From a virus: a DNA stretch of 64,000 nt. The notes beneath the pieces were generated by a model. That model was not told the origin of the DNA. It saw only the letters and a list, made by a program, of their open reading frames with translations, and ran no database searches. The stretch spans positions 19,417-83,416 of the IMG/VR virus record IMGVR_UViG_3300028837_004134; one strand, written 5' to 3'. Position 1 is the first letter of the stretch, and each line of letters begins with the position of its first letter. A program made the translations under genes and the position numbers. This document shows, one piece after another, positions 1-64,000 of the stretch.

Positions 1-3000
1 AAAGGGGTTCAATTGAAGTCCCAAGGCAACGAACGAACCCTGTAATAGCCGCAAGTTCGCGTTTGTGATAGCTGTGTCGGCTTGTTCGAGAGCGGCGTCG
101 AAATCAGGTATGGTTGCTCGCCCACTATCAGCTTTCGATGTAAGGACTCCCGATGACTGCGAGAAGACGGCCATGACTAAATCCGCACTTACAATTAGGC
201 TCTCGGCGGCAGTCCATGTTTCAAGTGAATCTCCAGATAGAGCAGCAGCGGTTACGCTGTCACACCAGTCGGAGTAGGCTGAGATTTCTTGGGGAAGTGG
301 CGCCTTTGAAGCCGAGCTGCTTCTGGTATTGCCGGCTGCCAACACCATTCCTGGTGTGTGCATTGGATACATCGGGGGGGCCGTGCCATGATAGACAAAG
401 AATGCGCCGAGAGTTATTTCAGTCTGAATGGAGATAGCTGTCTCAAGTGCCTCTCCGGCTGCCATTATTGAATGACCAGACTTGTTTACTCCGACCAGAT
501 CGCCAAAAAGCTCCACCGCCTTCTTAACCCACTTAAGCTTGAAAAAACCTTCGTCCATCGCATCAGACAACTCTTGAAGCCTTTCTGCCACACCCATTCC
601 ACCAGCATCTTCTTCGTGCTGGGCTATGACAGCTGCCGACTGATCGGTCATGTCTTTGATATTAGACCACCTATCCTGGAAGTTATCGGTGGCTTCCTCA
701 AGAGTATTGGAGTAGTTGTAGACTGTCGACCAGCTACCGGCGTCATCAAGAGCATCCTGTGTGGAGGGAACATGTATCAGGCTGAGTGCGGCTTCATCAA
801 ACACAATCCGAACGGCTGCATTGTTTATAAGGCAATCCGAGACGTGTTCGCTTGCGAGACAGTTTATTAACCCAGCCTTGACCTGATCGAACAGCATACC
901 CCACGTTCGACGTACATCCTCATCAGGAATGAACCTCCTGATCTCTCCAAAAATGTCGAGAATATATCCAAGGACTGTCTTCAGCACTTTCTTCAGCAGC
1001 TTGGCAATCATCCCACCTTTCTCTCCAAGCGCCAAGAAAGCTAAAGCCGGCGTTATGGCCGATATGGTGTTCTTGACTGCTGAATCCCACATCTCCTCCG
1101 CACCCCTTACTGTCTCTGTTTCCGGTGGTGGGTCTGCTGCATCAGGAATGTAACGGTAACCGGCGTTCACCAACTTAGCTACCATCAAAAGCCTTTGGAA
1201 AGTCTCCAGTTGCACTTCCGTCGGATAGCCGGGTCGGATTACATTATCCACAAACGAATTGGCATCCTGCATTTCATAACTGTTCACGACCGGGATAGGG
1301 ATAATTGTGCCCACAAATAGGTCGATTTCAAGATTCTCCAGGCGATCTTTAATAAAGTCATACTGCGCCAACTCCACCGGCGTTCCATCAGGATTGTGGA
1401 CCTGGTAAGTCACAGAAACTACTTCTGGGCTGTTATCGGCGTTGCTGCTCGTGACGGTCATAACTTCGTTGTACGTACCAGGATTCAGATCAGTGGTGTT
1501 GATGGTAACGGTGATCTCCTGGTAGTTACTCGTACCGTAGTACAGGTCGATATCCAACCAGGGAATCTGCTCATCTATGTACCAGTCCAGCGTACCGCCG
1601 CCCGTATTCGTTATAGTCAAAGTTTGATTATCAGGTAAGACATCATTCTGAGCTGCAGCAAAGTGAAGACTGGAGGGACTTAATTGGATGTGCGGACCAG
1701 ACGAGATCGCATACTCAATGGCCAAGTATTCTGGGCTGTTGTCGGCATTGGTGCTCGTAACCGTCATGACTTCGTTGTAAGTCGCCGGCGCTAAACCCGT
1801 GGTGTTTACGGTTACAGTGATCTCAGCGTAGTTGGATGTGCCGGAAAACGGGGTTATGTCCAGCCAGTCGATTTGTTCGTCTATGTGCCAGTCCAGCGTT
1901 CCGCCACCGGTATTGGATATCTCAAACGTCTGCGGGGTGGGTGTAGGATCATCTTGGACCGCCAAGAAGCTGAGATTAGTTGGCGTCAGTGAAATGTGCG
2001 GACCGGCAGATACAGTATATTCGACCGTCACAAATTGCGGGCTGTTATCGGCGTTGGAGCTGGTCACGGTCATCACTTCATTGTAGGTGCCTGGTGCCAA
2101 ACCGGTGGTATTTATCGTAACCGTTATTTCCTGGCTGTTGCCCGGTCCTTGCCGTATATCAAGATCCAGCCACTCAATCTGCTCATCCACGTACCAGTCA
2201 AGCGTTCCGCCGCCGGTATTTGATATCTCAAACGTCTGCGGGGTGGGTGTAGGATCATCTTGGACCGCCAAGAAGCTGAGATTAGTTGGCGTCAGTGAAA
2301 TGTGCGGACCGGCAGATACAGTATATTCGACCGTCACAAATTGCGGGCTGTTGTCGGCGTTGGAACTGGTAACGGTCATAACTTCATTATATGTCCCCGG
2401 AGCAAGCGATGTTGTGTTGATTGTAGCCGTAATCTCCTGGCTGTTGCTCGTGCCGAAGTAAGGGGTAATATCTAACCAGGAAATCTGCTCGTCAATGTAC
2501 CAGTCCAGTGTACCGCCGCCCGTATTTGATACGGAAAATGTCTGTTCGGTTGGAGCCACACTGTTTTCTGCGCCTTGAAAGATCAAATTCTCTGTCGACA
2601 GTGCGATATGGGGAAGGTCCTGTGATTGATATGCCCAGGGAATCCAATTGACAGGTCCACTGATTCCTGCAGCAATCGTAGCTGAGTCAGTTGTACCCCA
2701 GTAGTTATACTGGGCGTTGGTTGAAGTACCAGATGAATTGACAATATTAAAATCAGTGTTGTCATATATATCACAACTGTAGTCTAAAGAACCACCAATG
2801 ATAAGCGGTCTTGAAGCATTAATATTATAGAGTCCATCTCCCACATTACCGATAATGTGACAGTTTTCAAAAATAATTTCAGAAGCAATTGAACAATACA
2901 CACCACAGTTTAAGTTATTGGCGATTAGACAATGTCTAAAAATCTTGGGATAGTCAGCATCCTTTGACCGAGCATATACACCAGCCTGAGCGACACCGAA

Positions 3001-3156
3001 TAAAGTATCCACTGCCCCGGCATACTTGATATCACAGTAAAGTAAACTATCGGAAAGCGTGTAACTGTGATATTTTATCCCAACCCAGTCACCTGGCTGG
3101 GGGACAGGTGCATTGGAAGTGAAAACTATCCGGTTATCAGGAGTCCCGTTGGCCTC
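1..3156 (-). CDS. Large secreted/surface protein, partial (open at window edge): beta-helix repeats, 4 BACON-like Ig repeats, then a helical region
   Basis: Manual translation gives a stop-free frame from 3156 to 1 (absent from ORF track). EANGTPDNRIVFTS..PGDW motif, NAQYNYWG, and repeated NTGGGTLDW..WL..SNADNSP units. Confidence 0.85.
1405..2610 (-). repeat. Four ~297-bp BACON-domain coding repeats
   Basis: ~1908-2070 and ~2205-2367 are nearly identical in DNA; all four share the protein motif. Confidence 0.85.
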
Positions 3157-3597
3157 AGCGATAAACCACATCGTCAAAGTAGTTGCTAACTAAATGGATG
3201 CCCCCACTGTCATTGGAAGAAATTGTGCAATTTTCAATTGAACTGTAAGCAGATCGACCGTAATCATAAATACCATAACCGGTGCAATTAGTAATGGAAC
3301 AATCGACTAATTCCAGAGTGTCAGTACTCGCACCCATAAACACGCCTGATCCAAGAATGGAATCAATCGTGCAGCTCTTAATCTGTTTTAGCTTGTCGGC
3401 CTGACCACGGAAATATACACCAGCCTGAGCGACACCGAACAAGGTATCCACCGCCCCGGCATACTTGATATCACAGTAAAGTAAACTATCGGAAAGCGTG
3501 TAACTGTGATATTTTATCCCAACCCAGTCACCTGGCTGGGGGACAGGTGCATTGGAAGTGAAAACTATCCGGTTATCAGGAGTCCCGTTGGCCTCAG
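2974..3597. repeat. 185-bp direct repeat (2974-3158 / 3413-3597)
   Basis: Identical except 3 synonymous differences near one end. Confidence 0.9.
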
Positions 3598-3734
3598 ACA
3601 ATGTAAGGACTGCCATCTATGCTTAGTGTAGTATTCGTAGTTATGGCTCCACCAATATAGGTTTGAGCCGTAGAAACATCACTCACAAACAATATTATTG
3701 TTACAACGGATAAAATACAGATAAATACCTTCAT
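3155..3734 (-). pseudogene. Frameshifted N-terminal pieces of the same surface protein (signal peptide piece 3734-3594; beta-helix piece 3595-3155)
   Basis: ATG 3734 gives MKVFICILSVVTIILFVSDVSTAQTYIGG..GSPYIV then TGA. The next piece is in the +1 frame and ends in TGA at the same CTGAGGCCAAC junction. Confidence 0.75.
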
Positions 3735-3782
3735 AGCTTCCCCCTGTATCCTAAATGTTTAGATTGATTTCTCAGAAACATC

Positions 3783-3813
3783 AAAAAAGCCCGTGTTTTG
3801 AAAACCAACGGGC
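3783..3813 (-). terminator. Rho-independent terminator-like hairpin
   Basis: Minus strand AGCCCG-ttggttttcaaaaca-CGGGCT followed by a T run. Confidence 0.55.
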
Positions 3814-4252
3814 TGCAGTGCTCTATTGATATATGATTTTGAATTTGACTAACTTCTGGATCGTCGAGTAAGCCCATATAAATAACTCCAATTACGGTTT
3901 ATTCTCAGGAGTGATGGACCAAGATGCATATCTTCCCAATAAAAGAAATATACTCAAACTTTCATGCTTGTCAATCCCGAAAGCCCTTATTGACGAGGGT
4001 TTCCGGACCTTAACTAACTCCTCGTCCTTGACTCCGTCATATGATAAATAGTCACATTCTATGTCTTTTGCAGAAAAAACATCCCTTTGAGTGCGAAATT
4101 TCAAATGTATAACAATATTGTAAACGCCGGAGTAAAAGTGTCCCAAGGGGCGGTCGAAAAGTGTGCCACCCAGGCTTCGCCCGAACAGTAAGGACAAGAG
4201 GCCAGCACTACTCGGCACCGGCCCCTTGTTTCATGATGATCTGCGCAGCAAC

Positions 4253-4816
4253 CTACCCCACCTTGCCTTTCTTCGGACAAAGCTTCAACTGGTCGATGGC
4301 GTGTGACCCACCCGCAATGGGAATCTTGCCGGTCTTCGCCTTGTGATCGAACAGTTTCTGTATCTCCAGCTCCAGCTCGATCGGCACTTCCCGCTGGTCA
4401 CACAGCGTGCGAATGTACTGCTCCTGAGTCATCTTGGGCTTCTTGGAGCCGTTTGACACCGCAGAAGCACCTACAGAGCCGTTGCCTGTGCTGTCACGAC
4501 CAAGCTCTTCATAGGCCGTCATGCTGACGTTGGTGGCGAACCTGAACGCTCTGGCCACGGCCCTGGTCTCAGCCATGCGGATCAAGTGCGGCGCGATCCA
4601 CTCGTTCACGTTGTCAGGGCTGGCGTCGCCCAGACCGTGGAAAGTGCCCTTGCTGGTTGTGACTTCGGCCGAGACAACTGCCAGCGGCTGGTCTTTTGTC
4701 GGCATGTGCAACAGGCAGGTTTTGACCGCGTTCAGCCCCTGTCGGTGGGCCTCGTCGAGCAGACCAGCGAACAGGATGTACTCCTTGCCGTTGGTAGGTG
4801 GTGATCGTCGCCGCAC
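4253..4816 (-). CDS. Putative Rad52/Sak-like single-strand annealing protein
   Basis: GKEYILFAGLL..GDASPDNV..HLIRMAETRAVARA motif. The coupled ATG at 4820 is out of frame, so the start may be frameshifted. Confidence 0.55.
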   Translation of the reverse strand: MRRRSPPTNGKEYILFAGLLDEAHRQGLNAVKTCLLHMPTKDQPLAVVSAEVTTSKGTFHGLGDASPDNVNEWIAPHLIRMAETRAVARAFRFATNVSMTAYEELGRDSTGNGSVGASAVSNGSKKPKMTQEQYIRTLCDQREVPIELELEIQKLFDHKAKTGKIPIAGGSHAIDQLKLCPKKGKVG

Positions 4817-4819
4817 CCA

Positions 4820-5134
4820 TCACGCGGCCCCCGTGGCTTTCAGCTCCGGAGAAACCGGATGCGCGTCTCCGACCCTTTCGACCTTGAACGCCTCTTCACC
4901 GAACTCACGGGAGAGGAACCCGGTGAAAATCCGGGCGATGGCGCGTCCGACATCAGTCGCCGCGTCCACCACGCAGGAACGCTTTTTCGAGTCCAGGCAG
5001 AAGGACGCATCAAGTCGTACCAAAGCTCGACCGTGCAGGCTCTCGGCGGCGAGCACGGCAAGGAGCAGAGACTCCTCGACGTCCCGGAATGGGACCTTGG
5101 TGTTGAAGTTGTATCTGTAGAGTTCGCGGTTCAT
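4820..5134 (-). CDS. Conserved element hypothetical protein
   Basis: Near-identical paralog at 54801-55127. Confidence 0.8.
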   Translation of the reverse strand: MNRELYRYNFNTKVPFRDVEESLLLAVLAAESLHGRALVRLDASFCLDSKKRSCVVDAATDVGRAIARIFTGFLSREFGEEAFKVERVGDAHPVSPELKATGAA

Positions 5135-5232
5135 TGTCTTTCCTCCGTTCATTGCGGTCCGTTTGGAGGGCGCGTCCGGGCCGGATACCGTTGGAGTTTC
5201 TCGAACGCCTTGCCGGCATCCGACCCGGTCAA

Positions 5233-5263
5233 TACCTACCGGAAGCGACTCCGGACCGTCGGG
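5233..5263 (-). promoter_or_regulatory. Element sigma-type promoter motif copy 1
   Basis: CCCGAC-N15-CCGGTAGGTA. Confidence 0.7.
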
Positions 5264-5266
5264 CGG

Positions 5267-5851
5267 TCAGAGGTAGTCCCTCAGTCCGGCGTCCTCGAAG
5301 ATTGCACACAGCTTTTTGCGGGACTCATAGATCGTTCCCCTCGGAATCCCTGTATCGCGGGAGATCTCGGTGATGCTTTCCGTTTTGAGGCGCTTGCACA
5401 GTTCGCGCAGTTCGGGCGGGAGCTTCTCGATTGTTCTCTGGACATCAAGGGAAAGATCGCGCAACTCCCACGCGGGTCGTGCAAGCTTGCTGGTGCGGCG
5501 CAGGTAGTCCTCCTGGTCGATGGTCTCCATGCGCTCCACAGAGCTGCCTTCTTCGTCCTCGAACCGGTCGTTCAGGGAGCAGCGGAGGCGATAATCCCGC
5601 ATACCGGCTTTCTGCGATTCGATAATGGTGGCGGTTTTGTGCTCTACCACCCGGGTGATGAAGGTGTTGCGCTGAGCACGTCTGGGATCGTATTTCGGCA
5701 GTCGTCGGAGCAAGTCCAGCATCATATCCTGCTCCAGGTCCTCGCGGTCGGACTCGGTGAATCCGACCCTCCCGACCAATTGTCTGGCCTTGTACTTGAT
5801 TAGTCGAACGGCATATTCGTCGACTGCTTCCGGGTGATTGTCGAAACCCAT
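5267..5851 (-). CDS. Sigma-70 family (ECF-like) RNA polymerase sigma factor
   Basis: Region 2 DREDLEQDMMLDLL..TFITRVVEHK; region 4 LPPELRELC..ITEISRDTGIPRGTIY. Confidence 0.85.
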   Translation of the reverse strand: MGFDNHPEAVDEYAVRLIKYKARQLVGRVGFTESDREDLEQDMMLDLLRRLPKYDPRRAQRNTFITRVVEHKTATIIESQKAGMRDYRLRCSLNDRFEDEEGSSVERMETIDQEDYLRRTSKLARPAWELRDLSLDVQRTIEKLPPELRELCKRLKTESITEISRDTGIPRGTIYESRKKLCAIFEDAGLRDYL

Positions 5852-5985
5852 TTGGACCTCCTCGTGGCCGAGGGGGCGTGGGTGCCGACGGAAGCAGTGA
5901 CCACTATGAGAAGAGGCGTCGCAGGTTCACCGCGTCAGCGGCACCCACAACGCCTCCACTTCGTGGCCGGTTAGTTGTCAGGTAG
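5852..5985 (-). ncRNA. Conserved structured 5' leader of the sigma gene (putative translational switch)
   Basis: Two mutually exclusive stems plus an SD-sequestering hairpin; conserved at 55853-55990. Confidence 0.5.
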
Positions 5986-6026
5986 CGAAAAGCTCATTTC
6001 ACAATTGGGGAGCCAACCCCCCGTTC

Positions 6027-6365
6027 TCAGGCAGTGTTCTCCTCGACATTCATTTTGAATGGGAGGCCGTGTTTGATCTCGAGCGAGTGGATGACTCCGT
6101 TACCCAATGCTTCAACCTGTGTGAAAAAATCGCACACTTGAGCCTTGAGCACGAAATCCTGCTTGGTGGCCTCCGGTCGTGGGCCGTTTTCCGCGCAGAA
6201 CTTTATCTCCCTGACCACACGCGGCGGCGGATCAAGGACTAACTCGCCCTCACGGATGACGATCCCCTCGATGCAACCAAAGTTGATGTGCTGCATCAAC
6301 TCGATTAGCTGCGTCTTCGGTTGCGAGAGGGAAGACTTCGTAGCGTCACGTTCGGTCTCCTGCAT
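6027..6365 (-). CDS. Conserved element hypothetical protein
   Basis: Paralog at 56027-56365; GGAG SD. Confidence 0.8.
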   Translation of the reverse strand: MQETERDATKSSLSQPKTQLIELMQHINFGCIEGIVIREGELVLDPPPRVVREIKFCAENGPRPEATKQDFVLKAQVCDFFTQVEALGNGVIHSLEIKHGLPFKMNVEENTA

Positions 6366-6436
6366 ATGACTCCTTCAATCCGAGGGTCTTCTGAATGAGC
6401 AGCGCACCGTGCGCTAGCCCGTCACCCTTCGGAGGA

Positions 6437-6548
6437 ATTGCAGGAAACGATTGCAGGAGGTGTGGAGGCGTCCGCAACCTCGTTAGCTAAAAGGACTACG
6501 GCGCGTGGATATGATAATTGCAGTTGCAGGAAGTCGTGCAAACTGCAA
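6437..6548. promoter_or_regulatory. TTGCAG repeats and inverted repeat (putative operator)
   Basis: TTGCAGG copies and TTGCAGTTGCA..TGCAAACTGCAA, conserved at 56437-56547. Confidence 0.45.
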
Positions 6549-6557
6549 TGAGGAAGG

Positions 6558-7541
6558 TTACCCCTTGAACCTCATAACTTGTTGAAGATCGTTGGCGGTT
6601 TCCCAGAGAATGCCGATCTCCCTGTCTAAAGGATCGTTAATTGCTCTGGATATGGAAGATATGCTGACATTCAGTTGAGCGGCAAGTTGCTTCTGGGTAG
6701 GTCGAAGCAGCAGTAGAGGACTAATCCCGCGATCGCGTGATTTGTATGCGTGATCGCGTGCTGCCCGCAGGTGTTCTCTTAGTGCCTGCTTAAGACCATC
6801 GATGGTAGCAGTCCGTGTGGCACGCTTCTTGGGTTTCTTCTTGGCCGCTTTGCGTGTAGCCCGGTTCCCAGTTGCCTCGGCCTTGACGAGCCCCGTATTG
6901 CGCTTTCTGCGAAGTTCATCCAGACGTTTCACAACCTCTTGACCGGGAATGAGCTTCTTCTTGATCTCGTCATACTCATTGAGTGGTATGGCAGGCAAGT
7001 CCGAAACATCGAGAGTGAGAAGAGCTAACTCACGAAGCCTCGCTTCCGTCTCCTCCCCGAAGACTGTAGAATCGGGCCTGATGATAACACACGGTACGGA
7101 CATAATCTGATCACCGTCGAGATCCTTGCCGCCAGGGTAGGGAATCACATGTCTCACTACAGTAGTTGCAGGCAGTGCTGGCGAGTACTCGGCAATGAGA
7201 GGGAAAGACGAGAAAGCCTCCACGATGGCGCACGCTGGACAGGCGCCGATCAGAGTGTTCAACTCATGTAGATGCGCCAGTGCCTCGTGTATATCTCTTT
7301 GTACATCGTTCCATCGCTTCTCCCTCTTTCGCTTAGAGGCAGTCCTTAGTTGAAACAGGGATAACTCAACGCGGCCGCGGAACTCGCTGCACGAGAACCC
7401 TTTGCAGTGATACTCGCAGAAGACCCATGCCAGATTCTCAAGACATTTCCAAGCCCATCGCGCTGCGGCGCGTCGGTCTGAATGCTCTTGGAAGTTAACG
7501 TCGAAGTGGGATTTGGCGCAACGGTTCTTAGTCATGGCCAT
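6558..7541 (-). CDS. Hypothetical regulator with C-terminal HTH
   Basis: PTQKQLAAQLNVSISSISRAIND; paralog at 56557-57540. Confidence 0.75.
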   Translation of the reverse strand: MAMTKNRCAKSHFDVNFQEHSDRRAAARWAWKCLENLAWVFCEYHCKGFSCSEFRGRVELSLFQLRTASKRKREKRWNDVQRDIHEALAHLHELNTLIGACPACAIVEAFSSFPLIAEYSPALPATTVVRHVIPYPGGKDLDGDQIMSVPCVIIRPDSTVFGEETEARLRELALLTLDVSDLPAIPLNEYDEIKKKLIPGQEVVKRLDELRRKRNTGLVKAEATGNRATRKAAKKKPKKRATRTATIDGLKQALREHLRAARDHAYKSRDRGISPLLLLRPTQKQLAAQLNVSISSISRAINDPLDREIGILWETANDLQQVMRFKG

Positions 7542-7548
7542 TTTGATT

Positions 7549-8208
7549 TCACTTTTTTCGGATTGGCCGCCTCACTCCGATGACCTTTCCAAGGATGCAA
7601 AATCCGTCGTCAGGCCCAATCGGAATGGGTTGGTGTTTCAGATTCTCCGGCCTAAGTTCGATCTTCTCGTCACGAATGTAAAGCCGCTTCACAGTCGCCT
7701 CGTCGCCAAGCAAGGCCACCACGATATCTCCGCTCTCAGCCACTGGCTGCTGGCGGACCACTACGAAGTCCTGGTCGTTGATACCAGCGTCGACCATACT
7801 GTCACCGGCGATTTCCAACGCGAAACAACGCCCCGACTGTGCGATTCTATCTTCGACCAAGATCTCGCCGATGATGTTCTCCTCAGCGAGAATCGGTTGT
7901 CCTGCAGCTACCTGGCCGACAATAGGCACGGGCAATAAATTCGAGGTTTCATCCTCCGGTTCGCAAATGACAGCAAGCCCCCGCGCCTTGCGTGGTTCTC
8001 TCCGCAGAAAGCCCTTCCGCACGAGTTGGTTCACTTGGTCATGGGCGCTGGCGTGCGATATCCCGAGGATGTCTGCGAGTTCCTTGATCGTTGGAGGAAA
8101 TCCTCGCTGGTGTAAGAATCGACGGATATCCTTCAATGTCCTACGCTGTGGGTCGGTTATTTCCTGAACGGGGCGTCTGCCTCTTGGTTTGCTATTCATG
8201 AGAGTCAC
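7549..8208 (-). CDS. lexA: LexA-family repressor (S24 peptidase)
   Basis: GFPPTIKELA wHTH, VAAG cleavage site, GDSM Ser, TVKR Lys. Confidence 0.9.
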   Translation of the reverse strand: MTLMNSKPRGRRPVQEITDPQRRTLKDIRRFLHQRGFPPTIKELADILGISHASAHDQVNQLVRKGFLRREPRKARGLAVICEPEDETSNLLPVPIVGQVAAGQPILAEENIIGEILVEDRIAQSGRCFALEIAGDSMVDAGINDQDFVVVRQQPVAESGDIVVALLGDEATVKRLYIRDEKIELRPENLKHQPIPIGPDDGFCILGKVIGVRRPIRKK

Positions 8209-8672
8209 CCTTCGTAGTCTCTCAGAAGATTGAAATTGTCTTGGTACTTCTCAAAGCGGGGGCGAGGCGTAACCTGGCCGGTCTTCCGGCTGACATTCGT
8301 GAACATTATCCGATACTTCCCTGCGTTCTTCCCTGTCTTGTTCTGATTTGCCTCCTTCACAAGGTCGAGGGAGGGGACGACCCAATAGTGATCGGCTTGT
8401 TCAGAGTAGAAGATGAAGAAGAAGTTCGACCTCGGGTTTCGAACTTCCATAGCAGCGAACGTTCCGGCACTTCTTGGATTGCAGTCTTTCGAACGCGCCT
8501 TGATCTGGATATCCAGGTATGTCGGATCGCCATCCACTTCCTTGCGAACCACGCAATCAATCTGTTGGTCATCCACCAGCGTGAGGTAAACGTCAAAACC
8601 ACGACGCAGCAGTTCTGCGATTGCAACGAACTCCTGGCGTTTGCCGAACGATGCTGAACTCCTAAACGACAC
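8205..8672 (-). CDS. PD-(D/E)xK-family nuclease
   Basis: GKRQE..RGFDVY..IDCVV..DIQIKAR; GTG start with GGAG SD. Confidence 0.7.
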   Translation of the reverse strand: MSFRSSASFGKRQEFVAIAELLRRGFDVYLTLVDDQQIDCVVRKEVDGDPTYLDIQIKARSKDCNPRSAGTFAAMEVRNPRSNFFFIFYSEQADHYWVVPSLDLVKEANQNKTGKNAGKYRIMFTNVSRKTGQVTPRPRFEKYQDNFNLLRDYEG

Positions 8673-8743
8673 TTCCGTTCTCCACCAACAATTCGAGCCG
8701 AGGTGTGCCGTCGGCGCATACCACGGCGAATTCATAAGGTAGT

Positions 8744-8772
8744 ATTATAAGACCTGATAAACGTCAGGGCAA
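8744..8772 (-). promoter_or_regulatory. Sigma70 promoter with overlapping palindromic operator
   Basis: TTGCCC-N17-TATAAT; CCTGA-N6-TCAGG at 8753-8768. Confidence 0.7.
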
Positions 8773-8888
8773 TAGGAAAATGTACATAAAACCACAAATA
8801 ACGATTTTAGGGCATGGTGGAGAGATAAAGACCGCTGGCGGATAGGGGGAAGTTGGAGAAAAGAGACTCGCGGATGTGATGGTCGTGA

Positions 8889-9338
8889 TCAGTCCGTTTG
8901 ATCTTGGACCAGCTTCTCCCACATCCTGCGCTGGCGGTGCCAGTGAGGAACGGCGGCTACGGGGCGGACGTCTTTCTCCATGATCGGATCACGACCCGTA
9001 GTAGTGCGGGGAAGGAACAGGATTTCTTCTTGGATGTCCGGAGCAAGATTCAAGAGACTCATGATTTGCGTGATGCGGGCGCGCGTCACGTAACCCAGGC
9101 GGGCAAGGTCGGCATAGTCACTCACTTCGCTGTTTTGGATCAAGCCGGCGAACCGAATGGCGAGCGCCATCAACCGGGAGATACGAGGCATGTTGCCAGC
9201 TTCGACGTTTCGCTTTTCAGGGTTTGGCTCTAATGCCCGTTTCACTCTGCCTCGGTGCCTGCTCTTGGGTCGAAAGGTCCAGGTAACCTCCAGGGCGCTT
9301 GAACCAGGATCGACCTTTGTCGGATCATCTTGTTTCAT
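8889..9338 (-). CDS. Recombinase-associated small HTH-like protein
   Basis: ALAIRF..YADLARLGYVTRARITQIMSLLNLAPDIQE; coupled to the recombinase; paralog at 59884-60342. Confidence 0.8.
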   Translation of the reverse strand: MKQDDPTKVDPGSSALEVTWTFRPKSRHRGRVKRALEPNPEKRNVEAGNMPRISRLMALAIRFAGLIQNSEVSDYADLARLGYVTRARITQIMSLLNLAPDIQEEILFLPRTTTGRDPIMEKDVRPVAAVPHWHRQRRMWEKLVQDQTD

Positions 9339-10942
9339 TGCGATTCCTTTTCATTGGACGGGCTCTTTTCCGCGCAAAGCGCCTTGATGCCAAGCGACCG
9401 GAATGTCACCTTTATGCTTTCGTCTCTGCCGTCGTAGCCGATGCGCTCGATTAAGAGCTTGATGATCCGGGATTGCTCCCGAGAGTTAAGTGACTTCCAA
9501 ACCGGCGTGAAGGCCGACAAGGACCGCGCTATTTCCTCTTCGTCTACCGCTTCCCTCTGCAGGGTGATGATCTCATCTTCGATCTCCGTCATACGCTGCT
9601 CGGCGTTACGAATCTGATCCTGGAGATCGGCCAGTTGGTCAATAGTGGAACTGTCGATTGAAATGCCCGATGGTTCCCCGATGAGCTTCCGCAGTCTTAT
9701 GTGCAAACGCCTGAGTTGCTTTTTCTGGACTCGTTGTTCACGGTTCAGTTCCGCAAGGCGGGTTTCACTCTTTGCCTGAACCCGCCTCACCGTCTCTGCG
9801 ATGATCTCCTGGTTGGAGCCGATCCCATGGATATGTTCCACTATAAAGGACTCGATATCATGGGCGTTGATAGATTTCGTTGGGCACGCCGACCACCCTC
9901 GTTGCTGAGCATTCAAGCAGACATAATAGCGGTAGCGTCTGTTCTTCTTAACGGTATAAGTGTGCATCATGGCAGTGCCGCAGGGGACGCAATAGAGTAG
10001 CCCTCTTAGAAGCGCTCCGTACTTGCTGCGCACGTCTATTCCGCCACTGCGTGCGTTCTGCCTTAGCAGATCCCGGCCCTGCTGCCACAGGTCCTCGCTA
10101 ATAATCTGTTCGTGTTCCCCAGGATAAATCGAATCCTTGTATCTTACTTTTCCAGTGTAGATTACATTGGTAAGCAAACGGAAAAGGCTATTCTTGGTGA
10201 ACTGCTTACCTCCGCGCTCCCGTCCCTTTTTGGTGACCCAGTGTTTCGTATGCCAGTTTCGTCGATTGAGTTCCTGCACGACGGTGAGCAGCCTCTGGCG
10301 GTCGAGATACAGGTCGAAAATCGCACGAACCTGTTCAGCTTCCTCCTGGTTGACGACGAGTCGGCCAGCCTGTGAATCAATGTCATAACCCAACACCGGC
10401 ATCCCACCGGTCCATTTGCCCTTTTTTCTCGCTGCCGATATCTTGTCCCGCGTGCGCTCGGAGATGATCTCCCGCTCGAACTGGGCGAAGGAGAGCAGGA
10501 TGTTCAGGGTAAGGCGGCCCATTGAACTGGTCGTGTTGAACTGCTGGGTAACCGAAACGAAACTCACACCGTGCTTGTCAAAAAGCCCGATGATGCGAGA
10601 AAAGTCGAGCAGCGAGCGACTCAAGCGATCTACCTTGTAGACCACCACACAATCGATCTCACCATTCTCGATGTCCGAGATAAGGCGTCTGAGTGCGGGG
10701 CGTTCCATGTTACCACCAGTGAAGCCGCCGTCGTTATAAGCATCGGGTTGGCAGACCCAACCCTCATGCTGCTGACTTCTGATGAATGACTCGGCCGACT
10801 CCCGCTGGGCGTCCAGACTGTTGAACTCCTGGTCGAGCCCTTCGTCTGTGGATTTGCGGGTGTATATTGCACAGCGGATGGTTCCATTGTGATTCGGGCA
10901 TATATCTCCTGGCGTAGTGTAAGCCCGACTTCCGGAATTCAT
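9335..10942 (-). CDS. Large serine recombinase (resolvase + recombinase + zinc ribbon)
   Basis: YTRKST catalytic Ser, VYKVDRLSRS, FAQFERE, CxxC..YYVC..CP, coiled coil. Confidence 0.95.
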   Translation of the reverse strand: MNSGSRAYTTPGDICPNHNGTIRCAIYTRKSTDEGLDQEFNSLDAQRESAESFIRSQQHEGWVCQPDAYNDGGFTGGNMERPALRRLISDIENGEIDCVVVYKVDRLSRSLLDFSRIIGLFDKHGVSFVSVTQQFNTTSSMGRLTLNILLSFAQFEREIISERTRDKISAARKKGKWTGGMPVLGYDIDSQAGRLVVNQEEAEQVRAIFDLYLDRQRLLTVVQELNRRNWHTKHWVTKKGRERGGKQFTKNSLFRLLTNVIYTGKVRYKDSIYPGEHEQIISEDLWQQGRDLLRQNARSGGIDVRSKYGALLRGLLYCVPCGTAMMHTYTVKKNRRYRYYVCLNAQQRGWSACPTKSINAHDIESFIVEHIHGIGSNQEIIAETVRRVQAKSETRLAELNREQRVQKKQLRRLHIRLRKLIGEPSGISIDSSTIDQLADLQDQIRNAEQRMTEIEDEIITLQREAVDEEEIARSLSAFTPVWKSLNSREQSRIIKLLIERIGYDGRDESIKVTFRSLGIKALCAEKSPSNEKESQ

Positions 10943-11484
10943 TCTCGTTCATCCCTCCTCTCGGTTTCATGGTTTCCATTGCTACGTACTTTGCTTCCGG
11001 TGAGACCGAAGAAAAGAAAGCCGTTCCATTTATTCCCAGTCACTTCACGTGCGATGGCGCTGAGTGATTTGTAGCGGCGATCTTCGTACTCGAACCCCTC
11101 GTCAAGAACCTTGACCACGACGGTCTTGTCACGGAACTCCCGCACAAGAAGCGTGCCCGGCAGAGGAAGACGGGAATCACGGGAGGTACTGACTCTTCCG
11201 CTTATCGTCCTACTGCGCATCTCGGCCGATCCGTACTTGTATGGATCGCGGGGAGTACGGATTCTCAGGTCAGCGTCGTTGGCTAATTCTTCAGCCCGGC
11301 GGCGGGCCCGTTGGGAAAGATCACCTTCAGCCAGAGACTGCAGTCGCCAGGCGATACGTTTGCGTAGGAACTCCTTGTGGTGGGAGCGAGTCTCCTCACC
11401 GAAGACGTCGAGGTATTTCTCCCGCAGCTCCCCGACAGTTATCCTGCCTAATTCCTGGACTTCCTTGTACGTCTCTGCGTTCAT
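10939..11484 (-). CDS. DUF2924 family protein
   Basis: RIAWRLQ..PGTLLVREF..YKSLSAIAREVTGNKWNGFLFFGL. Confidence 0.9.
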   Translation of the reverse strand: MNAETYKEVQELGRITVGELREKYLDVFGEETRSHHKEFLRKRIAWRLQSLAEGDLSQRARRRAEELANDADLRIRTPRDPYKYGSAEMRSRTISGRVSTSRDSRLPLPGTLLVREFRDKTVVVKVLDEGFEYEDRRYKSLSAIAREVTGNKWNGFLFFGLTGSKVRSNGNHETERRDERE

Positions 11485-11538
11485 CTCCAAACCTCCATTC
11501 TTCTCTTCGCAGCGTTAAGTTACCTATGAATGAAGGCC

Positions 11539-11742
11539 TTAGCGGCTCGAACTATCAAGGTGATTCTCCGTAAACGGCTCAGATTCTACGACTTGCGCCA
11601 CATCGGTAGGGATTGATGGGTACTCGGGCGATGGTGAAAGACGTCTTGACTTGAGATGTCTGAAGCAGCCTCCAGCCAGGATTGAAGCAATCTCTGTTGC
11701 GACCTCGTCCGGTTCCGTTGGGAGGTGATCATCGTTATCCAT
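11539..11742 (-). CDS. Small hypothetical protein
   Basis: EIASILA motif; paralog at 62514-62741. Confidence 0.55.
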   Translation of the reverse strand: MDNDDHLPTEPDEVATEIASILAGGCFRHLKSRRLSPSPEYPSIPTDVAQVVESEPFTENHLDSSSR

Positions 11743-11782
11743 GTGTTTCTCCTTCGCAGTAAAAGCGCCAGCATACGATAGA

Positions 11783-11813
11783 TACCTACCGGAGGTGTTC
11801 TTGAATCGTCGAA
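11783..11813 (-). promoter_or_regulatory. Element sigma-type promoter motif copy 2
   Basis: TTCGAC-N15-CCGGTAGGTA upstream of the DUF2924-recombinase operon. Confidence 0.7.
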
Positions 11814-12009
11814 CCGGGTTCGTCAGAAACCACCGGGCTGTTAACCAGCGGGAATCTGGAAATGGAGAAACGGAGAATCAGGAGGAGATATTCGCGGGCA
11901 TCGGGTGCATATCGTCCGGTTTGTTTTTCACCCCGGAGGGAACGTCTCGGAACGGAGAATCAGGGATGATGTACGGATGCGCTTAACCCCGCGCAACTCA
12001 AACAGAAAC

Positions 12010-12077
12010 GACAAAACCCCGACCGGTTGTCCCGTCGGGGTTTCGCGTTAAACAAAAACCGCCAGAGTTGGCGGCTA
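12010..12077 (-). terminator. Tandem hairpin terminators downstream of the tRNA 3' end
   Basis: AGCCGCCA-actc-TGGCGGTT-TTTGTTT and AAACCCCGAC..GTCGGGGTTT; conserved at 63055-63127. Confidence 0.65.
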
Positions 12078-12083
12078 TAATTT

Positions 12084-12092
12084 TGGCTCCCC
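12084..12092 (-). other. att core: duplicated tRNA 3' end GGGGAGCCA (A/B junction)
   Basis: A/B homology runs up to this 9-mer and stops exactly there; identical to 63134-63142. Confidence 0.8.
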
Positions 12093-12529
12093 GAACGCAA
12101 CGACCAACATAACCGCTTCCGATCATTCTCACTCTCCCGCCGCTAACCGTAAGTCTTCTAATATCAATAGGATGTCAGCAGGATGTGGGGAGAGCGCCGC
12201 TCGAAGAGGGCAAGAAACGACATCAATTCCAGTTCCCTCAACATCCTTTATCCCGCCAAGACGTGCAATCTCAGTGGTCTTCATTCGTCCGGCCCCCTGT
12301 GCGATGTGGTATCCTCGTCAACCCAGTCTTCCTCTTCCCAGGTCATGCCACGGCGGCCGGGTACTTTGCGTGTGGCACCAGCTCGGTAGAACGGGCAGCT
12401 TTTCGGGCCGCGTAGCTTAGGCCCAGAGCGTTGCCACTCTGGGCCCAATCCCCCTCGCTGTGGGCTGGCGCGTCTTGTTCGACCAGCGTCCTGCAACGGG
12501 CTAAAATGAACGCGCGCCAGCCAGAGCAC

Positions 12530-15199
12530 TCATTTGAGCAGCACCATCTTCCGGCTTTCGACGAATTCACCGGCTTCAAGACGGTAGAAGTAAACACCGC
12601 TGGCGACGTCGCTGCCATCCCAGGTACATGAGTATTCTCCCGGGCTGAGGTATTTATCTGCCAGAGTTGTTATCCTCTGCCCCATGACGTTGTAGATTTC
12701 GAGCTTTGCGTGGGATCCCCGAGGCAAGGAGAACCTGATCTCAGTAATCGGGTTGAACGGGTTCGGGCGGTTTTGCGACAAGAAGAACGATCCTGGTAAC
12801 TCTCTCTCGCTTGGATTCTCTGCATCATTGTAATCCCCTGGTGCAGGCCGAGGCTGATCATCCATGCAACCTTGCACAATATTGAAGCCCTTCTCGTTCT
12901 CCTTCACGTCTAAATTCTCATAGAGCGGAACACTTGGCCAATTACGGACAAAGATTCTGTAGCTACCTGCAAGAACGTCCTCAAACGAGTATACACCAGC
13001 AGCATTAGTCGTGACAGTATCTATGCTATCCGTCAGCGTGTTCACGAGGCACACATACAGACCGTTAATAGGGGTAGCATCGTCAAGGGTAGGGTCACAG
13101 TAATGTTTTGCCCAGCCCTTGATCTCAAACCCAGGCGTGCAGAAGTTCCTGTAGGGCGAACTCCAATCACCCCAGCCGCAATCATTATGAGCACGAACAC
13201 GCCAGTAGTACCTGGTGCCTTGAGCGAGACCGGAGGCGTTGTAGTAAGACGGTTGGGCATCTATCACCGGCAAACTGAAATCGGGGTTGGTGTCCACCTG
13301 GATCTGGTACTTGTCCGCACCACTGACATCACTCCAATCAAGATGGACCGGCTGAGACTGCTTCCTTGCCTCACTATCCGGACTCACATACAACGGTGCA
13401 GGCGGCGCCGATATGACCGTCACTGTCCTGTCCGGACTATCACCGCTGCAACCACAATCGTTACATGCCCGGACATCGTAGGTGTAATCACCTATGACAT
13501 TCTTGGTATAGCACTTCTGACTCACGTTGCCCACGTTGTCCCAGGAACCACCATTCTCCCGAATCTCATAGAATGTGGCGCCAGACACAGGTGACCAACT
13601 CACACAAAACTCGTTATCCACGCACACCGGGTTCGGCGACGCTGTGGGCTGAGGAGGTGGAGGGGGGGGACCATTCACCGTCACACATCGCTGAGGACTA
13701 TTACCGCTGGTCCCACACTGGTTCTTTGCCTTTACTGTGTAGCAGTATTCGCCCGGGGACGGCTTCGACGTGCACCAGCTTGTTGTATTGCCGACATTCT
13801 GACAACTGCTTCCCACACAGACCTCATACGAAGTCGCACCCGACACCGAACCCCATGTCAGGCAGTATTGTGAATTCACGCATACCGGATTGGGCGAAGC
13901 CGACGGTGTGCCCGGTGTACCGGGAACATCGACTGCGTAAAAGTTACGAGTTGAACACCAGTAGCCACAACCGCAATCATCATTGCATCCCGCCACCCGC
14001 CAATAATACGTCTTCCAGGGATCAAGGCCGCTTGCATAATAATGTGATGTGGATGTATAGACGTCTATCACCGGGCTGGAAAAATCTGAATTGTCATCTA
14101 CCTGCAAATGATATTCTGTCGCATCCCCGACGTCCGACCAGTCGATAGGTACCGACGGATTAACACAAACCGTTGTGTTATGTGGTACCAATGGCACCGG
14201 TGCGCCGGGAACATCGACTGCGTAAAAGTTACGAGTTGAACACCAGTAGCCACAACCGCAATCATCATTGCATCCCGCCACCCGCCAATAATACGTCTTC
14301 CAGGGATCAAGGCCGCTTGCATAATAATGTGATGCGGATGTATAGACATCTATCACCGGGCTGGAAAAATCTGAATTGTCATCTACCTGCAAATGATATT
14401 CTGTCGCATCCCCGACATCCGTCCAGTCGATAGGTACCGACGGATTAACACAAGCCGTTGTGTTATGTGGTACCAATGGCACCGGTGCGCCGGGGGTTTC
14501 GCAGTTTATATCCAAAAAGTATTCACCGCTTGCCGTATTATTGCACCATACTACCAAACCATACCAGTCAGTCGACTGCACTGTATAAGTAAAGGTCTCA
14601 TCCCCCGATATGCCATTAACATCTGACTTCCTGATTTGTGCAGAGCGGGTGGCGTAGTATGCGCTGTTCTCTGATTTAAATAATGCCACCCCTAAATCAA
14701 TTGTTCCATTTGTTATATCCAATGTAAAGGTAAATGTCTCCCCTGCTTCTAAATAAACATCCCAGATTTTGACCACATGATATGAGTCCCAATTATAGGC
14801 TCCAAATCTTCCGGGTGGGTCTAGATATTCGCTTCCGTTTTCGTATTCAACGTAACACCCGACTGATCCACTGTATTTCTTAATCTTTATCCCCTCCCAT
14901 CCGGTTGGTGAATGATTGTAATCAGTCACAACATAATCCACTGCATCGCCTGACCATTCAGACGATGCCACCAAGTTGCTAAATGAAGTTTCAGTATATA
15001 ATTGAATATCCCAATCATCGCCACTCATTGGCCTAACCCCTACAACAGCCCAGAAATAATCACCTTGATTGTATTTGAAATACCACGGCGTAGTGTATCC
15101 CAAGATGTTAATAACCTCTCCATCGGAAAGTACCTGCGCTGGAAATACAGGGGAAGCCATTATCACATAAAACAGGGAAATCAATATCAACGTTCTCAT
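12530..15199 (-). CDS. Secreted Cys-rich FN3-repeat protein with T9SS type A sorting domain
   Basis: Signal peptide MRTLILISLFY..; YHLQVDDNSDFSSP..YYWRV FN3 units; C-terminal LSQNRPNPFNP..SGVYFYRL..KMVLLK. Confidence 0.9.
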   Translation of the reverse strand: MRTLILISLFYVIMASPVFPAQVLSDGEVINILGYTTPWYFKYNQGDYFWAVVGVRPMSGDDWDIQLYTETSFSNLVASSEWSGDAVDYVVTDYNHSPTGWEGIKIKKYSGSVGCYVEYENGSEYLDPPGRFGAYNWDSYHVVKIWDVYLEAGETFTFTLDITNGTIDLGVALFKSENSAYYATRSAQIRKSDVNGISGDETFTYTVQSTDWYGLVVWCNNTASGEYFLDINCETPGAPVPLVPHNTTACVNPSVPIDWTDVGDATEYHLQVDDNSDFSSPVIDVYTSASHYYASGLDPWKTYYWRVAGCNDDCGCGYWCSTRNFYAVDVPGAPVPLVPHNTTVCVNPSVPIDWSDVGDATEYHLQVDDNSDFSSPVIDVYTSTSHYYASGLDPWKTYYWRVAGCNDDCGCGYWCSTRNFYAVDVPGTPGTPSASPNPVCVNSQYCLTWGSVSGATSYEVCVGSSCQNVGNTTSWCTSKPSPGEYCYTVKAKNQCGTSGNSPQRCVTVNGPPPPPPQPTASPNPVCVDNEFCVSWSPVSGATFYEIRENGGSWDNVGNVSQKCYTKNVIGDYTYDVRACNDCGCSGDSPDRTVTVISAPPAPLYVSPDSEARKQSQPVHLDWSDVSGADKYQIQVDTNPDFSLPVIDAQPSYYNASGLAQGTRYYWRVRAHNDCGWGDWSSPYRNFCTPGFEIKGWAKHYCDPTLDDATPINGLYVCLVNTLTDSIDTVTTNAAGVYSFEDVLAGSYRIFVRNWPSVPLYENLDVKENEKGFNIVQGCMDDQPRPAPGDYNDAENPSERELPGSFFLSQNRPNPFNPITEIRFSLPRGSHAKLEIYNVMGQRITTLADKYLSPGEYSCTWDGSDVASGVYFYRLEAGEFVESRKMVLLK
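13921..14493 (-). repeat. Two near-identical 285-bp FN3 coding repeats
   Basis: Copies start at 13921 and 14206. Confidence 0.9.
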
Positions 15200-15332
15200 T
15201 GTACCCTCCAAGACTTGTGTTTCACTTCTTACTCGGATTCCTTCGTTGTCCATTCAACCCTCTATAGCTGCATCGTGGTGCAGTTGCAGAGAATCAGACA
15301 GGAGAAATCGGCAGTTTTGTTGAGAAATGCGG

Positions 15333-17495
15333 CTATTCTCGGCCTTCGACCATGCGAAGCTGGCCTTCGGTGACCCAACCGGAGTCGGTCCAGTAGGTTA
15401 CGGCGTCGCGGAGAGAGCCGTAATACGCCCGTGCGTCCTCAATCGGTGGCAGTTTGCCTTCTGCGACCAGGTGCCGGCGGTGGGTTATCAGGAAATCGTT
15501 CATGGCAACTTTGATGACTCGCAGGCGGTGATCAATGGTATAGATCAGCGAAGGCGTGTACTCGAATTTGACGGATTCGGAGATATGGACCTGAATTTGG
15601 CCGTCGTCAGCCAATCGTATGCCGTTGGGGCCGGGGGAGTTGTACCCCATAGGTAGCTCGCCGGGAAGGCAACCAATGTCTGATTTGGGAAAGAGAATGT
15701 AGCCCACTTGATTTCCTGGAATCCACCAGGGGTATTCGTTTTCTATACCAGGTTCGATGGGCGAGAAACCCTGAATGGAATCAGGTCTCAGTACTAGCAA
15801 GGCAACGCATTTCTTCCTGTTATAGAATCCTGTAAATAGAATCTCCTGCTGGCCGTCGCGGTCTATGTCTATCATCTTCTGGACGACCCCGTGCCCCCAG
15901 TGAATATACCATCCCAGCGAGTCGCCGTTCGGATTCCACAGTCGAAGATGTGCGCGAGCCGGTAGCTCCTGGTAAACCGTGGAGATGATTATTGGTCCGT
16001 TCCTCGTCTCCGCAATCCCTAGATAGCCCGCATCATATTGCACTCCTGTGGTGTCTTTCGGATATCTTCCCAGAATGGCTGCGTTTCGCATCCACCGAAG
16101 CTGCCCGTCATGCGAATAGAACCGGAGGAGCGCCCTGTCGTTACATACTTCATCGATTCTCGGCAGGAAGACGACCTCGTTCTTGCCATCGCTGTCGAAA
16201 TCATACAACCGGCCAAAACATGTGGCCCAGAGATTATCGCTGGTGATCTTGGAAATAGGACACGACAGCACGTCAGCCCATAACAAAGTACTGTCCCGGT
16301 TGTAGACTTCAAGTCCGTTAGTTGCTGGGTTGGCGATGGCATAGACAGGATTATCGTCAAACCAGGGCATGTAACTGGCCGGAGCCACCAGGTAGTACAA
16401 CACAGCCAGCATGACCAGCAGTGCCGGAACCTCTACCCAAACCGACCGCTTTGCTTTCCATGCCCTGCGTGCGACATAAGCGGCTGCTGAAGACCGCTCA
16501 GCCAATATCAAACGGGGATCGTTGACCACGGCCCCGATGGTCTCCACTCCGGCCAGATCGAGCCTTCGGCCAGGATCCTTCTTTTCCAGCTCCAATACCT
16601 GTGTCTGTGCGTCGGCCAGGTGCTTGCGGGGAATCACCAGGAGACTCAGATACGAATGGAAGGCCCGATAGATCTTGAGTTTGAGAGCATCGCTATCTAC
16701 CGGACTGAGTCTGCCATCGGCTGACAGGGCTCCGCTGAACGCCACCGAAGGCGAAACCGAAAGTTTGTCGCGGAATACCTCTGTTCTAGTCATGGCAGCG
16801 ATGGCACCAACCGCAAAAGCCACGCCCAGGGAATCACCTGTAAATCTAGCACCGGAAGAGTCAACGGCATAATCAAATCGGTAGCGCTTCTTGTGTGGCA
16901 ACCCGTATCGAGTTTCGAGGAATGCCCGTGCGGCCTTGATGGAATCGCGAGCCTGGGCAAGGAATCGATCATCGGGTTCACTCACCGGATTGCGAACAAC
17001 GACGTCATCGTCTTCTGCTTGTGAGGATATCCTGGAGGCGGTGACGATCAGATTCAATATGCGGCCTCTTGGGAGCAGATCCAAATCCGGATAATGTTCC
17101 ACGAAAAGGCAGGTGATGCGCACAGAACTTCCCGGCGACGAATGTAAAAGCGGAGATTTTTCCGCACCCATATCGATCTTGCCAGCCAGGCACGAAAAGG
17201 CATCGATATCATCCGGAGACACGACGACAGTTGGCTGTGTCTTCAGAAGATCAACCAGTCTCTCAACAGATTCAGTTTCCTCAGGTAGGAATTCCTGGGG
17301 ATCACTCTTGCCGGCTGCGATGGCGAGAGTCGGGATAAACTCACGGAAGTAGGACTCAATCCCTGCACCTTGATGGGACGCAACGGGATCAAAGAACCGC
17401 AGCCCGCACAGTAACCTCAGTTCAGGCATCTGTGCCAGCTTCAGGTCGTGGCGAAGTCGTGATGCCGCCCTTTCGATTTCTAATATGGAATTCAA
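15333..17495 (-). CDS. Single-pass membrane protein: cytoplasmic Lon (S16)-like protease domain + extracytoplasmic FG-GAP/beta-propeller-like domain
   Basis: TGDS222LG, VAFSGALSADGRLSPV, LKLK274, LLVIP match the Lon proteolytic domain; TM ~352-372 after RRAWKAKR; DFDSDGKNE and DIDRDGQQE repeats. Confidence 0.75.
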   Translation of the reverse strand: MNSILEIERAASRLRHDLKLAQMPELRLLCGLRFFDPVASHQGAGIESYFREFIPTLAIAAGKSDPQEFLPEETESVERLVDLLKTQPTVVVSPDDIDAFSCLAGKIDMGAEKSPLLHSSPGSSVRITCLFVEHYPDLDLLPRGRILNLIVTASRISSQAEDDDVVVRNPVSEPDDRFLAQARDSIKAARAFLETRYGLPHKKRYRFDYAVDSSGARFTGDSLGVAFAVGAIAAMTRTEVFRDKLSVSPSVAFSGALSADGRLSPVDSDALKLKIYRAFHSYLSLLVIPRKHLADAQTQVLELEKKDPGRRLDLAGVETIGAVVNDPRLILAERSSAAAYVARRAWKAKRSVWVEVPALLVMLAVLYYLVAPASYMPWFDDNPVYAIANPATNGLEVYNRDSTLLWADVLSCPISKITSDNLWATCFGRLYDFDSDGKNEVVFLPRIDEVCNDRALLRFYSHDGQLRWMRNAAILGRYPKDTTGVQYDAGYLGIAETRNGPIIISTVYQELPARAHLRLWNPNGDSLGWYIHWGHGVVQKMIDIDRDGQQEILFTGFYNRKKCVALLVLRPDSIQGFSPIEPGIENEYPWWIPGNQVGYILFPKSDIGCLPGELPMGYNSPGPNGIRLADDGQIQVHISESVKFEYTPSLIYTIDHRLRVIKVAMNDFLITHRRHLVAEGKLPPIEDARAYYGSLRDAVTYWTDSGWVTEGQLRMVEGRE

Positions 17496-17513
17496 CTCCC
17501 CATGCCCCCCATC

Positions 17514-18326
17514 TTATTGATAGAAATACATTTCCAGCTTCTCGACGGCATCAATATCGCCAAAAGATGCCTGGTCGGAGACCACTGGCTGTATCTGAAC
17601 TAATTGCTCTGTTCCAGCCACACGAACTGCTACCTTCAGAGTCGCCTTCATGTGCACTTTCGACAACTCAAGAATCTGGATGTCAAGACGGTAGTTATGA
17701 CCTTCACCGGTCAACGCTACTTTGACGCGGTCACCACTGGTCGACTTGAGTTCGGCAGTGTCCCCCGTCTCGTCGGCTCCGAATGGGCTCAAGATAAAAG
17801 TGGCCTTTGGCGGTCTCACTTCGGCGGCAGACAGCTCCTTCTCAGGCCAATCAACGACACCCAGATTCACGCGGCCTTGAGTGTCAGTTACGAATTCCTG
17901 ATTCCCCAAGGGCAATTTCACCAGGACGTTCTCATACAGAGTAGGATCATCAGCCACGACATACAGCCATGTTTCCTTGGTATGAGCGTCTCGAACGGCT
18001 CGAAGCAGGACCTGTTGATCTTCCGAGGCAAGCGTGATTGCATCTTTCTCGGTGTCTCGTTGCGCACCCTGTGCGGCCAGTTTCAGCGGTGTCGGTCCGC
18101 CCGGGGTAGCGTCCAGTGGCAAGGGCATCAGGCGTATAATATCTGGCGTCGCCGAAGCATCCCAAACGGCCTGAAGGCGCTCCAGCTCCTTGTTCAGCTG
18201 AGTCAACGTGAACCGGCACTGGGGACAGTCCTCCAGATGGCGCTCCAGACTTACCTGGTTTGGGGCGTCTTCCTCCAGCAGATACCTCTCCCACTGCTCG
18301 CTGGTTGGGCATTCCCATTTCTGCAT
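17514..18326 (-). CDS. Soluble zf-HC2 anti-sigma-like protein
   Basis: C6..H30LEDC34PQC37 ZAS motif; Pro/Gly linker ending LKLAA; beta-rich C-terminal domain; no TM. Confidence 0.75.
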   Translation of the reverse strand: MQKWECPTSEQWERYLLEEDAPNQVSLERHLEDCPQCRFTLTQLNKELERLQAVWDASATPDIIRLMPLPLDATPGGPTPLKLAAQGAQRDTEKDAITLASEDQQVLLRAVRDAHTKETWLYVVADDPTLYENVLVKLPLGNQEFVTDTQGRVNLGVVDWPEKELSAAEVRPPKATFILSPFGADETGDTAELKSTSGDRVKVALTGEGHNYRLDIQILELSKVHMKATLKVAVRVAGTEQLVQIQPVVSDQASFGDIDAVEKLEMYFYQ

Positions 18327-18424
18327 ACTACTATCTTTCCCGCTTCCTCAACAAAACACGGAATTACTTCCTCCAACCTGTCACAATGTAATAGGTGCAG
18401 GGCACCACGCCTGCAGATTTCTAT

Positions 18425-19453
18425 TCATAAGTATTGTTTCCTCATGGCTTCAATGAAGCCCTTTTGGACTGACTCAGCCAGGTATTCGAATCTGGTTCGC
18501 AGGGTCTGCCTGTAGTCTTCAAGGGTCAGGCTTGGTTTGTGCACGTGAAGATACTCATAGTAACTCTGTGCCGGGCCACCATCAGCACAATCGGCTACCA
18601 GATCGGAAAGAGCTAGCCTAAACACTTCGACGACATCTGGATGTAGCTTTCCTGTATCCTGATATCGAGCGAGCTTGATCTCCACATTCTGAAAAGCCTG
18701 ATCGGTCGCACGGTCAATGGCCACCGACAGAAGAGGGTCATCGCGATTGCGGGGAACCTCATTCGCCAATTGTTGGGCCTTGATCTCAGAAGTGGTTTCA
18801 CGCAGGGCAGAGAACAGTATCTCGACCTGAACAGGTTTTTGGAGGCCAGCAGTACGAGCGACCTGCAAGAGAATTGCATGGACCAAATCCGTGAGATTCC
18901 CGTAATGCGCACCTTGCTCGTTGATGATCCTGACCAACTCGTCATGGCTTAGAGGAGTCTCATTCGCTCTGAAGTCGGCTATATTTGTCAGGGTGACCCA
19001 TTCGGGTTTATCAACGGGAAAAACCACCACGCGCTCATCCTGGCGAATTACTCGATGAAGATTCCTCCAGAGGCGAGCGCTCAGAGCATCGTTCTCCCCC
19101 CACCGGTGGAACAACTCCTGTGATGCGGCTCTGACCACCACGGACTTGAATTTCAGGAACAGGGGGGTATCATCGTACTGAAGCATGTTCGCCAGTGCCT
19201 TTACCAAAGGCGAATCTGGCGCGTCCTTACTGAACAAACCTGAAAGGACGGATGTCGCCATTTGCTCAACCGATGTCTCCTGAGCTTGAGACGCTGCATG
19301 TAGCCGCCCCCAGAGCTTTTCCCGGACAATAGACGCTGCCAGTCTAACTAATCGGCCAACCGGCATGGCGTTGGAGGTCCCTCCGCAGTACTGACGGAGA
19401 CATCCAGCGACCTCAGCAATGAGATTATTGTCGGAGGCCGCTTGGTATCTCAT
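18425..19453 (-). CDS. Helical protein, putative highly divergent ECF sigma-like factor
   Basis: SVEQMATSVLSGLF..FKSVVVRAASQELFHRW resembles sigma region 2; next to a zf-HC2 gene; ATGA overlap with hsdR. Confidence 0.5.
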   Translation of the reverse strand: MRYQAASDNNLIAEVAGCLRQYCGGTSNAMPVGRLVRLAASIVREKLWGRLHAASQAQETSVEQMATSVLSGLFSKDAPDSPLVKALANMLQYDDTPLFLKFKSVVVRAASQELFHRWGENDALSARLWRNLHRVIRQDERVVVFPVDKPEWVTLTNIADFRANETPLSHDELVRIINEQGAHYGNLTDLVHAILLQVARTAGLQKPVQVEILFSALRETTSEIKAQQLANEVPRNRDDPLLSVAIDRATDQAFQNVEIKLARYQDTGKLHPDVVEVFRLALSDLVADCADGGPAQSYYEYLHVHKPSLTLEDYRQTLRTRFEYLAESVQKGFIEAMRKQYL

Positions 19454-22452
19454 TCTTGTTGACTCTCCTCATCCCGAATCTGTTCGTAGACCTGTTTGAG
19501 CAGGTGCTGGCCGACGATGTCCTGAAATTTCTTTTCGTTCATGAACTTTGCGGTTATCTCCTCGTTCTGTTCCATCCGGTCGATAAAGAGGCCCTCCAGC
19601 GCCTTCAGGAACACGTAACCGAAGTTCTCCATCGTGTTGGCGAGCGCCGCTTGGCGCAGGTCGGTGTCGGCCACAGCATCTCCCAGGATGGAATCAAGGA
19701 AGAGCTGGTCAGCAGGTTTGAACTCGGTGCCGAATCTCTCATTGAGGATATCAATCAGTTTGGACAGTTCGATCTCATCTCCCCGGGCGATGCCTGTACC
19801 TACGGAAGTTGGCCCGGATACTGGTTCCTGCTTGCCGGTTTCCAACTTGATTAATCCCTCGCCAATCTTCTGGAGGCGGTAGTACTTAAGCGCCACCTCG
19901 TCGTCGAAATTGTAGACCGGCCCTCGGTCACCTCTCGGTAATTTAGTGAGCAAGAATCGAATGTAGGAGTATAGTTTTTCCAAGTCCGAGTCCTGGAAGG
20001 GGATTACCTGCGCCATAAACGAGTACAGATTCCGGAAGGCGACAAGCGTCTTGCGGAATTCCTCCCGGACCTCCTCTTCAAGCTCGTTGTATCGACCCAC
20101 AGCCGGATCGATGCAGGCATTCATCCGGGCGTGATCTGCGGTTGTTTGGCTGCGTTTCGGCTTATAGAAGACCTTGCAGAATTCCTCGACCTCGGCCTTG
20201 TAGTAGACCTGGTGTGCGTCTAACTTAGCCTGGAGTTCGTAGAGTTGTCTTGCGTCGGCCCGCTCGCCGATGAGTGTCTGCTCGTAGTAGGGCTGGAACG
20301 CCGCCAGGATTTCATCCGGTTCGTTGACGAAATCTAGGACGAACGTGTTTTCTTTGCCGGGATGGGTGCGGTTCAGGCGCGAGAGTGTCTGCACGGCCTG
20401 AATGCCTGCCAGCCGCTTGTCTACATACATAGTATGAAGAAGCGGCTGGTCAAAGCCTGTCTGATACTTCTCGGCCACGAGAAGCACCTGATATTCGTCC
20501 GTGCCGAACCGCTCCGGCAGCTCCTTCTCTCGAATGCCCTTGTTCATTCCGACTTCGGTGTATTCGACATTCGGCGCGTCCGGGTCAATAACCCTACCGG
20601 AGAAAGCAACCAGCGTCTTAATTCCTGTGTAACCTTTTTCGGCGATGTACTTGTCAAATGCCTGCTTATACCGGACAGCATGGAGGCGACTGGAGGTGAC
20701 CACCATCGCCTTGGCTTTTCCGCCAATCTTGTGCATGGTGAAGTGGCGGAAATGTTCGACCATTACCTCGGTCTTTTGCGCGATGTTGTGAGGGTGCAAG
20801 CTCATGAACCGTGCAAGCGCCCGGGCAGCCTTACGCTTGTCCACCCTGGGATCATTCTCAATAGATTTGATCAGCCGGTAGTAGGTTTTGTACGTAGTGT
20901 AGTTATTGAGCACGTCGAGGATGAAGCCTTCTTCGATGGCTTGCCGCATGCTATAAAGGTGAAAGGGAAGAGGCTTGCCGTCCGCGCCAGGAGTGCCGAA
21001 CACCTCCAACGTCTTGTACTTGGGTGTCGCGGTGAAGGCGAAGAAGCTGATATTGGACTGGTGGCCGCGCTTGGCCATGGTCTTGAGGATTTCCTCTTCG
21101 TAGTCGGGCAGCCCTTCCTCCTCGGCCTTCGCCCTGGCCTCTTCTTTGATTGCCGCTCCTGCGAGCACACCCTTGAGTTCGGTCGCCGTCTCGCCGCCCT
21201 GGGAGCTGTGCGCCTCATCAACCAGCACCGCATATCGGCGCGTGGGTAAATCGCCCATTTTCTCGGTGACGAAGGGAAACTTCTGTAACGTCGTGATCAC
21301 GATCGGCACCCCGGACCCAAGGGCCTCGGCCAATTGGGTCGAGTTTATGTCAATCTTCTGAACAACACCCTGTTTGTGTTCAAACTGATAGATTGTGTTT
21401 TGAAGCTGTTGGTCAAGTACGACCCTATCGGTCACCACGATGATCGAGTCGTAGATCTTCTCATCCTGGTCATCATAGAGACTCGCCAACCTGTGAGCCA
21501 ACCACGCGATTGAGTTCGACTTCCCGCTGCCAGCTGAGTGCTGGACAAGGTAATTGGTTCCGGTGCCGCGTTCGCGCGCATCAGCCACGAGTTCCCTTAC
21601 GCAATCAAGCTGGTGATAGCGCGGAAAGATCATCGTCTCACGCTTAACATTCTTGCTTCCGAGTCTCTTCTCGTCGGTCTGGAGATGAATGAACCGCGCA
21701 AGAATATCGAGGAAACTGTGCCGTTCTAACACATCTTCCCACAGATAAGCTGTCTTGCAACCATGCGGATTCTCGGGATTGCCGGCTCCGCCACCGTAGC
21801 CCCTGTTGAAGGGCAGGAATCTCGTGTTCCGGCCAGAAAGACGCGTGGTCATGTAGACCTCGTCAGTGTCCACGGCGAAATGAACGAGGGAACGTTTCTT
21901 GAACTGGAAGATCAGATCAGACGGATCACGGTCGTTCTTGTACTGCGTCACCGCATGCCGCCAGGTCTGGGCGGTCATGGGATTCTTGAGTTCCAGCGTG
22001 GCGACAGGAATGCCGTTCAGGGCGAGGGTCACATCGAGAGTGTTGCCATGCTTGGCCGAGTAGCGCAGCTGGCGTGTGATCGTGAGCCGGTTGGCCACAT
22101 AGAGTTTCTGGGTGTCTGGGTTCATCCCGCTTGCAGGTGCGAAGTAGGCCACGCGGAACAGCTTGCCAAAGCACTTGAATCCGTGTCGCAGGACGGAGAG
22201 ACAGCCTTCGTGCTCGGAGTTGAGTGCCCGGCATAGGTCGTCAAGCAGAGTCTCTTCAGCATTCTCCTTTTGAAGGTCGGCGAGGTACTCCCACTCCTTG
22301 GGTTGAGTCTCCCGGATAAAAGCCAGCACCTCCTGCGGGAACAGGCAACGCTCCGGGTCGAAAGTGTCGTGATCGCATCTCACGTAACCACCTGTTGTCG
22401 TCAGGTGGTGTTCAATGGCAGTCTCGAATGCCCTCTCGTTTGTCTGCGTCAT
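19450..22452 (-). CDS. hsdR: Type I restriction enzyme R subunit
   Basis: LD..NGIPVATLELKN nuclease motif, QHSAGSGKS, DEAH, FTATP, QTGFDQP, QTLSRLNR. Confidence 0.95.
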   Translation of the reverse strand: MTQTNERAFETAIEHHLTTTGGYVRCDHDTFDPERCLFPQEVLAFIRETQPKEWEYLADLQKENAEETLLDDLCRALNSEHEGCLSVLRHGFKCFGKLFRVAYFAPASGMNPDTQKLYVANRLTITRQLRYSAKHGNTLDVTLALNGIPVATLELKNPMTAQTWRHAVTQYKNDRDPSDLIFQFKKRSLVHFAVDTDEVYMTTRLSGRNTRFLPFNRGYGGGAGNPENPHGCKTAYLWEDVLERHSFLDILARFIHLQTDEKRLGSKNVKRETMIFPRYHQLDCVRELVADARERGTGTNYLVQHSAGSGKSNSIAWLAHRLASLYDDQDEKIYDSIIVVTDRVVLDQQLQNTIYQFEHKQGVVQKIDINSTQLAEALGSGVPIVITTLQKFPFVTEKMGDLPTRRYAVLVDEAHSSQGGETATELKGVLAGAAIKEEARAKAEEEGLPDYEEEILKTMAKRGHQSNISFFAFTATPKYKTLEVFGTPGADGKPLPFHLYSMRQAIEEGFILDVLNNYTTYKTYYRLIKSIENDPRVDKRKAARALARFMSLHPHNIAQKTEVMVEHFRHFTMHKIGGKAKAMVVTSSRLHAVRYKQAFDKYIAEKGYTGIKTLVAFSGRVIDPDAPNVEYTEVGMNKGIREKELPERFGTDEYQVLLVAEKYQTGFDQPLLHTMYVDKRLAGIQAVQTLSRLNRTHPGKENTFVLDFVNEPDEILAAFQPYYEQTLIGERADARQLYELQAKLDAHQVYYKAEVEEFCKVFYKPKRSQTTADHARMNACIDPAVGRYNELEEEVREEFRKTLVAFRNLYSFMAQVIPFQDSDLEKLYSYIRFLLTKLPRGDRGPVYNFDDEVALKYYRLQKIGEGLIKLETGKQEPVSGPTSVGTGIARGDEIELSKLIDILNERFGTEFKPADQLFLDSILGDAVADTDLRQAALANTMENFGYVFLKALEGLFIDRMEQNEEITAKFMNEKKFQDIVGQHLLKQVYEQIRDEESQQE

Positions 22453-22943
22453 TTGCTTGGTCCCAAGACGAAGCGGGCTCGCTCGTGTCGGAGCATCTCA
22501 TAGGGTGTCATGACCTTTATTCCAAGGCCAATGCAAACATTCGGGATTTTGATCTTCTTTGTTGAAGGCGATGCAATCTCGTGGGTCACGACAGTGTCTC
22601 CGTGAGCCAGGGCGTGGGCCACCAGGTAGTAGTCGGCAACCTGAAGGAATGTACTCACAGCAACAGGTTCGTAGTTTTGGCTCGTCGCCCATTCACTGGC
22701 TGAACCAAGGGCAGGCAAAATTGCAGAATCGGGTTTCAGGAAGAAACTCGAACCGCGTTGCACAGCCCAAATTGCAAGATCATCCTCGCCCGCCTCTATC
22801 TCATCACCAACCTTTTCGATACTAAAAACCCGTTTCGCTGTGTTGTTCACGGCAAGCCATTCCCAAAAAGCCGGACAGAAATCGAGGCCATAATGGAGGT
22901 TCTTTGCCTGAATAAACACATTGGCATCAAGTAGGTAAGCCAT
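22449..22943 (-). CDS. DUF4411 family PIN-domain protein
   Basis: YLLDANVFIQA..ADYYLVAHA..VVTHE..KIKIPNVC. Confidence 0.85.
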   Translation of the reverse strand: MAYLLDANVFIQAKNLHYGLDFCPAFWEWLAVNNTAKRVFSIEKVGDEIEAGEDDLAIWAVQRGSSFFLKPDSAILPALGSASEWATSQNYEPVAVSTFLQVADYYLVAHALAHGDTVVTHEIASPSTKKIKIPNVCIGLGIKVMTPYEMLRHERARFVLGPSK

Positions 22944-24085
22944 CAGAGCACCCCCAGGCTATGGCCAAGTTCGTGGAACGTCGCAAGTTTTGAGAAGCCG
23001 AGCAAACGGAAGGCGTCGCGATGTAATGTCTGACCCTCCAGTGTGCTGATGACAAGTGCGCGGGCAAATCGCTTGCTCACTCGAGCAGCTTGTGTCCAAT
23101 AGAAGTTGCCGCCGCTACCTTTTGGAATCGCCCGCAGCCGTTCCACTTCCGCGAAGAAGGCATCCCAGAGTACCTCGCGGGTGATGCCGCCTACGTCATG
23201 GATACGCCGTAGAATGACGAGCGTGCTCACCTTGAAAAGCCGCGCCAGACGGCTGACCTCGTCATCTAACTCATCACTCTGTCGATACTCCTGCCTAATC
23301 ACCGAAAGGGGCACCAAGAGCTCTGCGGCAACCTGGTCGCACCACTTCTCGACATGATGTGACGGTGAAGTAACAGGCCCCACGTCGGAGAGCGCGGATT
23401 CACCGACCCAAAGATGAGCCAGTTCATGCGCGAGTGTGAACATTTGAGCGGATTTCGTGTCAGAACCATTTATGAACACGAGCGGTGCAAACTCATCCAC
23501 AAGCGCAAAACCTCTGAATTCTTCCGGGTCCAGTTTGCGCCGATTGTTGCTTCCTACAACTCCGCTTACCATCACCATCACGCCAAAGTTGTCCGTCTGC
23601 TCAACGAAGCGGCGCAGAGCTTCGGTCCACGTGGGTAGTCGTCGTCTCTCTTCAATATCAAACCTCAATGAATGCCGAATGGCTGCGGCAACTGTGACAA
23701 TGTCACTTGACGGATCAGCGGACCCGACGAATGAAAGCGGCTCTTCTCCTACGGATCGAGCGAAATCGTGATACCACTCCTGACGCTGTTGGCAGATGTA
23801 AATAGTGTCAAGCAGATCCGGGCTGGGGTGGCCAATATACTCGTTACCGATGGTACGGAAGTCGGGAATAGGGACGGTCTCGACTGGCGGTTCCGGGAGA
23901 AACAGGTAACCGACAGGCAAACGAGTGGCCTTGGCAAAGCTTTCGAGTTGTTTGAGAGTCGGATTAACCTCACCTCGCTCCCAGAGTTCAAGTTTAGGAA
24001 ACTTCTTGGCAAGGCCACCTATGGTTTGTCTGGAACGTTCGCATGCCCAGCGCAGCAATTCAGGTTTGACATCGACACGTATCAC
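22943..24085 (-). CDS. HTH + ImmA/IrrE family metallopeptidase
   Basis: N-terminal XRE-like HTH; FTLAHELAH; EKWCDQVAAELLVP. Confidence 0.9.
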   Translation of the reverse strand: MIRVDVKPELLRWACERSRQTIGGLAKKFPKLELWERGEVNPTLKQLESFAKATRLPVGYLFLPEPPVETVPIPDFRTIGNEYIGHPSPDLLDTIYICQQRQEWYHDFARSVGEEPLSFVGSADPSSDIVTVAAAIRHSLRFDIEERRRLPTWTEALRRFVEQTDNFGVMVMVSGVVGSNNRRKLDPEEFRGFALVDEFAPLVFINGSDTKSAQMFTLAHELAHLWVGESALSDVGPVTSPSHHVEKWCDQVAAELLVPLSVIRQEYRQSDELDDEVSRLARLFKVSTLVILRRIHDVGGITREVLWDAFFAEVERLRAIPKGSGGNFYWTQAARVSKRFARALVISTLEGQTLHRDAFRLLGFSKLATFHELGHSLGVL

Positions 24086-24128
24086 GTGGTCTCCTTTTTC
24101 ACGCCGATCTCGCCTGCCACAGCCGCCG
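24081..24128 (-). pseudogene. Degenerate copy of the hsdS 3' end
   Basis: AAVAGEIGVKKET vs HsdS AAVTGKIDVRKEV; 37/48 nt match to 25897-25944. Confidence 0.65.
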
Positions 24129-24181
24129 TATTGGGGTGGTGCGCAATCACCGTCGCGATCCCCGTTCTACAATAGCCTCCG

Positions 24182-25234
24182 TCATCGACCCTTTTCCGAT
24201 TCTGATACCCAGCCTTTGTCGGCCAGACGCCTCCATGCGACGTGGATATGTTCTTGACGAAACATCCGCTTTCGGTCATTCCAACTGTGAACCTGTCGCA
24301 CCGCCTCATCAGACGTCCGCGCAGGGTTGTCCGTGTGCTTTGCGACCCAATGAACTGACGATAGAAGCTCCATGCCATAAGGCGTTTCAAAGCCTTCAAT
24401 CAATTCTGCCACTTGTCCCAGACGTGTTCGACTCTCTTGTTGTGTTTCCAGAAATTCGCCGGCTTTTTGGGAAGCACCGGGAAGCAGCTCGATCTCCACG
24501 TCCGGTTTCTGTGTGTCGCCGTAACCTTGGGTGAAATGCCCTTCCATTATTTCCAGAACCTTGTTCAAGTTGTGCGCATAGGGTCCATAAAGGCCCGGCT
24601 CGTACTTCAGCCGCAGATTTTCACCCGCCTCCTGAAGGAAGTACCCGAGCTTCTGAATCTCGAGCAGTGTCAGACGATAGGCCATTTCCTTGTACTGCGC
24701 TATGAGTGTGATGAACAGCGCTCGGGCCACGGTCATCTTAGGGCGTTGCGTCCGTATCGGCATGGCTTTGGCTTCCGGCGCTCCGTGAGGCTCAAATAGC
24801 AGCACCCTAACTTCGGGAAGCGATGAAAAGGCCTTCTCGATCATTGGACGGACAACGCTCCAACTCAGACCACCAAGACCGCAGCCCAGCGGTGGGATAG
24901 CGACGGACGACACCTTCAACTTCCCAACCTCTTCAATTAGTGCTCTTAACCCTGATTCAATATCCTCCAACCGCGATTTGCCGCGCCAATGCCGTTTGGT
25001 GGGGAAGTTGATAATGTATTTGGGGTTTAGCATGGCGCCGGTTTCGAATACGAACATCTTTCCGGGGTGCACTTCTTCCGCTCGGCACGCGCGTTCATAC
25101 ACCTTGAAGTTGTCGGGGAAGGCCTTCTTGAACTGAAGGGCGATGCCCTTGCCCATATAACCGAGACAATTCACCGTGTTGACCAATGCCTCTGCTTCGG
25201 CTCTGAGAATGTTGCCTTTGGCAATCTCTATCAT
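24182..25234 (-). CDS. darG: DarG antitoxin, macrodomain DNA ADP-ribosyl glycohydrolase
   Basis: ALVNTVNC.GYMGKGIALQFK, IINFPTKRHW, PPLGCGLGGL; C-terminal YGPY..GFETPYGMELLSSVHW. Confidence 0.93.
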   Translation of the reverse strand: MIEIAKGNILRAEAEALVNTVNCLGYMGKGIALQFKKAFPDNFKVYERACRAEEVHPGKMFVFETGAMLNPKYIINFPTKRHWRGKSRLEDIESGLRALIEEVGKLKVSSVAIPPLGCGLGGLSWSVVRPMIEKAFSSLPEVRVLLFEPHGAPEAKAMPIRTQRPKMTVARALFITLIAQYKEMAYRLTLLEIQKLGYFLQEAGENLRLKYEPGLYGPYAHNLNKVLEIMEGHFTQGYGDTQKPDVEIELLPGASQKAGEFLETQQESRTRLGQVAELIEGFETPYGMELLSSVHWVAKHTDNPARTSDEAVRQVHSWNDRKRMFRQEHIHVAWRRLADKGWVSESEKGR

Positions 25235-25247
25235 GGTGACGCCTCCT

Positions 25248-25901
25248 CTATGAATAATAATACCATTCCGGCCTTACCCGCACAGGGCGGTGCAAGCTAG
25301 GCGGGAACTGGCTCATAATAGCTTCAACGTTTATTTTCATCCGGTCGGAGACAGTAGCGATCTCCTCAATCAGTTCCCAATCACAAGACCGGTGCACAAG
25401 GAATTCGGCCTGTTTGCGACGCTGGCGGTCCATGTCATTCACGTTGTCAGCCCAGTACCGCTCGTAGACCATATCCCAATCGACCTTGTCCAGGTCAGCT
25501 AGGTCATCATACCAATCCGTATATGCTGCAATGCCGTGCCCATCCGAGAATACAAAGCCGGCTCCGCTGTTCGCTACGGCCTGGGCCGTGGACACTACGT
25601 AGATCAATGGCTCCTGGCCCTCATTGTAGCCAGCAACCTGTCCGGTCTTGAGTTGAAGGAGCATCGGCGAAAGATACCCAAAGTAGAACGCTACGTAATC
25701 GTGAACAACCCCACACGGCCCGCACCCGATTTCTCTGATGTGGCGTTCTGATTGTATGTCCACGTTGTGAATCCTCTTGTACTGCAGCCCGTCATCGGGT
25801 GTGTGGATCGGTGCGTGCAAGCCGCCGCGCTGGAGGCACACGGGGAGGCTGTCCACGTGCATAAAGCGGAATATCGGCGTTGGATTCGGCACCGCCATCA
25901 C
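25248..25901 (-). CDS. darT: DarT DNA ADP-ribosyltransferase toxin (DUF4433)
   Basis: HDYVAFYF..SPML, FVFSDGH, RRKQAEFLV, PEWYY; adjacent to darG. Confidence 0.92.
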   Translation of the reverse strand: MMAVPNPTPIFRFMHVDSLPVCLQRGGLHAPIHTPDDGLQYKRIHNVDIQSERHIREIGCGPCGVVHDYVAFYFGYLSPMLLQLKTGQVAGYNEGQEPLIYVVSTAQAVANSGAGFVFSDGHGIAAYTDWYDDLADLDKVDWDMVYERYWADNVNDMDRQRRKQAEFLVHRSCDWELIEEIATVSDRMKINVEAIMSQFPPSLHRPVRVRPEWYYYS

Positions 25902-27190
25902 GCGACCTCCTTGCGAACGTCGATCTTGCCTGTCACCGCCGCCGAGATCAGCGCCGTGCGGTATTCACGCAGCTTCTCGATGCTGACACCGACCATCGCA
26001 ATCAGCGCGTCAATCTGGCGAGTCTCGCAGTCGAGATGTTCGACTATTCTGTCTTGCTCGTCGCGTGGTGGGAATCCGAAGCGGTAGACGCGCAGCTTCT
26101 CAGCTGTCAAGTGCGGAATCGTGTTGGGGTTACCATAGGCCAGGAACACACCACTGTGGGCAGCTGCTCGCATGACGTAGTAGAAGAAACGCGGCAGGTC
26201 TCGCCCGCTCCGAGGCCGAACGCGGTGAATCGCCTTCTGAAAGGCACACACCGGCAGTTCGCCACGCCAGATTGCTGCTCGGCCGACTTCGCCGCCCTCG
26301 CAAACAAGCAGGTCTCCCGCCGCCAACGTGAAGCGGCTGTACTCGCCTGGGGCAATATCCATCTCCGGCAAGTTCTCTATATTCACGCGGTTCCACTGGA
26401 CATCGACATTCCGCAGGTACGGTAAGAGGTGCTCGCCCGTGATACGCTTCGCATCGAGCATCTTTCCCAACTCGACGCTGTATCTCGCGTAAAGCGGAGG
26501 AGTATCCCAATGCTTCGGTATCTGGCCCAGCCATTCGATGCCGGAGTCCTTCATCGGGGCGTTGGGATTGAGGCCCTTGGTGACGGCGTGGTTGATGAGG
26601 GCGGATCGCTTCTCCTGGAGTAACTCGATCTGCCGCTGTTTCTTCTCGATCAGCGTATCGATTCGCCCCGTCTCGCGGTCGAGGAATGCAGCAATGGCGT
26701 GTTGTTCAGCCTTAGGGGGAAGGAGCACTGCCAGATTACCAATGAAATCCCAGTTGGCGCGAGGCATCTTTGCCCCATAGGTGGACGAATCAACGACAGT
26801 GATAACGTCTGGATTGAGGAGGTAATTGAGGAGAAACCGCTGCTGAACGGCTTTCGGGCGAAGGACGAGTAGTTCTCCCGTGCAGATGCCGTCTGCGTTT
26901 GCGGCATGGACTTTCGCCAAGTACGGCCGGAGTTTGCCGAAGAGCACATCACCACGTCTGTGGAGGTTCGCCTGCCCCTCGCTTGACATCTCACCGTTTG
27001 GGGCGGTTCGCTTCCCCGTCCAGGACTCAATGTGTTCCAGGCCGGTGTACGGCAGATCGGACTCGCAACCGTCGACTTTTTGATTGATAAGCACGGAACT
27101 GTACTTCAAGCGATGTACGTCCCAATCCTCTGGCACATCGCCCAACCATTCCACGCCGGAAGGCTTGTATTTCGGATACGGTCGCCTCAT
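25898..27190 (-). CDS. hsdS: Type I R-M specificity subunit
   Basis: YKPSGVEWLGDVPEDW, two TRDs with PP..EQ conserved regions, ALISAAVTGKIDV. Confidence 0.95.
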   Translation of the reverse strand: MRRPYPKYKPSGVEWLGDVPEDWDVHRLKYSSVLINQKVDGCESDLPYTGLEHIESWTGKRTAPNGEMSSEGQANLHRRGDVLFGKLRPYLAKVHAANADGICTGELLVLRPKAVQQRFLLNYLLNPDVITVVDSSTYGAKMPRANWDFIGNLAVLLPPKAEQHAIAAFLDRETGRIDTLIEKKQRQIELLQEKRSALINHAVTKGLNPNAPMKDSGIEWLGQIPKHWDTPPLYARYSVELGKMLDAKRITGEHLLPYLRNVDVQWNRVNIENLPEMDIAPGEYSRFTLAAGDLLVCEGGEVGRAAIWRGELPVCAFQKAIHRVRPRSGRDLPRFFYYVMRAAAHSGVFLAYGNPNTIPHLTAEKLRVYRFGFPPRDEQDRIVEHLDCETRQIDALIAMVGVSIEKLREYRTALISAAVTGKIDVRKEVA

Positions 27191-28041
27191 TTGTCGCTTC
27201 TCCTGCGTGGCTTAGCCTTGGCCTTGTCCTTCTTTACGGCCTTCACTTTCCGAGTGCCCTTTTTCGAGTGTTGTTTCTTTGTGCCTTCTTTGATTGACTT
27301 GTTGATGATCAGATCAGCAGCAGAAACCACATTAGAAACCAGTTCAATTGCTTCATTCACATCTTTATGACTGATACTTCTTGACTTGTTGCGAGCTTTC
27401 TTGCTTTGGGATAAATCACCTTCGTGGGCTATTTGATTGCGTCGCTTGGCTATTATTGTTACCTGACTCTTGAGCTTCTTAGGATCAGTCTTCATCTGTT
27501 TAGCAATAGAATCCCAGAACGAATTGACTCCAATAAGCTGAAGTGAATCAGCTATCTTATCTGGGGTTTGAAGGGACTGATAAGAAAGCTTGCGATCTAT
27601 GGCAATTCTCAACGCCTGATTTGTGCGTTTATACTTTTGTCCTGCCATGAAATCGGATACAAGAATTTTTTCGTTGAGTAAGCGATTGGAGGGATCGCAG
27701 GCTTTTGAGTGTTGAACAACATGACGAATGATCTTAGCGTGAAAATATGCATCCATTGCTGATAGCGTCATAACGAATGAAGCTCGCAATAGGTCATCAA
27801 GAGCCTCAGATGAGAAATATTCACTATCGAGTTTACTGTCATCTCGAAGAACGAGGATCATGTCTTTACTATCAATTCGTTCGATTTTGTGTCTTATAGG
27901 CCAGTGCATGAGCTTCTTGAAACTGTTACCCCAGTCTTGTCGAGTTCTTCGTTTCCTATGGTCAGTGAGCCCCCTGGCAAGTATCTGGATGTACTTAGCC
28001 CGTTCGATAGCTCTGTGAAAAGTTTCCTTAGCGCCGTTCAT
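27187..28041 (-). CDS. HEPN-domain protein (putative RNase)
   Basis: LLRASFVMTLSAMDAYFH and RRNQIAHEGD (Rx4H); lower GC; coupled to hsdM and hsdS. Confidence 0.8.
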   Translation of the reverse strand: MNGAKETFHRAIERAKYIQILARGLTDHRKRRTRQDWGNSFKKLMHWPIRHKIERIDSKDMILVLRDDSKLDSEYFSSEALDDLLRASFVMTLSAMDAYFHAKIIRHVVQHSKACDPSNRLLNEKILVSDFMAGQKYKRTNQALRIAIDRKLSYQSLQTPDKIADSLQLIGVNSFWDSIAKQMKTDPKKLKSQVTIIAKRRNQIAHEGDLSQSKKARNKSRSISHKDVNEAIELVSNVVSAADLIINKSIKEGTKKQHSKKGTRKVKAVKKDKAKAKPRRRSDK

Positions 28042-30059
28042 TCCGTCACCTCCGCGAGCATGTCCGCGATTTCGTTTTCGATCTTCTTGAGATCGGCCTC
28101 GATCTCCTCCAGCGGTCTGGGCGGCGTGTACTTATAGAAATAGTGATTGAAATTGATCTCGTATCCGATCCTGGTCTTTGACTCGTCAATCCATGCATCC
28201 GGAACGTGCGGCAGCACCTCGCGTTTCATGTACTCTTCGACGTCTTCTTTGAGAGGTACGTTTTCGTAGTCACGCAGCTCTGGATCAGGCTCCGGATTGC
28301 CCTTGGCGTCGGTGCAGACATCCGCCGTCTCGTCCCGCTCAGCCAGGGATATGAGCATTACTTTGAAAAGAGCCGCCGGAACATTGATCTCCGTATCCTT
28401 GAACAACGCCTTCATCATGGCCGCGAACTCGCTGCGGTTTTTCACCACGCCCTTAGGAGTGAGACCTTGGAGCACCGAGAGGATGGACTTCTGGAGTTTC
28501 AAGCCCTCCTCAATCTCGGCCTGTGCTGCCTTCGTATCCTTGCGCTTCTTGCTGGTAGCGAGGTTGGCGAAGGGCGCGGTCTCCTTGAGGCGTGTGATTC
28601 GAGCCTCGTCCACCGCGAAGTTGAGTCGCAAAGGTCGTTCGACGGTGATGCGCCGGTAGCCGAAGTCCTCGTTGTCGAAGACACGGATATGCTCTCCTTC
28701 CTTGAGAGTCCCGTAGCGCCGTGTGATGTCGTCGCGTTGGTCTTCGCAAACTTCGTGGCGTTTGTTACCGAGGGACTTGCGCATTTTCTTGAAGAAGCCG
28801 GTTCCGTCCACCAGTTGAATCTTACCCCGCCGCTGCTTGACTTTGCGGTTCGTAACGATCCAGAGATACGTATAGATGCCGGTGTTGTAGAAAAGCTGAT
28901 CGGGCAGGGCGACGATGGCCTCAAGCCAATCATTCTCGATGATCCAACGACGGATTTCGCTCTCTCCCGATCCTGCCGAGCCAGTGAAAAGTGGCGAACC
29001 ATTGAAGACGATGGCCAGGCGCGTTCCGCCCTCCTTCGGGTCCTTCATTTTGCTGATCATGTGTTGCAGGAACAGGAGAGACCCGTCGTTTATGCGCGGT
29101 AGCCCAGCACCAAACCGACCTCCGAAGCCCTGCTCTTCGTGTTCTCGCTTGATGAAATCGGCTTCAGGCTTCCATTCCACGCCAAAAGGTGGATTGGCCA
29201 GCATGTAATCGAACTTCTTACCGGCCATGTAGTCATTTGTGAAACTGTCGCCGAACCGGATGTGGTCTATGTTCTGGCCCTTGATCATCATGTCCGACCC
29301 GCAGATAGCATATGCTTGGGCGTTATAGTCCTGACCGAAGACTTCCAGACGGGCATCTGGGTTAAGCTCGCGGACGTAATCCTCGGCAACGGATAACATA
29401 CCTCCGGTTCCGCAGGCCGGATCGTAGAGTGTCTTGACTATGCCCTTGGTAGTGAGAATATCGTTGTCCGGCAGGAAGAGAAGATCGACCATCAAACGAA
29501 TGACCTCACGAGGCGTGAAGTGATCGCCGGCTTCCTCGTTCGACGCTTCGTTGAATCTCCTGATGAGTTCCTCGAAGATGTAACCCATTTCCAAATTGGA
29601 CACCTTGTCGGGGTGTAGGTCGATCTTGTCGATATCGCAGAATTTCGAGACCACAAGATATAGGCGGTCAGCCTTGTCGAGCTTGGCGATGTGTTCCTCG
29701 AAACCGAAGTGCTCGATGATCTCTCGGGCACGGGTGGAGAAACTCTTTATGTAATGCGTTAGATTCCTGACTATATTGTCGGGATCGCCTTTGAGCTTCT
29801 CGAAGGTGTAGCGGCTGGTGTTGTAAAATGGCACTCCCGTGACCCGGCAGAGAATAGGGTCAACCCTCTTGACCTTGCCGCCTGAGAGTTTTTTCTGTCT
29901 TTCGAGTACCTTCTCCTTGGTAGGTTCCAACACGCAGTCGAGCCGACGCAGGACGGTCAGGGGAAGCATGACGTCCTTGTACTGGTTGGGCCGGTATGGC
30001 CCGCGCAGGAGGTCAGCCACAGACCAAATGAAGCTAACCTTATCGCCGAAGTTATTCAC
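28038..30059 (-). CDS. hsdM: Type I R-M methyltransferase subunit
   Basis: FIWSVADLLRG, HFTPREV, YDPACGTGGML, NPPF. Confidence 0.96.
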   Translation of the reverse strand: MNNFGDKVSFIWSVADLLRGPYRPNQYKDVMLPLTVLRRLDCVLEPTKEKVLERQKKLSGGKVKRVDPILCRVTGVPFYNTSRYTFEKLKGDPDNIVRNLTHYIKSFSTRAREIIEHFGFEEHIAKLDKADRLYLVVSKFCDIDKIDLHPDKVSNLEMGYIFEELIRRFNEASNEEAGDHFTPREVIRLMVDLLFLPDNDILTTKGIVKTLYDPACGTGGMLSVAEDYVRELNPDARLEVFGQDYNAQAYAICGSDMMIKGQNIDHIRFGDSFTNDYMAGKKFDYMLANPPFGVEWKPEADFIKREHEEQGFGGRFGAGLPRINDGSLLFLQHMISKMKDPKEGGTRLAIVFNGSPLFTGSAGSGESEIRRWIIENDWLEAIVALPDQLFYNTGIYTYLWIVTNRKVKQRRGKIQLVDGTGFFKKMRKSLGNKRHEVCEDQRDDITRRYGTLKEGEHIRVFDNEDFGYRRITVERPLRLNFAVDEARITRLKETAPFANLATSKKRKDTKAAQAEIEEGLKLQKSILSVLQGLTPKGVVKNRSEFAAMMKALFKDTEINVPAALFKVMLISLAERDETADVCTDAKGNPEPDPELRDYENVPLKEDVEEYMKREVLPHVPDAWIDESKTRIGYEINFNHYFYKYTPPRPLEEIEADLKKIENEIADMLAEVTE

Positions 30060-30120
30060 GACCGCTCCTCATTCTCTCTCCGCATCTTCCGCCGATACCT
30101 CTTCCTTCCCACCTGATCCC

Positions 30121-30336
30121 TTAGGGCAGCTTCAGGCTGCCTTGCTTGGTCCTCTTGGCGCAAAAGGCGTCAAGTTGGGCCTTCGCCAGTTTCGATGGTT
30201 TAGCCTGGCCGTTTTCCCATCGATTTACAGTGGCGAAGCTTACGCCCAATTCACGTGCAAGGTCTTCCTGGCTGAGGCCGAGTTGATTGCGAACCTCTTT
30301 TACCAGCGTGGGATAATCTCTCTCTTTAGGAGCCAT
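30121..30336 (-). CDS. XRE-family HTH regulator (possible R-M controller)
   Basis: LGLSQEDLARELGVSFATVNRWENG. Confidence 0.85.
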   Translation of the reverse strand: MAPKERDYPTLVKEVRNQLGLSQEDLARELGVSFATVNRWENGQAKPSKLAKAQLDAFCAKRTKQGSLKLP

Positions 30337-30542
30337 CGACTCTTCCTCTGCATAGTGGGCATAGAGCACCGAGGTTACCAGTCAACATTGCATACGTTAT
30401 AACACTTGAAAACGAAAATCAAGGGAAATCTCAGGGTCGTGTGAGAACCCGCCCTTGCGGTCACTTCAGCTATATCTCTTCTGAAAGTGACACTGCTTTG
30501 TGAGAAGCGTGTCTTGAGATTGTCAACAGCGAGGTTTCGCGG

Positions 30543-30770
30543 TCAACTCTTTTTCCACTCAGTTCCGGCATATTTCTCCCACTTGCCGCCGCCGGAGAGC
30601 TCGGTGTTGAACCACTCGTCGCCGAGGGCCGGGTTGGGGATAGCCGCGTCCCGTTCGGCCTCGGTGCCGATGCCCCGCCGGATGCCCGTTAGCGGTATCA
30701 ATCCCTGGCCGAGGCGGTCCGCCGCCTGAAGAAAAAGACGGTTGGTTCCGCCGCGCCGCTGCCTCCGTCG
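30543..30770 (-). pseudogene. 3' remnant of a tail-fibre-like structural gene
   Basis: Frame without a clear start: GTEAERDAAIPNPALGDEWFNTE..KWEKYAGTEW*. Confidence 0.4.
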
Positions 30771-31281
30771 CCGCTACCTCGGCCTGAGCATGAACAACAA
30801 TAAAAAACCAGGGATCAGAGGAAAGTACCAGGAGAGCAACCAATGGAAGAACGAGGTCAAGAAGTGAGGAGCGAGGAATCGTAGAATGCGATTGACAGTC
30901 TCTGATTAGACCGTTAACTTAGAGCCAGGGTGCTACACCTTTCGACCGCCCTTTAGGATGCTTTTGCTCCGCCGATTGTAGCGGAATGAAATCACGGAGA
31001 GAAATAGAAGCCACAGGGGCATTCCGGAGGTAGGAAAACCGGCTGATCTTACCCGTTCTGTAGGTTTCCAATCTGTGCGGATTCGCGTAAACACTACTAC
31101 GGCGTACGGTATAATCAGATCTAACTACTTCCAACCCAGTGCCGACTTGCTGTCTCCTGACAATGTCGATGCCGCGTTTTCGGCACTTCCGGAAAGGCCG
31201 ATGCCGCAAGACAAGCACTTCCGAAACAGGGGGTGCCGCGAAATCGCGCGTTTCCAAAATGGAGATGCCGCAAAATCGCAC

Positions 31282-32853
31282 TTAGCCAAGCGTCGATCGC
31301 CTATCGCCTCCAATGACCGTCACCCTCACCGAGCTCATGGCCAACCTGACACGATGTACTGACGCTACCAACCAGGCGTACGTGAACGCCATGCTGAAAT
31401 GATCGACTCCCGTGCGGATATACCTGTACCTCTTCTCTCCGGTCTCCTCGTTCTCGTTCAGCATCCGGGCGTCCGCCGCCATGTGCTGCGCGAACTCCTC
31501 GACGATCGGCTGGCGGCGCGGCAGAATCACCTGTTTGTCACGAATTGCCGCCCTGGATGCGTCCAGCGCCTCCGTGCGATTCACCTGGACTGTATAGGAT
31601 TTGCTGTCCCACATGGGCCTCCCGCGTTGGTTCTCGTTGAAGAAGCAGAGGAAGACCTGCCTCGGATGCCGACGCGCGAAGTCGCGAGTGGCATGAGTCT
31701 CTGGTAGGCCGTCGATCACACACCGCCGAACGTCAAACCGCTTCATCAAGATATCGAGTTCCGAGAAATCGCGACATGTAGCCAGGTGTATCAGATGCTG
31801 CTTTTTGCTATCATTGCGCTCCTCGTTCTCTTCCCTCCGCAGGATCACCGCGTGTAGGTACTTGCCGGTATCGACCCCCATAAAGCACGTGCCATCGTCG
31901 TTGCTTTCTTGCATCGGAGTGTCGGTGCACAGGGACAGCACGGACATGACGTCCAGCTGCCTCTCAATATCAGCCCAGGGAACACCTATCTTGAGATTGT
32001 AGAACCGATCGGGAAACCGTGTTGTCCGATACTCCTCGAGGATTTCACCGGGATCGATCTTGGACGAGAACAGTTGCGAGATGCGATATCCGTGAATCGT
32101 TCGACCTGGCAGATCAGCAACCCATTCACCGACTGCGATATCAAGTTCGCGGTTGCATTTCAGACATGCAAGGTAATGCGTGCCATCCCGCCGAGGACGG
32201 ATGATCCTGACCTCCTCGCCCAACTTAGTCGGGAACTCCTTAGCGGGAGCCGTCCATTGCCGACAGCGCGGGCAGCGCAGTGTCCAGTGCCGCTGATCCG
32301 ATTTCTGATACTGTTCATCGATGCCATAATCGGGAAGTGAGGGATTCGAGAGTTCGACAATACGCTTGTAATCCGAGTGAGCAAGGCGTTCCTTGGCCAT
32401 CGCCTTGGCTGCCGGAGATGTCTCATCCAGCTCGTCGAAGACGATCATGTCCGCAGGTACTGACTTCATTCCGACAGTTGACTGCATGCCGCGGAGGTAC
32501 AGGTAGGATTCTCCAATTCTCTTCAAGCCGGCCGTATCGGTGTCAGTCATCATCCGAGAGAGGAAGGGATTGTCTTCGAGAAGCGGGCTCACGCGCGATT
32601 TCGAAAACTCAATCACATCGGTCCTGGTGGGAAAGAAGTAGACAACATTGAGTCCGGTAAGACAAGCGTGCAGACTTCTGAGAATCGCCCAGGTTGTGCC
32701 ACCGATCTGTGCCGCCTTGCTCAGGATCACGTGAGGAGATGTGTCGTCATAGATTGCCCGCAGGTATTCGTGCCCCTCGAACCGCAACGGTCGGCCTTCC
32801 AAACGGATACGTGCCACAGCCCACTCGGCAAGCGGATCACTGATTGCCCGCAT
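31282..32853 (-). CDS. Phage terminase large subunit (GpA-like)
   Basis: KAAQIGGTT, IVFDELDE, LSNPS, CxxC, FMGVDTG, DHFSMA. Confidence 0.85.
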   Translation of the reverse strand: MRAISDPLAEWAVARIRLEGRPLRFEGHEYLRAIYDDTSPHVILSKAAQIGGTTWAILRSLHACLTGLNVVYFFPTRTDVIEFSKSRVSPLLEDNPFLSRMMTDTDTAGLKRIGESYLYLRGMQSTVGMKSVPADMIVFDELDETSPAAKAMAKERLAHSDYKRIVELSNPSLPDYGIDEQYQKSDQRHWTLRCPRCRQWTAPAKEFPTKLGEEVRIIRPRRDGTHYLACLKCNRELDIAVGEWVADLPGRTIHGYRISQLFSSKIDPGEILEEYRTTRFPDRFYNLKIGVPWADIERQLDVMSVLSLCTDTPMQESNDDGTCFMGVDTGKYLHAVILRREENEERNDSKKQHLIHLATCRDFSELDILMKRFDVRRCVIDGLPETHATRDFARRHPRQVFLCFFNENQRGRPMWDSKSYTVQVNRTEALDASRAAIRDKQVILPRRQPIVEEFAQHMAADARMLNENEETGEKRYRYIRTGVDHFSMAFTYAWLVASVHRVRLAMSSVRVTVIGGDRRSTLG

Positions 32854-33409
32854 CGCTGGACTTGCCAGTTCCGGTACCCTCCTCCTCAGGTAGAGCTGCG
32901 AGAATCTGGCGACGGATGCGGTCGCGTGTCTTCTCATCTGGTACATTCTCCTTGACTGCGTCGATAAACGTATCGATCACGCGCCTGATCTCAGCCTGAG
33001 ACTGGGCGCGGATCGTCTCCTCGGTTTCGCCTGTCGTTGAAAGGCCCTTCGCAAGACGTTGTCCCTTCTGCGATCGCTCCAGGATGCCTGCGATGCGTTC
33101 CAACTCTCGGATGTCGCTTATCTGCCGACCTTTGAGGTCTTCGGCGAGCTTGGCCAGCAGCAGTTCCCACAGTCGGTAGTGACGAACGTTGAGCGTAACT
33201 CGATCGTCGGCAATCTTCTCGACGAACATCTCGGCTGCTCGTCGGTCGACCTTGAATCTCAGGTTATCCCAGTCTTCGTCCTTGCGCCATTTACCTATTG
33301 TGTGGGGCTTAACGTGCAGCTGTCGGGCTATATCCGCATTGGTATCCCACTCTCCAGTGAGGAACATCTGGCGGGCCCGCTCGCACAGCTTCCTATGGTT
33401 CTTTTTCAT
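32837..33409 (-). CDS. HTH protein, putative terminase small subunit
   Basis: ADIARQLHVKPHTIGKWRKDEDWD; overlaps the terL start. Confidence 0.6.
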   Translation of the reverse strand: MKKNHRKLCERARQMFLTGEWDTNADIARQLHVKPHTIGKWRKDEDWDNLRFKVDRRAAEMFVEKIADDRVTLNVRHYRLWELLLAKLAEDLKGRQISDIRELERIAGILERSQKGQRLAKGLSTTGETEETIRAQSQAEIRRVIDTFIDAVKENVPDEKTRDRIRRQILAALPEEEGTGTGKSSDAGNQ

Positions 33410-34091
33410 GATGCCCCTTCATGAAATACGCCGCCAGGTTGGTCAGACCTCTGGCCTTACGATCCCTGCCGGGCGTGCCGTCGCTCGCGAGATCCACAGC
33501 TTCTTCGATGAGTTGTTCCTGATCCGGAGTTACTACGAACGACAGGACACGCGGCAGTACCTTTTCCTCCTCCTCGGCTTGCTCATCCAGCAGGGCCGCT
33601 ACTTCCTCGGCCGGGAACTCCAGCAAGGTGTGCAGGTCCTGCAGTTGTCCATCCGTCTCAGGTAGCAGGCCAGCCAGGTCACTCATGCTCATATCACCCA
33701 GCAGCTCATGGATAAGCTGAGCGCGGCGGATCGGGACGTCCTGTCCCTCGAGTCGGTTCAGGGTGGCCAAGAGCACATTTGCCTCTCTGTCGTCAACCTC
33801 CCAGATATCGCATAGAGCCTCGGTATGACCCAACTCCTTGAGGACCGCAATGCGATGATGGCCGTCCAATACCTGATACTTGTCCGACTGCTCAGGTTGC
33901 GGCCGGACGATAAGATACGGGTAACGCCCGGTGCGCTTGATGTGGACTTTCAGTTTCTCCCGCATCTCGTCGGACATGACATTAGCGTTGAAAGGGTGCG
34001 GCACGAGGTCGCATAATCGAATCTGCCTTGGGCCGACCCGCGTTGCCATGTGTTGCGCTGGTGTCGAAGCGATATCTCTGTTTTCAGGCAA
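33393..34091 (-). CDS. ParB/Srx N-terminal domain protein
   Basis: LVPHPFNANVM..YQVLDGHHR..LNRLEG. Confidence 0.85.
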   Translation of the reverse strand: MPENRDIASTPAQHMATRVGPRQIRLCDLVPHPFNANVMSDEMREKLKVHIKRTGRYPYLIVRPQPEQSDKYQVLDGHHRIAVLKELGHTEALCDIWEVDDREANVLLATLNRLEGQDVPIRRAQLIHELLGDMSMSDLAGLLPETDGQLQDLHTLLEFPAEEVAALLDEQAEEEEKVLPRVLSFVVTPDQEQLIEEAVDLASDGTPGRDRKARGLTNLAAYFMKGHHEKEP

Positions 34092-35184
34092 TTCTCATTC
34101 CTCCTTCTGCCTTCACAGATTCCAGCAGGAGCTTGGCAGCCGGGTTCCATGCAACCAGGATGAACTCCCGGTTCTGCCGCCTCTTCTCTTCGCTCGCCAC
34201 GGAGGCTTTGTGCATATACTTGACTGCGGTGGAACGAACCTCTCGCCCATGCCTTCGCATTCGCTGCTCTAACTCCTCGAGCGTCACCTCGGCATTGCCA
34301 AGACTCAGAATCCAAACCGGGATGTGCTTCGCATGGTCGAAGAGTGAATCGAGCATGGCGGCGCCGCCTTTGGCACTGAACGGACTTTTCTCAAGAGATG
34401 AACCTTCCAGGATTTCGTCGATGATCTTGTATTCTTTCTCGTATGAAGCAACTCCAGGATACGGCGGATCGAAGTAGGCGATGTCAGCGTAAATCGTCGG
34501 CAGGGTCTGGACGATGTCAGCCTTCACAACCTTCGCTTCTCCCTGAAAGACTCCACCGTTAATCTGCTCAGCCAGCCTCCACAACCGCTCGGGACGGCCA
34601 AGGCGAAGTCCGTTCACATAGTCACCAACGCAGCTCGGAGTGATTGATTCGAACTCGCCTGTTGTCAAACGGTGGATCGTGCCGCGACGTACCGAGGACA
34701 TTGAGTGTGCCAGCAAAGCCACGCGGATCGCAAGGAGTTGCAGGAGTGCGCCTTTGACCGCGTCCCGGGCCTCTGCTGCAGTTGCCAGAATGCGGTCGAG
34801 CAGTCGCGCCTGTGATTGTGTGAATACGGCCGGGACGTATCTCTGTTGAATCGGCCCTGGTGGATTGCCGTTCCCGGCTGCGACCCGTAGAATGTCCTCG
34901 CGGGCGAACCGAACGCTGCTGTTCTCTATCAGTGCCCGGCCAACAACGATCGAACGTTCGGCGATGTCTGTTGCCACCACCCTCAGGCCCTGGGCTTTGG
35001 CATACAGACTGATCGACCCGCCGCCAAGGAAGCCATCCAGAAAGGTCAGGTTCGGCCATGTCCGCCTCGGCAGGATACGATCCAGCTCCCTGAAGATCAG
35101 CGGACAAAGACGCCGCTTCCCTCCTAGATAGGGCGGCAATGCGCTCCAAATTGATAGCCTTCTGCGGCCCGAAGTCCTTTTCAC
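34084..35184 (-). CDS. DNA adenine methyltransferase (D12-class-like)
   Basis: PYLGGKRRL, DGFLGGGSIS, YFDPPY; GTG start with GGAGG SD. Confidence 0.88.
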   Translation of the reverse strand: MKRTSGRRRLSIWSALPPYLGGKRRLCPLIFRELDRILPRRTWPNLTFLDGFLGGGSISLYAKAQGLRVVATDIAERSIVVGRALIENSSVRFAREDILRVAAGNGNPPGPIQQRYVPAVFTQSQARLLDRILATAAEARDAVKGALLQLLAIRVALLAHSMSSVRRGTIHRLTTGEFESITPSCVGDYVNGLRLGRPERLWRLAEQINGGVFQGEAKVVKADIVQTLPTIYADIAYFDPPYPGVASYEKEYKIIDEILEGSSLEKSPFSAKGGAAMLDSLFDHAKHIPVWILSLGNAEVTLEELEQRMRRHGREVRSTAVKYMHKASVASEEKRRQNREFILVAWNPAAKLLLESVKAEGGMRIA

Positions 35185-35356
35185 TTCACTACCTCCAGCC
35201 CTGCAACGCGTCCGCCTCAGGACGACCATGAAAGCCCTTCTTTCTCGCGAAACATGTATCGAATGACTTGACTTCCAGCGCATTAAAGGCCTGTGTGTAG
35301 ATGTGCGTAACGCTATGATATACAATAAGTTGAATCTCCTGAAAGGAGGAAACTCT

Positions 35357-35716
35357 ATGAGTGAAACACTGCATGATGCCGCTCAGGCCTACCTGGAACA
35401 CCTTCGGGGTCAGGGCAAAAAGGAGCGGACGCTCTACACCTACGGGAAGGACTTCGAGCAGATCGAGTCCTTCTTCGGGGCGGAGCGGAAGCTCGCTGCC
35501 ATTCTCACACAGCATGTCGGGAAATTCTTCAAATCGGATGCGCTCCTGAAACTGCCCAGCGGCAAGAAGCGGGCGAAGCCCACCGTGGAGAAGACCAGGC
35601 GGGTGTTCAGGATGTTCCTGATCTGGGCCAAAGAAACTGGCCGTATCGACAAGCTGCCGCTGCCCAAGGACACGCCCATGGGCCGAAGTCAGAAGGAAGG
35701 CGAGGACAATGAATAG
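35357..35716 (+). CDS. Integrase N-terminal (core-binding)-like small protein
   Basis: YLEHLRGQGKKERTLYTYGKD..RVFRMFLIWA; AGGAGG SD; overlaps the recombinase. Confidence 0.7.
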   Translation: MSETLHDAAQAYLEHLRGQGKKERTLYTYGKDFEQIESFFGAERKLAAILTQHVGKFFKSDALLKLPSGKKRAKPTVEKTRRVFRMFLIWAKETGRIDKLPLPKDTPMGRSQKEGEDNE

Positions 35717-36647
35717 TATCGCTGCTCGTGCGGTACGGTTGATGCCTGCGCCCGATCTTGTCGAAGAGGCCATCCAGACCTTCGGCCGCAGACTCGAAGC
35801 GCACGGGCGCTCACCGAACACAGTGAGCGCGTATCTGCAAGACCTGCGCACGCTCGCCAAAGTTCTGACCTCGATTTGTCCTGACCTCTCCATGGACCAG
35901 GTGACCCCTGGAATACTCGACAAGGTCCTTACCGATCCGACCGTGACCGAGACAGCGGGCGGTGCGCCGCGTTCAGCCGCGTCACGGCACCGATTCAAGG
36001 CCGCTGTGCGGTCCTTCTTTGCCTGGGCCGAGGAGACAGGGCTTGTTCCGGAAAACCCGGCCCGGTCGGTCACTATGCGCAGACTGCCGCGTACGCTCCC
36101 GGTGTTTCTCACTGAGGCTGAGAAGCGCCGGTTGCTCAAGGAACTCCGCGGACGGTCATCGATACTGGCACGACGGGATCGGGTCATCGTCGAGCTATTC
36201 CTGGGAACCGGCATCCGGCTCCAGGAGCTTGTCTCTCTGGACATCGACGACGTTGACCTCGACGCCAAGCATATGCGCATCCGCGCCAAGGGTAACGTGC
36301 CGCAGGTGAAGTTCCTCAAGTCCAACCTTCGTTCCCTCCTACGCCGATACCTCGCGGAGCGCCGAAAGCAGGGCACCGCCAGCGTTGCGCTCTTCCTCTC
36401 CAACCGTACATCGCGTCTCTCGTCGAGGCAGGTGGCCAACCGCGTCAAGTTCTGGCTGGCCGAGGCGGGTATTGAAAAGAGTCTCGGGCCTCACGGGCTG
36501 CGACACAGCTTCGCCACTCACCTGTATGCCGCCACGTGCGACCTGCTCGTGGTCAAACGAGCGCTTGGCCACCGGGACATCTCGACCACGGAGATCTATA
36601 CCCACCTGGTGGACGGAGCCCTTGAAGAGGCCCTCGAACGGCTCTGA
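35709..36647 (+). CDS. Tyrosine recombinase (XerC/D-like)
   Basis: TGIRLQE, KG, HGLRHSFATH, LGHRDISTTEIY. Confidence 0.93.
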   Translation: MNSIAARAVRLMPAPDLVEEAIQTFGRRLEAHGRSPNTVSAYLQDLRTLAKVLTSICPDLSMDQVTPGILDKVLTDPTVTETAGGAPRSAASRHRFKAAVRSFFAWAEETGLVPENPARSVTMRRLPRTLPVFLTEAEKRRLLKELRGRSSILARRDRVIVELFLGTGIRLQELVSLDIDDVDLDAKHMRIRAKGNVPQVKFLKSNLRSLLRRYLAERRKQGTASVALFLSNRTSRLSSRQVANRVKFWLAEAGIEKSLGPHGLRHSFATHLYAATCDLLVVKRALGHRDISTTEIYTHLVDGALEEALERL

Positions 36648-36952
36648 CCCGCAGACGGGCACGAGAGCCTTGCGGTCCCTTGGGACCGCGTTCTCGTTCG
36701 GGGCGGTGGATACTCTTCCGATAGTGATCCCACAGTCCCCGTGTCCGAACACATTCCCGAAGCCTTCCGGTGCTTCCTCTTTGGGGCGGGCCTGCTGTAC
36801 GGAAGAAACGGTTGATTGAAACTTCCTGGAACAGGGGTTATAGGAACTTCCTACGGCTGGCAGCGCCGTAAGTCCCGGTGGTTCCGAGGTCGTTCCGCAG
36901 GCCGTCCTGGTGTTATCGGCAATCATTTTCGCGTTTTCGTTCCCTTGGCCGT

Positions 36953-37429
36953 CTACTTGGCCGGTTTCTTCTTTGATTCGGTCAGCTTTTCCAGCAGCGC
37001 CGTGGCCCATTCCGCCGGGGTAGTCTCCGGTCCCTTGGCCGCCTCGCCCTCCCGGGCGATCTTCGTTGCCTTCAAGTCCTTAAGGTGACAGCGGATCATG
37101 CGATCCAGTTTCTCGGCGGCGTCCCAGTCGCCGGCCTCCTGGGCTCGGCCCAGCTTGAGAAAATAGACCGCCACCAATTCGACCTGCATGAAGTCCGAAC
37201 TCTTGTTGAACACGAAGTCCTGATAGAGCTGGCCGATGGTGGTCTCGAAAAGGGGCTTCTCGTCGTCGGCGAGGAACCGGTTGGCATAAATGCCGTGGCG
37301 CATTGAGTTCAGGTTCCCTTCCGGAGCGCCGTGTTTCCGTTCGGCTCCCGAGTTCCGTTGCCAGCGATCCAGGTGCATCTCGTCCTTCTTGTTGAGATGT
37401 CCGTCGTTCTGTTTCGCTGTATCTACCAT
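36953..37429 (-). CDS. Hypothetical protein with small-terminase-like GAPxGNxN..HG motif
   Basis: GAPEGNLNSMRHGIYA; preceded by promoter motif copy 3. Confidence 0.6.
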   Translation of the reverse strand: MVDTAKQNDGHLNKKDEMHLDRWQRNSGAERKHGAPEGNLNSMRHGIYANRFLADDEKPLFETTIGQLYQDFVFNKSSDFMQVELVAVYFLKLGRAQEAGDWDAAEKLDRMIRCHLKDLKATKIAREGEAAKGPETTPAEWATALLEKLTESKKKPAK

Positions 37430-37507
37430 GGTCCTCTCGCTCGTGGTCCCAAACCGGGGTTCGGGGCGGAAGGCGAATTTCGCCACCCGTGGGGAGAACC
37501 CCACCAT

Positions 37508-37538
37508 TACCTACCGGCGGGAGTCGTGATATGTCGAA
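37508..37538 (-). promoter_or_regulatory. Element sigma-type promoter motif copy 3
   Basis: TTCGAC-N15-CCGGTAGGTA. Confidence 0.7.
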
Positions 37539-37781
37539 AAAGCGGTGTGACATTTGCCGTAGGGATAATATATTACTCGAGTGTAGTTTGTACGACCAGT
37601 GTGGAACAAATCGCCTTCGCGGGATGGAGGGAGATAAGCCGTTGAAGGCGAAAAGCGTTACATCGACAGTCAAGAACGCGCGATGGCGGTTTATGTGGAA
37701 AAGAACAGTCTATGGTTGCCGTATTATACAGACTGTATAATCATTGTTAGCTTCATAGATGAATATTCAGGGAGAACAATC

Positions 37782-38390
37782 GTGACAAGCCAAATTGGAC
37801 AGAAAGCACACCGACTGGGAATTCTGTTTCAGATGTTCGCGGGACGCTTGGTCAATTTCGCCATAGAAAAGGATACATCCGCCGTCAGCAAACTTGACGA
37901 AACGAAGTCAATCCTTCAAGACGCAATTCGATCATTGGATATTTCTGTTTCCTTACCAGATCTACATTCCGAGGAGGAAATTGTGGAGTTCTTCCAGCAG
38001 GGCTTCCCGAAACTAATTATGGAGATTGGCAAAAGGCTTGCAGTATTACACGGTACTGACGCAAGCAATATCTTTCACTTCAGCACTGATGCTGCAGGAT
38101 ATCTTCAAACACATAGGCAGGCAAACATGGCGGCCGACCAGTTCGAAGTGTTACGCGGGTCCTTGGAACAGCAAGCACAGGACTTAAGGGTTGATTCAAA
38201 GCGAATGCAGAGATTCTTCCTGAATCCAGAGGACGAGTGGGATGGGCTTTTCCAGGATTTACTTGTAGACAAGAAAGAAGGTTGGACTGACCTTGTCGAG
38301 GTCAAGCCAGGAATTGCTGGGTTAAGTTTCGATCTAAAGAAAGCGGTTTCTCTAATATCAGCCTGGATAAGCAAAAAAGACAGAAGCTAA
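37782..38390 (+). CDS. Integron gene-cassette ORF, hypothetical protein
   Basis: Preceded by GTTAGCT (37746-37752); stop lies in the complementary AGCTAAC; C-terminal VEVKPGIAGLSFDLK. Confidence 0.75.
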   Translation: MTSQIGQKAHRLGILFQMFAGRLVNFAIEKDTSAVSKLDETKSILQDAIRSLDISVSLPDLHSEEEIVEFFQQGFPKLIMEIGKRLAVLHGTDASNIFHFSTDAAGYLQTHRQANMAADQFEVLRGSLEQQAQDLRVDSKRMQRFFLNPEDEWDGLFQDLLVDKKEGWTDLVEVKPGIAGLSFDLKKAVSLISAWISKKDRS

Positions 38391-38443
38391 CAAGGAGCTG
38401 AAGACGACACAGTAAACCGCGCCCCTCAGCTCCCGCGTTAGGC
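38385..38443 (+). other. Integron attC site (59 bp)
   Basis: AGCTAAC..GGAGCTGA..TCAGCTCC..GTTAGGC. Confidence 0.8.
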
Positions 38444-38604
38444 GAAAGGGGATATCATGTCTTGGTTTTCACGATTGTTTGGGGAAAAGCAAGAAGTAAT
38501 GCTCTTCCTTGCAGGTAGTGAGAAGATATTGGAAAAACGGACCTAGGAGAAAAAGTAAGAGGCTCATCGAAGTGCTGAGTATGGAGGGAATGTGCAATGG
38601 AGAC

Positions 38605-38672
38605 GGCTAACAAAGCGCTGTACCTGACCGCTATTTCGCTACGCTCCATAGCGGCAGGTGAGCTTTTATGGG
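38605..38672 (+). other. Second attC site with eroded R' end
   Basis: GGCTAACAAAGCGCTGTACCTGACCGCTAT..ATAGCGGCAGGTGAGCT. Confidence 0.7.
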
Positions 38673-38714
38673 CTAATCCCATCTGATGACCAATTAATAT
38701 TCCATCCTCTTCCT

Positions 38715-38954
38715 TCAATTAGAAGTAGAAGCTCCCGCCACGATCTGACGCACGCGACGCGGAGTCACGCCGGAAAGTCTGGCGATCTCACGTGTGGAGA
38801 TTCCTTGGTCTTTCAGGGCAAGCACCAGTTTGCGACGCTCGTGGTAGAAGCAGGTATCGCTCGGCACCCACAGAAGGCCGGTGAAGTGCTCTTGGATAGC
38901 ACGCAGCAGTTCGGGCGGCAGAACGTCTTTGGCATTCGCATAGTCTCGTTTCAC
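38715..38954 (-). CDS. Small HTH protein (Mor/CD3324-like)
   Basis: YANAKDVLPPELLRAIQ..ISTREIARLSGVTPRRVRQIV; GTGA-coupled. Confidence 0.7.
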   Translation of the reverse strand: MKRDYANAKDVLPPELLRAIQEHFTGLLWVPSDTCFYHERRKLVLALKDQGISTREIARLSGVTPRRVRQIVAGASTSN

Positions 38955-39784
38955 TTTTCGTTCCTCATTCTTCTCAGCCATGGTTGATCCACATCTGGGT
39001 TATAGAACCTCAGACGGTTTTCCTTCGATGTCGTTCCGTCAATCTCGATTGACTGCCTGGTGACTTCGCCGATACGTACATTGCCATCCACAAAACACAC
39101 CAGACCGTAGTCCTGACCATAAGGGAAACGAAGACATCCTCGGTTCTGGTAGAGACTGGCTTCGCTCCATCCGAGGGAAAGAGCTTTATCACGTATGGCG
39201 TCCACCTTGGCAATGGCCCGTGTAGAAACCTCCTGCGTGAATTGCCACTCGCCGTTCTTCGGATAGAGAAATCGTGAGCCCGGCAGGGGCCTCTCCTCCG
39301 GTGCAACTTGTTTGAGTGCATATTGAATACCCTGTCCAAATGTCTCGAGCACCGGCGGAGAATATGTCTTCGGGTCCAGCGACTGGATCGCAGAACGAAG
39401 TGTGTCCTCACCAAAACGATTCACTGCCCAGGTGTGGATATCATCAAACCGGGTACGCAGCTTGTCGAAAGCAGGTGATGAGATTCGTCCCAAGTCCGCT
39501 GCCTTCCTGGCCAATGCCATCTTATGCTTGAGCCAAGCGTAGTAGTCCGGATCGAGCCGACGGAAACAGGTGTCATCAATGCTGACGTCCCGGGCGTAGT
39601 ACTTCGGCGTCAACGTCTCCCATGATTCAAGGTTCGTGGCCACATAGAGTGCCGCCTCCTGCGTGGTTTCATCACCAGCCGTGACGTCCTCCGCGCAGGA
39701 CTGGTTCTCTGACTCGGTTTCAGAGACATCAATCGGTATCGTGGCCCCCGCCGTCTGTTCCATCATGAGTTTGAGAAGGCTCAC
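38951..39784 (-). CDS. Element hypothetical protein
   Basis: 277-aa ORF downstream of promoter motif copy 4. Confidence 0.7.
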   Translation of the reverse strand: MSLLKLMMEQTAGATIPIDVSETESENQSCAEDVTAGDETTQEAALYVATNLESWETLTPKYYARDVSIDDTCFRRLDPDYYAWLKHKMALARKAADLGRISSPAFDKLRTRFDDIHTWAVNRFGEDTLRSAIQSLDPKTYSPPVLETFGQGIQYALKQVAPEERPLPGSRFLYPKNGEWQFTQEVSTRAIAKVDAIRDKALSLGWSEASLYQNRGCLRFPYGQDYGLVCFVDGNVRIGEVTRQSIEIDGTTSKENRLRFYNPDVDQPWLRRMRNEK

Positions 39785-39820
39785 TTTCGGTACTCCACTT
39801 AGTAGAATTTCCTCCCGAGA

Positions 39821-39851
39821 TACTTACCGGAACGAACCGGATAGTGCCGAA
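39821..39851 (-). promoter_or_regulatory. Element sigma-type promoter motif copy 4
   Basis: TTCGGC-N15-CCGGTAAGTA. Confidence 0.65.
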
Positions 39852-39852
39852 T

Positions 39853-40172
39853 TGCGAAGGTGCGAAGGGTCAAGAACATGAAAAGAACCTTCGCAGGAGC
39901 CTTCGCATTGCTGTAACTGATTGATAAGAAAGATAGATATGATAAAGAGAAGGTGAAGGTGCGAAGGTAGTAGGTAGAGTTACTCACGTGTGAGCAGAGA
40001 AACACAAGGGGATTAGTCAGGCGGCGGCCATGACATGTGAGTTTTTTTTCTCAGGTAAGGGGGGTGGACCCCCGAAACCCTTCGCGCCTTCGCGCGATCA
40101 GCATAATGGCTTGCTATGGAGGGGCTTACGGGCGTGAAGGTCCTTCGCCGTTTGCGAAGGGTACCCTTCGCA
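39853..40172. repeat. Iteron cluster / putative replication origin
   Basis: About ten GCGAAGG/CCTTCGC copies in both orientations around an A-rich tract, directly after the primase gene. Confidence 0.7.
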
Positions 40173-40198
40173 TCGTCCCGGTAGAGACATGGGTTTCT

Positions 40199-43100
40199 TC
40201 AGATGAGGAAGGTAATGTCGTAGGTGGCAGTGCGACGGACCGAGTGCGAAGAACGGTTGACCGTAATCTCGAACCCCACTTCCCTGATCGTCTCCAGGTC
40301 ATTCGAGAACCGTTGGGCAAACTGCTGGACGGAGTTCATGTGGAATGAAAGGCCGAAGTCCTTGGATAGACGCTTGATGGCCACGAAGAGGTCACGGGCA
40401 AGAGCGCCCTTGATGGTAGTCTCGTCCTGGAAGTCAATCTGGTAACGTTCGAGAAACGCCGCCTTGTTCGTCTTGGCGACATTGACGGTGGTGCACTCTA
40501 AATCAGCTTCAAGCGCATGGCGGTAGGCCTTGAAGAGCGCCGCCAGGCAGGTGGCAATGGGGTTGGATTCCCGCGCGGTCTCCATACTGACGCTGTTGAG
40601 CGAGGCGATCCGGTCCAGGAACTGCGGGTGGAGTTCATCAAGGGCCTGGTCGATCACTTCCGGCAGTTCGCCGGCCAGCATCATCAGGTACATCAGGCTG
40701 AGGTAGTCGTTGCAACGGCGCTTGCCGTGGTTGCCCAGGGTCCTATGGAGCAGGCGCATCACCTTCTCCTGCGCGCCGTCCCGCAGCATGGCCAACACCT
40801 GACAGGTGCGTTTCATCATGGCGGAGACGATGAGGTCGCGGTGCTCCCGAATGGCGGCCAGTATTTTCGCTTCGAGGAAGCAATCGCTGGCCTGCTCGTC
40901 CATTTCAAAGCGGATGATGAACGAGCGCGACAGGATTTCCGCGAGTTCCCCACCCAGCGGCTCAATGCCGGTGGTGTTCAGCAGACACTTGGTGCGCTCG
41001 ATGACAGTCTCGGTATCGGTGCCGCTCTTGCGCTTCTCCTTGGCGATGCCGGTGATGCTGGTCAGGATGAAAGTAGTTAGGTCCTCGGTCATCTGCTTGA
41101 CCTCGATGTTGTCGAGGACGATGAGCGGGTTCTGGGAGCCGTCGGTGTAGTTGGCCGCGTCAGTGCTCTTCTTCTGCTGGGGCTCGCCGTAGAGCAGGGC
41201 AGAGATCAGTTTGCTGGCCGTGGTTTTACCCGAGCCGGCTGGACCTTCGAAACGTGTCATCGGTCGCGTCCCGGCGAAATCGATCAGCAAAAAACAGGAC
41301 AGCCACGAGAGGATCAGAGACCTTTCGCCCGGAGCGCAGGTCATGTTGTCCAGGATCAACCCCACCAGGAGGCGGTCGGCTTCGTCTGGATCGGCGTCCG
41401 GCAGAAAGCGGATCGGAGCCATCTTGCGTGAGCCGTCCAAAATAATGCCATCCGCATTACCGCCGTTCTTGAGAACTTCGATTTCATCCGCCGTGATTCT
41501 GACGATCTCGTGATCGGTGTTGTTTAGGTTGAAGTAGATGGTGTTCCGCGCCACGTCCGTGTGAAGCCATGAAAAGTGATCCCGCACCTGCCCGCGTTCA
41601 ACGGCAAGGTTCGCCAGCACCTCGTAGAAGGTCCGACCGCCCCCGGTGGTCTGAACGAGCCCTGTATGTTTGTAGATGACCGAGGAGTAGAGCCTCTTGC
41701 GTCCGCGGTCCGAGGTGTCCATCCAAAATATGGCGTCCTCAAAAAACATGAACGGCTCGCCCTGTGGCGTGCGAAAGAAACGAGCTCCATTGGCGGCAAA
41801 CCAATCGTAAGCGGCCTCGGCCACACGGGGATAGTCCGGTGATCCGGATTCCTCCTCCGTTTCAAACATGATCTGTTCTATTCGGGCCCGGCAGGAGCCG
41901 GCTGGGGCGCTTGGCGTTCGTTTCTCCCGTTTCTTCTCCTGCTTGGTCTGAGCGCGTCTTTCCTTTTGCAATACGCGAATCTGGTCGCGCAGGATGGCGA
42001 GGGAAAGATTGGATTTCCCGAAGTGCTCCTGGATGAGTTTCAGATGCCGGTTCTGTTCAAGAGGAACAAGCTGGGCCACCTCGCGCAACACCGGCCCAAG
42101 TGACCGGTTCCTTTCCTCCTCGGACACGTCGGCGGGCAGGCGTGAAATCCCGAACTCCAGTGGCATCTTCGCCTCGGCGATCAGTCCCTCGAAATCCGCC
42201 GCGGTGTGCCCGGCGGCGAAAAAATCGTTGACATCGATCTTGGCCGCGGCCAGAAGTTCTTCGGCTTCCTTGATCTCTTTTTCCGAACGTCCGTCAAGGC
42301 GCTGGGTGAGATCCCGCGGACCTAGCGCGGTATCCAGGCCAAAACGCTCTTTGAGCTCTTGACGGGCGTTTTCCCGATGCTCGTCGAGGGGAAGGACCAC
42401 CAGTCTGGTTTGAATCTTGTGCCCGGCGAGAACGGACGCGGTTTTAAGCGCACCGTGCAATCCGGCCTGGGAAATCTCGTTGTCCTGGCAGATGTAGACG
42501 GTCTTGACGCTGCGCAGACGCGGCAGCAGCCGTTCCCAGTCAGCGCCGCGGATACGGACCGTGACCGGCGACACCGCTACGAACCCGTGCTCCATGAGTG
42601 AAATGCAATCGGTGACGCCCTCGGTGATGATCAACCGCTCAGGATTTGCCAGCAGACAATCCTCGTTGAATAGATAGCCGTTGTTGATACAGGGGGCGAT
42701 GTGCTTGTTCGAACTGTCGTTGTGGACCGGGAGCTTCTTGTATTTGCCATGCTCCCAGTTCCGGTCCGGAGTCCACGGCGTTTTGCGGCCGATCATGAAG
42801 ACCACGCGACCGCGGCTCCAATAAGGGAAAACGATCCGTTTTTCAAAGAATGGGAAAAGGCCGTCCTGGCCGGTCGGGCGGAACGCTCCAGTCGCGGATA
42901 GCTCCCGCAAGCTGAAGCCGTGTTTCTTATTGGTCAGTGTGGCGATGACACCTACACGGCTTTCCGTATCCCCATTGTTATCCGCATAGCCGATAAGCAT
43001 GTTTTCAATGGTCTCATCCGTGATCCCGTACTGAGAATGAAGCCATTGGAACACTTCGGGTGCTTCCTTGAGCCGTTGGTGATAGAACGAAGCAAGTTCA

Positions 43101-43531
43101 GTCAGTGCAGCTTGGACACGCAGCTCCAGACTCCGAGCAGCTTCAGCTTCCGCCATTTGCTCCGGAGACAACCCATAGCTGGATAACGAGGGAAGACCCG
43201 CCTTGGCGGCCAGGAAATCGCGGGCACCTTGGTGACTCTCCGGCATGGGACCGGATTGACCCCGCGTTACGACACCAGAATGGATGAACTCCACCAAATG
43301 CAGCACATCGCCGCCCACGCCGCAGCCGAAACAGTACCATCCCTGCTTGTCCAGCATGACATGAAGCGACCGGTGAGACTGGCTCTTGTGGTTCGGGCAA
43401 TCGCATTGGAGCAGACGGTCGGATTCATGCAGGACGCGAGCGCCGAGCAGTTCCCTGGCGATTCCGCCGATATCCACCTCGGTAATCCGCCGGTAATAGT
43501 CCTTCACGTTGTTGGGCTGCTCCGATGCCAT
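40199..43531 (-). CDS. Primase-helicase (CHC2 zinc finger + Toprim + P-loop)
   Basis: CPNH..WYCFGC, IITEGVTD, ICQDNE, GPAGSGKTT, IVLDN. Confidence 0.88.
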   Translation of the reverse strand: MASEQPNNVKDYYRRITEVDIGGIARELLGARVLHESDRLLQCDCPNHKSQSHRSLHVMLDKQGWYCFGCGVGGDVLHLVEFIHSGVVTRGQSGPMPESHQGARDFLAAKAGLPSLSSYGLSPEQMAEAEAARSLELRVQAALTELASFYHQRLKEAPEVFQWLHSQYGITDETIENMLIGYADNNGDTESRVGVIATLTNKKHGFSLRELSATGAFRPTGQDGLFPFFEKRIVFPYWSRGRVVFMIGRKTPWTPDRNWEHGKYKKLPVHNDSSNKHIAPCINNGYLFNEDCLLANPERLIITEGVTDCISLMEHGFVAVSPVTVRIRGADWERLLPRLRSVKTVYICQDNEISQAGLHGALKTASVLAGHKIQTRLVVLPLDEHRENARQELKERFGLDTALGPRDLTQRLDGRSEKEIKEAEELLAAAKIDVNDFFAAGHTAADFEGLIAEAKMPLEFGISRLPADVSEEERNRSLGPVLREVAQLVPLEQNRHLKLIQEHFGKSNLSLAILRDQIRVLQKERRAQTKQEKKREKRTPSAPAGSCRARIEQIMFETEEESGSPDYPRVAEAAYDWFAANGARFFRTPQGEPFMFFEDAIFWMDTSDRGRKRLYSSVIYKHTGLVQTTGGGRTFYEVLANLAVERGQVRDHFSWLHTDVARNTIYFNLNNTDHEIVRITADEIEVLKNGGNADGIILDGSRKMAPIRFLPDADPDEADRLLVGLILDNMTCAPGERSLILSWLSCFLLIDFAGTRPMTRFEGPAGSGKTTASKLISALLYGEPQQKKSTDAANYTDGSQNPLIVLDNIEVKQMTEDLTTFILTSITGIAKEKRKSGTDTETVIERTKCLLNTTGIEPLGGELAEILSRSFIIRFEMDEQASDCFLEAKILAAIREHRDLIVSAMMKRTCQVLAMLRDGAQEKVMRLLHRTLGNHGKRRCNDYLSLMYLMMLAGELPEVIDQALDELHPQFLDRIASLNSVSMETARESNPIATCLAALFKAYRHALEADLECTTVNVAKTNKAAFLERYQIDFQDETTIKGALARDLFVAIKRLSKDFGLSFHMNSVQQFAQRFSNDLETIREVGFEITVNRSSHSVRRTATYDITFLI

Positions 43532-43567
43532 TTCGGCTCCGCCTTCACTGATTTCCACGCTGATTCA

Positions 43568-43598
43568 TACTTACCGAACCGAAACGAGTTTTGACGGG
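43568..43598 (-). promoter_or_regulatory. Element sigma-type promoter motif copy 5
   Basis: CCCGTC-N15-TCGGTAAGTA upstream of the primase. Confidence 0.6.
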
Positions 43599-43673
43599 GA
43601 TCGGATATTGTGTTTGATCTCGTGCTCTGAAGTGTTATCATATATTTTGGTATGGAGATTAAGGGAAGAGACT

Positions 43674-43898
43674 ATGAGTTTCTATATCTATGAAAACTGG
43701 ACTGCAGAAAACAAAGCAGTTATTCATCAGGGAAGTTGTGGTAACTGCAACCACGGACAAGGCTGTCACCCAAATCCCCTGGGTAAGAAAAATGGTCAAT
43801 GGCTCGGTCCATGTAATTCCCTGGCTGATGCACGAAGAGAAGCAAGAGCCACTGGAAGGCCGGTTCGAGAACATCGTTGCGTACGGAAAAGAGTATAG
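43674..43898 (+). CDS. Small Cys/His-rich protein (putative Zn-binding)
   Basis: IHQGSCGNCNHGQG..GQWLGP..EHRC; purine-rich SD. Confidence 0.65.
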   Translation: MSFYIYENWTAENKAVIHQGSCGNCNHGQGCHPNPLGKKNGQWLGPCNSLADARREARATGRPVREHRCVRKRV

Positions 43899-43929
43899 TG
43901 GCTCAATACCAAGACAAAGCCACGGACAT

Positions 43930-44103
43930 TCTTTCCAGTGCCGCGAACGCCCCTGGCGTGACGCCGGCATGGCCATCGAAAGCGAAACCACCCTCTCCGA
44001 TCAGGAACGCGGCAAGGAATGGGAATACCGCGTCATCGCTGTCAATCCGCCACGGCGGACCGGCGAAGGCGAACCCAACAACACCGTCATGGCGGTGCTG
44101 TAA
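43930..44103 (+). pseudogene. 3' remnant of a fibronectin type III protein
   Basis: QERGKEWEYRVIAVN..GEGEPNNTVMAVL* without its own start. Confidence 0.6.
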
Positions 44104-44205
44104 TGAAACAGAAGTTGGCCGGATGGACGATCTGGGAAGACTCCGAGACTTCCTGAATCGAATAACGGGCGTCTCCATACCTAAAGGTTAGCGGAGTAAC
44201 TCCAC

Positions 44206-47187
44206 ATGAGGCTGACTCGTTCTCAGTTTTACGTGTTGCTGCTTGCGATTCTGACTGTGGCTGTTGGGGCCATGACCAACGTCGCCACAGGTCAGATGCC
44301 AACTTGGCTTCAGCCTTACCTGTGGCTATCGTGGCCCATTTTGGGCGTGCTTGTTGTCCTCTTCATTATTCTTAGTGTACACCAGATCCATCAAAAGGAA
44401 CCCGAGCCCCCGCACCCCTCCGAGCCAGAACCGCTAATCCGAGAGCGCAGAAACGAAAGGAGGGCGCTGCGCAACTACCTTGAGCAACTCATTGAAGAGC
44501 ACAAGTATTTTACTTTTCTTAGACGAGCGAAACCCCTTGATCTTGAGAGAATCTACATCGCCTTGAGGGTTGGAGAATACGTGCCACGGCAACTTCAACC
44601 AGATGAACCCATGCAGACTGTGTCGGGGAAATTGCCTTGCCAGCGCTCAGGCACAGTGGAGGTGCCTGAGGCGCTTCGGCTGCACCGTCGTTTGGCAGTG
44701 CTCGGTGAGCCAGGCGGCGGCAAGACGACGCTGCTAAAATATCTCGCCCTACGCGTCGCTAGGCGAGACCCTGCCTTAAGTGAGTACGCCCGTGAGAGAG
44801 TGTTCAACTGGCTCCCCCGTTTGGCAGATCGCATTCACGGGCGTTTAGCCATAGTAAATGTCGGTTGCGTCGTTGAGTTGTGTGGTCCTGTTGCCCTGGG
44901 TTTCTGGATCTGGGGGCTGTTCCATTCTCCGCATCCACTGTTCGCGGTGCTGTTAGGACTCGTTCTGCTCGTCATGCCGCTGCTTATTTTCCTCAGGGCC
45001 TCAAGAATTCTCACGGCGCTGAGCATTGGGCTGTTAATGTATTACTCTTTGGCAGGGCTTGTGCCGTTATTGGCCGTCGGGGCGATGGCGGTCCCCCTGA
45101 TAATGGCGTTCTATCCCTTCTGGATTCAGCCCCCTCTGGCAGTGCTGAAGTGGCTTCGAGAGCGTTCGACACGCTATCCGCTGCCATTGCATCTGACTCT
45201 GAATGACCTAGCCGAGAGTGATGAACTCCTAGAAGTGCACCTAACAAGGACGCTACTGGAAGCGGGGTTCGCTCGTCCCCAGCGGTTTCTCCAGCGAAAG
45301 TTGGATAGGGGAGAGTGCCTTATCCTCTTGGATGCTCTGGACGAAGTGGTGGACGAAGCGGCCTATCGCCGGGTCGCAAAGGAAATCAACCGCTTCGCCC
45401 TTGCCTATCACCGCAACCAGATTATCGTGACCTGTAGGATTGCCAGTTTTCGGGGTTTGCTTCAGGGCTTTCTTCAGTTAGAGGTGCAGGAGTTAAACGA
45501 GAAGCAGGTGGCACTCTTTACTAGGAACTGGTTCGCCGATAGCCCACCCGAGGAGCAGGAAACCAGAGTGGACGGACTGTTGCGCTGTCTGGGGCGCAGC
45601 CCTCGGATGCGGGTGCTGACGAGTAATCCTCTTCTCCTATCCATCATAGCCCTGCTCTACGAGAATAAACTCACCCTGCCCGAGAGGCGTGTGGAACTAT
45701 ACGAGGAGTGCGCGCAAGTCCTGCTGAAGGAATTAGAACGTCTGAAGGGACTGGATACCGAGGCGCGTTTTCCCCCAGAGAAGAAGAGGAGTACGCTTCA
45801 GTCTGTTGCCACCCACTTCCACGAAAAAGGTGTTCGCATCTTCACCGAAGAGGCGCTCCTGACTGCCCTTGCAGAGGTGCTGCCCAGCCTTGGTTATCCC
45901 GGCACGCACAAAAGGGAGTTCCTCAAGGAGATTATGGGGCGCAGCGGCTTGCTTAGGCAGAAGTCCCGAACCTCCTACGACTTCGCCCATCTGACTTTTC
46001 AGGAGTTTTTCACGGCCGCTGCCTTCAACGAGAAGGGAGATGCTGAGTCGCTTCTCACACATTTGAATGACCCCTGGTGGCGTGAGGTTATCTTGTTGTT
46101 CGTGGGGCTTCTGGGCGATGCCACTCAACTCCTTGAGAGGTTGAAAAGGCACGACGTCCTGCTGGGGGCTGCTGCCCTTGCCGATGCCCGCCCTGTGCAT
46201 ACAGAGCCCTTTGAGAGGGTTGCTGGCAAGATTATCGCTGAGCTAACGCACTTAATGGAGGAGGATTCACAGCGCTGCCAAGAGGCTGCCGATGCCCTTG
46301 CCGAAATAGCCCGATGGGGCGCGACTGAATATCTGGTTCAGAAAGTACGTGCCGAGGGACAGCCGCCCATCGCGCTGGCAGCCGTTATAGGACTAACACG
46401 GGCAGCGGATAGAGAAGTGCTCGACCATCTTTTAGACCCACTGGGACCCATCCTGCGCCTGCTTAATGGCAGTCTGGGGCGATTCAATGCTGCGATGGAC
46501 GAGCGCATCCTGTTACCCTTAGAGACCATTGATTTCCCTATGATCTTTGTTTCAGCAGGAGAGTTCTTGATAGACTTCCAAGCATCCAATAAGCGACAGG
46601 TACATTTGGATGATTACTGGATTGATAAGTATCCAGTAACCAATGCCCAGTTTCAGCGGTTTGTGAGCGAGTCAGGTTATCAAGCACAAGGGGACTGGCG
46701 AAAAGCGTCCATCCCAGGCAAGGAAAATCATCCGGTCGTCAATGTGAGCTGGCATGATGCTGTCGCATTCTGCAAGTGGGCAGGCAAGAGCCTTCCGACC
46801 GAGGCACAGTGGGAGAAGGCTGCTCATGGCACCGATGGTCGACACTACCCATGGGGAAATCAAGAGGATAGAACCCGATGCAACTTGTCGTTGCGGGGCA
46901 CGACCCCAGTTGATCAGTATCCTAGCGGCGTTAGCCCCTGCGGGTGCCACGATATAGAAGGTAATGTCCGGGAATGGTGTGCTATGAATTCTTACCATTA
47001 CTCGTCTGATTCCGACCGTGCCGGACCTACCCAAGAGACAAAGCGTGTGTTGCGTAGTGGGTCGTGGGACTACAGGCGCGAGGCGGCTTTATGCCCCACC
47101 CTCTATGCGCGGGCAGACCCTGAGACTTGGAACCGTGATTGGGGTTTTCGGTGTGCAGTGTCGCATGTTCCTCAGGCAGGAAGTTGA
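44206..47187 (+). CDS. NACHT NTPase with TM helices, HEAT-like repeats and C-terminal FGE/SUMF1 domain
   Basis: GEPGGGKTT, LILLDALDE, VTCR, NPLLL, FAHLTFQEFF, WWREVI; YPVTNAQF..HPVVNVSW..LPTEAQWEKAA..GFRC. Confidence 0.9.
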   Translation: MRLTRSQFYVLLLAILTVAVGAMTNVATGQMPTWLQPYLWLSWPILGVLVVLFIILSVHQIHQKEPEPPHPSEPEPLIRERRNERRALRNYLEQLIEEHKYFTFLRRAKPLDLERIYIALRVGEYVPRQLQPDEPMQTVSGKLPCQRSGTVEVPEALRLHRRLAVLGEPGGGKTTLLKYLALRVARRDPALSEYARERVFNWLPRLADRIHGRLAIVNVGCVVELCGPVALGFWIWGLFHSPHPLFAVLLGLVLLVMPLLIFLRASRILTALSIGLLMYYSLAGLVPLLAVGAMAVPLIMAFYPFWIQPPLAVLKWLRERSTRYPLPLHLTLNDLAESDELLEVHLTRTLLEAGFARPQRFLQRKLDRGECLILLDALDEVVDEAAYRRVAKEINRFALAYHRNQIIVTCRIASFRGLLQGFLQLEVQELNEKQVALFTRNWFADSPPEEQETRVDGLLRCLGRSPRMRVLTSNPLLLSIIALLYENKLTLPERRVELYEECAQVLLKELERLKGLDTEARFPPEKKRSTLQSVATHFHEKGVRIFTEEALLTALAEVLPSLGYPGTHKREFLKEIMGRSGLLRQKSRTSYDFAHLTFQEFFTAAAFNEKGDAESLLTHLNDPWWREVILLFVGLLGDATQLLERLKRHDVLLGAAALADARPVHTEPFERVAGKIIAELTHLMEEDSQRCQEAADALAEIARWGATEYLVQKVRAEGQPPIALAAVIGLTRAADREVLDHLLDPLGPILRLLNGSLGRFNAAMDERILLPLETIDFPMIFVSAGEFLIDFQASNKRQVHLDDYWIDKYPVTNAQFQRFVSESGYQAQGDWRKASIPGKENHPVVNVSWHDAVAFCKWAGKSLPTEAQWEKAAHGTDGRHYPWGNQEDRTRCNLSLRGTTPVDQYPSGVSPCGCHDIEGNVREWCAMNSYHYSSDSDRAGPTQETKRVLRSGSWDYRREAALCPTLYARADPETWNRDWGFRCAVSHVPQAGS

Positions 47188-47236
47188 GTTTATGAGTATG
47201 TGATCTCATGGGGAAAGATCGAATACTGTGCGCGGT

Positions 47237-49426
47237 CTACCATCTCGCTCCAGCCGGTTCGAGGAGCAGCGAGAGGAACGTCTTTCGTTCATCCTGTTTC
47301 CGCTTTCTGGCACAGTTCTGTATACCCCATTGATCGCCAATGACCACGGCGGTCTTCTTGGCCCGGGTGACACCGGTGTAAAGCAGGTTGCGGTGGTGCA
47401 TGAAGGCATGGGCCTTGTGGATCATCACCACGGCGCAGGGAAACTCTGAGCCCTGGGCCTTGTGTATCGTGAGCGCGTAAGCCAACTGCAAGTCCTGCAT
47501 GTTCGGCGAGCCCGATTCGATATCTACCGGCACGCCATCGAATTCGATGGCAATTGAACCGTCGCGGTCTATACGGATCACATTACCCATCGCGCCGTTC
47601 ATCACGCCGAGATCGTAATTGTTCCGGGTTTGGATCACCTTGTCGTGGAGCAGGAACTTCGGTCTTCGGCCCGGTTTCGGAACCGGTGCTTCAATGTCCC
47701 AGAGCTTCTTTTGGATCAATCGCTGAAGTTCTGTGTTGAGCGTTTTGGTCCCGAGCGGTCCTTTGTGGGTCGGTGTCAATACCTGGACGTCTTCTCGAAG
47801 GTCGTAACTCAGCCGTTCATTAAGTACATTTTCGAACAGCTCGAGGAGGAAGCGTTGCGCGTCCGTCTGGTCTGTGAACTGATCCACCACGTACCACGCC
47901 CGGCGGCCCGGGCCTTCTGGCTCGCTGGTCTTTCGCACCTCGCCATTCAGAATCGCGATGCTGTTTTCCTTGAGTACGCCGGCTTGCCTGACAACTTTGT
48001 CGAGAATGACCGCCGGCGCAACTCGCGATTGGACGAGGTCCCGCAGCAGGTTGCCGGGGCCTATCGGAGGGAGCTGGTTGTGGTCGCCGACCAGGACGAC
48101 AGCGGTTTTGTCCAGATTGATCGCTTGGAACAGACGCCAAGCCAAGGGGATGTCCACCATGGAGACCTCGTCAACGATAATGACATCGGCGTCGATAGGG
48201 TCTTCGGGACCTCGCGCGTACGTCTTGCCGTTGAATCCCAGGAGTCGGTGGATGGTGCTCGCGGAATATCCGACGACCTGTTCAAGTCGCTTGGCCGCCT
48301 TTCCTGTCGGGGCTGCCAGGACCACTCGAAGCTCGTGTTCCTCGAATATGTTCGTTACGGCTGAAACGGTGAAGGTCTTGCCGCTGCCGGCACCGCCGGA
48401 AACGAGGGAGATTGAGTGTCGCAACACTGTGAGCGCTGCTTCCCGCTGACCGTTGTTCAGTTGGGGAGCAGTCTTCTGCACCAGGGATTCGAGATCGTAG
48501 GTGTTGCTGAAATGAGGATTAGGTCGAGGAGCCTGCCGAAACAGAGCCGCCAAGTTCTCCTCCATCCTGCGGATGTCCGGTCTGGCGACAAAGAATCGTC
48601 CATCGTGTGCGGAGCAAGAAAGAGTGTCTTCATCGATGAGCTTACTCAATGCTTCTTCGATCCGGTCGCGGCGGTCAAGGACGTCCATGACAAGCAACGT
48701 GTTGGCCTGATCGATCAGCTCCTCGAACTCGATCCAGCAATCGCCTTGCTCCAGCGCCGTCGACACGCAATGGATGATGCCGGCGCGGATGCGGGCCGGG
48801 TCATCCTTAGCCGTTCCCATCTTGCGGGCAATCTTGTCAACCCGTTTAAACCCGAAACCGCGCACCTCGCGGACGATGATGTATGGGTCGGTCTTGAGCA
48901 GACTCAGTGCGTCATTGCCGAACTTCTTGACCAGCGTCGTCACCTGGTGATGTGTGAGCCCGTAAGCGGCCGGCCATGTGATTGCCTTGTTCGTCCGCCG
49001 CGTCTTGAGCCATTCCGCTCGGAGATTCTGTACGGCTTGGGCCGGCAACTTTGCAGCCTCGGCGATTCGTTCCGGCTCATCGGTGATTATCCGGTCGAAG
49101 TCGTGCCCGAAGTGTTCGGCGATAAGGCGCGCCTTGACCGGTCCGATGCTCCTTATTTCCGGGTGATTGGCCAGGTAGTTTGCCAGGCCGTCGGTATCCA
49201 GTTCGAGGTCATACTCCATGGCCTTGACATCGAACTGGCGACCGTACTTGGGATGCGTGGACCAACGTCCGTTTAGTACGACCTGGTCCTGCTCGCGGGC
49301 GTAGAGCCTGCCAGCGAATTGAATCTCGTCACCAGAAGGTGTTACCAGCCGACCCGCTGAGAACCGTGGGCCCGCATAGAAGACTGCATTGATCCGTCCC
49401 CGAATTGTCGTTTGAGCGTGCTTCAA
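47237..49426 (-). CDS. RecD2-like ATP-dependent DNA helicase
   Basis: HPKYGRQF, GFGFKRVD, GGAGSGKT, APTGKAA, DEVSM, GDHNQL, TIHKAQGSE, LYTGVTRA; TTG start after GAGAGG. Confidence 0.92.
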   Translation of the reverse strand: MKHAQTTIRGRINAVFYAGPRFSAGRLVTPSGDEIQFAGRLYAREQDQVVLNGRWSTHPKYGRQFDVKAMEYDLELDTDGLANYLANHPEIRSIGPVKARLIAEHFGHDFDRIITDEPERIAEAAKLPAQAVQNLRAEWLKTRRTNKAITWPAAYGLTHHQVTTLVKKFGNDALSLLKTDPYIIVREVRGFGFKRVDKIARKMGTAKDDPARIRAGIIHCVSTALEQGDCWIEFEELIDQANTLLVMDVLDRRDRIEEALSKLIDEDTLSCSAHDGRFFVARPDIRRMEENLAALFRQAPRPNPHFSNTYDLESLVQKTAPQLNNGQREAALTVLRHSISLVSGGAGSGKTFTVSAVTNIFEEHELRVVLAAPTGKAAKRLEQVVGYSASTIHRLLGFNGKTYARGPEDPIDADVIIVDEVSMVDIPLAWRLFQAINLDKTAVVLVGDHNQLPPIGPGNLLRDLVQSRVAPAVILDKVVRQAGVLKENSIAILNGEVRKTSEPEGPGRRAWYVVDQFTDQTDAQRFLLELFENVLNERLSYDLREDVQVLTPTHKGPLGTKTLNTELQRLIQKKLWDIEAPVPKPGRRPKFLLHDKVIQTRNNYDLGVMNGAMGNVIRIDRDGSIAIEFDGVPVDIESGSPNMQDLQLAYALTIHKAQGSEFPCAVVMIHKAHAFMHHRNLLYTGVTRAKKTAVVIGDQWGIQNCARKRKQDERKTFLSLLLEPAGARW

Positions 49427-49486
49427 ATAACCGCCTCTCAGCAAATCGCACAGCACAGCGCGACTCCGTGCCCATCCTTCAGTGTT

Positions 49487-49517
49487 CACATACCGGAATG
49501 ATTTGCGGACTGTCGGA
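49487..49517 (-). promoter_or_regulatory. Element sigma-type promoter motif copy 6
   Basis: TCCGAC-N15-CCGGTATGTG, 60 bp above the recD2 start. Confidence 0.65.
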
Positions 49518-50016
49518 AGGCTAGTCGGTTGGGAGAATTGGAATTGGCTTTGACTTTGAGGGACTCGAGAAGTTATATTGTTCTGAGAGAATGTGGCACG
49601 GGAATTGGAGGAGGAGTTTTGTGCCGATTCGCGTAAGACCCCATGGTGAATTGGGGGATGGAACGAAAGTGTCTGAGTGTGCATGCGTTGGCTTGCTTCT
49701 GAAGCGTTGTCGAACGGCATGTTGTGTCAGCGGGAAATGTGGGTTCTGCGTCTCATTCGGATCAATGTAGTGGTTATCGGGCTCCAGAATGGGCGCCGAA
49801 TGAACACGGTGAATGAGAGTTAACCAGGCAAAGCGTTTTGTGTATTAATGGAACAAAGAGAATCCACCTTAAATCAGCCGCAAGACTGTCCAACAAACCG
49901 GGACCACGTCTCGTGAGGATAGGAGAAACCTGACTAACGCCTTCAGCCAACCCTACAGTTGAGGCTGGAGGTGGACGGAGGTTGCTGACCACAGACCTAT
50001 GGACTTGGAGTGATCT

Positions 50017-53000
50017 ATGGAGGACGCTACAATTCTCCTTGCAGACCTTGTGGGGAGTGAGCAAGCCACTTTGAAGCGGATAGACGACGTCTTGCAGGAA
50101 TGCGGCGCATTGCCTTCGGGCGAACGATACAAGAACAGTTGGGGAGATGCCCTAGTTGCCGTGTTTGAGTCTGCATCCCAGGCACTAGACTACGCTCTCA
50201 CTATTCGAGACCGATTGCGGCAGCACGATTGGCGCCAATTGGGTATCTGTCGGCCGCCCTCAGTACGAATGGGTCTCGCCTCGGGCCCCTTGACGTGGAG
50301 ACCTGACTCCCTCCGCGACTGCCATGTGCCGGAAGGAGGGGCCTTGGTCTTAGCTGCCAGGATAGAGCCAACTGCGAGCCCAGGTGCTGTCACAGTGACC
50401 GAGACAGTCAAGGGACTCGCTGGCGAAACTGACTATTCGTACTTCGATCTCGGACAGCGTAAACTGCCCAAGCAATCTGGAACGATAAGCCTTTTCAGCG
50501 CATCTCATAGAGGAGAAGGCTTCAGTGTGGATAATCTACCTGGCTACCCACTCCAGGATGAGCAGTATTACCGTCGCCTTGAGGCGTTCCAGCGCTTCGT
50601 TTATATGTGGCTGATGTTTGACCAACTCCCTCGGGGGAGCTGGGGTCGTTCAACTCCGGGCTGGATGAACGCAGTATGGCAGGACGTACCTCATATCGTA
50701 CCGAACCCAGTGATGGATCACGAGGGCGGATTTGAAACGACAATCTTTAATCTGGAGATCCTTAGCAGGCTTCTAGGACCTGAGCGTCTCTATCAAATGC
50801 AAGGATCCAGAGCCTTCCAATACCTCCGAGAACGACATACTCCCCGGGGTTTCGGGACCCTCAGCCTTTCACGCAACGGCTATGCCGTGGAGCCTCACCC
50901 GCGCCATACGGCCCTGGTTGGATGGCTCATTGGAACCGTTCTAGGCCAGGTCGGCCATGATGTTCCGGAACTCCGCGAGTTGTTTCAGACTAGCGTCGCA
51001 GCGCTGTTCCTGGAGGCGCCCGGTGGCAGGCCCACCGCTTTGCATCTGGATCGAAACCCTCTGCTGCTATACCTGTGTGCGTGGCATGTAACCCGGGCTA
51101 TTGAGACCGCACTTTGGGAAGGTTGTTTCACGCCTGAGCAGCGCTCTCACGTGTGCGACGCATGGGAGGGGATGCGCTCGGCACTGCTTGACAGGGCATT
51201 AACCGGCCAGTATTCACGACCGGAACCTTCCCAACTACCAAGAGGTCGTTTGTCTCTGTTCCCGCTCACGATTCCGTACGGGCAATTCGTCAGGATGGAG
51301 GCCTACTCGTTGCTAACGGCAGCTCCTCTTTTGCATCAGACAATGCCAGCGAATCTCCTAGATCGCGTGCGAAAGGCAATCGAGTTCATAGTTGAAGATT
51401 ACCTATCGACTTGGTCGAAGGCGATTCGATGTGCTCACAAGGACGCGCTCCAGCCCATACATGCGAGCCCCAGTGCGTTCCTCTCAGATGACGGGAATCC
51501 CCATCCAGACCTGGGTATAGCTGCATTGCTGCTTCGTACGCTGAGGGATGCGAACCTATGTGCCTGTTTGTGGAACGATGCGCCGGCCGAAAAGGTGCTC
51601 ATCGCGCGACAGCATCTGATCGAGGATCTAACCCTACTGTTTGATCGATGGCTCGTTGCACCAGAGCTCTTTGACCTAACCCATCCAGGCATGCTTGCCT
51701 CTGCGCTTGTGCATGATCACCCAGATCTGCATGAGAAACTGATTAGCAGTTGCCGGCAGGCCGTTACGCCCCACCCTCCAACACGTCTCGCAGACAACTC
51801 CATTGAAGCAGTTCTGTCCGAACACAGGATTGCGAGAGCCATACGTGAAGTCGTTGCGAGTGACGGACTGAGTCCTGCCATTCAGATCTCTGAGTACTCC
51901 CTGCAGCGCCTCCTCTTAGATAGGTTGCGCCCAGGATTATACGTCGAGGAGCGGCTTGGCACCAATGGCACAATGACCGTGGCGCGCAAGACTCTGGACG
52001 TATATCAGAGGGCATCGTTTGTGCGAAGGTACAAGCACGTCTGGGAAGACAGGGCAGATCGGACTACTCTCGCACTCTTCATGAGCCTATTGCCTTCCGC
52101 TGGATGCATACTGGATGTCGGTTGTGGTGTGGGACAATACGCGGCTGAGATGGTCCGCGATGGTCATCGAGTGGATCTTCTCGATGGTTCTTCTCCTCTG
52201 CTGTCGATTGCGCGTGATCGAGTACGAGCTGCTTCTGGGGCTAGCTTCGAGTGTTTTAATGTAGACATCCTAAATGAAACCTCGCGAAGTCACGTGCCGG
52301 CGTCGCCTAAATACGATGCCATCTGGTGCAGTGGTACCCTTGCACACGTTCCACAAAACGTACAGAAAACGGTGCTGCTGTGGCTAAAGGACCTAGTCAA
52401 GGATGGCGGAAAGTTGTTCCTCAGTACACCCATACGGGATTCACGGGTTATTGCACGTGACGGTCGGTTCTATGCATACATCGAGTCAACTGATCGGCTA
52501 CGAGAACTGGCAGTCGAGAGTGGATTTCGCGTTGACTACGCACTTGAGAAGGAGGAGTTCACCAACACATACGGTGAACCGAAACTCACTTCCAAGTGGG
52601 CCAACCTCTACTGCACCAAGAAGGCGGTTGAGGCAGCGGGAGGTCGCGCTGAGCTTGAAGTCGCGCTGACGCGCCAAGCATATGGTCAGTCTGCTTCCGA
52701 TTTCTTTGAAGTGCACGTCAGGCGTGCAGGGGACTCAAGGCGTCAGCGAGTCCTGGACTCTTACATAGACAAGACGTTGTCTCTGATTCCATCAGTGAAG
52801 AGGCCGACGATTCTCGATGCTGGTTGTGGTGCAGGTGACTATCTCTTCGAAATGGCTCGGCGCGGTTGCTCAGTAGTTGGCATAGACCTAGCTGAGGAAA
52901 TGCTTGAGTTGGCGAACGAGCGATGTGCAGAATCGATTGAGAAAGGGGATGTAGAATTACGTATGCGAGACATCCGTAACTTGCCGAATGAATGGGATGG

Positions 53001-53328
53001 GAGGTTTCAGGGCGTTCTGTGCGTCACAGCATTTCAGCATATCCCGTTGGCCAAAGATTCAGCTTTGGACGTTCTACGTGGCTTTCACAGGGTTCTGGTG
53101 CCGAGAGGAGTATTGCTCGTGGATGCACAGCTAGGTCGGGGAACGGGATTCGATCCAGATCTCCGGTTCATTCAAGGGTACGAAACACCAGGCCAACTGG
53201 AGGAGGTTTTGAAGCAGGGCGGGTTCCAGGTTATCGAGATGCCCAGATGGTCGCTAAAACGTGCCCACAATACTTACCAACGAGATACTCGTCTTGACTT
53301 TGTGCAGGCCTGGGCGAGGCGTGCTTGA
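50017..53328 (+). CDS. Fusion: class III nucleotide cyclase + alpha-helical (QW-repeat-like) domain + two class I SAM methyltransferases
   Basis: ADLVGS, NSWGDA, VRMGLASG, AARIEP; WLMFDQLPRGSWG, YLRERHTPRGFG; ILDVGCGVG and ILDAGCGAG. Confidence 0.85.
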   Translation: MEDATILLADLVGSEQATLKRIDDVLQECGALPSGERYKNSWGDALVAVFESASQALDYALTIRDRLRQHDWRQLGICRPPSVRMGLASGPLTWRPDSLRDCHVPEGGALVLAARIEPTASPGAVTVTETVKGLAGETDYSYFDLGQRKLPKQSGTISLFSASHRGEGFSVDNLPGYPLQDEQYYRRLEAFQRFVYMWLMFDQLPRGSWGRSTPGWMNAVWQDVPHIVPNPVMDHEGGFETTIFNLEILSRLLGPERLYQMQGSRAFQYLRERHTPRGFGTLSLSRNGYAVEPHPRHTALVGWLIGTVLGQVGHDVPELRELFQTSVAALFLEAPGGRPTALHLDRNPLLLYLCAWHVTRAIETALWEGCFTPEQRSHVCDAWEGMRSALLDRALTGQYSRPEPSQLPRGRLSLFPLTIPYGQFVRMEAYSLLTAAPLLHQTMPANLLDRVRKAIEFIVEDYLSTWSKAIRCAHKDALQPIHASPSAFLSDDGNPHPDLGIAALLLRTLRDANLCACLWNDAPAEKVLIARQHLIEDLTLLFDRWLVAPELFDLTHPGMLASALVHDHPDLHEKLISSCRQAVTPHPPTRLADNSIEAVLSEHRIARAIREVVASDGLSPAIQISEYSLQRLLLDRLRPGLYVEERLGTNGTMTVARKTLDVYQRASFVRRYKHVWEDRADRTTLALFMSLLPSAGCILDVGCGVGQYAAEMVRDGHRVDLLDGSSPLLSIARDRVRAASGASFECFNVDILNETSRSHVPASPKYDAIWCSGTLAHVPQNVQKTVLLWLKDLVKDGGKLFLSTPIRDSRVIARDGRFYAYIESTDRLRELAVESGFRVDYALEKEEFTNTYGEPKLTSKWANLYCTKKAVEAAGGRAELEVALTRQAYGQSASDFFEVHVRRAGDSRRQRVLDSYIDKTLSLIPSVKRPTILDAGCGAGDYLFEMARRGCSVVGIDLAEEMLELANERCAESIEKGDVELRMRDIRNLPNEWDGRFQGVLCVTAFQHIPLAKDSALDVLRGFHRVLVPRGVLLVDAQLGRGTGFDPDLRFIQGYETPGQLEEVLKQGGFQVIEMPRWSLKRAHNTYQRDTRLDFVQAWARRA

Positions 53329-53799
53329 GGAAGCGTGGACACATCGATGACATGCTACGCAGGCCCACGTGACGAGTAAGTGGACCCAGCAATCGATAGG
53401 CCCTCAGAAGATCATGGCCGCCCCTGCATCGCGAGGGTTCGCAAGGTTGCAGTGTTCACGGGCTGTGGCAAGTGTTCAAGGAGGCTCGGTAGGCGAGCTG
53501 AAGCTGGTCATTTGTGAGTAATAGCAGGTAAACGGTTCCGGTTCGATCGTCAAGGAGGTTGTTGCTACGTAGCAATCTACCGGTCGTGCTGACCATCCCG
53601 CTAAGCCGGCCGTGGTGTAGGTTCGTGCGGATCAGTATAACAGGTCTATTGAAATGCCTTTGGGTCAGGCGTTCGCATGCGCCCTAGCCAATCGGAGACA
53701 GTCGGTGTTAGAATTCCACCTTACGACGGCATACCTGTGATTCATCACTCCTCATTTAAGTATCTGCCTTCACCCTAATACAATACTCAGTGATTGCAC

Positions 53800-54297
53800 T
53801 TAACTGGGCTCTTTTTTCGAGAGGCAATTAGCCGCGGCTGACGAGAGGTGTCTGCTCCGCTGACATCCTATCAAATAGCCCTCCATAAACCGACAGGCAG
53901 CCTGCCGGTCGGAGCAGAAGAAGACCGGAATGTCGAAGTCGACGACGATGGAAAGAACGGTTCCGAGAACGGCGTTGGGGTGCGCACCAGAACGGTAACG
54001 TCCGCCGAGGATGTCGCTGAGGTTGGCCTCAACCACAATGCATGCGGCCTCATACCCGGCAAGACGCTGAAGCTCCTTCTTGAACCGTTTCCGGGAACGG
54101 ATGACGGTGGAAACGAAGTCCTCGAGGGTCTTGCGCTCCACCGCCACCGAGTCCTCGCGTCCCTCGATGGAATAGTCCCCGGCGGGGAGAGCCTGGCGGA
54201 TGACCGCCACGCATTGGGGATCGAAGGCGTAAGGCTCCTGTTCCCGCGTGTCGACGACGACGGTGATCCGGTCCTCGTCAGAACGGCGCGAGAGCAT
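53800..54297 (-). CDS. ERCC4-domain nuclease
   Basis: VVDTREQ..LPAGDYS..VERKTLED. Confidence 0.9.
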   Translation of the reverse strand: MLSRRSDEDRITVVVDTREQEPYAFDPQCVAVIRQALPAGDYSIEGREDSVAVERKTLEDFVSTVIRSRKRFKKELQRLAGYEAACIVVEANLSDILGGRYRSGAHPNAVLGTVLSIVVDFDIPVFFCSDRQAACRFMEGYLIGCQRSRHLSSAAANCLSKKEPS

Positions 54298-54772
54298 CTT
54301 TAGCCGCCGTATCGTATTCGTCCCCGCTGTCTTCAAGCACGATGCGCCGGTTGAAGTAGACGTTTTCGTTTTCGCCCCGGGTGCGCTTGGTCACCTCGAT
54401 CTTGACGTTGAGCAACTTGTCCAGGTTGTCGGGAAGCTCGGAGAGCTTTTCGAGATCGAGCCCGCAGGTGTGCAGGTCCGTCTTGAGCCACTTGATGTTC
54501 TCGCGGGTGGCCATCACGTTGTTGCGCCACAGGAGCCTTCCCCGGAACCGTGGCGCAAGAATGCGCAGTGTCCACTTGAGCATTGGATTGCCCGAGGTCT
54601 GCGCCCGGGTCAGTTCCACTCGCTCGACGTTCACCTGGTACTTGCCGTCGGGAATCGGTTCGAACTCCCGATCTTCGACTTCAGCTTACGCGAAATCGTC
54701 GTCGAACTGCGCAAGGTCGATCTCGTTAGTACCGCGAGGTTTACCGAGATACTCATCGCTTTCATACGGCAA
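54278..54772 (-). pseudogene. DUF669 (SSB-like) gene with in-frame stop
   Basis: DLAQFDDDFA*AEVEDREFEPIPDGKYQV..SGNPMLKW; TAA at 54686-54688; TTG start after GGAGGAG. Confidence 0.75.
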
Positions 54773-54800
54773 GCTCTACTCCTCCATCTAAGGAGTTTAC

Positions 54801-55127
54801 TTACTCGCAGGCACGGGCTTCTTCTTCTGTCCATCCCCCGGCACCGACCGCACGACCCTCTCCGATCCGTTCGACCTTGAATGCCTCTTCACCGAACTCA
54901 CGGGAGAGGAACCCGGTGAAAATCCTGGCGATAGCGCGTCCGACATCGGTCGCCGCGTCCACCACGCAGGAGCGCTTTTTCGAGTCCAGGCAGAAGGACG
55001 CATCAAGGCGCATCAGGGAGCGACCGTGCAGGCTTTCGGCGGCAAGTACCGCCAGTAGCAGGGATTCCTCGACGTCCTGGATCGGGACCTTGGAATCGAA
55101 GTTGTATCGGTAGAGTTCTCGCTTCAT
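54801..55127 (-). CDS. Conserved element hypothetical protein
   Basis: Paralog of 4820-5134. Confidence 0.8.
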   Translation of the reverse strand: MKRELYRYNFDSKVPIQDVEESLLLAVLAAESLHGRSLMRLDASFCLDSKKRSCVVDAATDVGRAIARIFTGFLSREFGEEAFKVERIGEGRAVGAGGWTEEEARACE

Positions 55128-55230
55128 GATCTATGCCTCCATTCCGTTTAGTGCGGTCCGTTGGAGGGCGCGCCCGGGCCGGATGTCGTTGGGGCTTCTC
55201 AAACGCCTCGCTGGCATCCGACCCGGTCAA

Positions 55231-55261
55231 TACCTACCGGAAGCGACCCTGGACCGTCGGA
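55231..55261 (-). promoter_or_regulatory. Element sigma-type promoter motif copy 7
   Basis: TCCGAC-N15-CCGGTAGGTA. Confidence 0.7.
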
Positions 55262-55264
55262 CGG

Positions 55265-55852
55265 TCAGAGGTAGTCCCTCAGTCCGGCGTCCTCAAAGAT
55301 CGCGCGCAGCTTCTTGATGGATTCGTAGATCGTGCCCCGCGGAGTTCCGGTGTCGCGGGAAATCTCCGTGACGGTGTCGGTATCGAGACGCTTGCACAGC
55401 TCACGCAGCTCGGGCGGCAGTTTCTCAATTGTTTTCTGCACGTCAAGGGAAAGATCTCGCAACTCCCACGCGGGTCGTGCGAGCTTACCGGTGCGGCGCA
55501 GGTAATCTTCCTGGTCGATGGTCTCCATGCGTTCCACAGAGCCGCCTTCTTCGTCATCGAACCGGTCGTTCAGGGAGCACCGGCAGCGGCGATAGTCCCG
55601 CATGCCGGCTTTCTGTGATTCGATAATGGTGGCGATCTTGTGTTCTACCACACGGGCGATGAAGGTATTGCGCTGTGCACGCTTGGGATTGAATTTGGGC
55701 AGTCGGCGAAGCAGGTCCAGCAGCATTTCCTGCTCCAGGTCCTCGCGGTCGGACTCTGTGAATCCAACCCGTCCAACTAATTGCCTCGCCTTGTACTTGA
55801 TGAGTCGAACGGCATACTCGTCGACTGCTTCGGGGTGATTGTCGAAACCCAT
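55265..55852 (-). CDS. Sigma-70 family (ECF-like) sigma factor
   Basis: Paralog of 5267-5851. Confidence 0.85.
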   Translation of the reverse strand: MGFDNHPEAVDEYAVRLIKYKARQLVGRVGFTESDREDLEQEMLLDLLRRLPKFNPKRAQRNTFIARVVEHKIATIIESQKAGMRDYRRCRCSLNDRFDDEEGGSVERMETIDQEDYLRRTGKLARPAWELRDLSLDVQKTIEKLPPELRELCKRLDTDTVTEISRDTGTPRGTIYESIKKLRAIFEDAGLRDYL

Positions 55853-55990
55853 CTGGACCTCCTCGTGGCCGAGGGGGCGTGGGTGCCGACGGAAGATGTG
55901 GCTACTATGAGAAGAGGCGTTGCAGGCTCACCGCATCTGCGGCACCCACAACGCCTCCACTTCGTGGCCGGTTAGTTGTCAGGTAGCGAA
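55853..55990 (-). ncRNA. Conserved structured 5' leader of the sigma gene
   Basis: Same alternative stems as 5852-5985. Confidence 0.5.
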
Positions 55991-56026
55991 AAGCTTTGTT
56001 TACGATTGGGGAGCCGATCCCCGCTC

Positions 56027-56365
56027 TCAGGCAGTGTTCTCCTCAACGATCATCTTGAAAGGAAGGCCGCGCTTGACTTCAAGAGAGTGGATTACTCCGT
56101 TACCCAATGCTCCAACTTGCGTGAAGAAGTCGCGTACTTGAGCCTTGAGCAGAAAGTCCTGTTTGGTGGCCTCTGGTCGCGGACCGTTTTCCGCGCAGAA
56201 CTTAATCTCCCGGACCACCCGCGGCCGCGGATCAAGAACCAACTCGCCGTTCCGGATGACGATCCCTTCGATGCGACCGAAATTGATGTGTTGCATCATC
56301 TCTATGAACTCCATCTTCGGTTGCGAGAGGGAAGACTTCGTAGCGTTACGTCTGGTCTCCTGCAT
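56027..56365 (-). CDS. Conserved element hypothetical protein
   Basis: Paralog of 6027-6365. Confidence 0.8.
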   Translation of the reverse strand: MQETRRNATKSSLSQPKMEFIEMMQHINFGRIEGIVIRNGELVLDPRPRVVREIKFCAENGPRPEATKQDFLLKAQVRDFFTQVGALGNGVIHSLEVKRGLPFKMIVEENTA

Positions 56366-56556
56366 GTCACTCCTTCGATATGAGGGTGGTCACAAGAGCG
56401 ACGCACTGTGCGCCAGCTCGCTGCCCTTCGGAGCAATTGCAGGAAATGATTGCAGGGGGTGTGGAGGTGTCCGTAACCTCGTCAGCGAAAAGAACTACGG
56501 CGTGTGAATGTGGGAATTGCAGTTGCAGGAAACCATGCAAACTGCAATGTGGAAGG

Positions 56557-57540
56557 TTATCCCTTGAAGCTCATGACTTGTTCAAGATCGTTGGCTGCTT
56601 CCCAGAGAATGCGGATCTCCGTGTCGGAAGGATCGTTAATCGCTCTGGATATGGAAGACACGCTGACACCCAATTGAGCTGCAAGTTGCTTCTGGGTTGG
56701 TCGAGGCAGCAGGGCGGGACCAGTCCCGTGATCGCGCGAACTGTAAGCATAATCGCGCGCTGCCCGGAGGTGCTCTCTTAGTGCCTTCTTAATAGCGTCA
56801 ATGATAGCGGTGCGTGGGGCACGCTTCATGCGTTTCCTCCTGGCCGGTTTGCAAGTAGGTCGATCTCCATGTGCCTCCGCCTTACCGAGTGCTGTCTTGT
56901 GTCTCTTGCGGAGTTCATCCAGGCGCTTCACGACCTTCTGACCGGGAATGAGCTTCTTCCTGATCTCGTCATACTCATTGGGTGGTATGGCAGGCAAGTC
57001 TGATACATCGAGAGTGAGAAGAGCTGACTCACGAAGCCTCTCTTCGGTCTCATCCCCAAAAAGAGTAATATCGGGCCTGATGATAACACACGGTACGGAC
57101 AAAACCTGATCACTGTCGATATCCTTACGATTAGGGTAGGAAATCACATGCCTCTCTACAATTGTTGCAGGCAGTACTGGTGAATACTCGGCAACACGAG
57201 GGTAAGACGAGAGAGCCTCCACGATGGCGCACGCTGGACAGGCGCCGATCAGGGTGTTCAACTCAGGTAGATGCGCCAGTGCCTCGTGTAGATCTCTTTG
57301 TACGTCGTTCCATCGCTTCTCCCTCTTTCGCTTAGAGGCAGTCCTTTGTTGAAACAGGGATAACTTGACGCAATCGCGGAACTCGCTGCACGAGAACCCT
57401 ATGCAGTGATACTCGCAGAAGACCGCTGCTAGATCCTTCAGGCGCTTCCAAGCCCATTTCGCTGCCGCGCGATGGTCCGAACACTCTCTGACACCAGACT
57501 CGAAATGGGTTATGGTGAGACCATCGTTTGTCTTGATCAT
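56557..57540 (-). CDS. Hypothetical regulator with C-terminal HTH
   Basis: Paralog of 6558-7541. Confidence 0.75.
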   Translation of the reverse strand: MIKTNDGLTITHFESGVRECSDHRAAAKWAWKRLKDLAAVFCEYHCIGFSCSEFRDCVKLSLFQQRTASKRKREKRWNDVQRDLHEALAHLPELNTLIGACPACAIVEALSSYPRVAEYSPVLPATIVERHVISYPNRKDIDSDQVLSVPCVIIRPDITLFGDETEERLRESALLTLDVSDLPAIPPNEYDEIRKKLIPGQKVVKRLDELRKRHKTALGKAEAHGDRPTCKPARRKRMKRAPRTAIIDAIKKALREHLRAARDYAYSSRDHGTGPALLPRPTQKQLAAQLGVSVSSISRAINDPSDTEIRILWEAANDLEQVMSFKG

Positions 57541-57556
57541 CTTCGTCCTGCCTCAA

Positions 57557-57770
57557 TCACATTTGTCGCCTCACTGCGACGATCTTCCTAGGGACTCGAT
57601 GTCCGTCGTCGGGTCCATGCGGGATCGGTCCGTGATCTGGAATCCCCGGCCTTGGTGCGATTATCTCGTCACGGATGTAGAGCCGCTTCACTGCTGCCTC
57701 ATCGCCGAGCGATGCCACTACAACGCCTTTGCTTTCGGCCACTGGCAACCGGCGGACTACTACTCTGTCG
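57557..57770 (-). pseudogene. LexA C-terminal remnant
   Basis: VVVRRLPVAESKGVVVASLGDEAAVKRLYIRDE aligns with LexA 7549-8208; HTH, AG site and Ser are missing. Confidence 0.85.
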
Positions 57771-57877
57771 CAAAACCAGCTCGGGATTGAACTGTTGAGC
57801 CATCGTTTCATTCTCCTCTGCTAGCTGTAATCAATGGCCTAAACACTAAACGTCTAGGCCAAAAAAGAGAAACCAAC

Positions 57878-58174
57878 TTATGACCGCCGCCGCTTGGTCT
57901 TTGCCAGATTCGTTACGGTGACGTTCATGTTCTTCCGCCGGGCGCGTTCCACTGCCAGATCCATATCCGGTTGCGGGACTCGCAATATCTTCTGTTTGTT
58001 AGTCTGCGTCGCCAATCGAGACAGTGCCTTATCAATCTTTGTCGGAGTACCTCCGCGTTCGACTTCGATGGCGGTGTTCCCACGAATCGCATCAAGTCTG
58101 CGCCCACCGGAGATCGGCACTTCCTTTCGCGCGGCCTTTCCTTTGCCCTGTTTGTGTGATCTGCTTTCTGACAT
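57878..58174 (-). CDS. Small basic protein, possible minimal PD-(D/E)xK fold
   Basis: EV..RRLDA..TAIEVER; AGGAGG SD. Confidence 0.6.
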   Translation of the reverse strand: MSESRSHKQGKGKAARKEVPISGGRRLDAIRGNTAIEVERGGTPTKIDKALSRLATQTNKQKILRVPQPDMDLAVERARRKNMNVTVTNLAKTKRRRS

Positions 58175-58201
58175 GACAATGTCCTCCTATAACCGTTGAG
58201 G

Positions 58202-58903
58202 TTAAGTGGTAAAGAGACTAGGCCCCGGCTGCTCGGTTTTAATCAGCTCGAGCCCGATCAAACGTATTTGCATAGCCTGCCCGGAAAGGTTGAATTCGCG
58301 GGCGAGCTCACGCGCGATTTCTACTGTCGGGCGTTCATCCTCCGCCAATCCCCACTTCGCCGAAAGGTCAGCCATCTCTTCCTCTGCGACATAAGGAGTC
58401 CTGCTGCCAAACTGTGACTCCCATGCCTGGAACACCATGTCCTTTGGCATTAACAGGAAACCGGCGAACGTGTCTGCCTGCCACTCAATCGGTTCCTTGC
58501 GAGAGCAGGTCCGACACACAACTGACGGTTCTTCTCGTTTGCCAAATAACGAAGTCTGGTCTTGGTTTTCCATGAAAAGGTGCCGGTGCAACTCCCAATG
58601 TCCAACTTCATGTGCGACCGTAAAGCGGTAGCGTCCCTCTTTTGTCGGATTGTCAGTGGGATCGAGTGACTGGTCAATTAGCACACGTCGGTCCTGGACC
58701 CACGTAGCGCCAAGCACATCCGAGAGGCCGAGCTGCTTGGCCAGATCGTCAAAACCCAGGCTAAGTTCCAGGTGTGCTTCAAGGATTTCCTCGACCGGGA
58801 TGGGCGGCCTCTCAACGACACCGTATTCCTGGCCATACTCGCCAAGCAGGCGCAGGCTTGCACCTTCGATTTTGTCTATGGGCAAAAACCTGACCCTAGT
58901 CAT
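58202..58903 (-). CDS. ImmA/IrrE family metallopeptidase
   Basis: RYRFTVAHEVGHW..EWQADTFAGFLLMP. Confidence 0.9.
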   Translation of the reverse strand: MTRVRFLPIDKIEGASLRLLGEYGQEYGVVERPPIPVEEILEAHLELSLGFDDLAKQLGLSDVLGATWVQDRRVLIDQSLDPTDNPTKEGRYRFTVAHEVGHWELHRHLFMENQDQTSLFGKREEPSVVCRTCSRKEPIEWQADTFAGFLLMPKDMVFQAWESQFGSRTPYVAEEEMADLSAKWGLAEDERPTVEIARELAREFNLSGQAMQIRLIGLELIKTEQPGPSLFTT

Positions 58904-58917
58904 TACCGCCTCACGTA

Positions 58918-59283
58918 CTACTTCTTTTTCTTCTTCTGTGCCTGCTTCGCAAGCTCGCGAAGCTGTTTGTCGGACATTACCTGCGTACTTCTGAGCAAAT
59001 CCGGTAGCACGGAGGGTCTCCTGCGGATAATCTCGCTCAGCTCAGGATCAACCCGCCCCGCAAGTGCGAGTAATTCGTCCGCGTCCACACCGAGGAGTTC
59101 AGCCATTTTCTTGATCTTCTCCGGCCTCGGCGGGTCGAACTCACCGCGCTCAACCTTGCTCAGAAACGTCGGACTGATGCCAACGGCATCGGCGAACTTC
59201 CTCAATGTGAAAGTCGAGTCTGTTTTGAGCTTCGCTTCTCGAAGTTCTCGGAGATGATCGCCAAATTTCTTGTTTCCTGCCAT
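58918..59283 (-). CDS. XRE-family repressor (ImmR-like)
   Basis: FGDHLRELR..TLRKFADAVGISPTFLSKVERG. Confidence 0.88.
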   Translation of the reverse strand: MAGNKKFGDHLRELREAKLKTDSTFTLRKFADAVGISPTFLSKVERGEFDPPRPEKIKKMAELLGVDADELLALAGRVDPELSEIIRRRPSVLPDLLRSTQVMSDKQLRELAKQAQKKKKK

Positions 59284-59302
59284 GACCGCACTCTCCGTTT
59301 GA

Positions 59303-59671
59303 TTAGCTTCCAATGCCAAGCAAGGGCAATCCCATGGGCGTTGCCGCGTCAAGGATCAAGTGGCTGACATAGGCCGCCGATGCCACTACCGTCGCCATCT
59401 TCTGCTTAGGAGTCATCTGCGTCGACTCCAGGGCTCTGTTGTTTGCGTACGCAATCCCCATCAGCAGAGCGACGCTATGAAAAGGACCTCGGTGATTAGG
59501 GGACAAAGCTGGTTCAAGGACGTCGGCGCTGATCCCGATAGCAGCTCCAAATCCCAATGCGGCGGTTGCTCCTCCCAGAGTCCATTCCTCATTCTGGAAC
59601 CGCTTTACCAAGCCGTACACGGCCAGCCCGGCAAGTGCTCCAGCTGCGGCGTGTGTACTACTATTCGCCAA
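59303..59671 (-). CDS. YdjM-like membrane metal-dependent hydrolase
   Basis: TH..DVLEP..NHRGPFHS..SHLILDAATPMG. Confidence 0.75.
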   Translation of the reverse strand: MANSSTHAAAGALAGLAVYGLVKRFQNEEWTLGGATAALGFGAAIGISADVLEPALSPNHRGPFHSVALLMGIAYANNRALESTQMTPKQKMATVVASAAYVSHLILDAATPMGLPLLGIGS

Positions 59672-59724
59672 TACTGTTTCTCCTTCACATCGATACGCCA
59701 ACTGGCGCCATGTATTTTGTGGAC

Positions 59725-59753
59725 TTTATACTAAACACCAGAAGTCTTGTCAA
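59725..59753 (-). promoter_or_regulatory. Sigma70 promoter of the repressor operon
   Basis: TTGACA-N17-TATAAA. Confidence 0.7.
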
Positions 59754-59883
59754 CACGTTTTTCCGACAAAACACATTGGGAGATAGGTGATCGCGTAATC
59801 CATTGTGAATTGAGGGGTTACGGGTAGCCGTTCGACGAAATGACGGGTGTGCCGGGAAGCGGAGAGGCGTACAGTTAGACGAG

Positions 59884-60342
59884 CTATTGCTGAGACCGGG
59901 AGCGATCGAAGACCAGCTTTTCCCACTTCTTGCGCTGGCGGTGCCAGTGAGGGACGGCGGCGATGGGACGGACGTCTCTCTCCTTAATCGGATCACGGCC
60001 CGTGGTCGTCCGAGGGAGAAACAGGATTTCCTCTTGGATGTCCGGTGCGAGGTTCAAGAGACTCATGATTTGCGTGATGCGGGCACGTGTCACGTAACCC
60101 AGGCGGGCGAGATCGGCATAGTCACTCACCTCGTTGTTGCGGATCAGGCCGGCGAACCGAATCGCCAGTGCCATCAGTCTTGAGAGGCGAGGCACATTGC
60201 CGGCCTCGACCTTCCGCCTTTCAGAATCCGGCTCTAAGGCCCGTTTCACCCTGGACTGGTTCCCGCTCTTAGGTCGGAAGGTCCAGGTCACGTCCAGACC
60301 ATTGGAACCGGGATCGCTTTCTGTCAAGTCGTTATGTTTCAT
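59884..60342 (-). CDS. Recombinase-associated small protein
   Basis: Paralog of 8889-9338. Confidence 0.8.
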   Translation of the reverse strand: MKHNDLTESDPGSNGLDVTWTFRPKSGNQSRVKRALEPDSERRKVEAGNVPRLSRLMALAIRFAGLIRNNEVSDYADLARLGYVTRARITQIMSLLNLAPDIQEEILFLPRTTTGRDPIKERDVRPIAAVPHWHRQRKKWEKLVFDRSRSQQ

Positions 60343-61946
60343 CGTAGTTCCTCCCCGTTGGACTGGCCTTTCTTTTCGCAGAGTGCCTTGATACCTAGCG
60401 ACCGGAAAGTCACCTTGACGCTGCCGTCTCTGCCGTCATATCCGATCCGTTCGATAAGTAGTTTGATGATCCGTGATTGCTCCCGAGAGTTTAGGGACTC
60501 CCAAACCGGCTTGAAGGCCGACAAAGACTGGGCTATGTCCTCTTCGTCTACTGCCTCTCTCTGCAGTGTGATGATCTCCTCTTCGATCTCTGTCATCCGC
60601 TGTTCGGCGCTACGAATCTGGTCCTGGAGATCGGCCAGTTGGTCAATCGCGGGGCTATCGACTGAAATCCCCGCCGGTTCCCCGATAAGCTTCCGCAGTC
60701 TTAGATGTAGACGCCGAATTTGCGTCTTCTGGATACGTCGTTCTCGGTTCAGGTCCGCCAGGCGGCTTTCCGTCTTTGCTCGAACCCGCTTCACCGTCTC
60801 TGCAATGATCTCCTGGTTGGAGCCAATCCCCTGAATATGTTCCACGAGGAACGACTCAATATCCTGGGCGTTGATCGATTTCGATGGGCACGCCGACCAC
60901 CCTCGTTGTTGAGCATTCAGGCAAACATAGTAGCGGTAGCGCCTGTTCTTTTTGGCGGTGTAAGTGTGCATCATGGCGGTACCGCAGGGGGTGCAATAGA
61001 GTAGTCCTCTGAGAATCGCTCCGTGCTTGCTGGGCATATTCGTCCCGCCGTTGCGAGCATTCTTCCGCAACAGGTCCCGGACTTGCTGCCACCGGACCTC
61101 ACTGATAATCTGTTCATGCTCTCCGGGATAAACCGAATCCTTGTATCGCACCTTTCCAGTATAGACGACATTTGTGAGCAGACGGAAGAGGCTGTTCTTG
61201 GTAAACGGCTTGCCCCCGCGTTCATGTCCTTTCTTCGTGACCCAGTGTTTGGTACGCCAGTCACGTCGATTGAGTTCCTGCACGACTGCGAGTAGTCTCT
61301 CATGCTCAAGATACAAGTCGAAAATCGCACGAACCCGTTCCGCTTCCTCGAGGTTGACAACAAGTCGACCAGCTTGTGAGTCAACATCATAGCCCAACAC
61401 CGGCATTCCCCCGGTCCATTTGCCCTTCTTCCGCGATGCCGATATCTTGTCGCGCGTACGCTCGGAGATGATCTCCCGCTCGAACTGCGCGAAGGACAGC
61501 AGGATGTTGAGGGTTAGGCGTCCCATAGAACTGGTAGTGTTGAACTGCTGGGTGACCGAGACGAAACTCACATCGTGCTTGTCGAAAAGCTCCATGATAC
61601 GAGAGAAGTCGAGAAGCGAGCGACTCAGACGATCAACCTTGTAGACCACCACACAATCGATCTCTCCTCCCTCAATGTCGGAGATGAGTCGATTGAGCGC
61701 CGGGCGTTCCATATTGCCGCCGGTGAAGCCGCCGTCATTGTAAGCATCGGGTTGACAAACCCAACCTTCATGCTGTTGGCTCTTGATGAACGATTCGGCC
61801 GACTCCCGCTGGGCGTCCAAGCTGTTGAACTCCTGGTCGAGCCCTTCATCTGTGGATTTACGAGTATATATCGCGCAGCGCACGGTTCCGTTGTCGCTCC
61901 GGCACAAGTTTTCTGATAGGGTATAGGCCTTGCTTCCTGAATTCAT
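60339..61946 (-). CDS. Large serine recombinase
   Basis: YTRKST and other motifs as in 9335-10942; both 535 aa. Confidence 0.95.
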   Translation of the reverse strand: MNSGSKAYTLSENLCRSDNGTVRCAIYTRKSTDEGLDQEFNSLDAQRESAESFIKSQQHEGWVCQPDAYNDGGFTGGNMERPALNRLISDIEGGEIDCVVVYKVDRLSRSLLDFSRIMELFDKHDVSFVSVTQQFNTTSSMGRLTLNILLSFAQFEREIISERTRDKISASRKKGKWTGGMPVLGYDVDSQAGRLVVNLEEAERVRAIFDLYLEHERLLAVVQELNRRDWRTKHWVTKKGHERGGKPFTKNSLFRLLTNVVYTGKVRYKDSVYPGEHEQIISEVRWQQVRDLLRKNARNGGTNMPSKHGAILRGLLYCTPCGTAMMHTYTAKKNRRYRYYVCLNAQQRGWSACPSKSINAQDIESFLVEHIQGIGSNQEIIAETVKRVRAKTESRLADLNRERRIQKTQIRRLHLRLRKLIGEPAGISVDSPAIDQLADLQDQIRSAEQRMTEIEEEIITLQREAVDEEDIAQSLSAFKPVWESLNSREQSRIIKLLIERIGYDGRDGSVKVTFRSLGIKALCEKKGQSNGEELR

Positions 61947-62488
61947 TCTCGTTGATCCGCCCTCTTGGTTTCGCGGTTCGTGTTGTCAGATGCTTTCTGT
62001 CTGGTGAGCCCGAAGAAAACGAAACCATTCCACTTGTTTCCCGTTACCTCGCGTGCAATAGCACTGAGTGACCTGAAACGGCGATCTTCGTACTCGAAGC
62101 CTTCGTCAAGGACCTTGACCACGACCGTCTTATCCTTGAACTCCCGCACGAGAAGCGTGCCCGGTAAAGGCAGACGGGAATCGCGGGAGGGGTCGAGCCG
62201 TCCGCCTATCGTCCTGCTGCGCATCTCGGCAGATCCGTACTTGTATGGATCGCGCGGAGTGCGGATTCTCAGGTCAGCGTCATTGGCTAATTCTTCGGCC
62301 CGGCAGCGCGCCCGTTCGGAAAGGTCGCCTTCCGACAAGGATTGCAGTCGCCAGGCGATACGTTTCCGCAGGAATTCCTTGTGGTAGGAACGTGTTTCCT
62401 CGCCGAACACATCGAGGTACTTTTCCTTGAGTTCGCCAACGGTCATCCTGCCTAATGCCTGGATCTCCTTGTAAGTCTCAGCGTTCAT
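61943..62488 (-). CDS. DUF2924 family protein
   Basis: Paralog of 10939-11484. Confidence 0.9.
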   Translation of the reverse strand: MNAETYKEIQALGRMTVGELKEKYLDVFGEETRSYHKEFLRKRIAWRLQSLSEGDLSERARCRAEELANDADLRIRTPRDPYKYGSAEMRSRTIGGRLDPSRDSRLPLPGTLLVREFKDKTVVVKVLDEGFEYEDRRFRSLSAIAREVTGNKWNGFVFFGLTRQKASDNTNRETKRADQRE

Positions 62489-62513
62489 ATTCAAACCTCC
62501 ATTCTTCGAAGCG

Positions 62514-62741
62514 TTAAGTTGCTTCTGAATGATGGCTTCGGCGGCCCGAACTATCAAGGCAATTCTCCGTAACCGGCTCAGATTCTTCGACTTGCGCCAC
62601 ATCGGCAACGCTCACTGAATGCTCAGATGATACCGACTGACGTTTCGACTTGAGATGTCTGAAACTACTTCTGGCTAGGATCGAAGCGATCTCTGTTACG
62701 ACCTCCTCGGGTTCCGTTGGTAGGTTATCATCATTGTCCAT
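62514..62741 (-). CDS. Small hypothetical protein
   Basis: Paralog of 11539-11742. Confidence 0.55.
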   Translation of the reverse strand: MDNDDNLPTEPEEVVTEIASILARSSFRHLKSKRQSVSSEHSVSVADVAQVEESEPVTENCLDSSGRRSHHSEAT

Positions 62742-62832
62742 ATGCTACTCCGTCGCAGCGGATGCACGATCATCCCGCTGTCTGGTTGATCAAGTGTTGC
62801 CGGGGTTTTTGTCGGTCCCGGCATGCGATAGA

Positions 62833-62863
62833 TACATACCGGAAGTATTCGAGAATCGTCGAG
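62833..62863 (-). promoter_or_regulatory. Element sigma-type promoter motif copy 8
   Basis: CTCGAC-N15-CCGGTATGTA. Confidence 0.7.
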
Positions 62864-63133
62864 GCGGGTTCAGCTGAGGCCACTGGCCTGTTAACCAGCG
62901 GGAATCTGGAAATGGAGAAACGGAGAATTAGGAGGAGATCTTCGCGGGCATCGAACGCAAAGGGACCAGTTCGATTCTCGCCCCGGAAGGAACGTCTCGG
63001 AACGGAGAATCATAGATGATGTTCTTAAGAGGGTAACCCCGCGTCACTCAAACAGAAACAACAGAACCCCGACCGGTTGCTCCGTCGGGGTTTTGCGTTA
63101 AACAAAAACCGCCATGGTTGGCGGCTGTAAATT

Positions 63134-63171
63134 TGGCTCCCCCGGCTGGACTCGAACCAGCGACCCACTGA
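63134..63171 (-). tRNA. 3' fragment of tRNA (Asn-type), att-site remnant, not a complete gene
   Basis: TCAGT GGGTC GCTGG-TTCGAGT-CCAGC CGGGGGA G CCA; A72/G73 fit tRNA-Asn; no matching 5' half at the expected distance. Confidence 0.75.
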
Positions 63172-63247
63172 GTGACAGGAGGGACGCTGCCTTTCACTAC
63201 TTAACAATCAAAAGGCGGAATTCTGCTGTCAGGTTTTTTCGATTCCC

Positions 63248-64000
63248 TCAACAGCCATGAATAAACAGATCGGCGACGAGCTTAACCAAATCGCCTGCGT
63301 CCGCTTCGCACGACAGGTACAAGGCGTAGTGTCGCCCCGCATAATGGTTGAGTATGTCCAGGAAGAGGTCTACCTGCCCGTCCCGATCAAGATCACCCGC
63401 CCAAATAATCGAGGGTGTGTCCTCGGCGCAAGCCCTGTCGTGTTCGACCAGAACTTGGCGCTGGCCATACCAGAGAGGATACTTGAAAAGCTTGACTTGA
63501 TAATCCAGGACAAGAGGTTCTCTTGGGCTTCGAAATCCCTCATCAGTCAGTTGGCCGAACGCTGACAGGCCGCATTCCCCCAGCATGATGAGCTGCCCAG
63601 GATTGATCCATTTGTCTCCAGAGAAATGAGTTGTTACCAAACCCGGTTCAAACTCGCGAGGGCACTGAACTAGAAACAGAGGCTTCAGGGGGTGGTCCAC
63701 AGTTATCGAAACTCCGGTTGTGTCACCGGGCTGGCTGCTGTAGGGTGCCGGGCATGATTTGGTCCTTATTTCAACCGATTCAAGTACATGACCACTGTCT
63801 GTCTTGAAGAGGCCATACCATCCCAGACTGTCAATGCTCCCAATGTTCGATCGATCGAAAACTCCAGGCAGGAGGATCTTATAGGTATTACCGAGATCAT
63901 TGCCGATAACAGCAGTAGCGCACATTAGGACGATAATGACAATAAGGCACATGGCCTTCAAGGCATTACTTTCAATTGCTGATTGAATTTGCACTCTCAT
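63248..64000 (-). CDS. Exported hypothetical protein
   Basis: Hydrophobic N-terminal segment; WAGDLDRDGQVDL Ca-binding-like motif. Confidence 0.75.
   Translation of the reverse strand: MRVQIQSAIESNALKAMCLIVIIVLMCATAVIGNDLGNTYKILLPGVFDRSNIGSIDSLGWYGLFKTDSGHVLESVEIRTKSCPAPYSSQPGDTTGVSITVDHPLKPLFLVQCPREFEPGLVTTHFSGDKWINPGQLIMLGECGLSAFGQLTDEGFRSPREPLVLDYQVKLFKYPLWYGQRQVLVEHDRACAEDTPSIIWAGDLDRDGQVDLFLDILNHYAGRHYALYLSCEADAGDLVKLVADLFIHGC

Follow-up and report, generated by a model that had tools for sequence, protein, structure and literature searches.

The window analysed here is a 64,000-nucleotide stretch of viral DNA from the record IMGVR_UViG_3300028837_004134, which IMG/VR classes as a provirus. 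As originally predicted, it carries a trio of co-oriented genes encoding a sigma-like protein, a zinc-finger protein and a Lon protease with a transmembrane (TM) helix and an ectodomain; these and the other features given below with coordinates lie on the minus strand. The first gene, P0003 (18425..19453), encodes the 342-aa sigma-like partner, and its ATG overlaps the hsdR stop codon (ATGA). It is followed by P0002 (17514..18326), a soluble anti-sigma-like protein of 270 aa of the zinc anti-sigma (ZAS) type, and by P0001 (15333..17495), a single-pass membrane protein of 720 aa. Located 79 nt downstream of P0001 on the same strand is P0005 (12530..15253), a secreted, fn3-rich protein of 907 aa with a T9SS C-terminal sorting domain; many other loci also have similar large secreted proteins downstream, and P0005 is a candidate, as yet unproven, regulated target of the system. 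Upstream of the trio lie a type I restriction–modification (RM) operon with HEPN, DUF4411/M78 and Macro genes and then phage-like genes. A scan of the 12–20 kb region for consensus promoters and terminators gave counts near the shuffled expectation, and a k-mer search upstream of the sigma-like genes found no shared promoter in the orthologues. In the paralogues, the same search recovered only TTGACA-type words (8–10 of 18), which point to a housekeeping promoter if to anything, and autoregulation of the trio is therefore not supported.

P0001 consists, in order, of a cytoplasmic helical N-domain (residues 1–120; 17136..17495), a Lon (MEROPS S16) proteolytic domain (residues 123–333; 16497..17129), one TM helix (residues 352–372; 16380..16442) oriented N-in by the positive-inside rule, and an extracytoplasmic sensor (residues 380–715; 15351..16358), which is a beta-propeller of the FG-GAP type with a YW.DSGW tail at its C-terminus. 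The protease domain has the fold of the Lon P-domain (Pfam Lon_C). In the alignment, S222 (16830–16832) stands opposite the Ser of the LonB GDS motif and K274 (16674–16676) opposite the catalytic Lys, and both residues of this dyad, on which the original prediction had relied, are conserved in 70/70 homologues. A Walker A motif is absent, no AAA family was matched in Pfam or NCBIfam, and the helical stretch ahead of the protease domain is just ~120 residues long. Since the AAA+ ATPase core and Walker A are missing, processive unfolding by P0001 is not expected. The N-domain, which differs among the paralogous subfamilies, is similar to the alpha-helical lid located ahead of the protease domain in LonA, and LonA chains align with the P0001 model from residue 25 or 68. 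P0001 thus has the proteolytic fold, the Ser-Lys dyad and the lid-like helices in common with LonA and LonB but differs from them in having no AAA+ core and in carrying its membrane anchor C-terminal to the protease, followed by a large ectodomain.

The P0001 model is all-beta over residues 385 to 665. Its FG-GAP score in Pfam is 17.8 bits against a cut-off of 26.9, which the homologous ectodomains of L033 (45.8 bits) and L036 (31.2 bits) exceed; two homologues have precomputed PF13517 assignments, and the profile matches PL11 propellers (E 6e-4). Residues 380–715 share homology with ZAS-TM ectodomains (E 1e-15, 4e-13 and 7e-10), and the TM helix with the N-terminal two thirds of the sensor (~residues 350–600) matches HATPase_c-TM-sensor proteins. 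The same sensor is therefore wired to three outputs, and because the TM-sensor module is found elsewhere on a ZAS domain or a histidine-kinase ATPase, the Lon domain looks like a signalling output.

P0002 begins with a zinc anti-sigma domain, continues through a linker that varies, and ends in a conserved domain of ~170 aa. The zinc-ligand signature C6-x23-H30-x3-C34-x2-C37 (18213..18311) is unchanged in 19/19 orthologous proteins, and the paralogous ZAS proteins show H-x24-HxxxCE[FL]C in 20/20, with His as the first ligand. P0002 itself scores 15.3 bits against Pfam zf-HC2 (cut-off 22.2), whereas the related soluble ZAS protein L042 passes at 24.1 bits and is linked to the P0002 family by profile comparison with a probability of 94% (E 8.8e-8). 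NCBIfam and PADLOC returned nothing useful for P0002, and Pfam found no MazF-like or DUF2080 domain in it at E ≤ 0.1. Within the linker, residues 83–87 form the motif LAAQG (18066..18080). Of the 19 orthologous ZAS proteins, 18 have a motif of the form phi-A-A-[QDKE]-[GS] in a linker that is variable in its other parts, and one reads MAAQA; the motif also occurs in each of the 20 paralogous proteins and in P0227. It is missing from the four Lon-less ZAS proteins that have a TM-ectodomain, actual or predicted, of their own. In the CalpL-CalpT-CalpS system, CalpL cleaves CalpT in LAA|A, exposing an LAA degron that is required for CalpS release (bioRxiv 10.1101/2024.05.08.593097). By analogy, LAAQG is the putative Lon cleavage site of P0002.

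The three genes also occur together elsewhere, as had been foreseen. Of the 18 orthologous loci for which there is upstream DNA, 17 have the genes in the order P0003-P0002-P0001, the exception (L006) having in the first slot two ORFs not recognisable as P0003-like. One genome carries a second, divergent trio, and all three genes are present in 20/20 further paralogous loci from 20 genomes, which makes 21 paralogous loci. Altogether, the receptor was found in 87 of the 200 sampled genomes of the phylum Zixibacteria, in 1–4 copies each. In none of the 19 other loci does hsdR adjoin the trio, and the flanks differ everywhere, with no conserved neighbour; the coupling to hsdR is therefore local, and membership of the trio in the type I RM operon was rejected.

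Could P0003 be a sigma factor, as originally proposed? This is the least certain point of our reading. Residues ~7–123 (19085–19435) form a helical domain resembling sigma domain 2, and all fold matches to this N-domain were to sigma domain 2; a sigma domain 4 and a sigma signal at the sequence level were not found. In the remainder of P0003, a small middle part of mixed alpha/beta structure leads to a bundle of helices at the C-terminus. Pfam, NCBIfam and PADLOC had no match to the protein, nor did Foldseek against the PDB at E ≤ 0.001. In profile searches of PDB sequences, our alignments A2 and A4 (the broad one) matched nothing but designed helical proteins and noise, and hhalign comparisons of A2, A4 and the subgroup alignment A5 with 20 ECF sigmas from this phylum had P values of at least 0.07. 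An Atlas search with residues 140–342 gave nothing. Neither Pfam nor the profile and fold searches picked out a sigma domain 4, though residues 140–235 were barely covered in them since other domains filled the fold-search lists.

The P0003-like family is large, with 1191 representatives at E ≤ 1e-3, or ~1200 clusters at 50% identity, and spans Zixibacteria, Ignavibacteria and Bacteroidota. Zixibacteria are an uncultured, environmentally widespread phylum. Among metagenome loci found with A5 and having downstream DNA, the gene after the P0003-like gene nearly always starts with HxxxCxxC, and these next genes include classic ZAS-TM-ectodomain anti-sigma architectures. Modelling of the pair, a check proposed at the outset, yielded for P0003 with P0002(1–95) a predicted complex with an ipSAE of 0.78, compared with 0.00 for the best of three controls. 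The ipSAE mark was reached by 58 of the 80 solved complexes and 2 of the 110 mismatched pairs, counts that are only rough for this prediction because our own alignments were used. The runs had at least 60% of contacts in common, with a partner pLDDT of at least 66. Part of the score may reflect similarity to sigma/anti-sigma complexes of solved structure; with this in mind, the ZAS domain of P0002 is predicted to bind P0003.

We suggest, with confidence slightly better than even, that the trio is a self-contained three-gene transmembrane signalling module in which the receptor Lon cuts the ZAS protein and thereby frees P0003. The beta-propeller of P0001 would be the sensor on the outside and the cytoplasmic, ATPase-less Lon domain with its Ser222/Lys274 dyad the output. 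In the resting state, the soluble ZAS protein P0002 would hold the very divergent sigma-like P0003 inactive in a complex. A signal from outside would act, probably through ligand-induced pairing or oligomerisation of P0001, and the activated Lon domain would cut the P0002 linker at LAA|QG. The resulting ZAS fragment, ending in -LAA, a ClpXP-type C-degron, would then be degraded, and the released P0003 would alter transcription, plausibly that of neighbouring genes for large secreted or T9SS proteins. That a receptor protease targets an anti-sigma-like protein had been part of the original prediction; this view gains from the swapping of the sensor, the LAA motif and the predicted ZAS/sigma-like complex, while the cleavage, the ligand and the transcriptional output are inferred.

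The same proteolytic relay could release something other than a sigma factor. P0003 might instead be another ZAS-sequestered effector or regulator, for example a transcription factor outside the sigma class, a protein akin to an antiterminator, or a modulator that binds RNA polymerase and only reuses a sigma-2-like domain. We regard this as the less probable identity, though one to be taken seriously, since the structural matches of the N-domain were without exception to sigma domain 2 and the partner bears a zinc signature that, to our knowledge, is known from anti-sigma domains only. Furthermore, the family-wide pairing with ZAS-TM-ectodomain proteins mirrors the gene layout of ECF sigma factors and their anti-sigmas.

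Alternatively, P0002 and P0003 could form a stand-alone thiol-redox switch of the RsrA type, with the Lon receptor in a separate or negative role, for example resetting the system by removing free P0003 or oxidised ZAS. Redox-active ZAS proteins such as RsrA have Cys as the first zinc ligand, as does the orthologous subfamily (C6), and P0002 is soluble. However, the paralogous subfamily has His at this position and yet the same trio and LAA motif, the sensor is common to anti-sigma and kinase receptors, pointing to an extracytoplasmic input, and the strict linkage to a Lon receptor would have no explanation. We therefore consider a redox switch improbable.

Still less credible is a housekeeping or self-processing role for the Lon domain, for example in quality control of proteins that are secreted or lie in the membrane, or in autoprocessing of the receptor, with the ZAS linkage reflecting co-regulation. 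Lon-fold domains do occur in the non-signalling proteins RadA, ComM and BrxL, and the protease has no direct tie to P0002, but the three-gene linkage holds across two divergent paralogous subfamilies and the N-domain beside Lon co-varies with the subfamily. Moreover, ZAS proteins linked to Lon have the LAA motif and those of the ZAS-TM form lack it, and the sensor also occurs joined to kinase and anti-sigma outputs. The least probable reading, in which the trio would be an anti-phage or abortive-infection module within a defence island on the model of CalpLTS and BrxL, takes its appeal from the overlap with hsdR, the RM-HEPN-DUF4411/M78-Macro neighbourhood and the provirus classification, and we set it aside given that hsdR adjoins 0/19 other loci with flanks that all differ, PADLOC had no match, the sensor is outside the cell, genomes carry up to four paralogous copies, the typical neighbours are secreted surface proteins, and SAVED, CARF and CRISPR features were not found.

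How does the proposed signalling module compare with known systems? The original prediction had described a CalpL-T-S-like cascade. The likeness is functional: both systems have as their three parts a sensor-fused ATPase-less Lon, an anti-sigma-type partner and a sigma-type partner, a helical N-domain precedes Lon in both, and the linker motifs are Ala-rich (LAA|A in CalpT, LAA[QD]G in the trio), such that a cut would leave an LAA C-degron. The differences are considerable. CalpL senses cA4 through a cytoplasmic SAVED domain, whereas the trio has a TM helix and an extracytoplasmic beta-propeller; CalpT is MazF-like with DUF2080, whereas P0002 is a ZAS zinc protein; CalpS is an ECF-like sigma, whereas P0003 is not recognisable as one by sequence; and the trio order (sigma-like, anti-sigma, protease) differs from that of CalpLTS. 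CalpL is also associated with type III CRISPR, whereas the 19 other trio loci have variable flanks with no conserved neighbour. No CRISPR or SAVED gene had originally been seen in the window; the follow-up found no CRISPR-like spaced repeats in the window and no SAVED match in the record, although the control genomes likewise gave none. Without a SAVED domain and a CRISPR link, P0001 was rejected as a CalpL member, and the trio is a functional analogue of CalpLTS, with only the Lon domain homologous.

With ECF sigma/ZAS pairs and regulated intramembrane proteolysis (RseA with DegS-RseP-ClpXP; RsrA, ChrR and RslA), the trio has in common the signature H/C-x(23-26)-H-x3-C-x2-C, the sigma-then-anti-sigma order and the proposed release step, in which a proteolytic cut leaves an Ala-Ala C-terminus open to ClpXP. 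It differs in that P0002 has no membrane segment. In place of site-1 and site-2 proteases, the trio has a single receptor with its own cytoplasmic Ser-Lys protease, and P0003, at ~340 aa, escapes the Sigma70_r2 and Sigma70_r4 models. Also related are the P0003-like/ZAS-TM-FG-GAP two-gene systems that we found in Ignavibacteria and Bacteroidota, all annotated as hypothetical. They have the same sigma-like family, a ZAS motif in the next gene and a homologous TM helix and beta-propeller ectodomain, but the ZAS domain and sensor lie in one polypeptide and there is no Lon domain. In the trio, on the other hand, the ZAS protein is soluble and has acquired a C-terminal domain as well as the LAA motif, and Lon is attached to the sensor.

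Our literature searches for a Lon-like protease with an anti-sigma and ECF, for a TM Lon with an anti-sigma, and for anti-sigma/FG-GAP/ECF combinations returned only CRISPR papers or nothing, and the trio looks like an undescribed conversion of an outside signal into gene regulation by protein cutting. More tentatively, and as somewhat short of an even prospect, we propose a previously undescribed class of one-component receptor proteases, in which a beta-propeller directly controls a cytoplasmic Lon that cuts a soluble ZAS protein at LAA|[QD]G and frees the founder of a large divergent sigma-like family, Lon being a third interchangeable output beside the histidine-kinase ATPase and the fused anti-sigma domain. 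Known routes from the surface to transcription are two-component phosphorylation, partner switching and intramembrane cascades in which several proteases break down a membrane anti-sigma. If the proposal is true, a receptor with its own cytoplasmic Lon cutting a soluble anti-sigma would be a much shorter route, and the Lon-anti-sigma-sigma logic of type III CRISPR CalpLTS would be a general signalling design rather than an oddity of defence. The work also exposes an unannotated family of ~340-aa proteins partnered by ZAS proteins; if these are sigma factors, the census of alternative sigmas in the FCB group is incomplete.

SigI/RsgI, the polysaccharide-sensing systems of clostridia, offer a further parallel, with an atypical sigma or sigma-like protein that has a non-canonical C-terminal domain, an extracytoplasmic sensor for which carbohydrate is a possible ligand, and neighbours that are secreted or bear dockerins. 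RsgI, however, is a membrane anti-sigma processed by other proteases, and the homology shown does not go beyond the sigma-2-like fold. The neighbours of trio loci are typically secreted surface proteins, and the frequent large T9SS, dockerin or lectin proteins among them suggest a role in sensing and exploiting extracellular polymers.

The three genes of the trio lie on the minus strand, exactly where the original prediction had placed them: the sigma-like protein P0003 (342 aa) is encoded at 18425–19453, the zinc anti-sigma-like (ZAS) protein P0002 (270 aa) at 17514–18326, and the receptor with the Lon domain, P0001 (720 aa), at 15333–17495, with a gap of 98 nt between P0003 and P0002 and of 18 nt between P0002 and P0001. 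The P0003 start codon shares bases with the stop codon of the preceding gene, which encodes a type I restriction R subunit (ATGA, with GAGGAG before it), and 79 nt downstream of the trio starts the gene of P0005, a 907-aa, fn3-rich secreted protein with a T9SS sorting domain. Inside this gene, a 285-nt tandem duplication (13912–14481, 98% identity), which looks recent, gives rise to two near-identical Cys-rich fn3-like modules.

Single-sequence searches detected the Lon domain of P0001 weakly (NCBIfam spore_lon_C, E 9e-4; PDB LonB, E 0.06). A profile of 25 P0001 homologues matched the protease domain of A. fulgidus LonB at E 5.6e-6 and aligned the GdS of P0001 with the GDS of LonB and K274 with the catalytic Lys. 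S222 and K274 are retained in 70/70 homologues and P0001 has no Walker A motif, which bears out the ATPase-less Lon domain with a Ser222/Lys274 dyad that had been predicted. By its fold and dyad P0001 belongs to the Lon S16 proteases; it lacks the ATPase of LonA and LonB. Furthermore, full-length LonA chains carried the match back to P0001 residue 25 or 68, indicating that the helical N-domain is similar to the lid subdomain in front of the LonA protease. The sole hydrophobic helix (352–372) has five K/R ahead of it and none behind, an asymmetry that places the Lon protease in the cytoplasm and residues 380–715 outside, as originally proposed. In the outer domain, proposed to be of FG-GAP type, the structure model is all-beta and profiles match PL11 beta-propellers; the FG-GAP matches of P0001 itself fell below threshold.

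Residues C6, P7, H30, C34 and C37 are invariant among the 19 members of the P0002 family, and P0002 has no hydrophobic segment. Its ligand spacing is C/H-x(23-26)-H-x3-C-x2-C, the spacing of ZAS domains such as those of RsrA, ChrR and RslA. This agrees with the soluble HxxxCxxC protein of the original prediction. The zf-HC2 score of P0002 itself remained under the Pfam cut-off; a related soluble protein, which a profile comparison ties to the P0002 family (probability 94%), scored above it.

Could P0003 be a sigma factor of the sigma-70 family? This assignment is the weakest link. Pfam, NCBIfam, PADLOC and PDB profile searches and Foldseek returned no match for P0003, and neither did hhalign against 20 ordinary ECF sigmas from the same phylum; its C-terminal bundle matched generic helical proteins only, and its middle part was barely covered. 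On the other hand, the sigma-like reading is favored by the family-wide pairing with ZAS proteins and by predicted binding to P0002(1-95). The profile of the P0003 family retrieved 1191 representatives (E<=1e-3) out of 1.84 billion proteins, mostly of 330–370 aa; those that bear a name are all hypothetical proteins by annotation. Members from Ignavibacteria, Melioribacteraceae and Bacteroidota form a distant subgroup, and 21 metagenome loci carrying it were retrieved; in those having downstream DNA, the next gene almost always starts with HxxxCxxC. The downstream proteins of three loci (L033, L036 and L047) combine a ZAS domain, a TM helix and an FG-GAP ectodomain, a classic anti-sigma architecture. 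In three others, a soluble ZAS protein is followed by two response-regulator/DUF4388 genes, assigned by Pfam in L042 and by size-matched ORFs at the same places in L041 and L045. This sigma-like/ZAS variant (L041 4419–9853, L042 5980–11414, L045 5959–11253) has a ZAS protein of 221–230 aa and no Lon receptor. The profile also retrieved a fused form, the 951-aa protein P0164, whose residues 605–946 are a P0003-like domain preceded by 600 residues without a Pfam family.

The structure prediction of the pair supports binding between P0003 and P0002(1-95), with a score of 0.78 compared with 0.00 for the best of 3 controls. Of 80 solved complexes 58 attained this mark, as did 2 of 110 mismatched pairs; these counts apply roughly here, since custom alignments were used for the pair, and the score may owe part to likeness to solved sigma/anti-sigma complexes. 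The prediction runs had at least 60% of contacts in common, with a partner pLDDT of at least 66, and the predicted interface involves the first helices of the sigma-2-like domain of P0003 together with residues 143–164.

Elsewhere, too, the three genes occur together. Scanning one genome per species, we found 19 orthologous loci, all in Zixibacteria-type MAGs. In 18 of them the DNA extends upstream of the gene for the Lon receptor, and 17 of these retain the order P0003-P0002-P0001; the exception is L006, where two ORFs (231 and 219 aa), neither recognisably P0003-like, take the first position. No flanking gene is conserved across the 19 loci, and hsdR stands beside the trio solely in the window. 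One 4.5-Mb genome contains a second, divergent trio (Lon receptor 31% identical, E 2e-88; ZAS 26% identical). In the phylum sample, 87 of 200 genomes have 1–4 Lon-receptor genes (E<=1e-10), which fall into two subfamilies distinct in the N-domain. All 20 paralogous loci, from 20 genomes, possess a sigma-like gene, a ZAS gene and a Lon receptor, with the signatures H-x24-HxxxCE[FL]C in the ZAS protein and G[DE]S[IM]G in the receptor. A strict module in a variable context with paralogous expansion is the pattern of signalling systems, and housekeeping genes do not show it.

The sensor region of P0001 (380–715) shares homology with the ectodomains of ZAS-TM proteins encoded downstream of P0003-like genes in other lineages (L036, E 1e-15; L033, two copies, E 4e-13 and 4e-11; L047, E 7e-10). 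The L033 protein (7075–9486, 803 aa) carries its two P0001-type copies in tandem. A stretch of P0001 that takes in the TM helix and the initial two thirds of the sensor (~350–600) also matches, in the same orientation, proteins of ~700 aa in which the N-terminal half is a cytoplasmic HATPase_c domain of the histidine-kinase type. In four of them (L099 2952–5045, L100 1823–3904, L101 3029–5143, L102 2945–5071) this half is followed by a TM helix and a C-terminal ectodomain homologous to the P0001 one, an inverted sensor-kinase layout, and their neighbours include neither a sigma-like nor a ZAS gene. These homologies indicate one module with three alternative cytoplasmic domains, namely an anti-sigma, a kinase ATPase and a Lon protease. 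From this comparison, the ectodomain of P0001 would be the sensor and the Lon domain the output; relative to the two-gene form, the ZAS domain is detached and the sensor has gained a protease.

A84 and A85 of P0002 (LAAQG, 18066–18080) are invariant, in a linker that varies elsewhere. The motif phi-A-A-[QDKE]-[GS] occurs in 18 of 19 orthologous Lon-linked ZAS proteins, the remaining one having MAAQA, and in 20/20 paralogous ones as LAAD[GS]-type, ~65 residues past the zinc motif; it also occurs in the paralogous, Lon-linked P0227 (LAADG). It is absent from 4/4 fused or presumed fused ZAS-TM proteins without a Lon partner, and the soluble ZAS proteins without a Lon partner of L041 and L042 have IAAGG. 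In the type III CRISPR system of Ca. Cloacimonas, the SAVED-Lon protease CalpL cleaves the anti-sigma CalpT within LAA|A, and release of the ECF-like sigma CalpS requires the exposed LAA C-degron of CalpT (bioRxiv 10.1101/2024.05.08.593097). By analogy, we infer that the Lon domain would cut P0002 after A85 and that its ZAS fragment would then be removed in a ClpXP-type manner.

We regard the trio as a variant of the protease/anti-sigma/sigma relay. The likeness to CalpL-CalpT-CalpS put forward originally is one of function: the trio would operate likewise but is not a member, as the SAVED, CRISPR and MazF/DUF2080 hallmarks of CalpL/CalpT are missing. Its proposed working is also similar to that of the proteolytic cascades of ECF sigmas and their anti-sigmas, to which the trio does not belong either. 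In keeping with the earlier view that the architecture is undescribed, no description of a receptor-Lon/ZAS/sigma-like arrangement was found in the searchable literature. The chance that the trio represents a new transmembrane signalling mode together with a new sigma-like family is real, although somewhat less than even.

What might be sensed and controlled? The same-strand downstream gene usually encodes a large protein that is secreted or belongs to the surface. Such proteins carry a T9SS sorting domain (the window, L013, L017, L019, L027 and L028), dockerin (L011, L019 and L020), a C-type lectin domain (L007 and L013), a CarboxypepD_reg domain (L010) or an LVIVD propeller (L014). Together with the PL11-like propeller signal, these genes suggest a polymer-sensing role; we speculate that an extracellular polymer is sensed and that surface proteins are controlled. 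No shared ECF-type promoter was found. The 300 nt that precede the sigma-like genes of L080–L098 are enriched in CTTGACA(A), which is the housekeeping -35 consensus (8–10 of 18 sequences compared with at most 5–8 when shuffled); transcription of the paralogous trios may be constitutive and not autoregulated.

Upstream of the trio is a minus-strand type I RM operon (19450–30059; hsdR 19450–22452, S subunit 25898–27190, hsdM 28038–30059) with embedded genes for DUF4411 (22449–22943), an M78/IrrE-like peptidase (22943–24085), a Macro-domain protein (24182–25234) and a RiboL-PSP HEPN protein (27187–28041), which together look like a compact defence island. As many genomes have the trio but none of the RM, phage-like and other genes that surround it here, we treat the defence or phage setting as local and a defence function of the trio as unlikely. 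Farther upstream are phage- or plasmid-like genes, namely a gpA-type terminase large subunit (31282–32946), a D12 adenine methyltransferase (34084–35325), a 1119-aa DnaG-type primase (40199–43558) and a RecD2-like helicase (47237–49720), consistent with the IMG/VR class of the record, provirus. A 993-aa protein with a NACHT NTPase and a C-terminal FGE-sulfatase-like domain (44206–47187, plus strand) could be an NLR-like sensor, and a 1103-aa protein (50017–53328, plus strand) has a C-terminal half with two class I SAM-methyltransferase domains and an N-terminal 650 aa without family assignment.

Two diverged direct copies of a ~7 kb module, 50 kb apart and 78–89% identical (4850–12070 and 54850–63120), flank the trio along with the RM island and phage-like genes; either a pair of related integrated elements or a single composite element could account for them. 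Each copy encodes a LexA-like S24 repressor (scanned in the first copy, 7549–8208), a large serine recombinase (9335–10942 and 60339–61946) and DUF2924 (10939–11490 and 61943–62608). Finally, 306-nt units are repeated four times (1418–2544, 65–88% identical) in a 1059-aa ORF that runs out of the window start and encodes a repeat protein.

Follow-up and report, generated by a model that had tools for sequence, protein, structure and literature searches.

How might a soluble anti-sigma-like protein be made to let go of its partner when the gene beside it encodes a membrane-anchored protease? The question is raised by three adjacent genes in the window (the 64-kb stretch of DNA analysed here), which encode a 342-aa sigma-like protein, a 270-aa anti-sigma-like protein and a 720-aa Lon-type protease (Table 1). 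No functional name for any of the three was found among database matches, which carry only ‘hypothetical’ or incidental labels, a PADLOC scan of the three proteins returned nothing, and no description of the trio was found in the literature searched. The original prediction, made from the DNA letters alone, held that the Lon-type neighbour cuts the 270-aa protein after A85, at the end of a Leu-Ala-Ala (LAA) sequence, and that ClpXP then destroys the N-terminal fragment. The prediction is supported by the analysis presented here, with cleavage, the exact bond, the ClpXP step and sigma activity all inferred.

A precedent is provided by the CalpL/CalpT/CalpS system. CCaCalpT is cut by CalpL in the sequence LAA|A and both fragments remain bound; cleavage alone is insufficient for release of the sigma factor, and the exposed LAA, a C-degron that is inactivated by the A204D substitution, is needed as well, which bears out the premise that a cleaved CalpT fragment is removed through an exposed degron. 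A flexible loop of SsCalpT is cut on the C-terminal side of a conserved Ala (VLRHVA|ST), and the S1 pocket of CalpL has been judged to accept only Ala or Gly. Among other anti-sigma factors, RsiW is degraded by Clp proteases, as is the cut fragment of RseA, whose Ala-rich C-terminus ends in VAA.

Table 1. Features of the three genes, with coordinates in the window and the basis on which each was assigned
Feature	Position	Strand	Basis
270-aa soluble ZAS-type anti-sigma-like protein (main subject)	17514..18326	-	ORF translation
N-terminal zinc anti-sigma domain, residues 4–58 (H30-x3-C34-x2-C37 at 18216–18239)	18153..18317	-	Alignment, Pfam, profile, fold
Flexible Pro/Gly-rich linker, residues 69–95	18042..18122	-	DSSP coil, pLDDT, column entropy
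Motif L83-A84-A85-Q86-G87 (predicted scissile bond A85|Q86, between bases 18072 and 18071)	18066..18080	-	Conservation
CalpT10-like small β domain, residues 91–174	17805..18056	-	VIA-align
C-terminal β-sandwich, residues 175–270, MATH/TRAF- or FN3-like	17517..17804	-	VIA-align
720-aa membrane-anchored Lon-type protease (cytoplasmic N-domain, S16 domain, one membrane helix, outer FG-GAP-like propeller)	15333..17495	-	
Ser222 codon of the 720-aa Lon-type protein	16830–16832	-	
Lys274 codon of the 720-aa Lon-type protein	16674–16676	-	
Membrane helix of the 720-aa protein, residues ~352–376	16368–16442	-	Hydropathy
342-aa helical sigma-like protein, sigma region-2-like fold at residues 7–121	18425..19453	-	AlphaFold2 and fold matches

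Domain architecture of the anti-sigma-like protein

The AlphaFold2 model of the 270-aa protein (136-row alignment; mean pLDDT 88.6, pTM 0.78) contains three helices within residues 9–58, a strand at 64–68, coil at 69–95 and β strands over residues 96–270. The succession of a zinc finger, a Pro/Gly linker and a β-rich domain, read originally from the translation, is reproduced by the model; the linker had also been taken to end at A85, which does not hold, as the coil runs about ten residues further. Confidence is lowest within this coil, with pLDDT values of 65 and 69 for the 10-residue blocks 71–80 and 81–90, and A85 is located in this least confident stretch. The strand at 64–68, which is conserved (I64, L66, P68), separates the zinc domain from the linker. 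A membrane segment was not found in the 270-aa protein, where the maximum 19-residue hydropathy is 0.79 and no segment of that length reaches 1.6; the protein is therefore not an anti-sigma factor of the type released by regulated intramembrane proteolysis, the class to which RseA and RsiW belong.

The N-terminal part of the protein is assigned as a zinc anti-sigma domain, with partner binding inferred. H30, C34 and C37 are present in 146–147 of 151 aligned rows, the remaining rows being gapped at these columns, and the HxxxCxxC zinc motif was found in the anti-sigma proteins of all 31 loci examined. The Pfam family zf-HC2 (PF13490) matches the window protein only weakly (15.3 bits, under the cut-off of 22.2) and matches 21 of 136 family members at E ≤ 0.01, the best at 7.4e-6. 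When the family profile was compared with the PDB, solved anti-sigma factors were recovered, namely RsiW (0.0016), RslA (0.006) and DdvA (0.01), and the fold of the domain matches RsiW in VIA-align (5wuq_C, Z 5.6).

Past the linker, residues 91–174 of the model resemble CalpT10 as seen in the CalpL/T10 complex (8b0u_C; Z 5.6, rmsd 3.2 Å, 73/76 residues, 14% identity). Among the matches listed by VIA-align, which compared the model with 48,161 PDB chains, this is the sole one covering the domain, and the N-terminus of the CalpT10 fragment falls on model residue 91, six residues past A85. The resemblance, which rests on a predicted model, is structural only and of middling strength; by sequence, no match to DUF2080 (PF09853) was found in family members or in 284 sampled genomes of one phylum, 93 of which carry the anti-sigma family. 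The idea that the region beyond the linker docks on the protease gains support from this match, docking itself being inferred. Residues 175–270 of the model form a MATH/FN3-like sandwich, a generic fold, with VIA-align Z scores of 6–7.5 to KLP-6, SPOP MATH, TRAF6 and FN3 domains, and a Foldseek search with the whole model returned only generic β-sandwich rows with poor TM-scores. Armadillo-repeat matches, the only ones from a single-sequence PDB search with the 270-aa protein, were rejected as spurious.

Conservation of the LAA motif

L83-A84-A85 is encoded at 18072–18080 (reverse complement CTG GCC GCA) and is followed by Q86-G87. LAA occurs once in the 270-aa protein and is expected 0.25 times from its composition, so that presence alone, in one protein, is at chance level and meaningless. 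The conservation of the motif, unlike its mere presence, lies far beyond chance. Absence of LAA from homologues had been named in advance as a result that would refute the prediction, and the motif proved nearly invariant.

A word-indexed search identified 22 relatives of the 270-aa protein, in whose alignment A84, A85 and G87 are all invariant. An exhaustive HMMER search gave 208 cluster representatives at E ≤ 0.001, and conservation was counted over 151 family representatives with a mean identity of about 28%. Across these, position 85 admits Gly in two cases, Ala in the other 149 and no further residue, and position 84 is Ala in 146. Position 83 is Leu in 113, Met in 15 and Ile in eight (136 of 151 in all), and the tripeptides LAA, MAA and IAA are found in the same numbers (113, 15 and 8 of 151). 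Downstream of the predicted bond, position 86 is mostly D, Q or K and position 87 mostly G, S or T, giving P1’P2’ pairs such as DG, QG, DS, KG and similar.

The A85 column has an entropy of 0.10 bits, which ranks second in conservation among the 270 columns and above the zinc ligands, whereas the flanking linker is near-random (4.16 bits for residues 69–82 and 3.70 bits for residues 88–95). Such a conserved island amid variable columns is the hallmark of a short motif with a function of its own inside a disordered linker. The distance from A85 to the first β strand is 14–17 residues in 141 of the 151 sequences, and an LAA-type motif is kept in 31 of 31 loci examined. The motif is also retained in tandem-ZAS variants; three proteins of 324–348 aa (P0059, P0088 and P0154) carry two tandem HxxxCxxC anti-sigma domains ahead of it. 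Four other sequences (P0074, P0070, P0055 and P0073), considered as natural ‘pre-cut’ forms, were rejected as truncated pieces.

The Ala/Gly-only S1 pocket described for CalpL matches the pattern of 149 Ala and two Gly at position 85. That the LAA motif is the Lon cleavage site is considered probable, with cleavage an inference.

The Lon-type protease and the question of cleavage

The neighbour had been called a Lon from the outset, an assignment that is upheld: judged by its sequence, the 720-aa protein is an ATPase-less Lon-type (MEROPS S16) Ser-Lys protease, for which catalysis is inferred. S222 and K274 do not vary across 62 Lon-type sequences and are conserved in both subfamilies, and no Walker-type ATPase module was seen in the 720-aa protein. 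Against the PDB, the Lon profile matches A. fulgidus LonB (1z0b, E 5.9e-6), where the GDS and K motifs line up, as well as T. onnurineus Lon (3k1j, 0.003) and 8dvh (0.005); T. onnurineus Lon was named by the CalpL authors as the nearest relative of the CalpL protease domain. CalpL itself is absent from the PDB matches of the Lon profiles. Pfam recognises Lon_C in three of ten orthologues (best 2.9e-5) and FG-GAP_3 in seven of ten, with no match for the window protein on its own. No match to a SAVED domain was found in the 720-aa protein, and residues 1–350 used as a query returned orthologues only and no SAVED proteins. The membrane helix reaches a hydropathy maximum of 2.16 and its flanks carry charges of +4 on the N-terminal side and −2 on the C-terminal side, which places the protease domain in the cytoplasm, on the same side as the proposed substrate.

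The invariant dyad bears on whether the motif is cut at all. Binding motifs, too, typically show up as brief conserved stretches within disordered linkers, and the motif could instead be a linear binding element left uncut, for example a pseudosubstrate occupying the Lon active site or a contact for the sigma-like protein, that works by binding and release through partner switching; classical anti-sigma domains often contact sigma region 4 by a fourth helix, and only three helices are present here. However, a Ser-Lys dyad kept in all 62 Lon-type partners argues for real catalysis, neither the Gly- and Pro-rich flanks nor the G, S or T at position 87 favour a helix, and restriction of position 85 to Ala or Gly fits a P1 pocket. 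Binding without cleavage is regarded as distinctly improbable, and cleavage at the motif remains the preferred reading.

Recurrence of the gene trio

The gene order sigma-like, anti-sigma, Lon recurs in about 30 loci. In external loci, the anti-sigma gene has a Lon-type gene beside it in 29 of 30 cases and a sigma-like gene in 28 of 30. Ten of the loci come from metagenome-assembled genomes labelled Zixibacteria or Ignavibacteria, where anti-sigma and Lon genes are found in the same order in all ten and a sigma-like gene was detected in eight; at twenty more distant loci, the sigma-like and anti-sigma genes are present in all twenty and Lon in 19, with one partly masked. The dyad motifs are kept in all unmasked Lon proteins of these loci. 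In one genome a 1002-aa open frame that looked like a fusion of anti-sigma and Lon was resolved into two separate genes.

One locus (L017:4811-6816) contains a sigma-like and anti-sigma pair with the motif (SLAAHG), followed by convergent unrelated genes and no Lon gene. A second anti-sigma copy is located on another contig of the same genome.

This orphan pair, with a motif and no adjacent Lon gene, counts against the full chain of events proposed below, and it would suit a different explanation, in which the motif is structural and packs on the β or zinc domains, or is cut by an unrelated housekeeping protease, Lon having another substrate. The linker pLDDT of 65–69 points the same way, being low and not extreme, so that the motif may be partly ordered rather than fully disordered. 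Set against this are the near-random linker columns that adjoin the motif, the adjacency of Lon in all but one of the 30 external loci and the second anti-sigma copy in the orphan-locus genome. A structural role, or a cut by another protease, is accordingly rated very improbable.

The sigma-like partner

The AlphaFold2 model of the 342-aa protein is all-helical (pLDDT 90.6), and every PDB match listed for residues 7–121 is a sigma region-2 domain. They include, with Z scores of 7.0–7.5, SigC (7.5, 88/89 residues), SigW (7.3) and AlgU (7.0), together with six more; BldN, SigK, SigI6, RpoS and WhiG are among the further matches listed. Searches by sequence gave no Pfam sigma match in the protein or its family, nothing in a single-sequence PDB search and, in an hhalign comparison of the family with 20-odd ECF sigma factors of three host genomes, a Prob of 0.4%. 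Foldseek returned no significant rows for the model, ranking sigma32 first and sigma28 third. As sequence methods are blind to a sigma identity, the label ‘sigma-like’ is used, and a role as a working sigma factor is inferred from the predicted fold only. Some gene callers use a later start for this protein (P0170, 278 aa); orthologue alignments, which hold from about residue 5–10 onwards, favour the long 342-aa form.

ClpXP in related hosts and the proposed degron step

No tmRNA gene is present in the window and its source record is only an 83-kb fragment, and five related genomes that carry the trio were therefore used instead. A clpP-clpX operon is present in all five, and their tmRNA tags end in YAMAA in four and in YALAA in one. 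With MAA or LAA closing these host tags, the C-terminus that the cut is predicted to create, [LMI]-A-A, would be of the hosts’ own degron type. The predicted C-terminus of the fragment released from the 270-aa protein is hydrophobic-Ala-Ala, as in the tmRNA tags of the five genomes; unlike an ssrA tag, the LAA here is internal and needs endoproteolysis, and the likeness to the tag is confined to the last three residues of the predicted C-terminus.

The same residues can be read without a degron. If Lon cuts the motif and release of the partner is independent of ClpXP, then [LMI]-A-A-[DQK]-[GST] would be purely a protease recognition sequence, and the cut might destabilise the anti-sigma domain, or Lon, FtsH or the receptor itself might finish the degradation. 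The conserved residues at P1’ and P2’ (D/Q/K and G/S/T) are superfluous in a C-degron, so that recognition by the protease could by itself account for the conservation; the new C-terminus of SsCalpT ends in ...H-V-A and not in AA; and the strand at 64–68, if it pairs with the β domains, would keep the fragments together after the cut, as reported for CalpT. On the other hand, residues 83–85 are exactly of the class read by ClpX, hydrophobic-Ala-Ala, and match the ends of the hosts’ ssrA tags, and release of the sigma factor from CCaCalpT required the LAA degron beyond cleavage. Recognition without a degron is rated unlikely, and removal of the cut fragment by ClpXP is retained in the mechanism proposed below.

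Proposed mechanism and relation to known systems

In the proposed mechanism, the 270-aa protein would at rest hold the sigma-like protein through its zinc anti-sigma domain while docking, via its CalpT10-like domain, onto the membrane Lon-type protease on its cytoplasmic side. On receipt of a signal, itself inferred, by the outer FG-GAP propeller, the ATP-independent Ser222/Lys274 protease would become active, perhaps by oligomerisation as in CalpL, and the flexible linker would be cut with A85 as P1 (L-A-A|Q-G). Fragment 1–85 would then end in an unstructured tail, ...P-L-K-L-A-A-COOH, that mimics the host ssrA tag, and its unfolding and degradation by ClpXP would free the sigma-like protein. 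No experimental or read-level evidence of cleavage exists, and the full chain, from signal through the Lon cut after A85 and removal by ClpXP to release of the sigma-like protein, is given an even chance of being correct.

As in CalpL/CalpT/CalpS, the gene for an ATPase-less Lon-type Ser-Lys protease adjoins those for a sigma-type protein and for a soluble inhibitor made of two parts. The inhibitor also resembles CalpT in having a flexible inter-domain loop (residues 69–95) with a conserved Ala at the predicted P1 position, and the domain past this loop is similar, in its predicted fold only, to CalpT10, the part of CalpT that docks on CalpL. The differences are considerable. In contrast to CalpL, the 720-aa protein has no SAVED domain or cA4 sensing; it crosses the membrane by a single helix and carries an FG-GAP propeller on the outside. 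The part predicted to bind the sigma-like protein is a three-helix zinc anti-sigma domain and not MazF-like as in CalpT, an extra MATH/FN3-like β-sandwich is present and DUF2080 goes undetected by sequence, whilst the 342-aa partner, unlike CalpS, is unrecognisable as an ECF sigma factor by sequence. There is also no type III CRISPR context, the neighbours in the window being hsdR and a gene for a T9SS protein. Without SAVED, a MazF-like domain or CRISPR context, and with no DUF2080 found by sequence, the trio is described as CalpL/CalpT/CalpS-like and not as a member of that system.

The RseA/DegS/RseP/ClpXP and RsiW/PrsW/RasP/Clp systems are alike in that an anti-sigma factor is cut and an Ala-rich cytoplasmic fragment is cleared by Clp, as proposed here, and RsiW is the protein to which the N-terminal domain is most similar. 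They differ in that the anti-sigma protein of the trio has no membrane helix, the membrane-spanning sensor being the protease itself, and one cytoplasmic Lon-type cut would substitute for the cascade of site-1 and site-2 cleavages.

The trio may thus represent an undescribed class of single-pass ‘receptor protease’, in which an FG-GAP propeller controls a cytoplasmic Lon domain that cuts a docked anti-sigma protein, with ClpXP following, and which is plausibly a non-CRISPR relative or ancestor of CalpL/CalpT/CalpS; this proposal is tentative and stands somewhat short of an even chance. If it is true, the CalpL-type logic of protease, anti-sigma and sigma factor exists beyond CRISPR and is tied to an envelope sensor, and a divergent sigma-like factor is activated across the membrane by one cut. 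To regulated intramembrane proteolysis and partner switching this would add a third route by which signals from outside reach a sigma-type factor, and a functionally nameless gene trio would gain a prediction that can be tested at the level of residues (A85|Q86, Ser222 and the LAA degron).

Genomic surroundings of the trio

In the window, the sigma-like gene starts before hsdR (type I restriction) has ended, with an overlap at 19450–19453. At ten other loci no hsdR gene was found next to the trio, so its coupling here is taken to be local, reflecting a defence-island or provirus context, and hsdR is not counted as part of the system.

Directly downstream of Lon, at 12530–15253 on the minus strand, lies a gene whose 907-aa product is rich in Cys, contains FN3 repeats and has a T9SS sorting domain at its C-terminus. 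Genes with T9SS tails are also located just beyond the trio in L005, L007, L008, L009, L010 (on the opposite strand) and L011, and the conserved T9SS-secreted gene hints at a cell-surface regulon; its product could be part of such a regulon or a cargo that is monitored.

In one Ignavibacterium genome, a canonical ECF sigma factor (G002:C17:68644-68829; Sigma70_r2, E 6e-12) is encoded about 5 kb downstream of the trio.

What the first reader, a model, noticed from the sequence alone, without database searches (positions are those of the whole stretch)
50017..53328. Single-gene cyclase - alpha/alpha barrel - double methyltransferase fusion
Seen: a class III cyclase with both metal-binding Asp and the Arg, but Asn at the K/E base-specificity position (NSWGD) and Val for the catalytic Asn (VLAAR); a ~450-aa helical domain with QW-like motifs reminiscent of prenyltransferase/terpene-cyclase barrels; two tandem SAM MTase domains. 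It is a lone antisense insert between ERCC4 and recD2. Known: Pycsar uses class III cyclases with altered specificity for antiphage signalling. Inference: a self-contained enzyme making or modifying a non-canonical nucleotide signal, possibly defensive.
Basis: partly seen in the sequence, partly recalled or inferred. Interest (0 to 1): 0.8.

Follow-up and report, generated by a model that had tools for sequence, protein, structure and literature searches.

The report
Cyclase-headed barrel-methyltransferase candidate immune protein
This intact 1103-residue gene belongs to a very rare, unnamed protein family in which a terpene-cyclase-like helical barrel plus one or two methyltransferases is fused to interchangeable "warhead" domains (here a divergent nucleotide cyclase, in relatives TIR, caspase-like, trypsin and others). 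That pattern, and its place among defence genes on a mobile element, suggest an undescribed anti-phage protein.

Summary
ORF 50017-53328 (+) encodes 1103 aa with four domains:
- a class III cyclase fold (Z 20 to CyaB). D10, D44 and R115 are kept, N40 sits at the Lys position and V111 at the Asn position.
- an (alpha/alpha)6 barrel (AF2 pLDDT 92). Squalene-hopene and other class II terpene cyclases come top by fold (Z 16.5). There is no sequence-level family and no DxDD motif.
- two paralogous small-molecule-type SAM methyltransferases.

It is not a chance fusion. There are 17 full-length homologues at 30-45% identity, but only 57 clusters among 1.84 billion representatives.

The main new result is that barrel + methyltransferase is the constant core and the N-terminal head is swappable. 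Heads seen are cyclase, TIR, CHAT, trypsin, Metallophos, EAD11, kinase-like TCAD9 and wHTH. The cyclase metal residues are lost in two of the four relatives that add TIR or trypsin in front of it.

The gene lies in the variable cargo region of one of two tandem integrative elements, which also carry DarTG, type I R-M and NACHT-FGE genes.

My best reading (about 0.5) is a new single-chain sensor-effector conflict protein with a cyclase output. It is not Pycsar. The core's ligand and methyl acceptor are unknown.

The parts
50017..53328 (+). Whole ORF, 1103 aa (P0001), monocistronic. It has 296 nt of non-coding sequence upstream and 471 nt downstream.
   Evidence: the 1103-aa form is on record on 11 contigs
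50007..50010 (+). GGAG ribosome-binding site, 6 nt before the ATG at 50017
   Evidence: read directly from the sequence
50017..50532 (+). Residues 1-172: divergent class III nucleotide cyclase domain (the head). D10 (50044-50046) and D44 (50146-50148) are the metal ligands. N40 is at the Lys position, V111 at the Asn position, and R115 (50359-50361) is kept.
50542..51996 (+). Residues 176-660: (alpha/alpha)6 barrel of a new sequence family plus a helical tail (about 576-660). Family-wide conserved polar residues include D202, E236, E240, R296-H297-T298, Y421 and D543. There is no DxDD and no CGEQ motif.
52009..52656 (+). Residues 665-880: class I SAM methyltransferase 1 (LDVGCGVG at 699-706, acidic D723). 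This domain is optional in the family.
52669..53325 (+). Residues 885-1103: class I SAM methyltransferase 2 (LDAGCGAG at 933-940, D957). At least one MTase domain follows the barrel in every member long enough to judge; the census HMMs label it MT2 in the closer members and MT1-like in the distant ones. It is a paralogue of MTase 1 (26% identity, E 2e-11).
43645..54858 (.). Variable cargo region of integrative element copy 2. It lies between backbone blocks shared with copy 1 and holds NACHT-FGE (+), recD2 (-), this gene (+) and ERCC4 (-).
   Evidence: blastn of the two copies; tblastn; Pfam

Best explanation
The gene encodes a soluble single-chain member of an undescribed, very rare family of modular conflict (most likely anti-phage) proteins.

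Constant core: a squalene-hopene-cyclase-like (alpha/alpha)6 barrel followed by one or two small-molecule-type SAM methyltransferases. I read this core as the sensing or switch module. The barrel's highly conserved polar pocket (D202, R296-H297, Y421, D543) binds a conserved small ligand, and the methyltransferases bind SAM and probably methylate that ligand or a bound target.

Variable part: the N-terminal head, which I read as the output. Here it is a divergent class III nucleotide cyclase that keeps the two metal-binding Asp and the transition-state Arg. On activation, presumably through ligand-driven self-association (class III cyclases, TIR, CHAT and trypsin heads all work through induced proximity), it would convert an NTP of unknown identity into a cyclic or otherwise altered nucleotide. 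That product would act either as a signal or as a drain on NTPs.

Shown: the domain anatomy, the residues, the family and its head swapping, and the cargo-region context. Inferred: the defence role, the sensor/output assignment, activation by oligomerisation, and catalytic activity of the head.
For: (1) Head swapping on a constant core. Members combine barrel and MTase(s) with cyclase (12 or more), TIR (P0031, P0041, P0045, P0050, P0056; C-terminal in P0030), CHAT (P0053, P0063), trypsin (P0014), Metallophos (P0027), EAD11 (P0024), APH/TCAD9 kinase-like (about 10), wHTH (P0010) or no head. EAD11 is an effector-recruiting adaptor.

(2) Published precedent. cNMP cyclase, trypsin, caspase and TIR share one effector slot in conflict systems, and trypsin-cyclase coupling is described (PMC7159879; PMC8195603).

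(3) Cyclase residues. D10, D44 and R115 are kept in nearly all members where the cyclase is the only head (R115 is Glu in P0015 and P0017), but are lost in trypsin-prefixed P0014 and TIR-prefixed P0019. This fits a catalytic head that becomes dispensable.

(4) Context. The gene sits in the 11-kb variable region of one of two tandem integrative elements. The record also carries DarT/DarG (E 8e-63 and 6.5e-137), type I R-M and two NACHT-FGE proteins. In L082 the family gene lies next to an integrase-like ORF, judged by eye from its N-terminal sequence; PADLOC found nothing for it and no Pfam scan was run. In L085 it lies near a PbeA/type IV restriction-like helicase.

(5) Folds. The cyclase matches at Z 20.2 and the barrel at Z 16.5 to 1gsz. 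ESM-feature neighbours are all SQHop_cyclase, Prenyltrans or TED clusters.

(6) Conservation. The barrel is the most conserved domain (44% mean identity, 17% invariant) and the head the least (35%, 8%).
Against: There is no experimental datum. No PADLOC model matches except a generic MTase match to mad2. Only 7 homologue neighbourhoods could be read, and most show no defence genes.

A strongly conserved barrel pocket and intact small-molecule MTases look like an enzyme rather than a typical fast-evolving phage sensor. The head lacks the canonical Lys/Glu and Asn in the whole family and is below Pfam's threshold, so it may only bind a nucleotide. No receptor for a cyclic nucleotide is encoded nearby.
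Confidence: 0.5

Rival explanations
1. One reading: a self-contained pathway enzyme. The cyclase makes a non-canonical cyclic nucleotide, and the barrel and the two methyltransferases then bind and methylate it to give a modified signal.
For: All activities lie in one polypeptide. The metal Asp pair and the Arg are kept. MTase 2's best PDB relative is a sugar O-methyltransferase (6uv6, E 1.3e-9). A Metallophos (phosphodiesterase-type) gene follows the homologue in L082 and L085.
Against: The barrel + MTase core is conserved with TIR, CHAT, trypsin, Metallophos, EAD11 or kinase-like heads and with no head. P0014 and P0019 keep the core with a dead cyclase, and P0014 still has the Metallophos neighbour. 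No receptor is encoded.
Confidence: 0.1
2. A metabolic or tailoring enzyme with no immune role. The barrel binds a terpenoid, lipid or glycan that the tandem methyltransferases methylate stepwise (as in phosphoethanolamine N-methyltransferase), and the head merely regulates it.
For: The nearest folds are enzymes: class II terpene cyclases and glycoside hydrolases. The barrel is the most conserved part, with an invariant polar constellation. The MTases resemble UbiG, GNMT, PEAMT and glucose O-MTase.
Against: TIR, CHAT, trypsin and EAD11 heads are hallmarks of conflict systems, not of metabolism (PMC7159879). No biosynthetic neighbours were recognised next to the homologues in the readable loci; the neighbours that were scanned are Metallophos genes, an ETF subunit and orphans without a family. 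The family is extremely rare and patchy. The catalytic DxDD motif of class II terpene cyclases is absent. This copy is cargo in a mobile-element hotspot.
Confidence: 0.2
3. A tool of the mobile element itself (counter-defence or host or helper-phage manipulation). For example, it could methylate or sequester a host immune signal while raising cNMP to reprogramme the host.
For: The gene is carried by an integrative element with terminase and primase genes. Elements and phages are known to carry signal-degrading or signal-sequestering proteins (from my own knowledge).
Against: No member was found in IMG/VR contigs other than this record, in 50,697 phage records or in plasmids. In several loci the scanned neighbours carry no phage or mobile-element hallmark (e.g. 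L086 beside ETF genes). Cell-killing heads (TIR, CHAT) fit suicide immunity better.
Confidence: 0.1

Closest known systems
cNMP-cyclase, trypsin, caspase and TIR effector heads of NTP-dependent conflict systems (Kaur, Burroughs, Iyer and Aravind 2020, PMC7159879; 2021, PMC8195603)
   Same: The same set of interchangeable N-terminal heads occurs here, including the trypsin-cyclase pair (P0014), EAD adaptors (P0024) and TCAD9 (P0043 and others). Inactive cyclase versions occur in both.
   Different: Those systems are built on STAND, MoxR or vWA NTPase switches. Here no NTPase is present, and the constant core is a barrel plus SAM methyltransferases. Neither paper mentions such a core ('methyltransferase' occurs 0 times in the 2020 text).
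Pycsar (PycC pyrimidine cyclase plus cNMP-binding effector; from my own knowledge, Tal et al. 2021)
   Same: A class III-type cyclase with non-canonical base-specifying residues, in a defence context.
   Different: There is no cNMP-binding effector gene in the 83 kb. No PADLOC cyclase model matched at E <= 0.01. The cyclase is fused to a 930-aa core that Pycsar lacks.
Class III adenylyl cyclases: CyaB 3r5g, Rv1900c 1ybt, Ma1120, 3mr7
   Same: The fold matches (Z 19-20, rmsd 2.1-2.5 A). Both metal Asp and the Arg are present. Like Rv1900c, it has Asn at the Lys position and a non-Asn residue at the Asn position.
   Different: Identity is only 20-28%. The domain is below Pfam's gathering score. 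V/I/A replaces the Asn throughout the family.
Class II terpene cyclases (squalene-hopene cyclase 1gsz, drimenyl diphosphate synthase 8zg0, ent-CPP synthase 5bp8, MstE 6sbb)
   Same: The (alpha/alpha)6 barrel fold matches, Z 14.5-16.5 over 254-284 residues. G-rich and aromatic loop motifs are present (DQLPxGSWG, EGGFE, GFG). ESM-feature neighbours are SQHop_cyclase, Prenyltrans and TED clusters.
   Different: There is no sequence-level relation (Pfam none at E <= 10; profile against PDB none at E <= 10). No DxDD motif is present. The Z-scores are tied with GH105, GH8 and GH15 barrels.
Tandem small-molecule methyltransferases such as phosphoethanolamine N-methyltransferase (5wp5), and UbiG or glucose O-MTase
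   Same: There are two paralogous class I MTase domains in tandem with intact SAM motifs. The PDB matches are all small-molecule MTases.
   Different: Identity is low and the acceptor is unknown. The first MTase is dispensable in part of the family.
MADS mad2 (PADLOC PDLC04134)
   Same: Both MTase domains match positions 280-433 of the mad2 profile (E 3e-32).
   Different: The match covers the generic MTase fold only. The eight-gene mad1-8 operon (PMC13662399) is absent.

Membership tests
Class III nucleotidyl cyclase (CHD, PF00211) | Cyclase homology domain fold | tested here: met
   Foldseek E 1.9e-10. VIA Z 20.2, rmsd 2.3 A over 163 residues to 3r5g. Model pLDDT 89.8.
Class III nucleotidyl cyclase (CHD, PF00211) | Sequence score above Pfam's gathering threshold | tested here: not met
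   13.1 bits against 21.9. No match by six-frame search at E <= 1. phmmer against PDB nevertheless gives class III cyclases almost exclusively (11 of 12 rows), best E 2e-4.
Class III nucleotidyl cyclase (CHD, PF00211) | Two metal-binding Asp and the transition-state Arg | tested here: met
   D10, D44 and R115 align with the corresponding residues of 3mr7 and 1ybt. They are conserved in nearly all cyclase-only members; R115 is Glu in P0015 and P0017.
Class III nucleotidyl cyclase (CHD, PF00211) | Base-specifying Lys/Glu and catalytic Asn | tested here: not met
   N40 aligns with the Lys of 3mr7, and V111 with its Asn. Family-wide these positions are N/D/S and V/I/A. Rv1900c, solved as an adenylyl cyclase, also departs at both positions, so this does not prove inactivity.
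Class III nucleotidyl cyclase (CHD, PF00211) | Cyclase activity | not testable with these tools
   Needs an NTP turnover assay.
Pycsar | Partner effector with a cNMP-binding domain | tested here: not met
   PF00027 is absent from the whole 83-kb record, while the controls were positive. The gene is monocistronic.
Pycsar | Cyclase recognised by defence-system models | tested here: not met
   PADLOC scan at E <= 0.01 returned only mad2 on the MTase part.
Class II terpene cyclase / squalene-hopene cyclase | (alpha/alpha)6 barrel fold | tested here: met
   Z 16.5 to 1gsz, 16.1 to 8zg0 and 15.4 to 5bp8. These are tied with GH barrels.
Class II terpene cyclase / squalene-hopene cyclase | Catalytic DxDD motif and Pfam SQHop_cyclase or Prenyltrans match | tested here: not met
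   There is no D.DD anywhere in the protein. There is no Pfam hit at E <= 10 and no PDB profile hit at E <= 10.
Thioester (TED) domain of alpha-2-macroglobulin / complement | CGEQ thioester motif | tested here: not met
   Motif absent. There is only a weak fold match to C4 and an ESM-feature lead.
Class I SAM-dependent methyltransferase | Rossmann-like fold with GxGxG and an acidic residue after beta-2, in both domains | tested here: met
   Pfam Methyltransf_25 E 7.1e-33 with two stretches. The motifs are LDVGCGVG 699-706 with D723, and LDAGCGAG 933-940 with D957. They are invariant in the family.
MADS (methylation-associated defence system) | mad1-mad8 operon | tested here: not met
   There is only a generic MTase match to mad2. 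No neighbouring mad genes at meaningful scores.
NTP-dependent conflict systems (STAND / MoxR-vWA ternary) | NTPase switch module in the protein or operon | tested here: not met
   There is no P-loop or AAA domain in P0001. The neighbouring NACHT-FGE gene is not conserved next to homologues.

The most novel reading that the evidence does not exclude
The barrel + methyltransferase core may be a SAM-dependent immune switch that takes the place of the NTPase switch of NLR/STAND-type proteins. One version is a guard that fires its head when a phage SAM lyase depletes SAM, which would complement the SAM-dependent type I R-M on the same element. The other version is a sensor that recognises an invader-derived or self small molecule in the terpene-cyclase-like pocket and reads out its methylation state.
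Probability: 0.15. Interest if true: 0.9.

Novelty: new variant of a known kind. Interest (0 to 1): 0.68.

Why it matters
Modular immune proteins with swappable TIR, caspase or cyclase heads are known. Every described sensor or switch core, however, is an NTPase, a repeat array or a nucleic-acid-binding module. Here the conserved core is a terpene-cyclase-like barrel with an invariant polar pocket plus SAM methyltransferases, which points to small-molecule or methylation-based sensing in anti-phage immunity. That logic has not been tested. The family also offers natural controls: the same core occurs with an easily assayed TIR or CHAT head. Finally, the head is a class III cyclase lineage that has lost the canonical Lys and Asn yet keeps its metal site, so its substrate and product may be new.

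Tried and rejected
- The single genome-contig scan was swamped by generic methyltransferases through the LDxGCGxGD pattern and gave no family member. It says nothing about occurrence in isolate genomes.
- No family members were found in IMG/VR other than this record, in 50,697 phage records or in PLSDB plasmids.
- The genome search could not draw relatives for a virus record or reach the metagenome records.
- Complex prediction of two copies of the cyclase domain returned no verdict (score 0.00). This is not evidence either way.
- A profile of the barrel alone (A4) against all PDB sequences gave no hit at E <= 10.
- Foldseek against PDB reached only E 3e-3, and Foldseek against BFVD viral models gave nothing meaningful.
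- Pfam and NCBIfam on the barrel alone gave only noise.
- The cyclase domain searched against longer proteins gave only one outside hit, a class 3 adenylate cyclase with TPRs (P0069, E 5.6e-6).
- Rfam and tRNA scans of the window were empty.
- The promoter and terminator scans were no better than shuffles.
- Literature searches for this architecture returned nothing relevant.
- Run X11 (an RNA library) holds one 238-nt contig at 50163-50400. It spans the M85 alternative start but does not prove transcription.
- I considered a functional link to recD2, ERCC4 or NACHT-FGE and rejected it. None of these recurs next to homologues.
Full report
**What is there**

The ORF at 50017..53328 on the + strand is open for 1103 codons. 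A GGAG at 50007-50010 lies 6 nt before the ATG. One database gene call starts at M85 (P0002, 1019 aa). The 1103-aa form is also on record, on 11 contigs from several sources. Residues 1-84 are conserved in homologues and are needed for the predicted fold, so M1 is the start.

The gene is monocistronic. It has 296 nt of spacer upstream and 471 nt downstream, runs divergent from recD2 (47237-49720, -) and converges on ERCC4 (53800-54336, -). No transmembrane segment is evident.

**Head (residues 1-172)**

Pfam's cyclase model is below threshold (13.1 against 21.9 bits). NCBIfam matches the cyclase part of LipJ at E 1e-6. phmmer against PDB returns class III cyclases almost exclusively (3mr7 E 2e-4, Rv1900c E 2e-3, Ma1120, CyaB).

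The AF2 model (pLDDT 89.8) matches class III cyclases at Foldseek E about 1e-10. VIA gives Z 20.2 with rmsd 2.3 A over 163 residues to CyaB.

In the printed alignments, D10 and D44 sit on the metal-binding Asp, R115 on the Arg, N40 on the Lys of 3mr7, and V111 on its Asn. Rv1900c, a solved adenylyl cyclase, also has Asn and a non-Asn residue at these two places.

**Barrel (residues 176-660)**

No sequence family was found. A profile of eight barrel segments finds nothing in PDB at E <= 10.

AF2 is confident (pLDDT 92.4, pTM 0.93) and gives an (alpha/alpha)6 barrel with a helical tail. Foldseek finds only six-hairpin barrels, at E 3e-3 or worse. VIA puts squalene-hopene cyclase first (Z 16.5), followed by drimenyl diphosphate synthase, ent-CPP synthase, Rv3377c, MstE and oxidosqualene cyclase. 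GH105, GH8 and GH15 barrels lie within one Z unit. ESM-feature neighbours are all SQHop_cyclase, Prenyltrans or TED clusters, at lead-level scores of 0.81-0.84.

The DxDD acid motif of class II terpene cyclases and the CGEQ thioester motif are absent. Family-wide conserved polar residues (D202, E236, E240, R296-H297-T298, Y421, D543) suggest a defined pocket.

'Terpene-cyclase-like barrel' is therefore right at fold level only.

**Methyltransferases**

There are two class I SAM MTase domains (Pfam E 7e-33, two stretches) with intact GxGxG and acidic motifs. They are paralogues of each other (26% identity, E 2e-11). They resemble small-molecule MTases (UbiG, GNMT, glucose O-MTase, PEAMT) and not DNA MTases. 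The PADLOC mad2 match (E 3e-32) covers only this generic fold.

**The family**

Seventeen full-length homologues at 30-45% identity exist, so the fusion is not accidental. The family is very rare. phmmer of the barrel against 1.84 billion representatives gives 57 proteins, 31 of them below 1e-10. The sources name them only 'methyltransferase domain-containing protein' or 'UbiE'.

A census with Pfam and family-specific HMMs shows that at least one MTase follows the barrel in every member long enough to judge. The N-terminal head varies:
- cyclase: 12 or more members
- TIR: P0031, P0041, P0045, P0050, P0056 (C-terminal in P0030)
- CHAT: P0053, P0063
- Metallophos: P0027
- EAD11: P0024
- APH/TCAD9 kinase-like: about ten members
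- no head: P0016, P0029, P0058

In some members TIR (P0012, P0019, P0023), trypsin (P0014) or wHTH (P0010) is added in front of the cyclase.

D10, D44 and R115 are kept in nearly all members where the cyclase is the only head (R115 is Glu in P0015 and P0017). Both Asp are lost in P0014 and P0019.

Among ten cyclase-headed members the barrel is the most conserved domain (44% mean identity, 17% invariant columns). The head is the least conserved (35%, 8%).

**Reading of the architecture**

Kaur et al. describe cNMP cyclase, trypsin, caspase and TIR as interchangeable signalling or effector heads of conflict systems. They also describe trypsin-cyclase coupling, inactive cyclase versions and EAD adaptors that recruit effectors (PMC7159879; PMC8195603). 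The present family uses the same set of heads on a core that those papers do not mention and that contains no NTPase.

I therefore take barrel + MTase as the sensing or switch module and the head as the output.

A Metallophos gene follows the homologue directly in 2 of 7 metagenome loci (L082, L085) and resembles the PADLOC candidate PDC-S10. One of these two homologues (P0014) has a dead cyclase, and in P0027 Metallophos occupies the head slot. It is therefore more likely a further effector than a signal-degrading partner.

**Context**

The window is part of an 83-kb IMG/VR provirus record. It contains two tandem, related integrative elements. Their serine recombinases are 86% identical, and their backbone blocks are 73-89% identical at the DNA level. 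The elements carry terminase, primase and D12 methylase genes.

Between the primase block and the next shared block, copy 2 has an 11.2-kb region (43645-54858) with no counterpart in copy 1. It holds NACHT-FGE, recD2, this gene and ERCC4. recD2 and ERCC4 have no homologue in copy 1. Copy 1 carries a different cargo there, including a Metallophos-NACHT-FGE protein.

The same record also carries a type I R-M system with DarT/DarG nested in it. No cNMP-binding gene is present.

The DNA recurs at 99% identity or more in marine-sediment and sponge metagenomes (a subsurface run, X5, holds it too but may be the source sample). T9SS sorting and BACON domains in neighbouring genes, and a Bacteroidota MAG homologue, hint at a Bacteroidota host. 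That host assignment is an inference.

**Verdict**

The gene is best described as a cyclase-headed member of a new, rare barrel-methyltransferase family of probable immune proteins. The defence role, the trigger, the methyl acceptor and the cyclase product remain inferred or unknown.

No sequence likeness to the present barrel was found, so kinship is untested.

Noticed in passing
window 19450-30059 (-): A type I R-M operon (HsdR 19450-22452, HsdS 25898-27190, HsdM 28038-30059) has a complete DarTG toxin-antitoxin defence pair nested inside it: DarG 24182-25234 (E 6.5e-137) and DarT 25248-25901 (E 8e-63). An IrrE/M78 peptidase gene also sits inside, at 22943-24085.
   Followed up: partly
window 9335-11490 and 60339-62608; G000:C1:1-31000 against window 31344-62583: Two tandem, related integrative elements are present. 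Their serine recombinases are 86% identical, each has a DUF2924 partner, and their backbone blocks are 73-89% identical. The cargo between the primase block and the next block differs completely between the two.
   Followed up: partly
window 44206-47187 (+) and G000:C1:12957-16472: A NACHT + FGE-sulfatase STAND protein (993 aa) lies in the same cargo region. Copy 1 carries a 26%-identical relative with a Metallophos head (1189-aa frame) in its own cargo region.
   Followed up: partly
L082:11787-12683 (+); L085:296-1216 (-): A Metallophos phosphoesterase gene lies directly downstream of the family member in two metagenome loci, overlapping its stop in L085. It resembles the PADLOC candidate PDC-S10 (E 1e-11 to 1e-13). 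The same domain is fused as the head in P0027.
   Followed up: partly
P0012 (alignment A1, columns about 960-1050 and about 1590-1680): The TIR-headed homologue P0012 carries two near-identical copies of an inserted module of about 85 aa (NDVSGI..EG.NLIIVA.VNNV..FRIFDGDGKVVVDTDEK...). One copy is inside the barrel and one is inside MTase 2. The nature of this module is unknown.
   Followed up: no
L088:2975-7906 (-); L084:3950-4921 (+): Orphan proteins of 1643 aa and 323 aa, with no Pfam or PADLOC match, lie directly downstream of family members. They may be further partners.
   Followed up: no
window 50017-50268: One public gene call (P0002) starts at M85 and so cuts the cyclase domain in half. 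Annotations based on it would miss the head.
   Followed up: yes
window 1-3177 (-) and 12530-15253 (-): Large proteins with viral BACON_2/beta-helix domains and with fn3 plus a T9SS C-terminal sorting domain lie inside the record. They hint at a Bacteroidota host.
   Followed up: no
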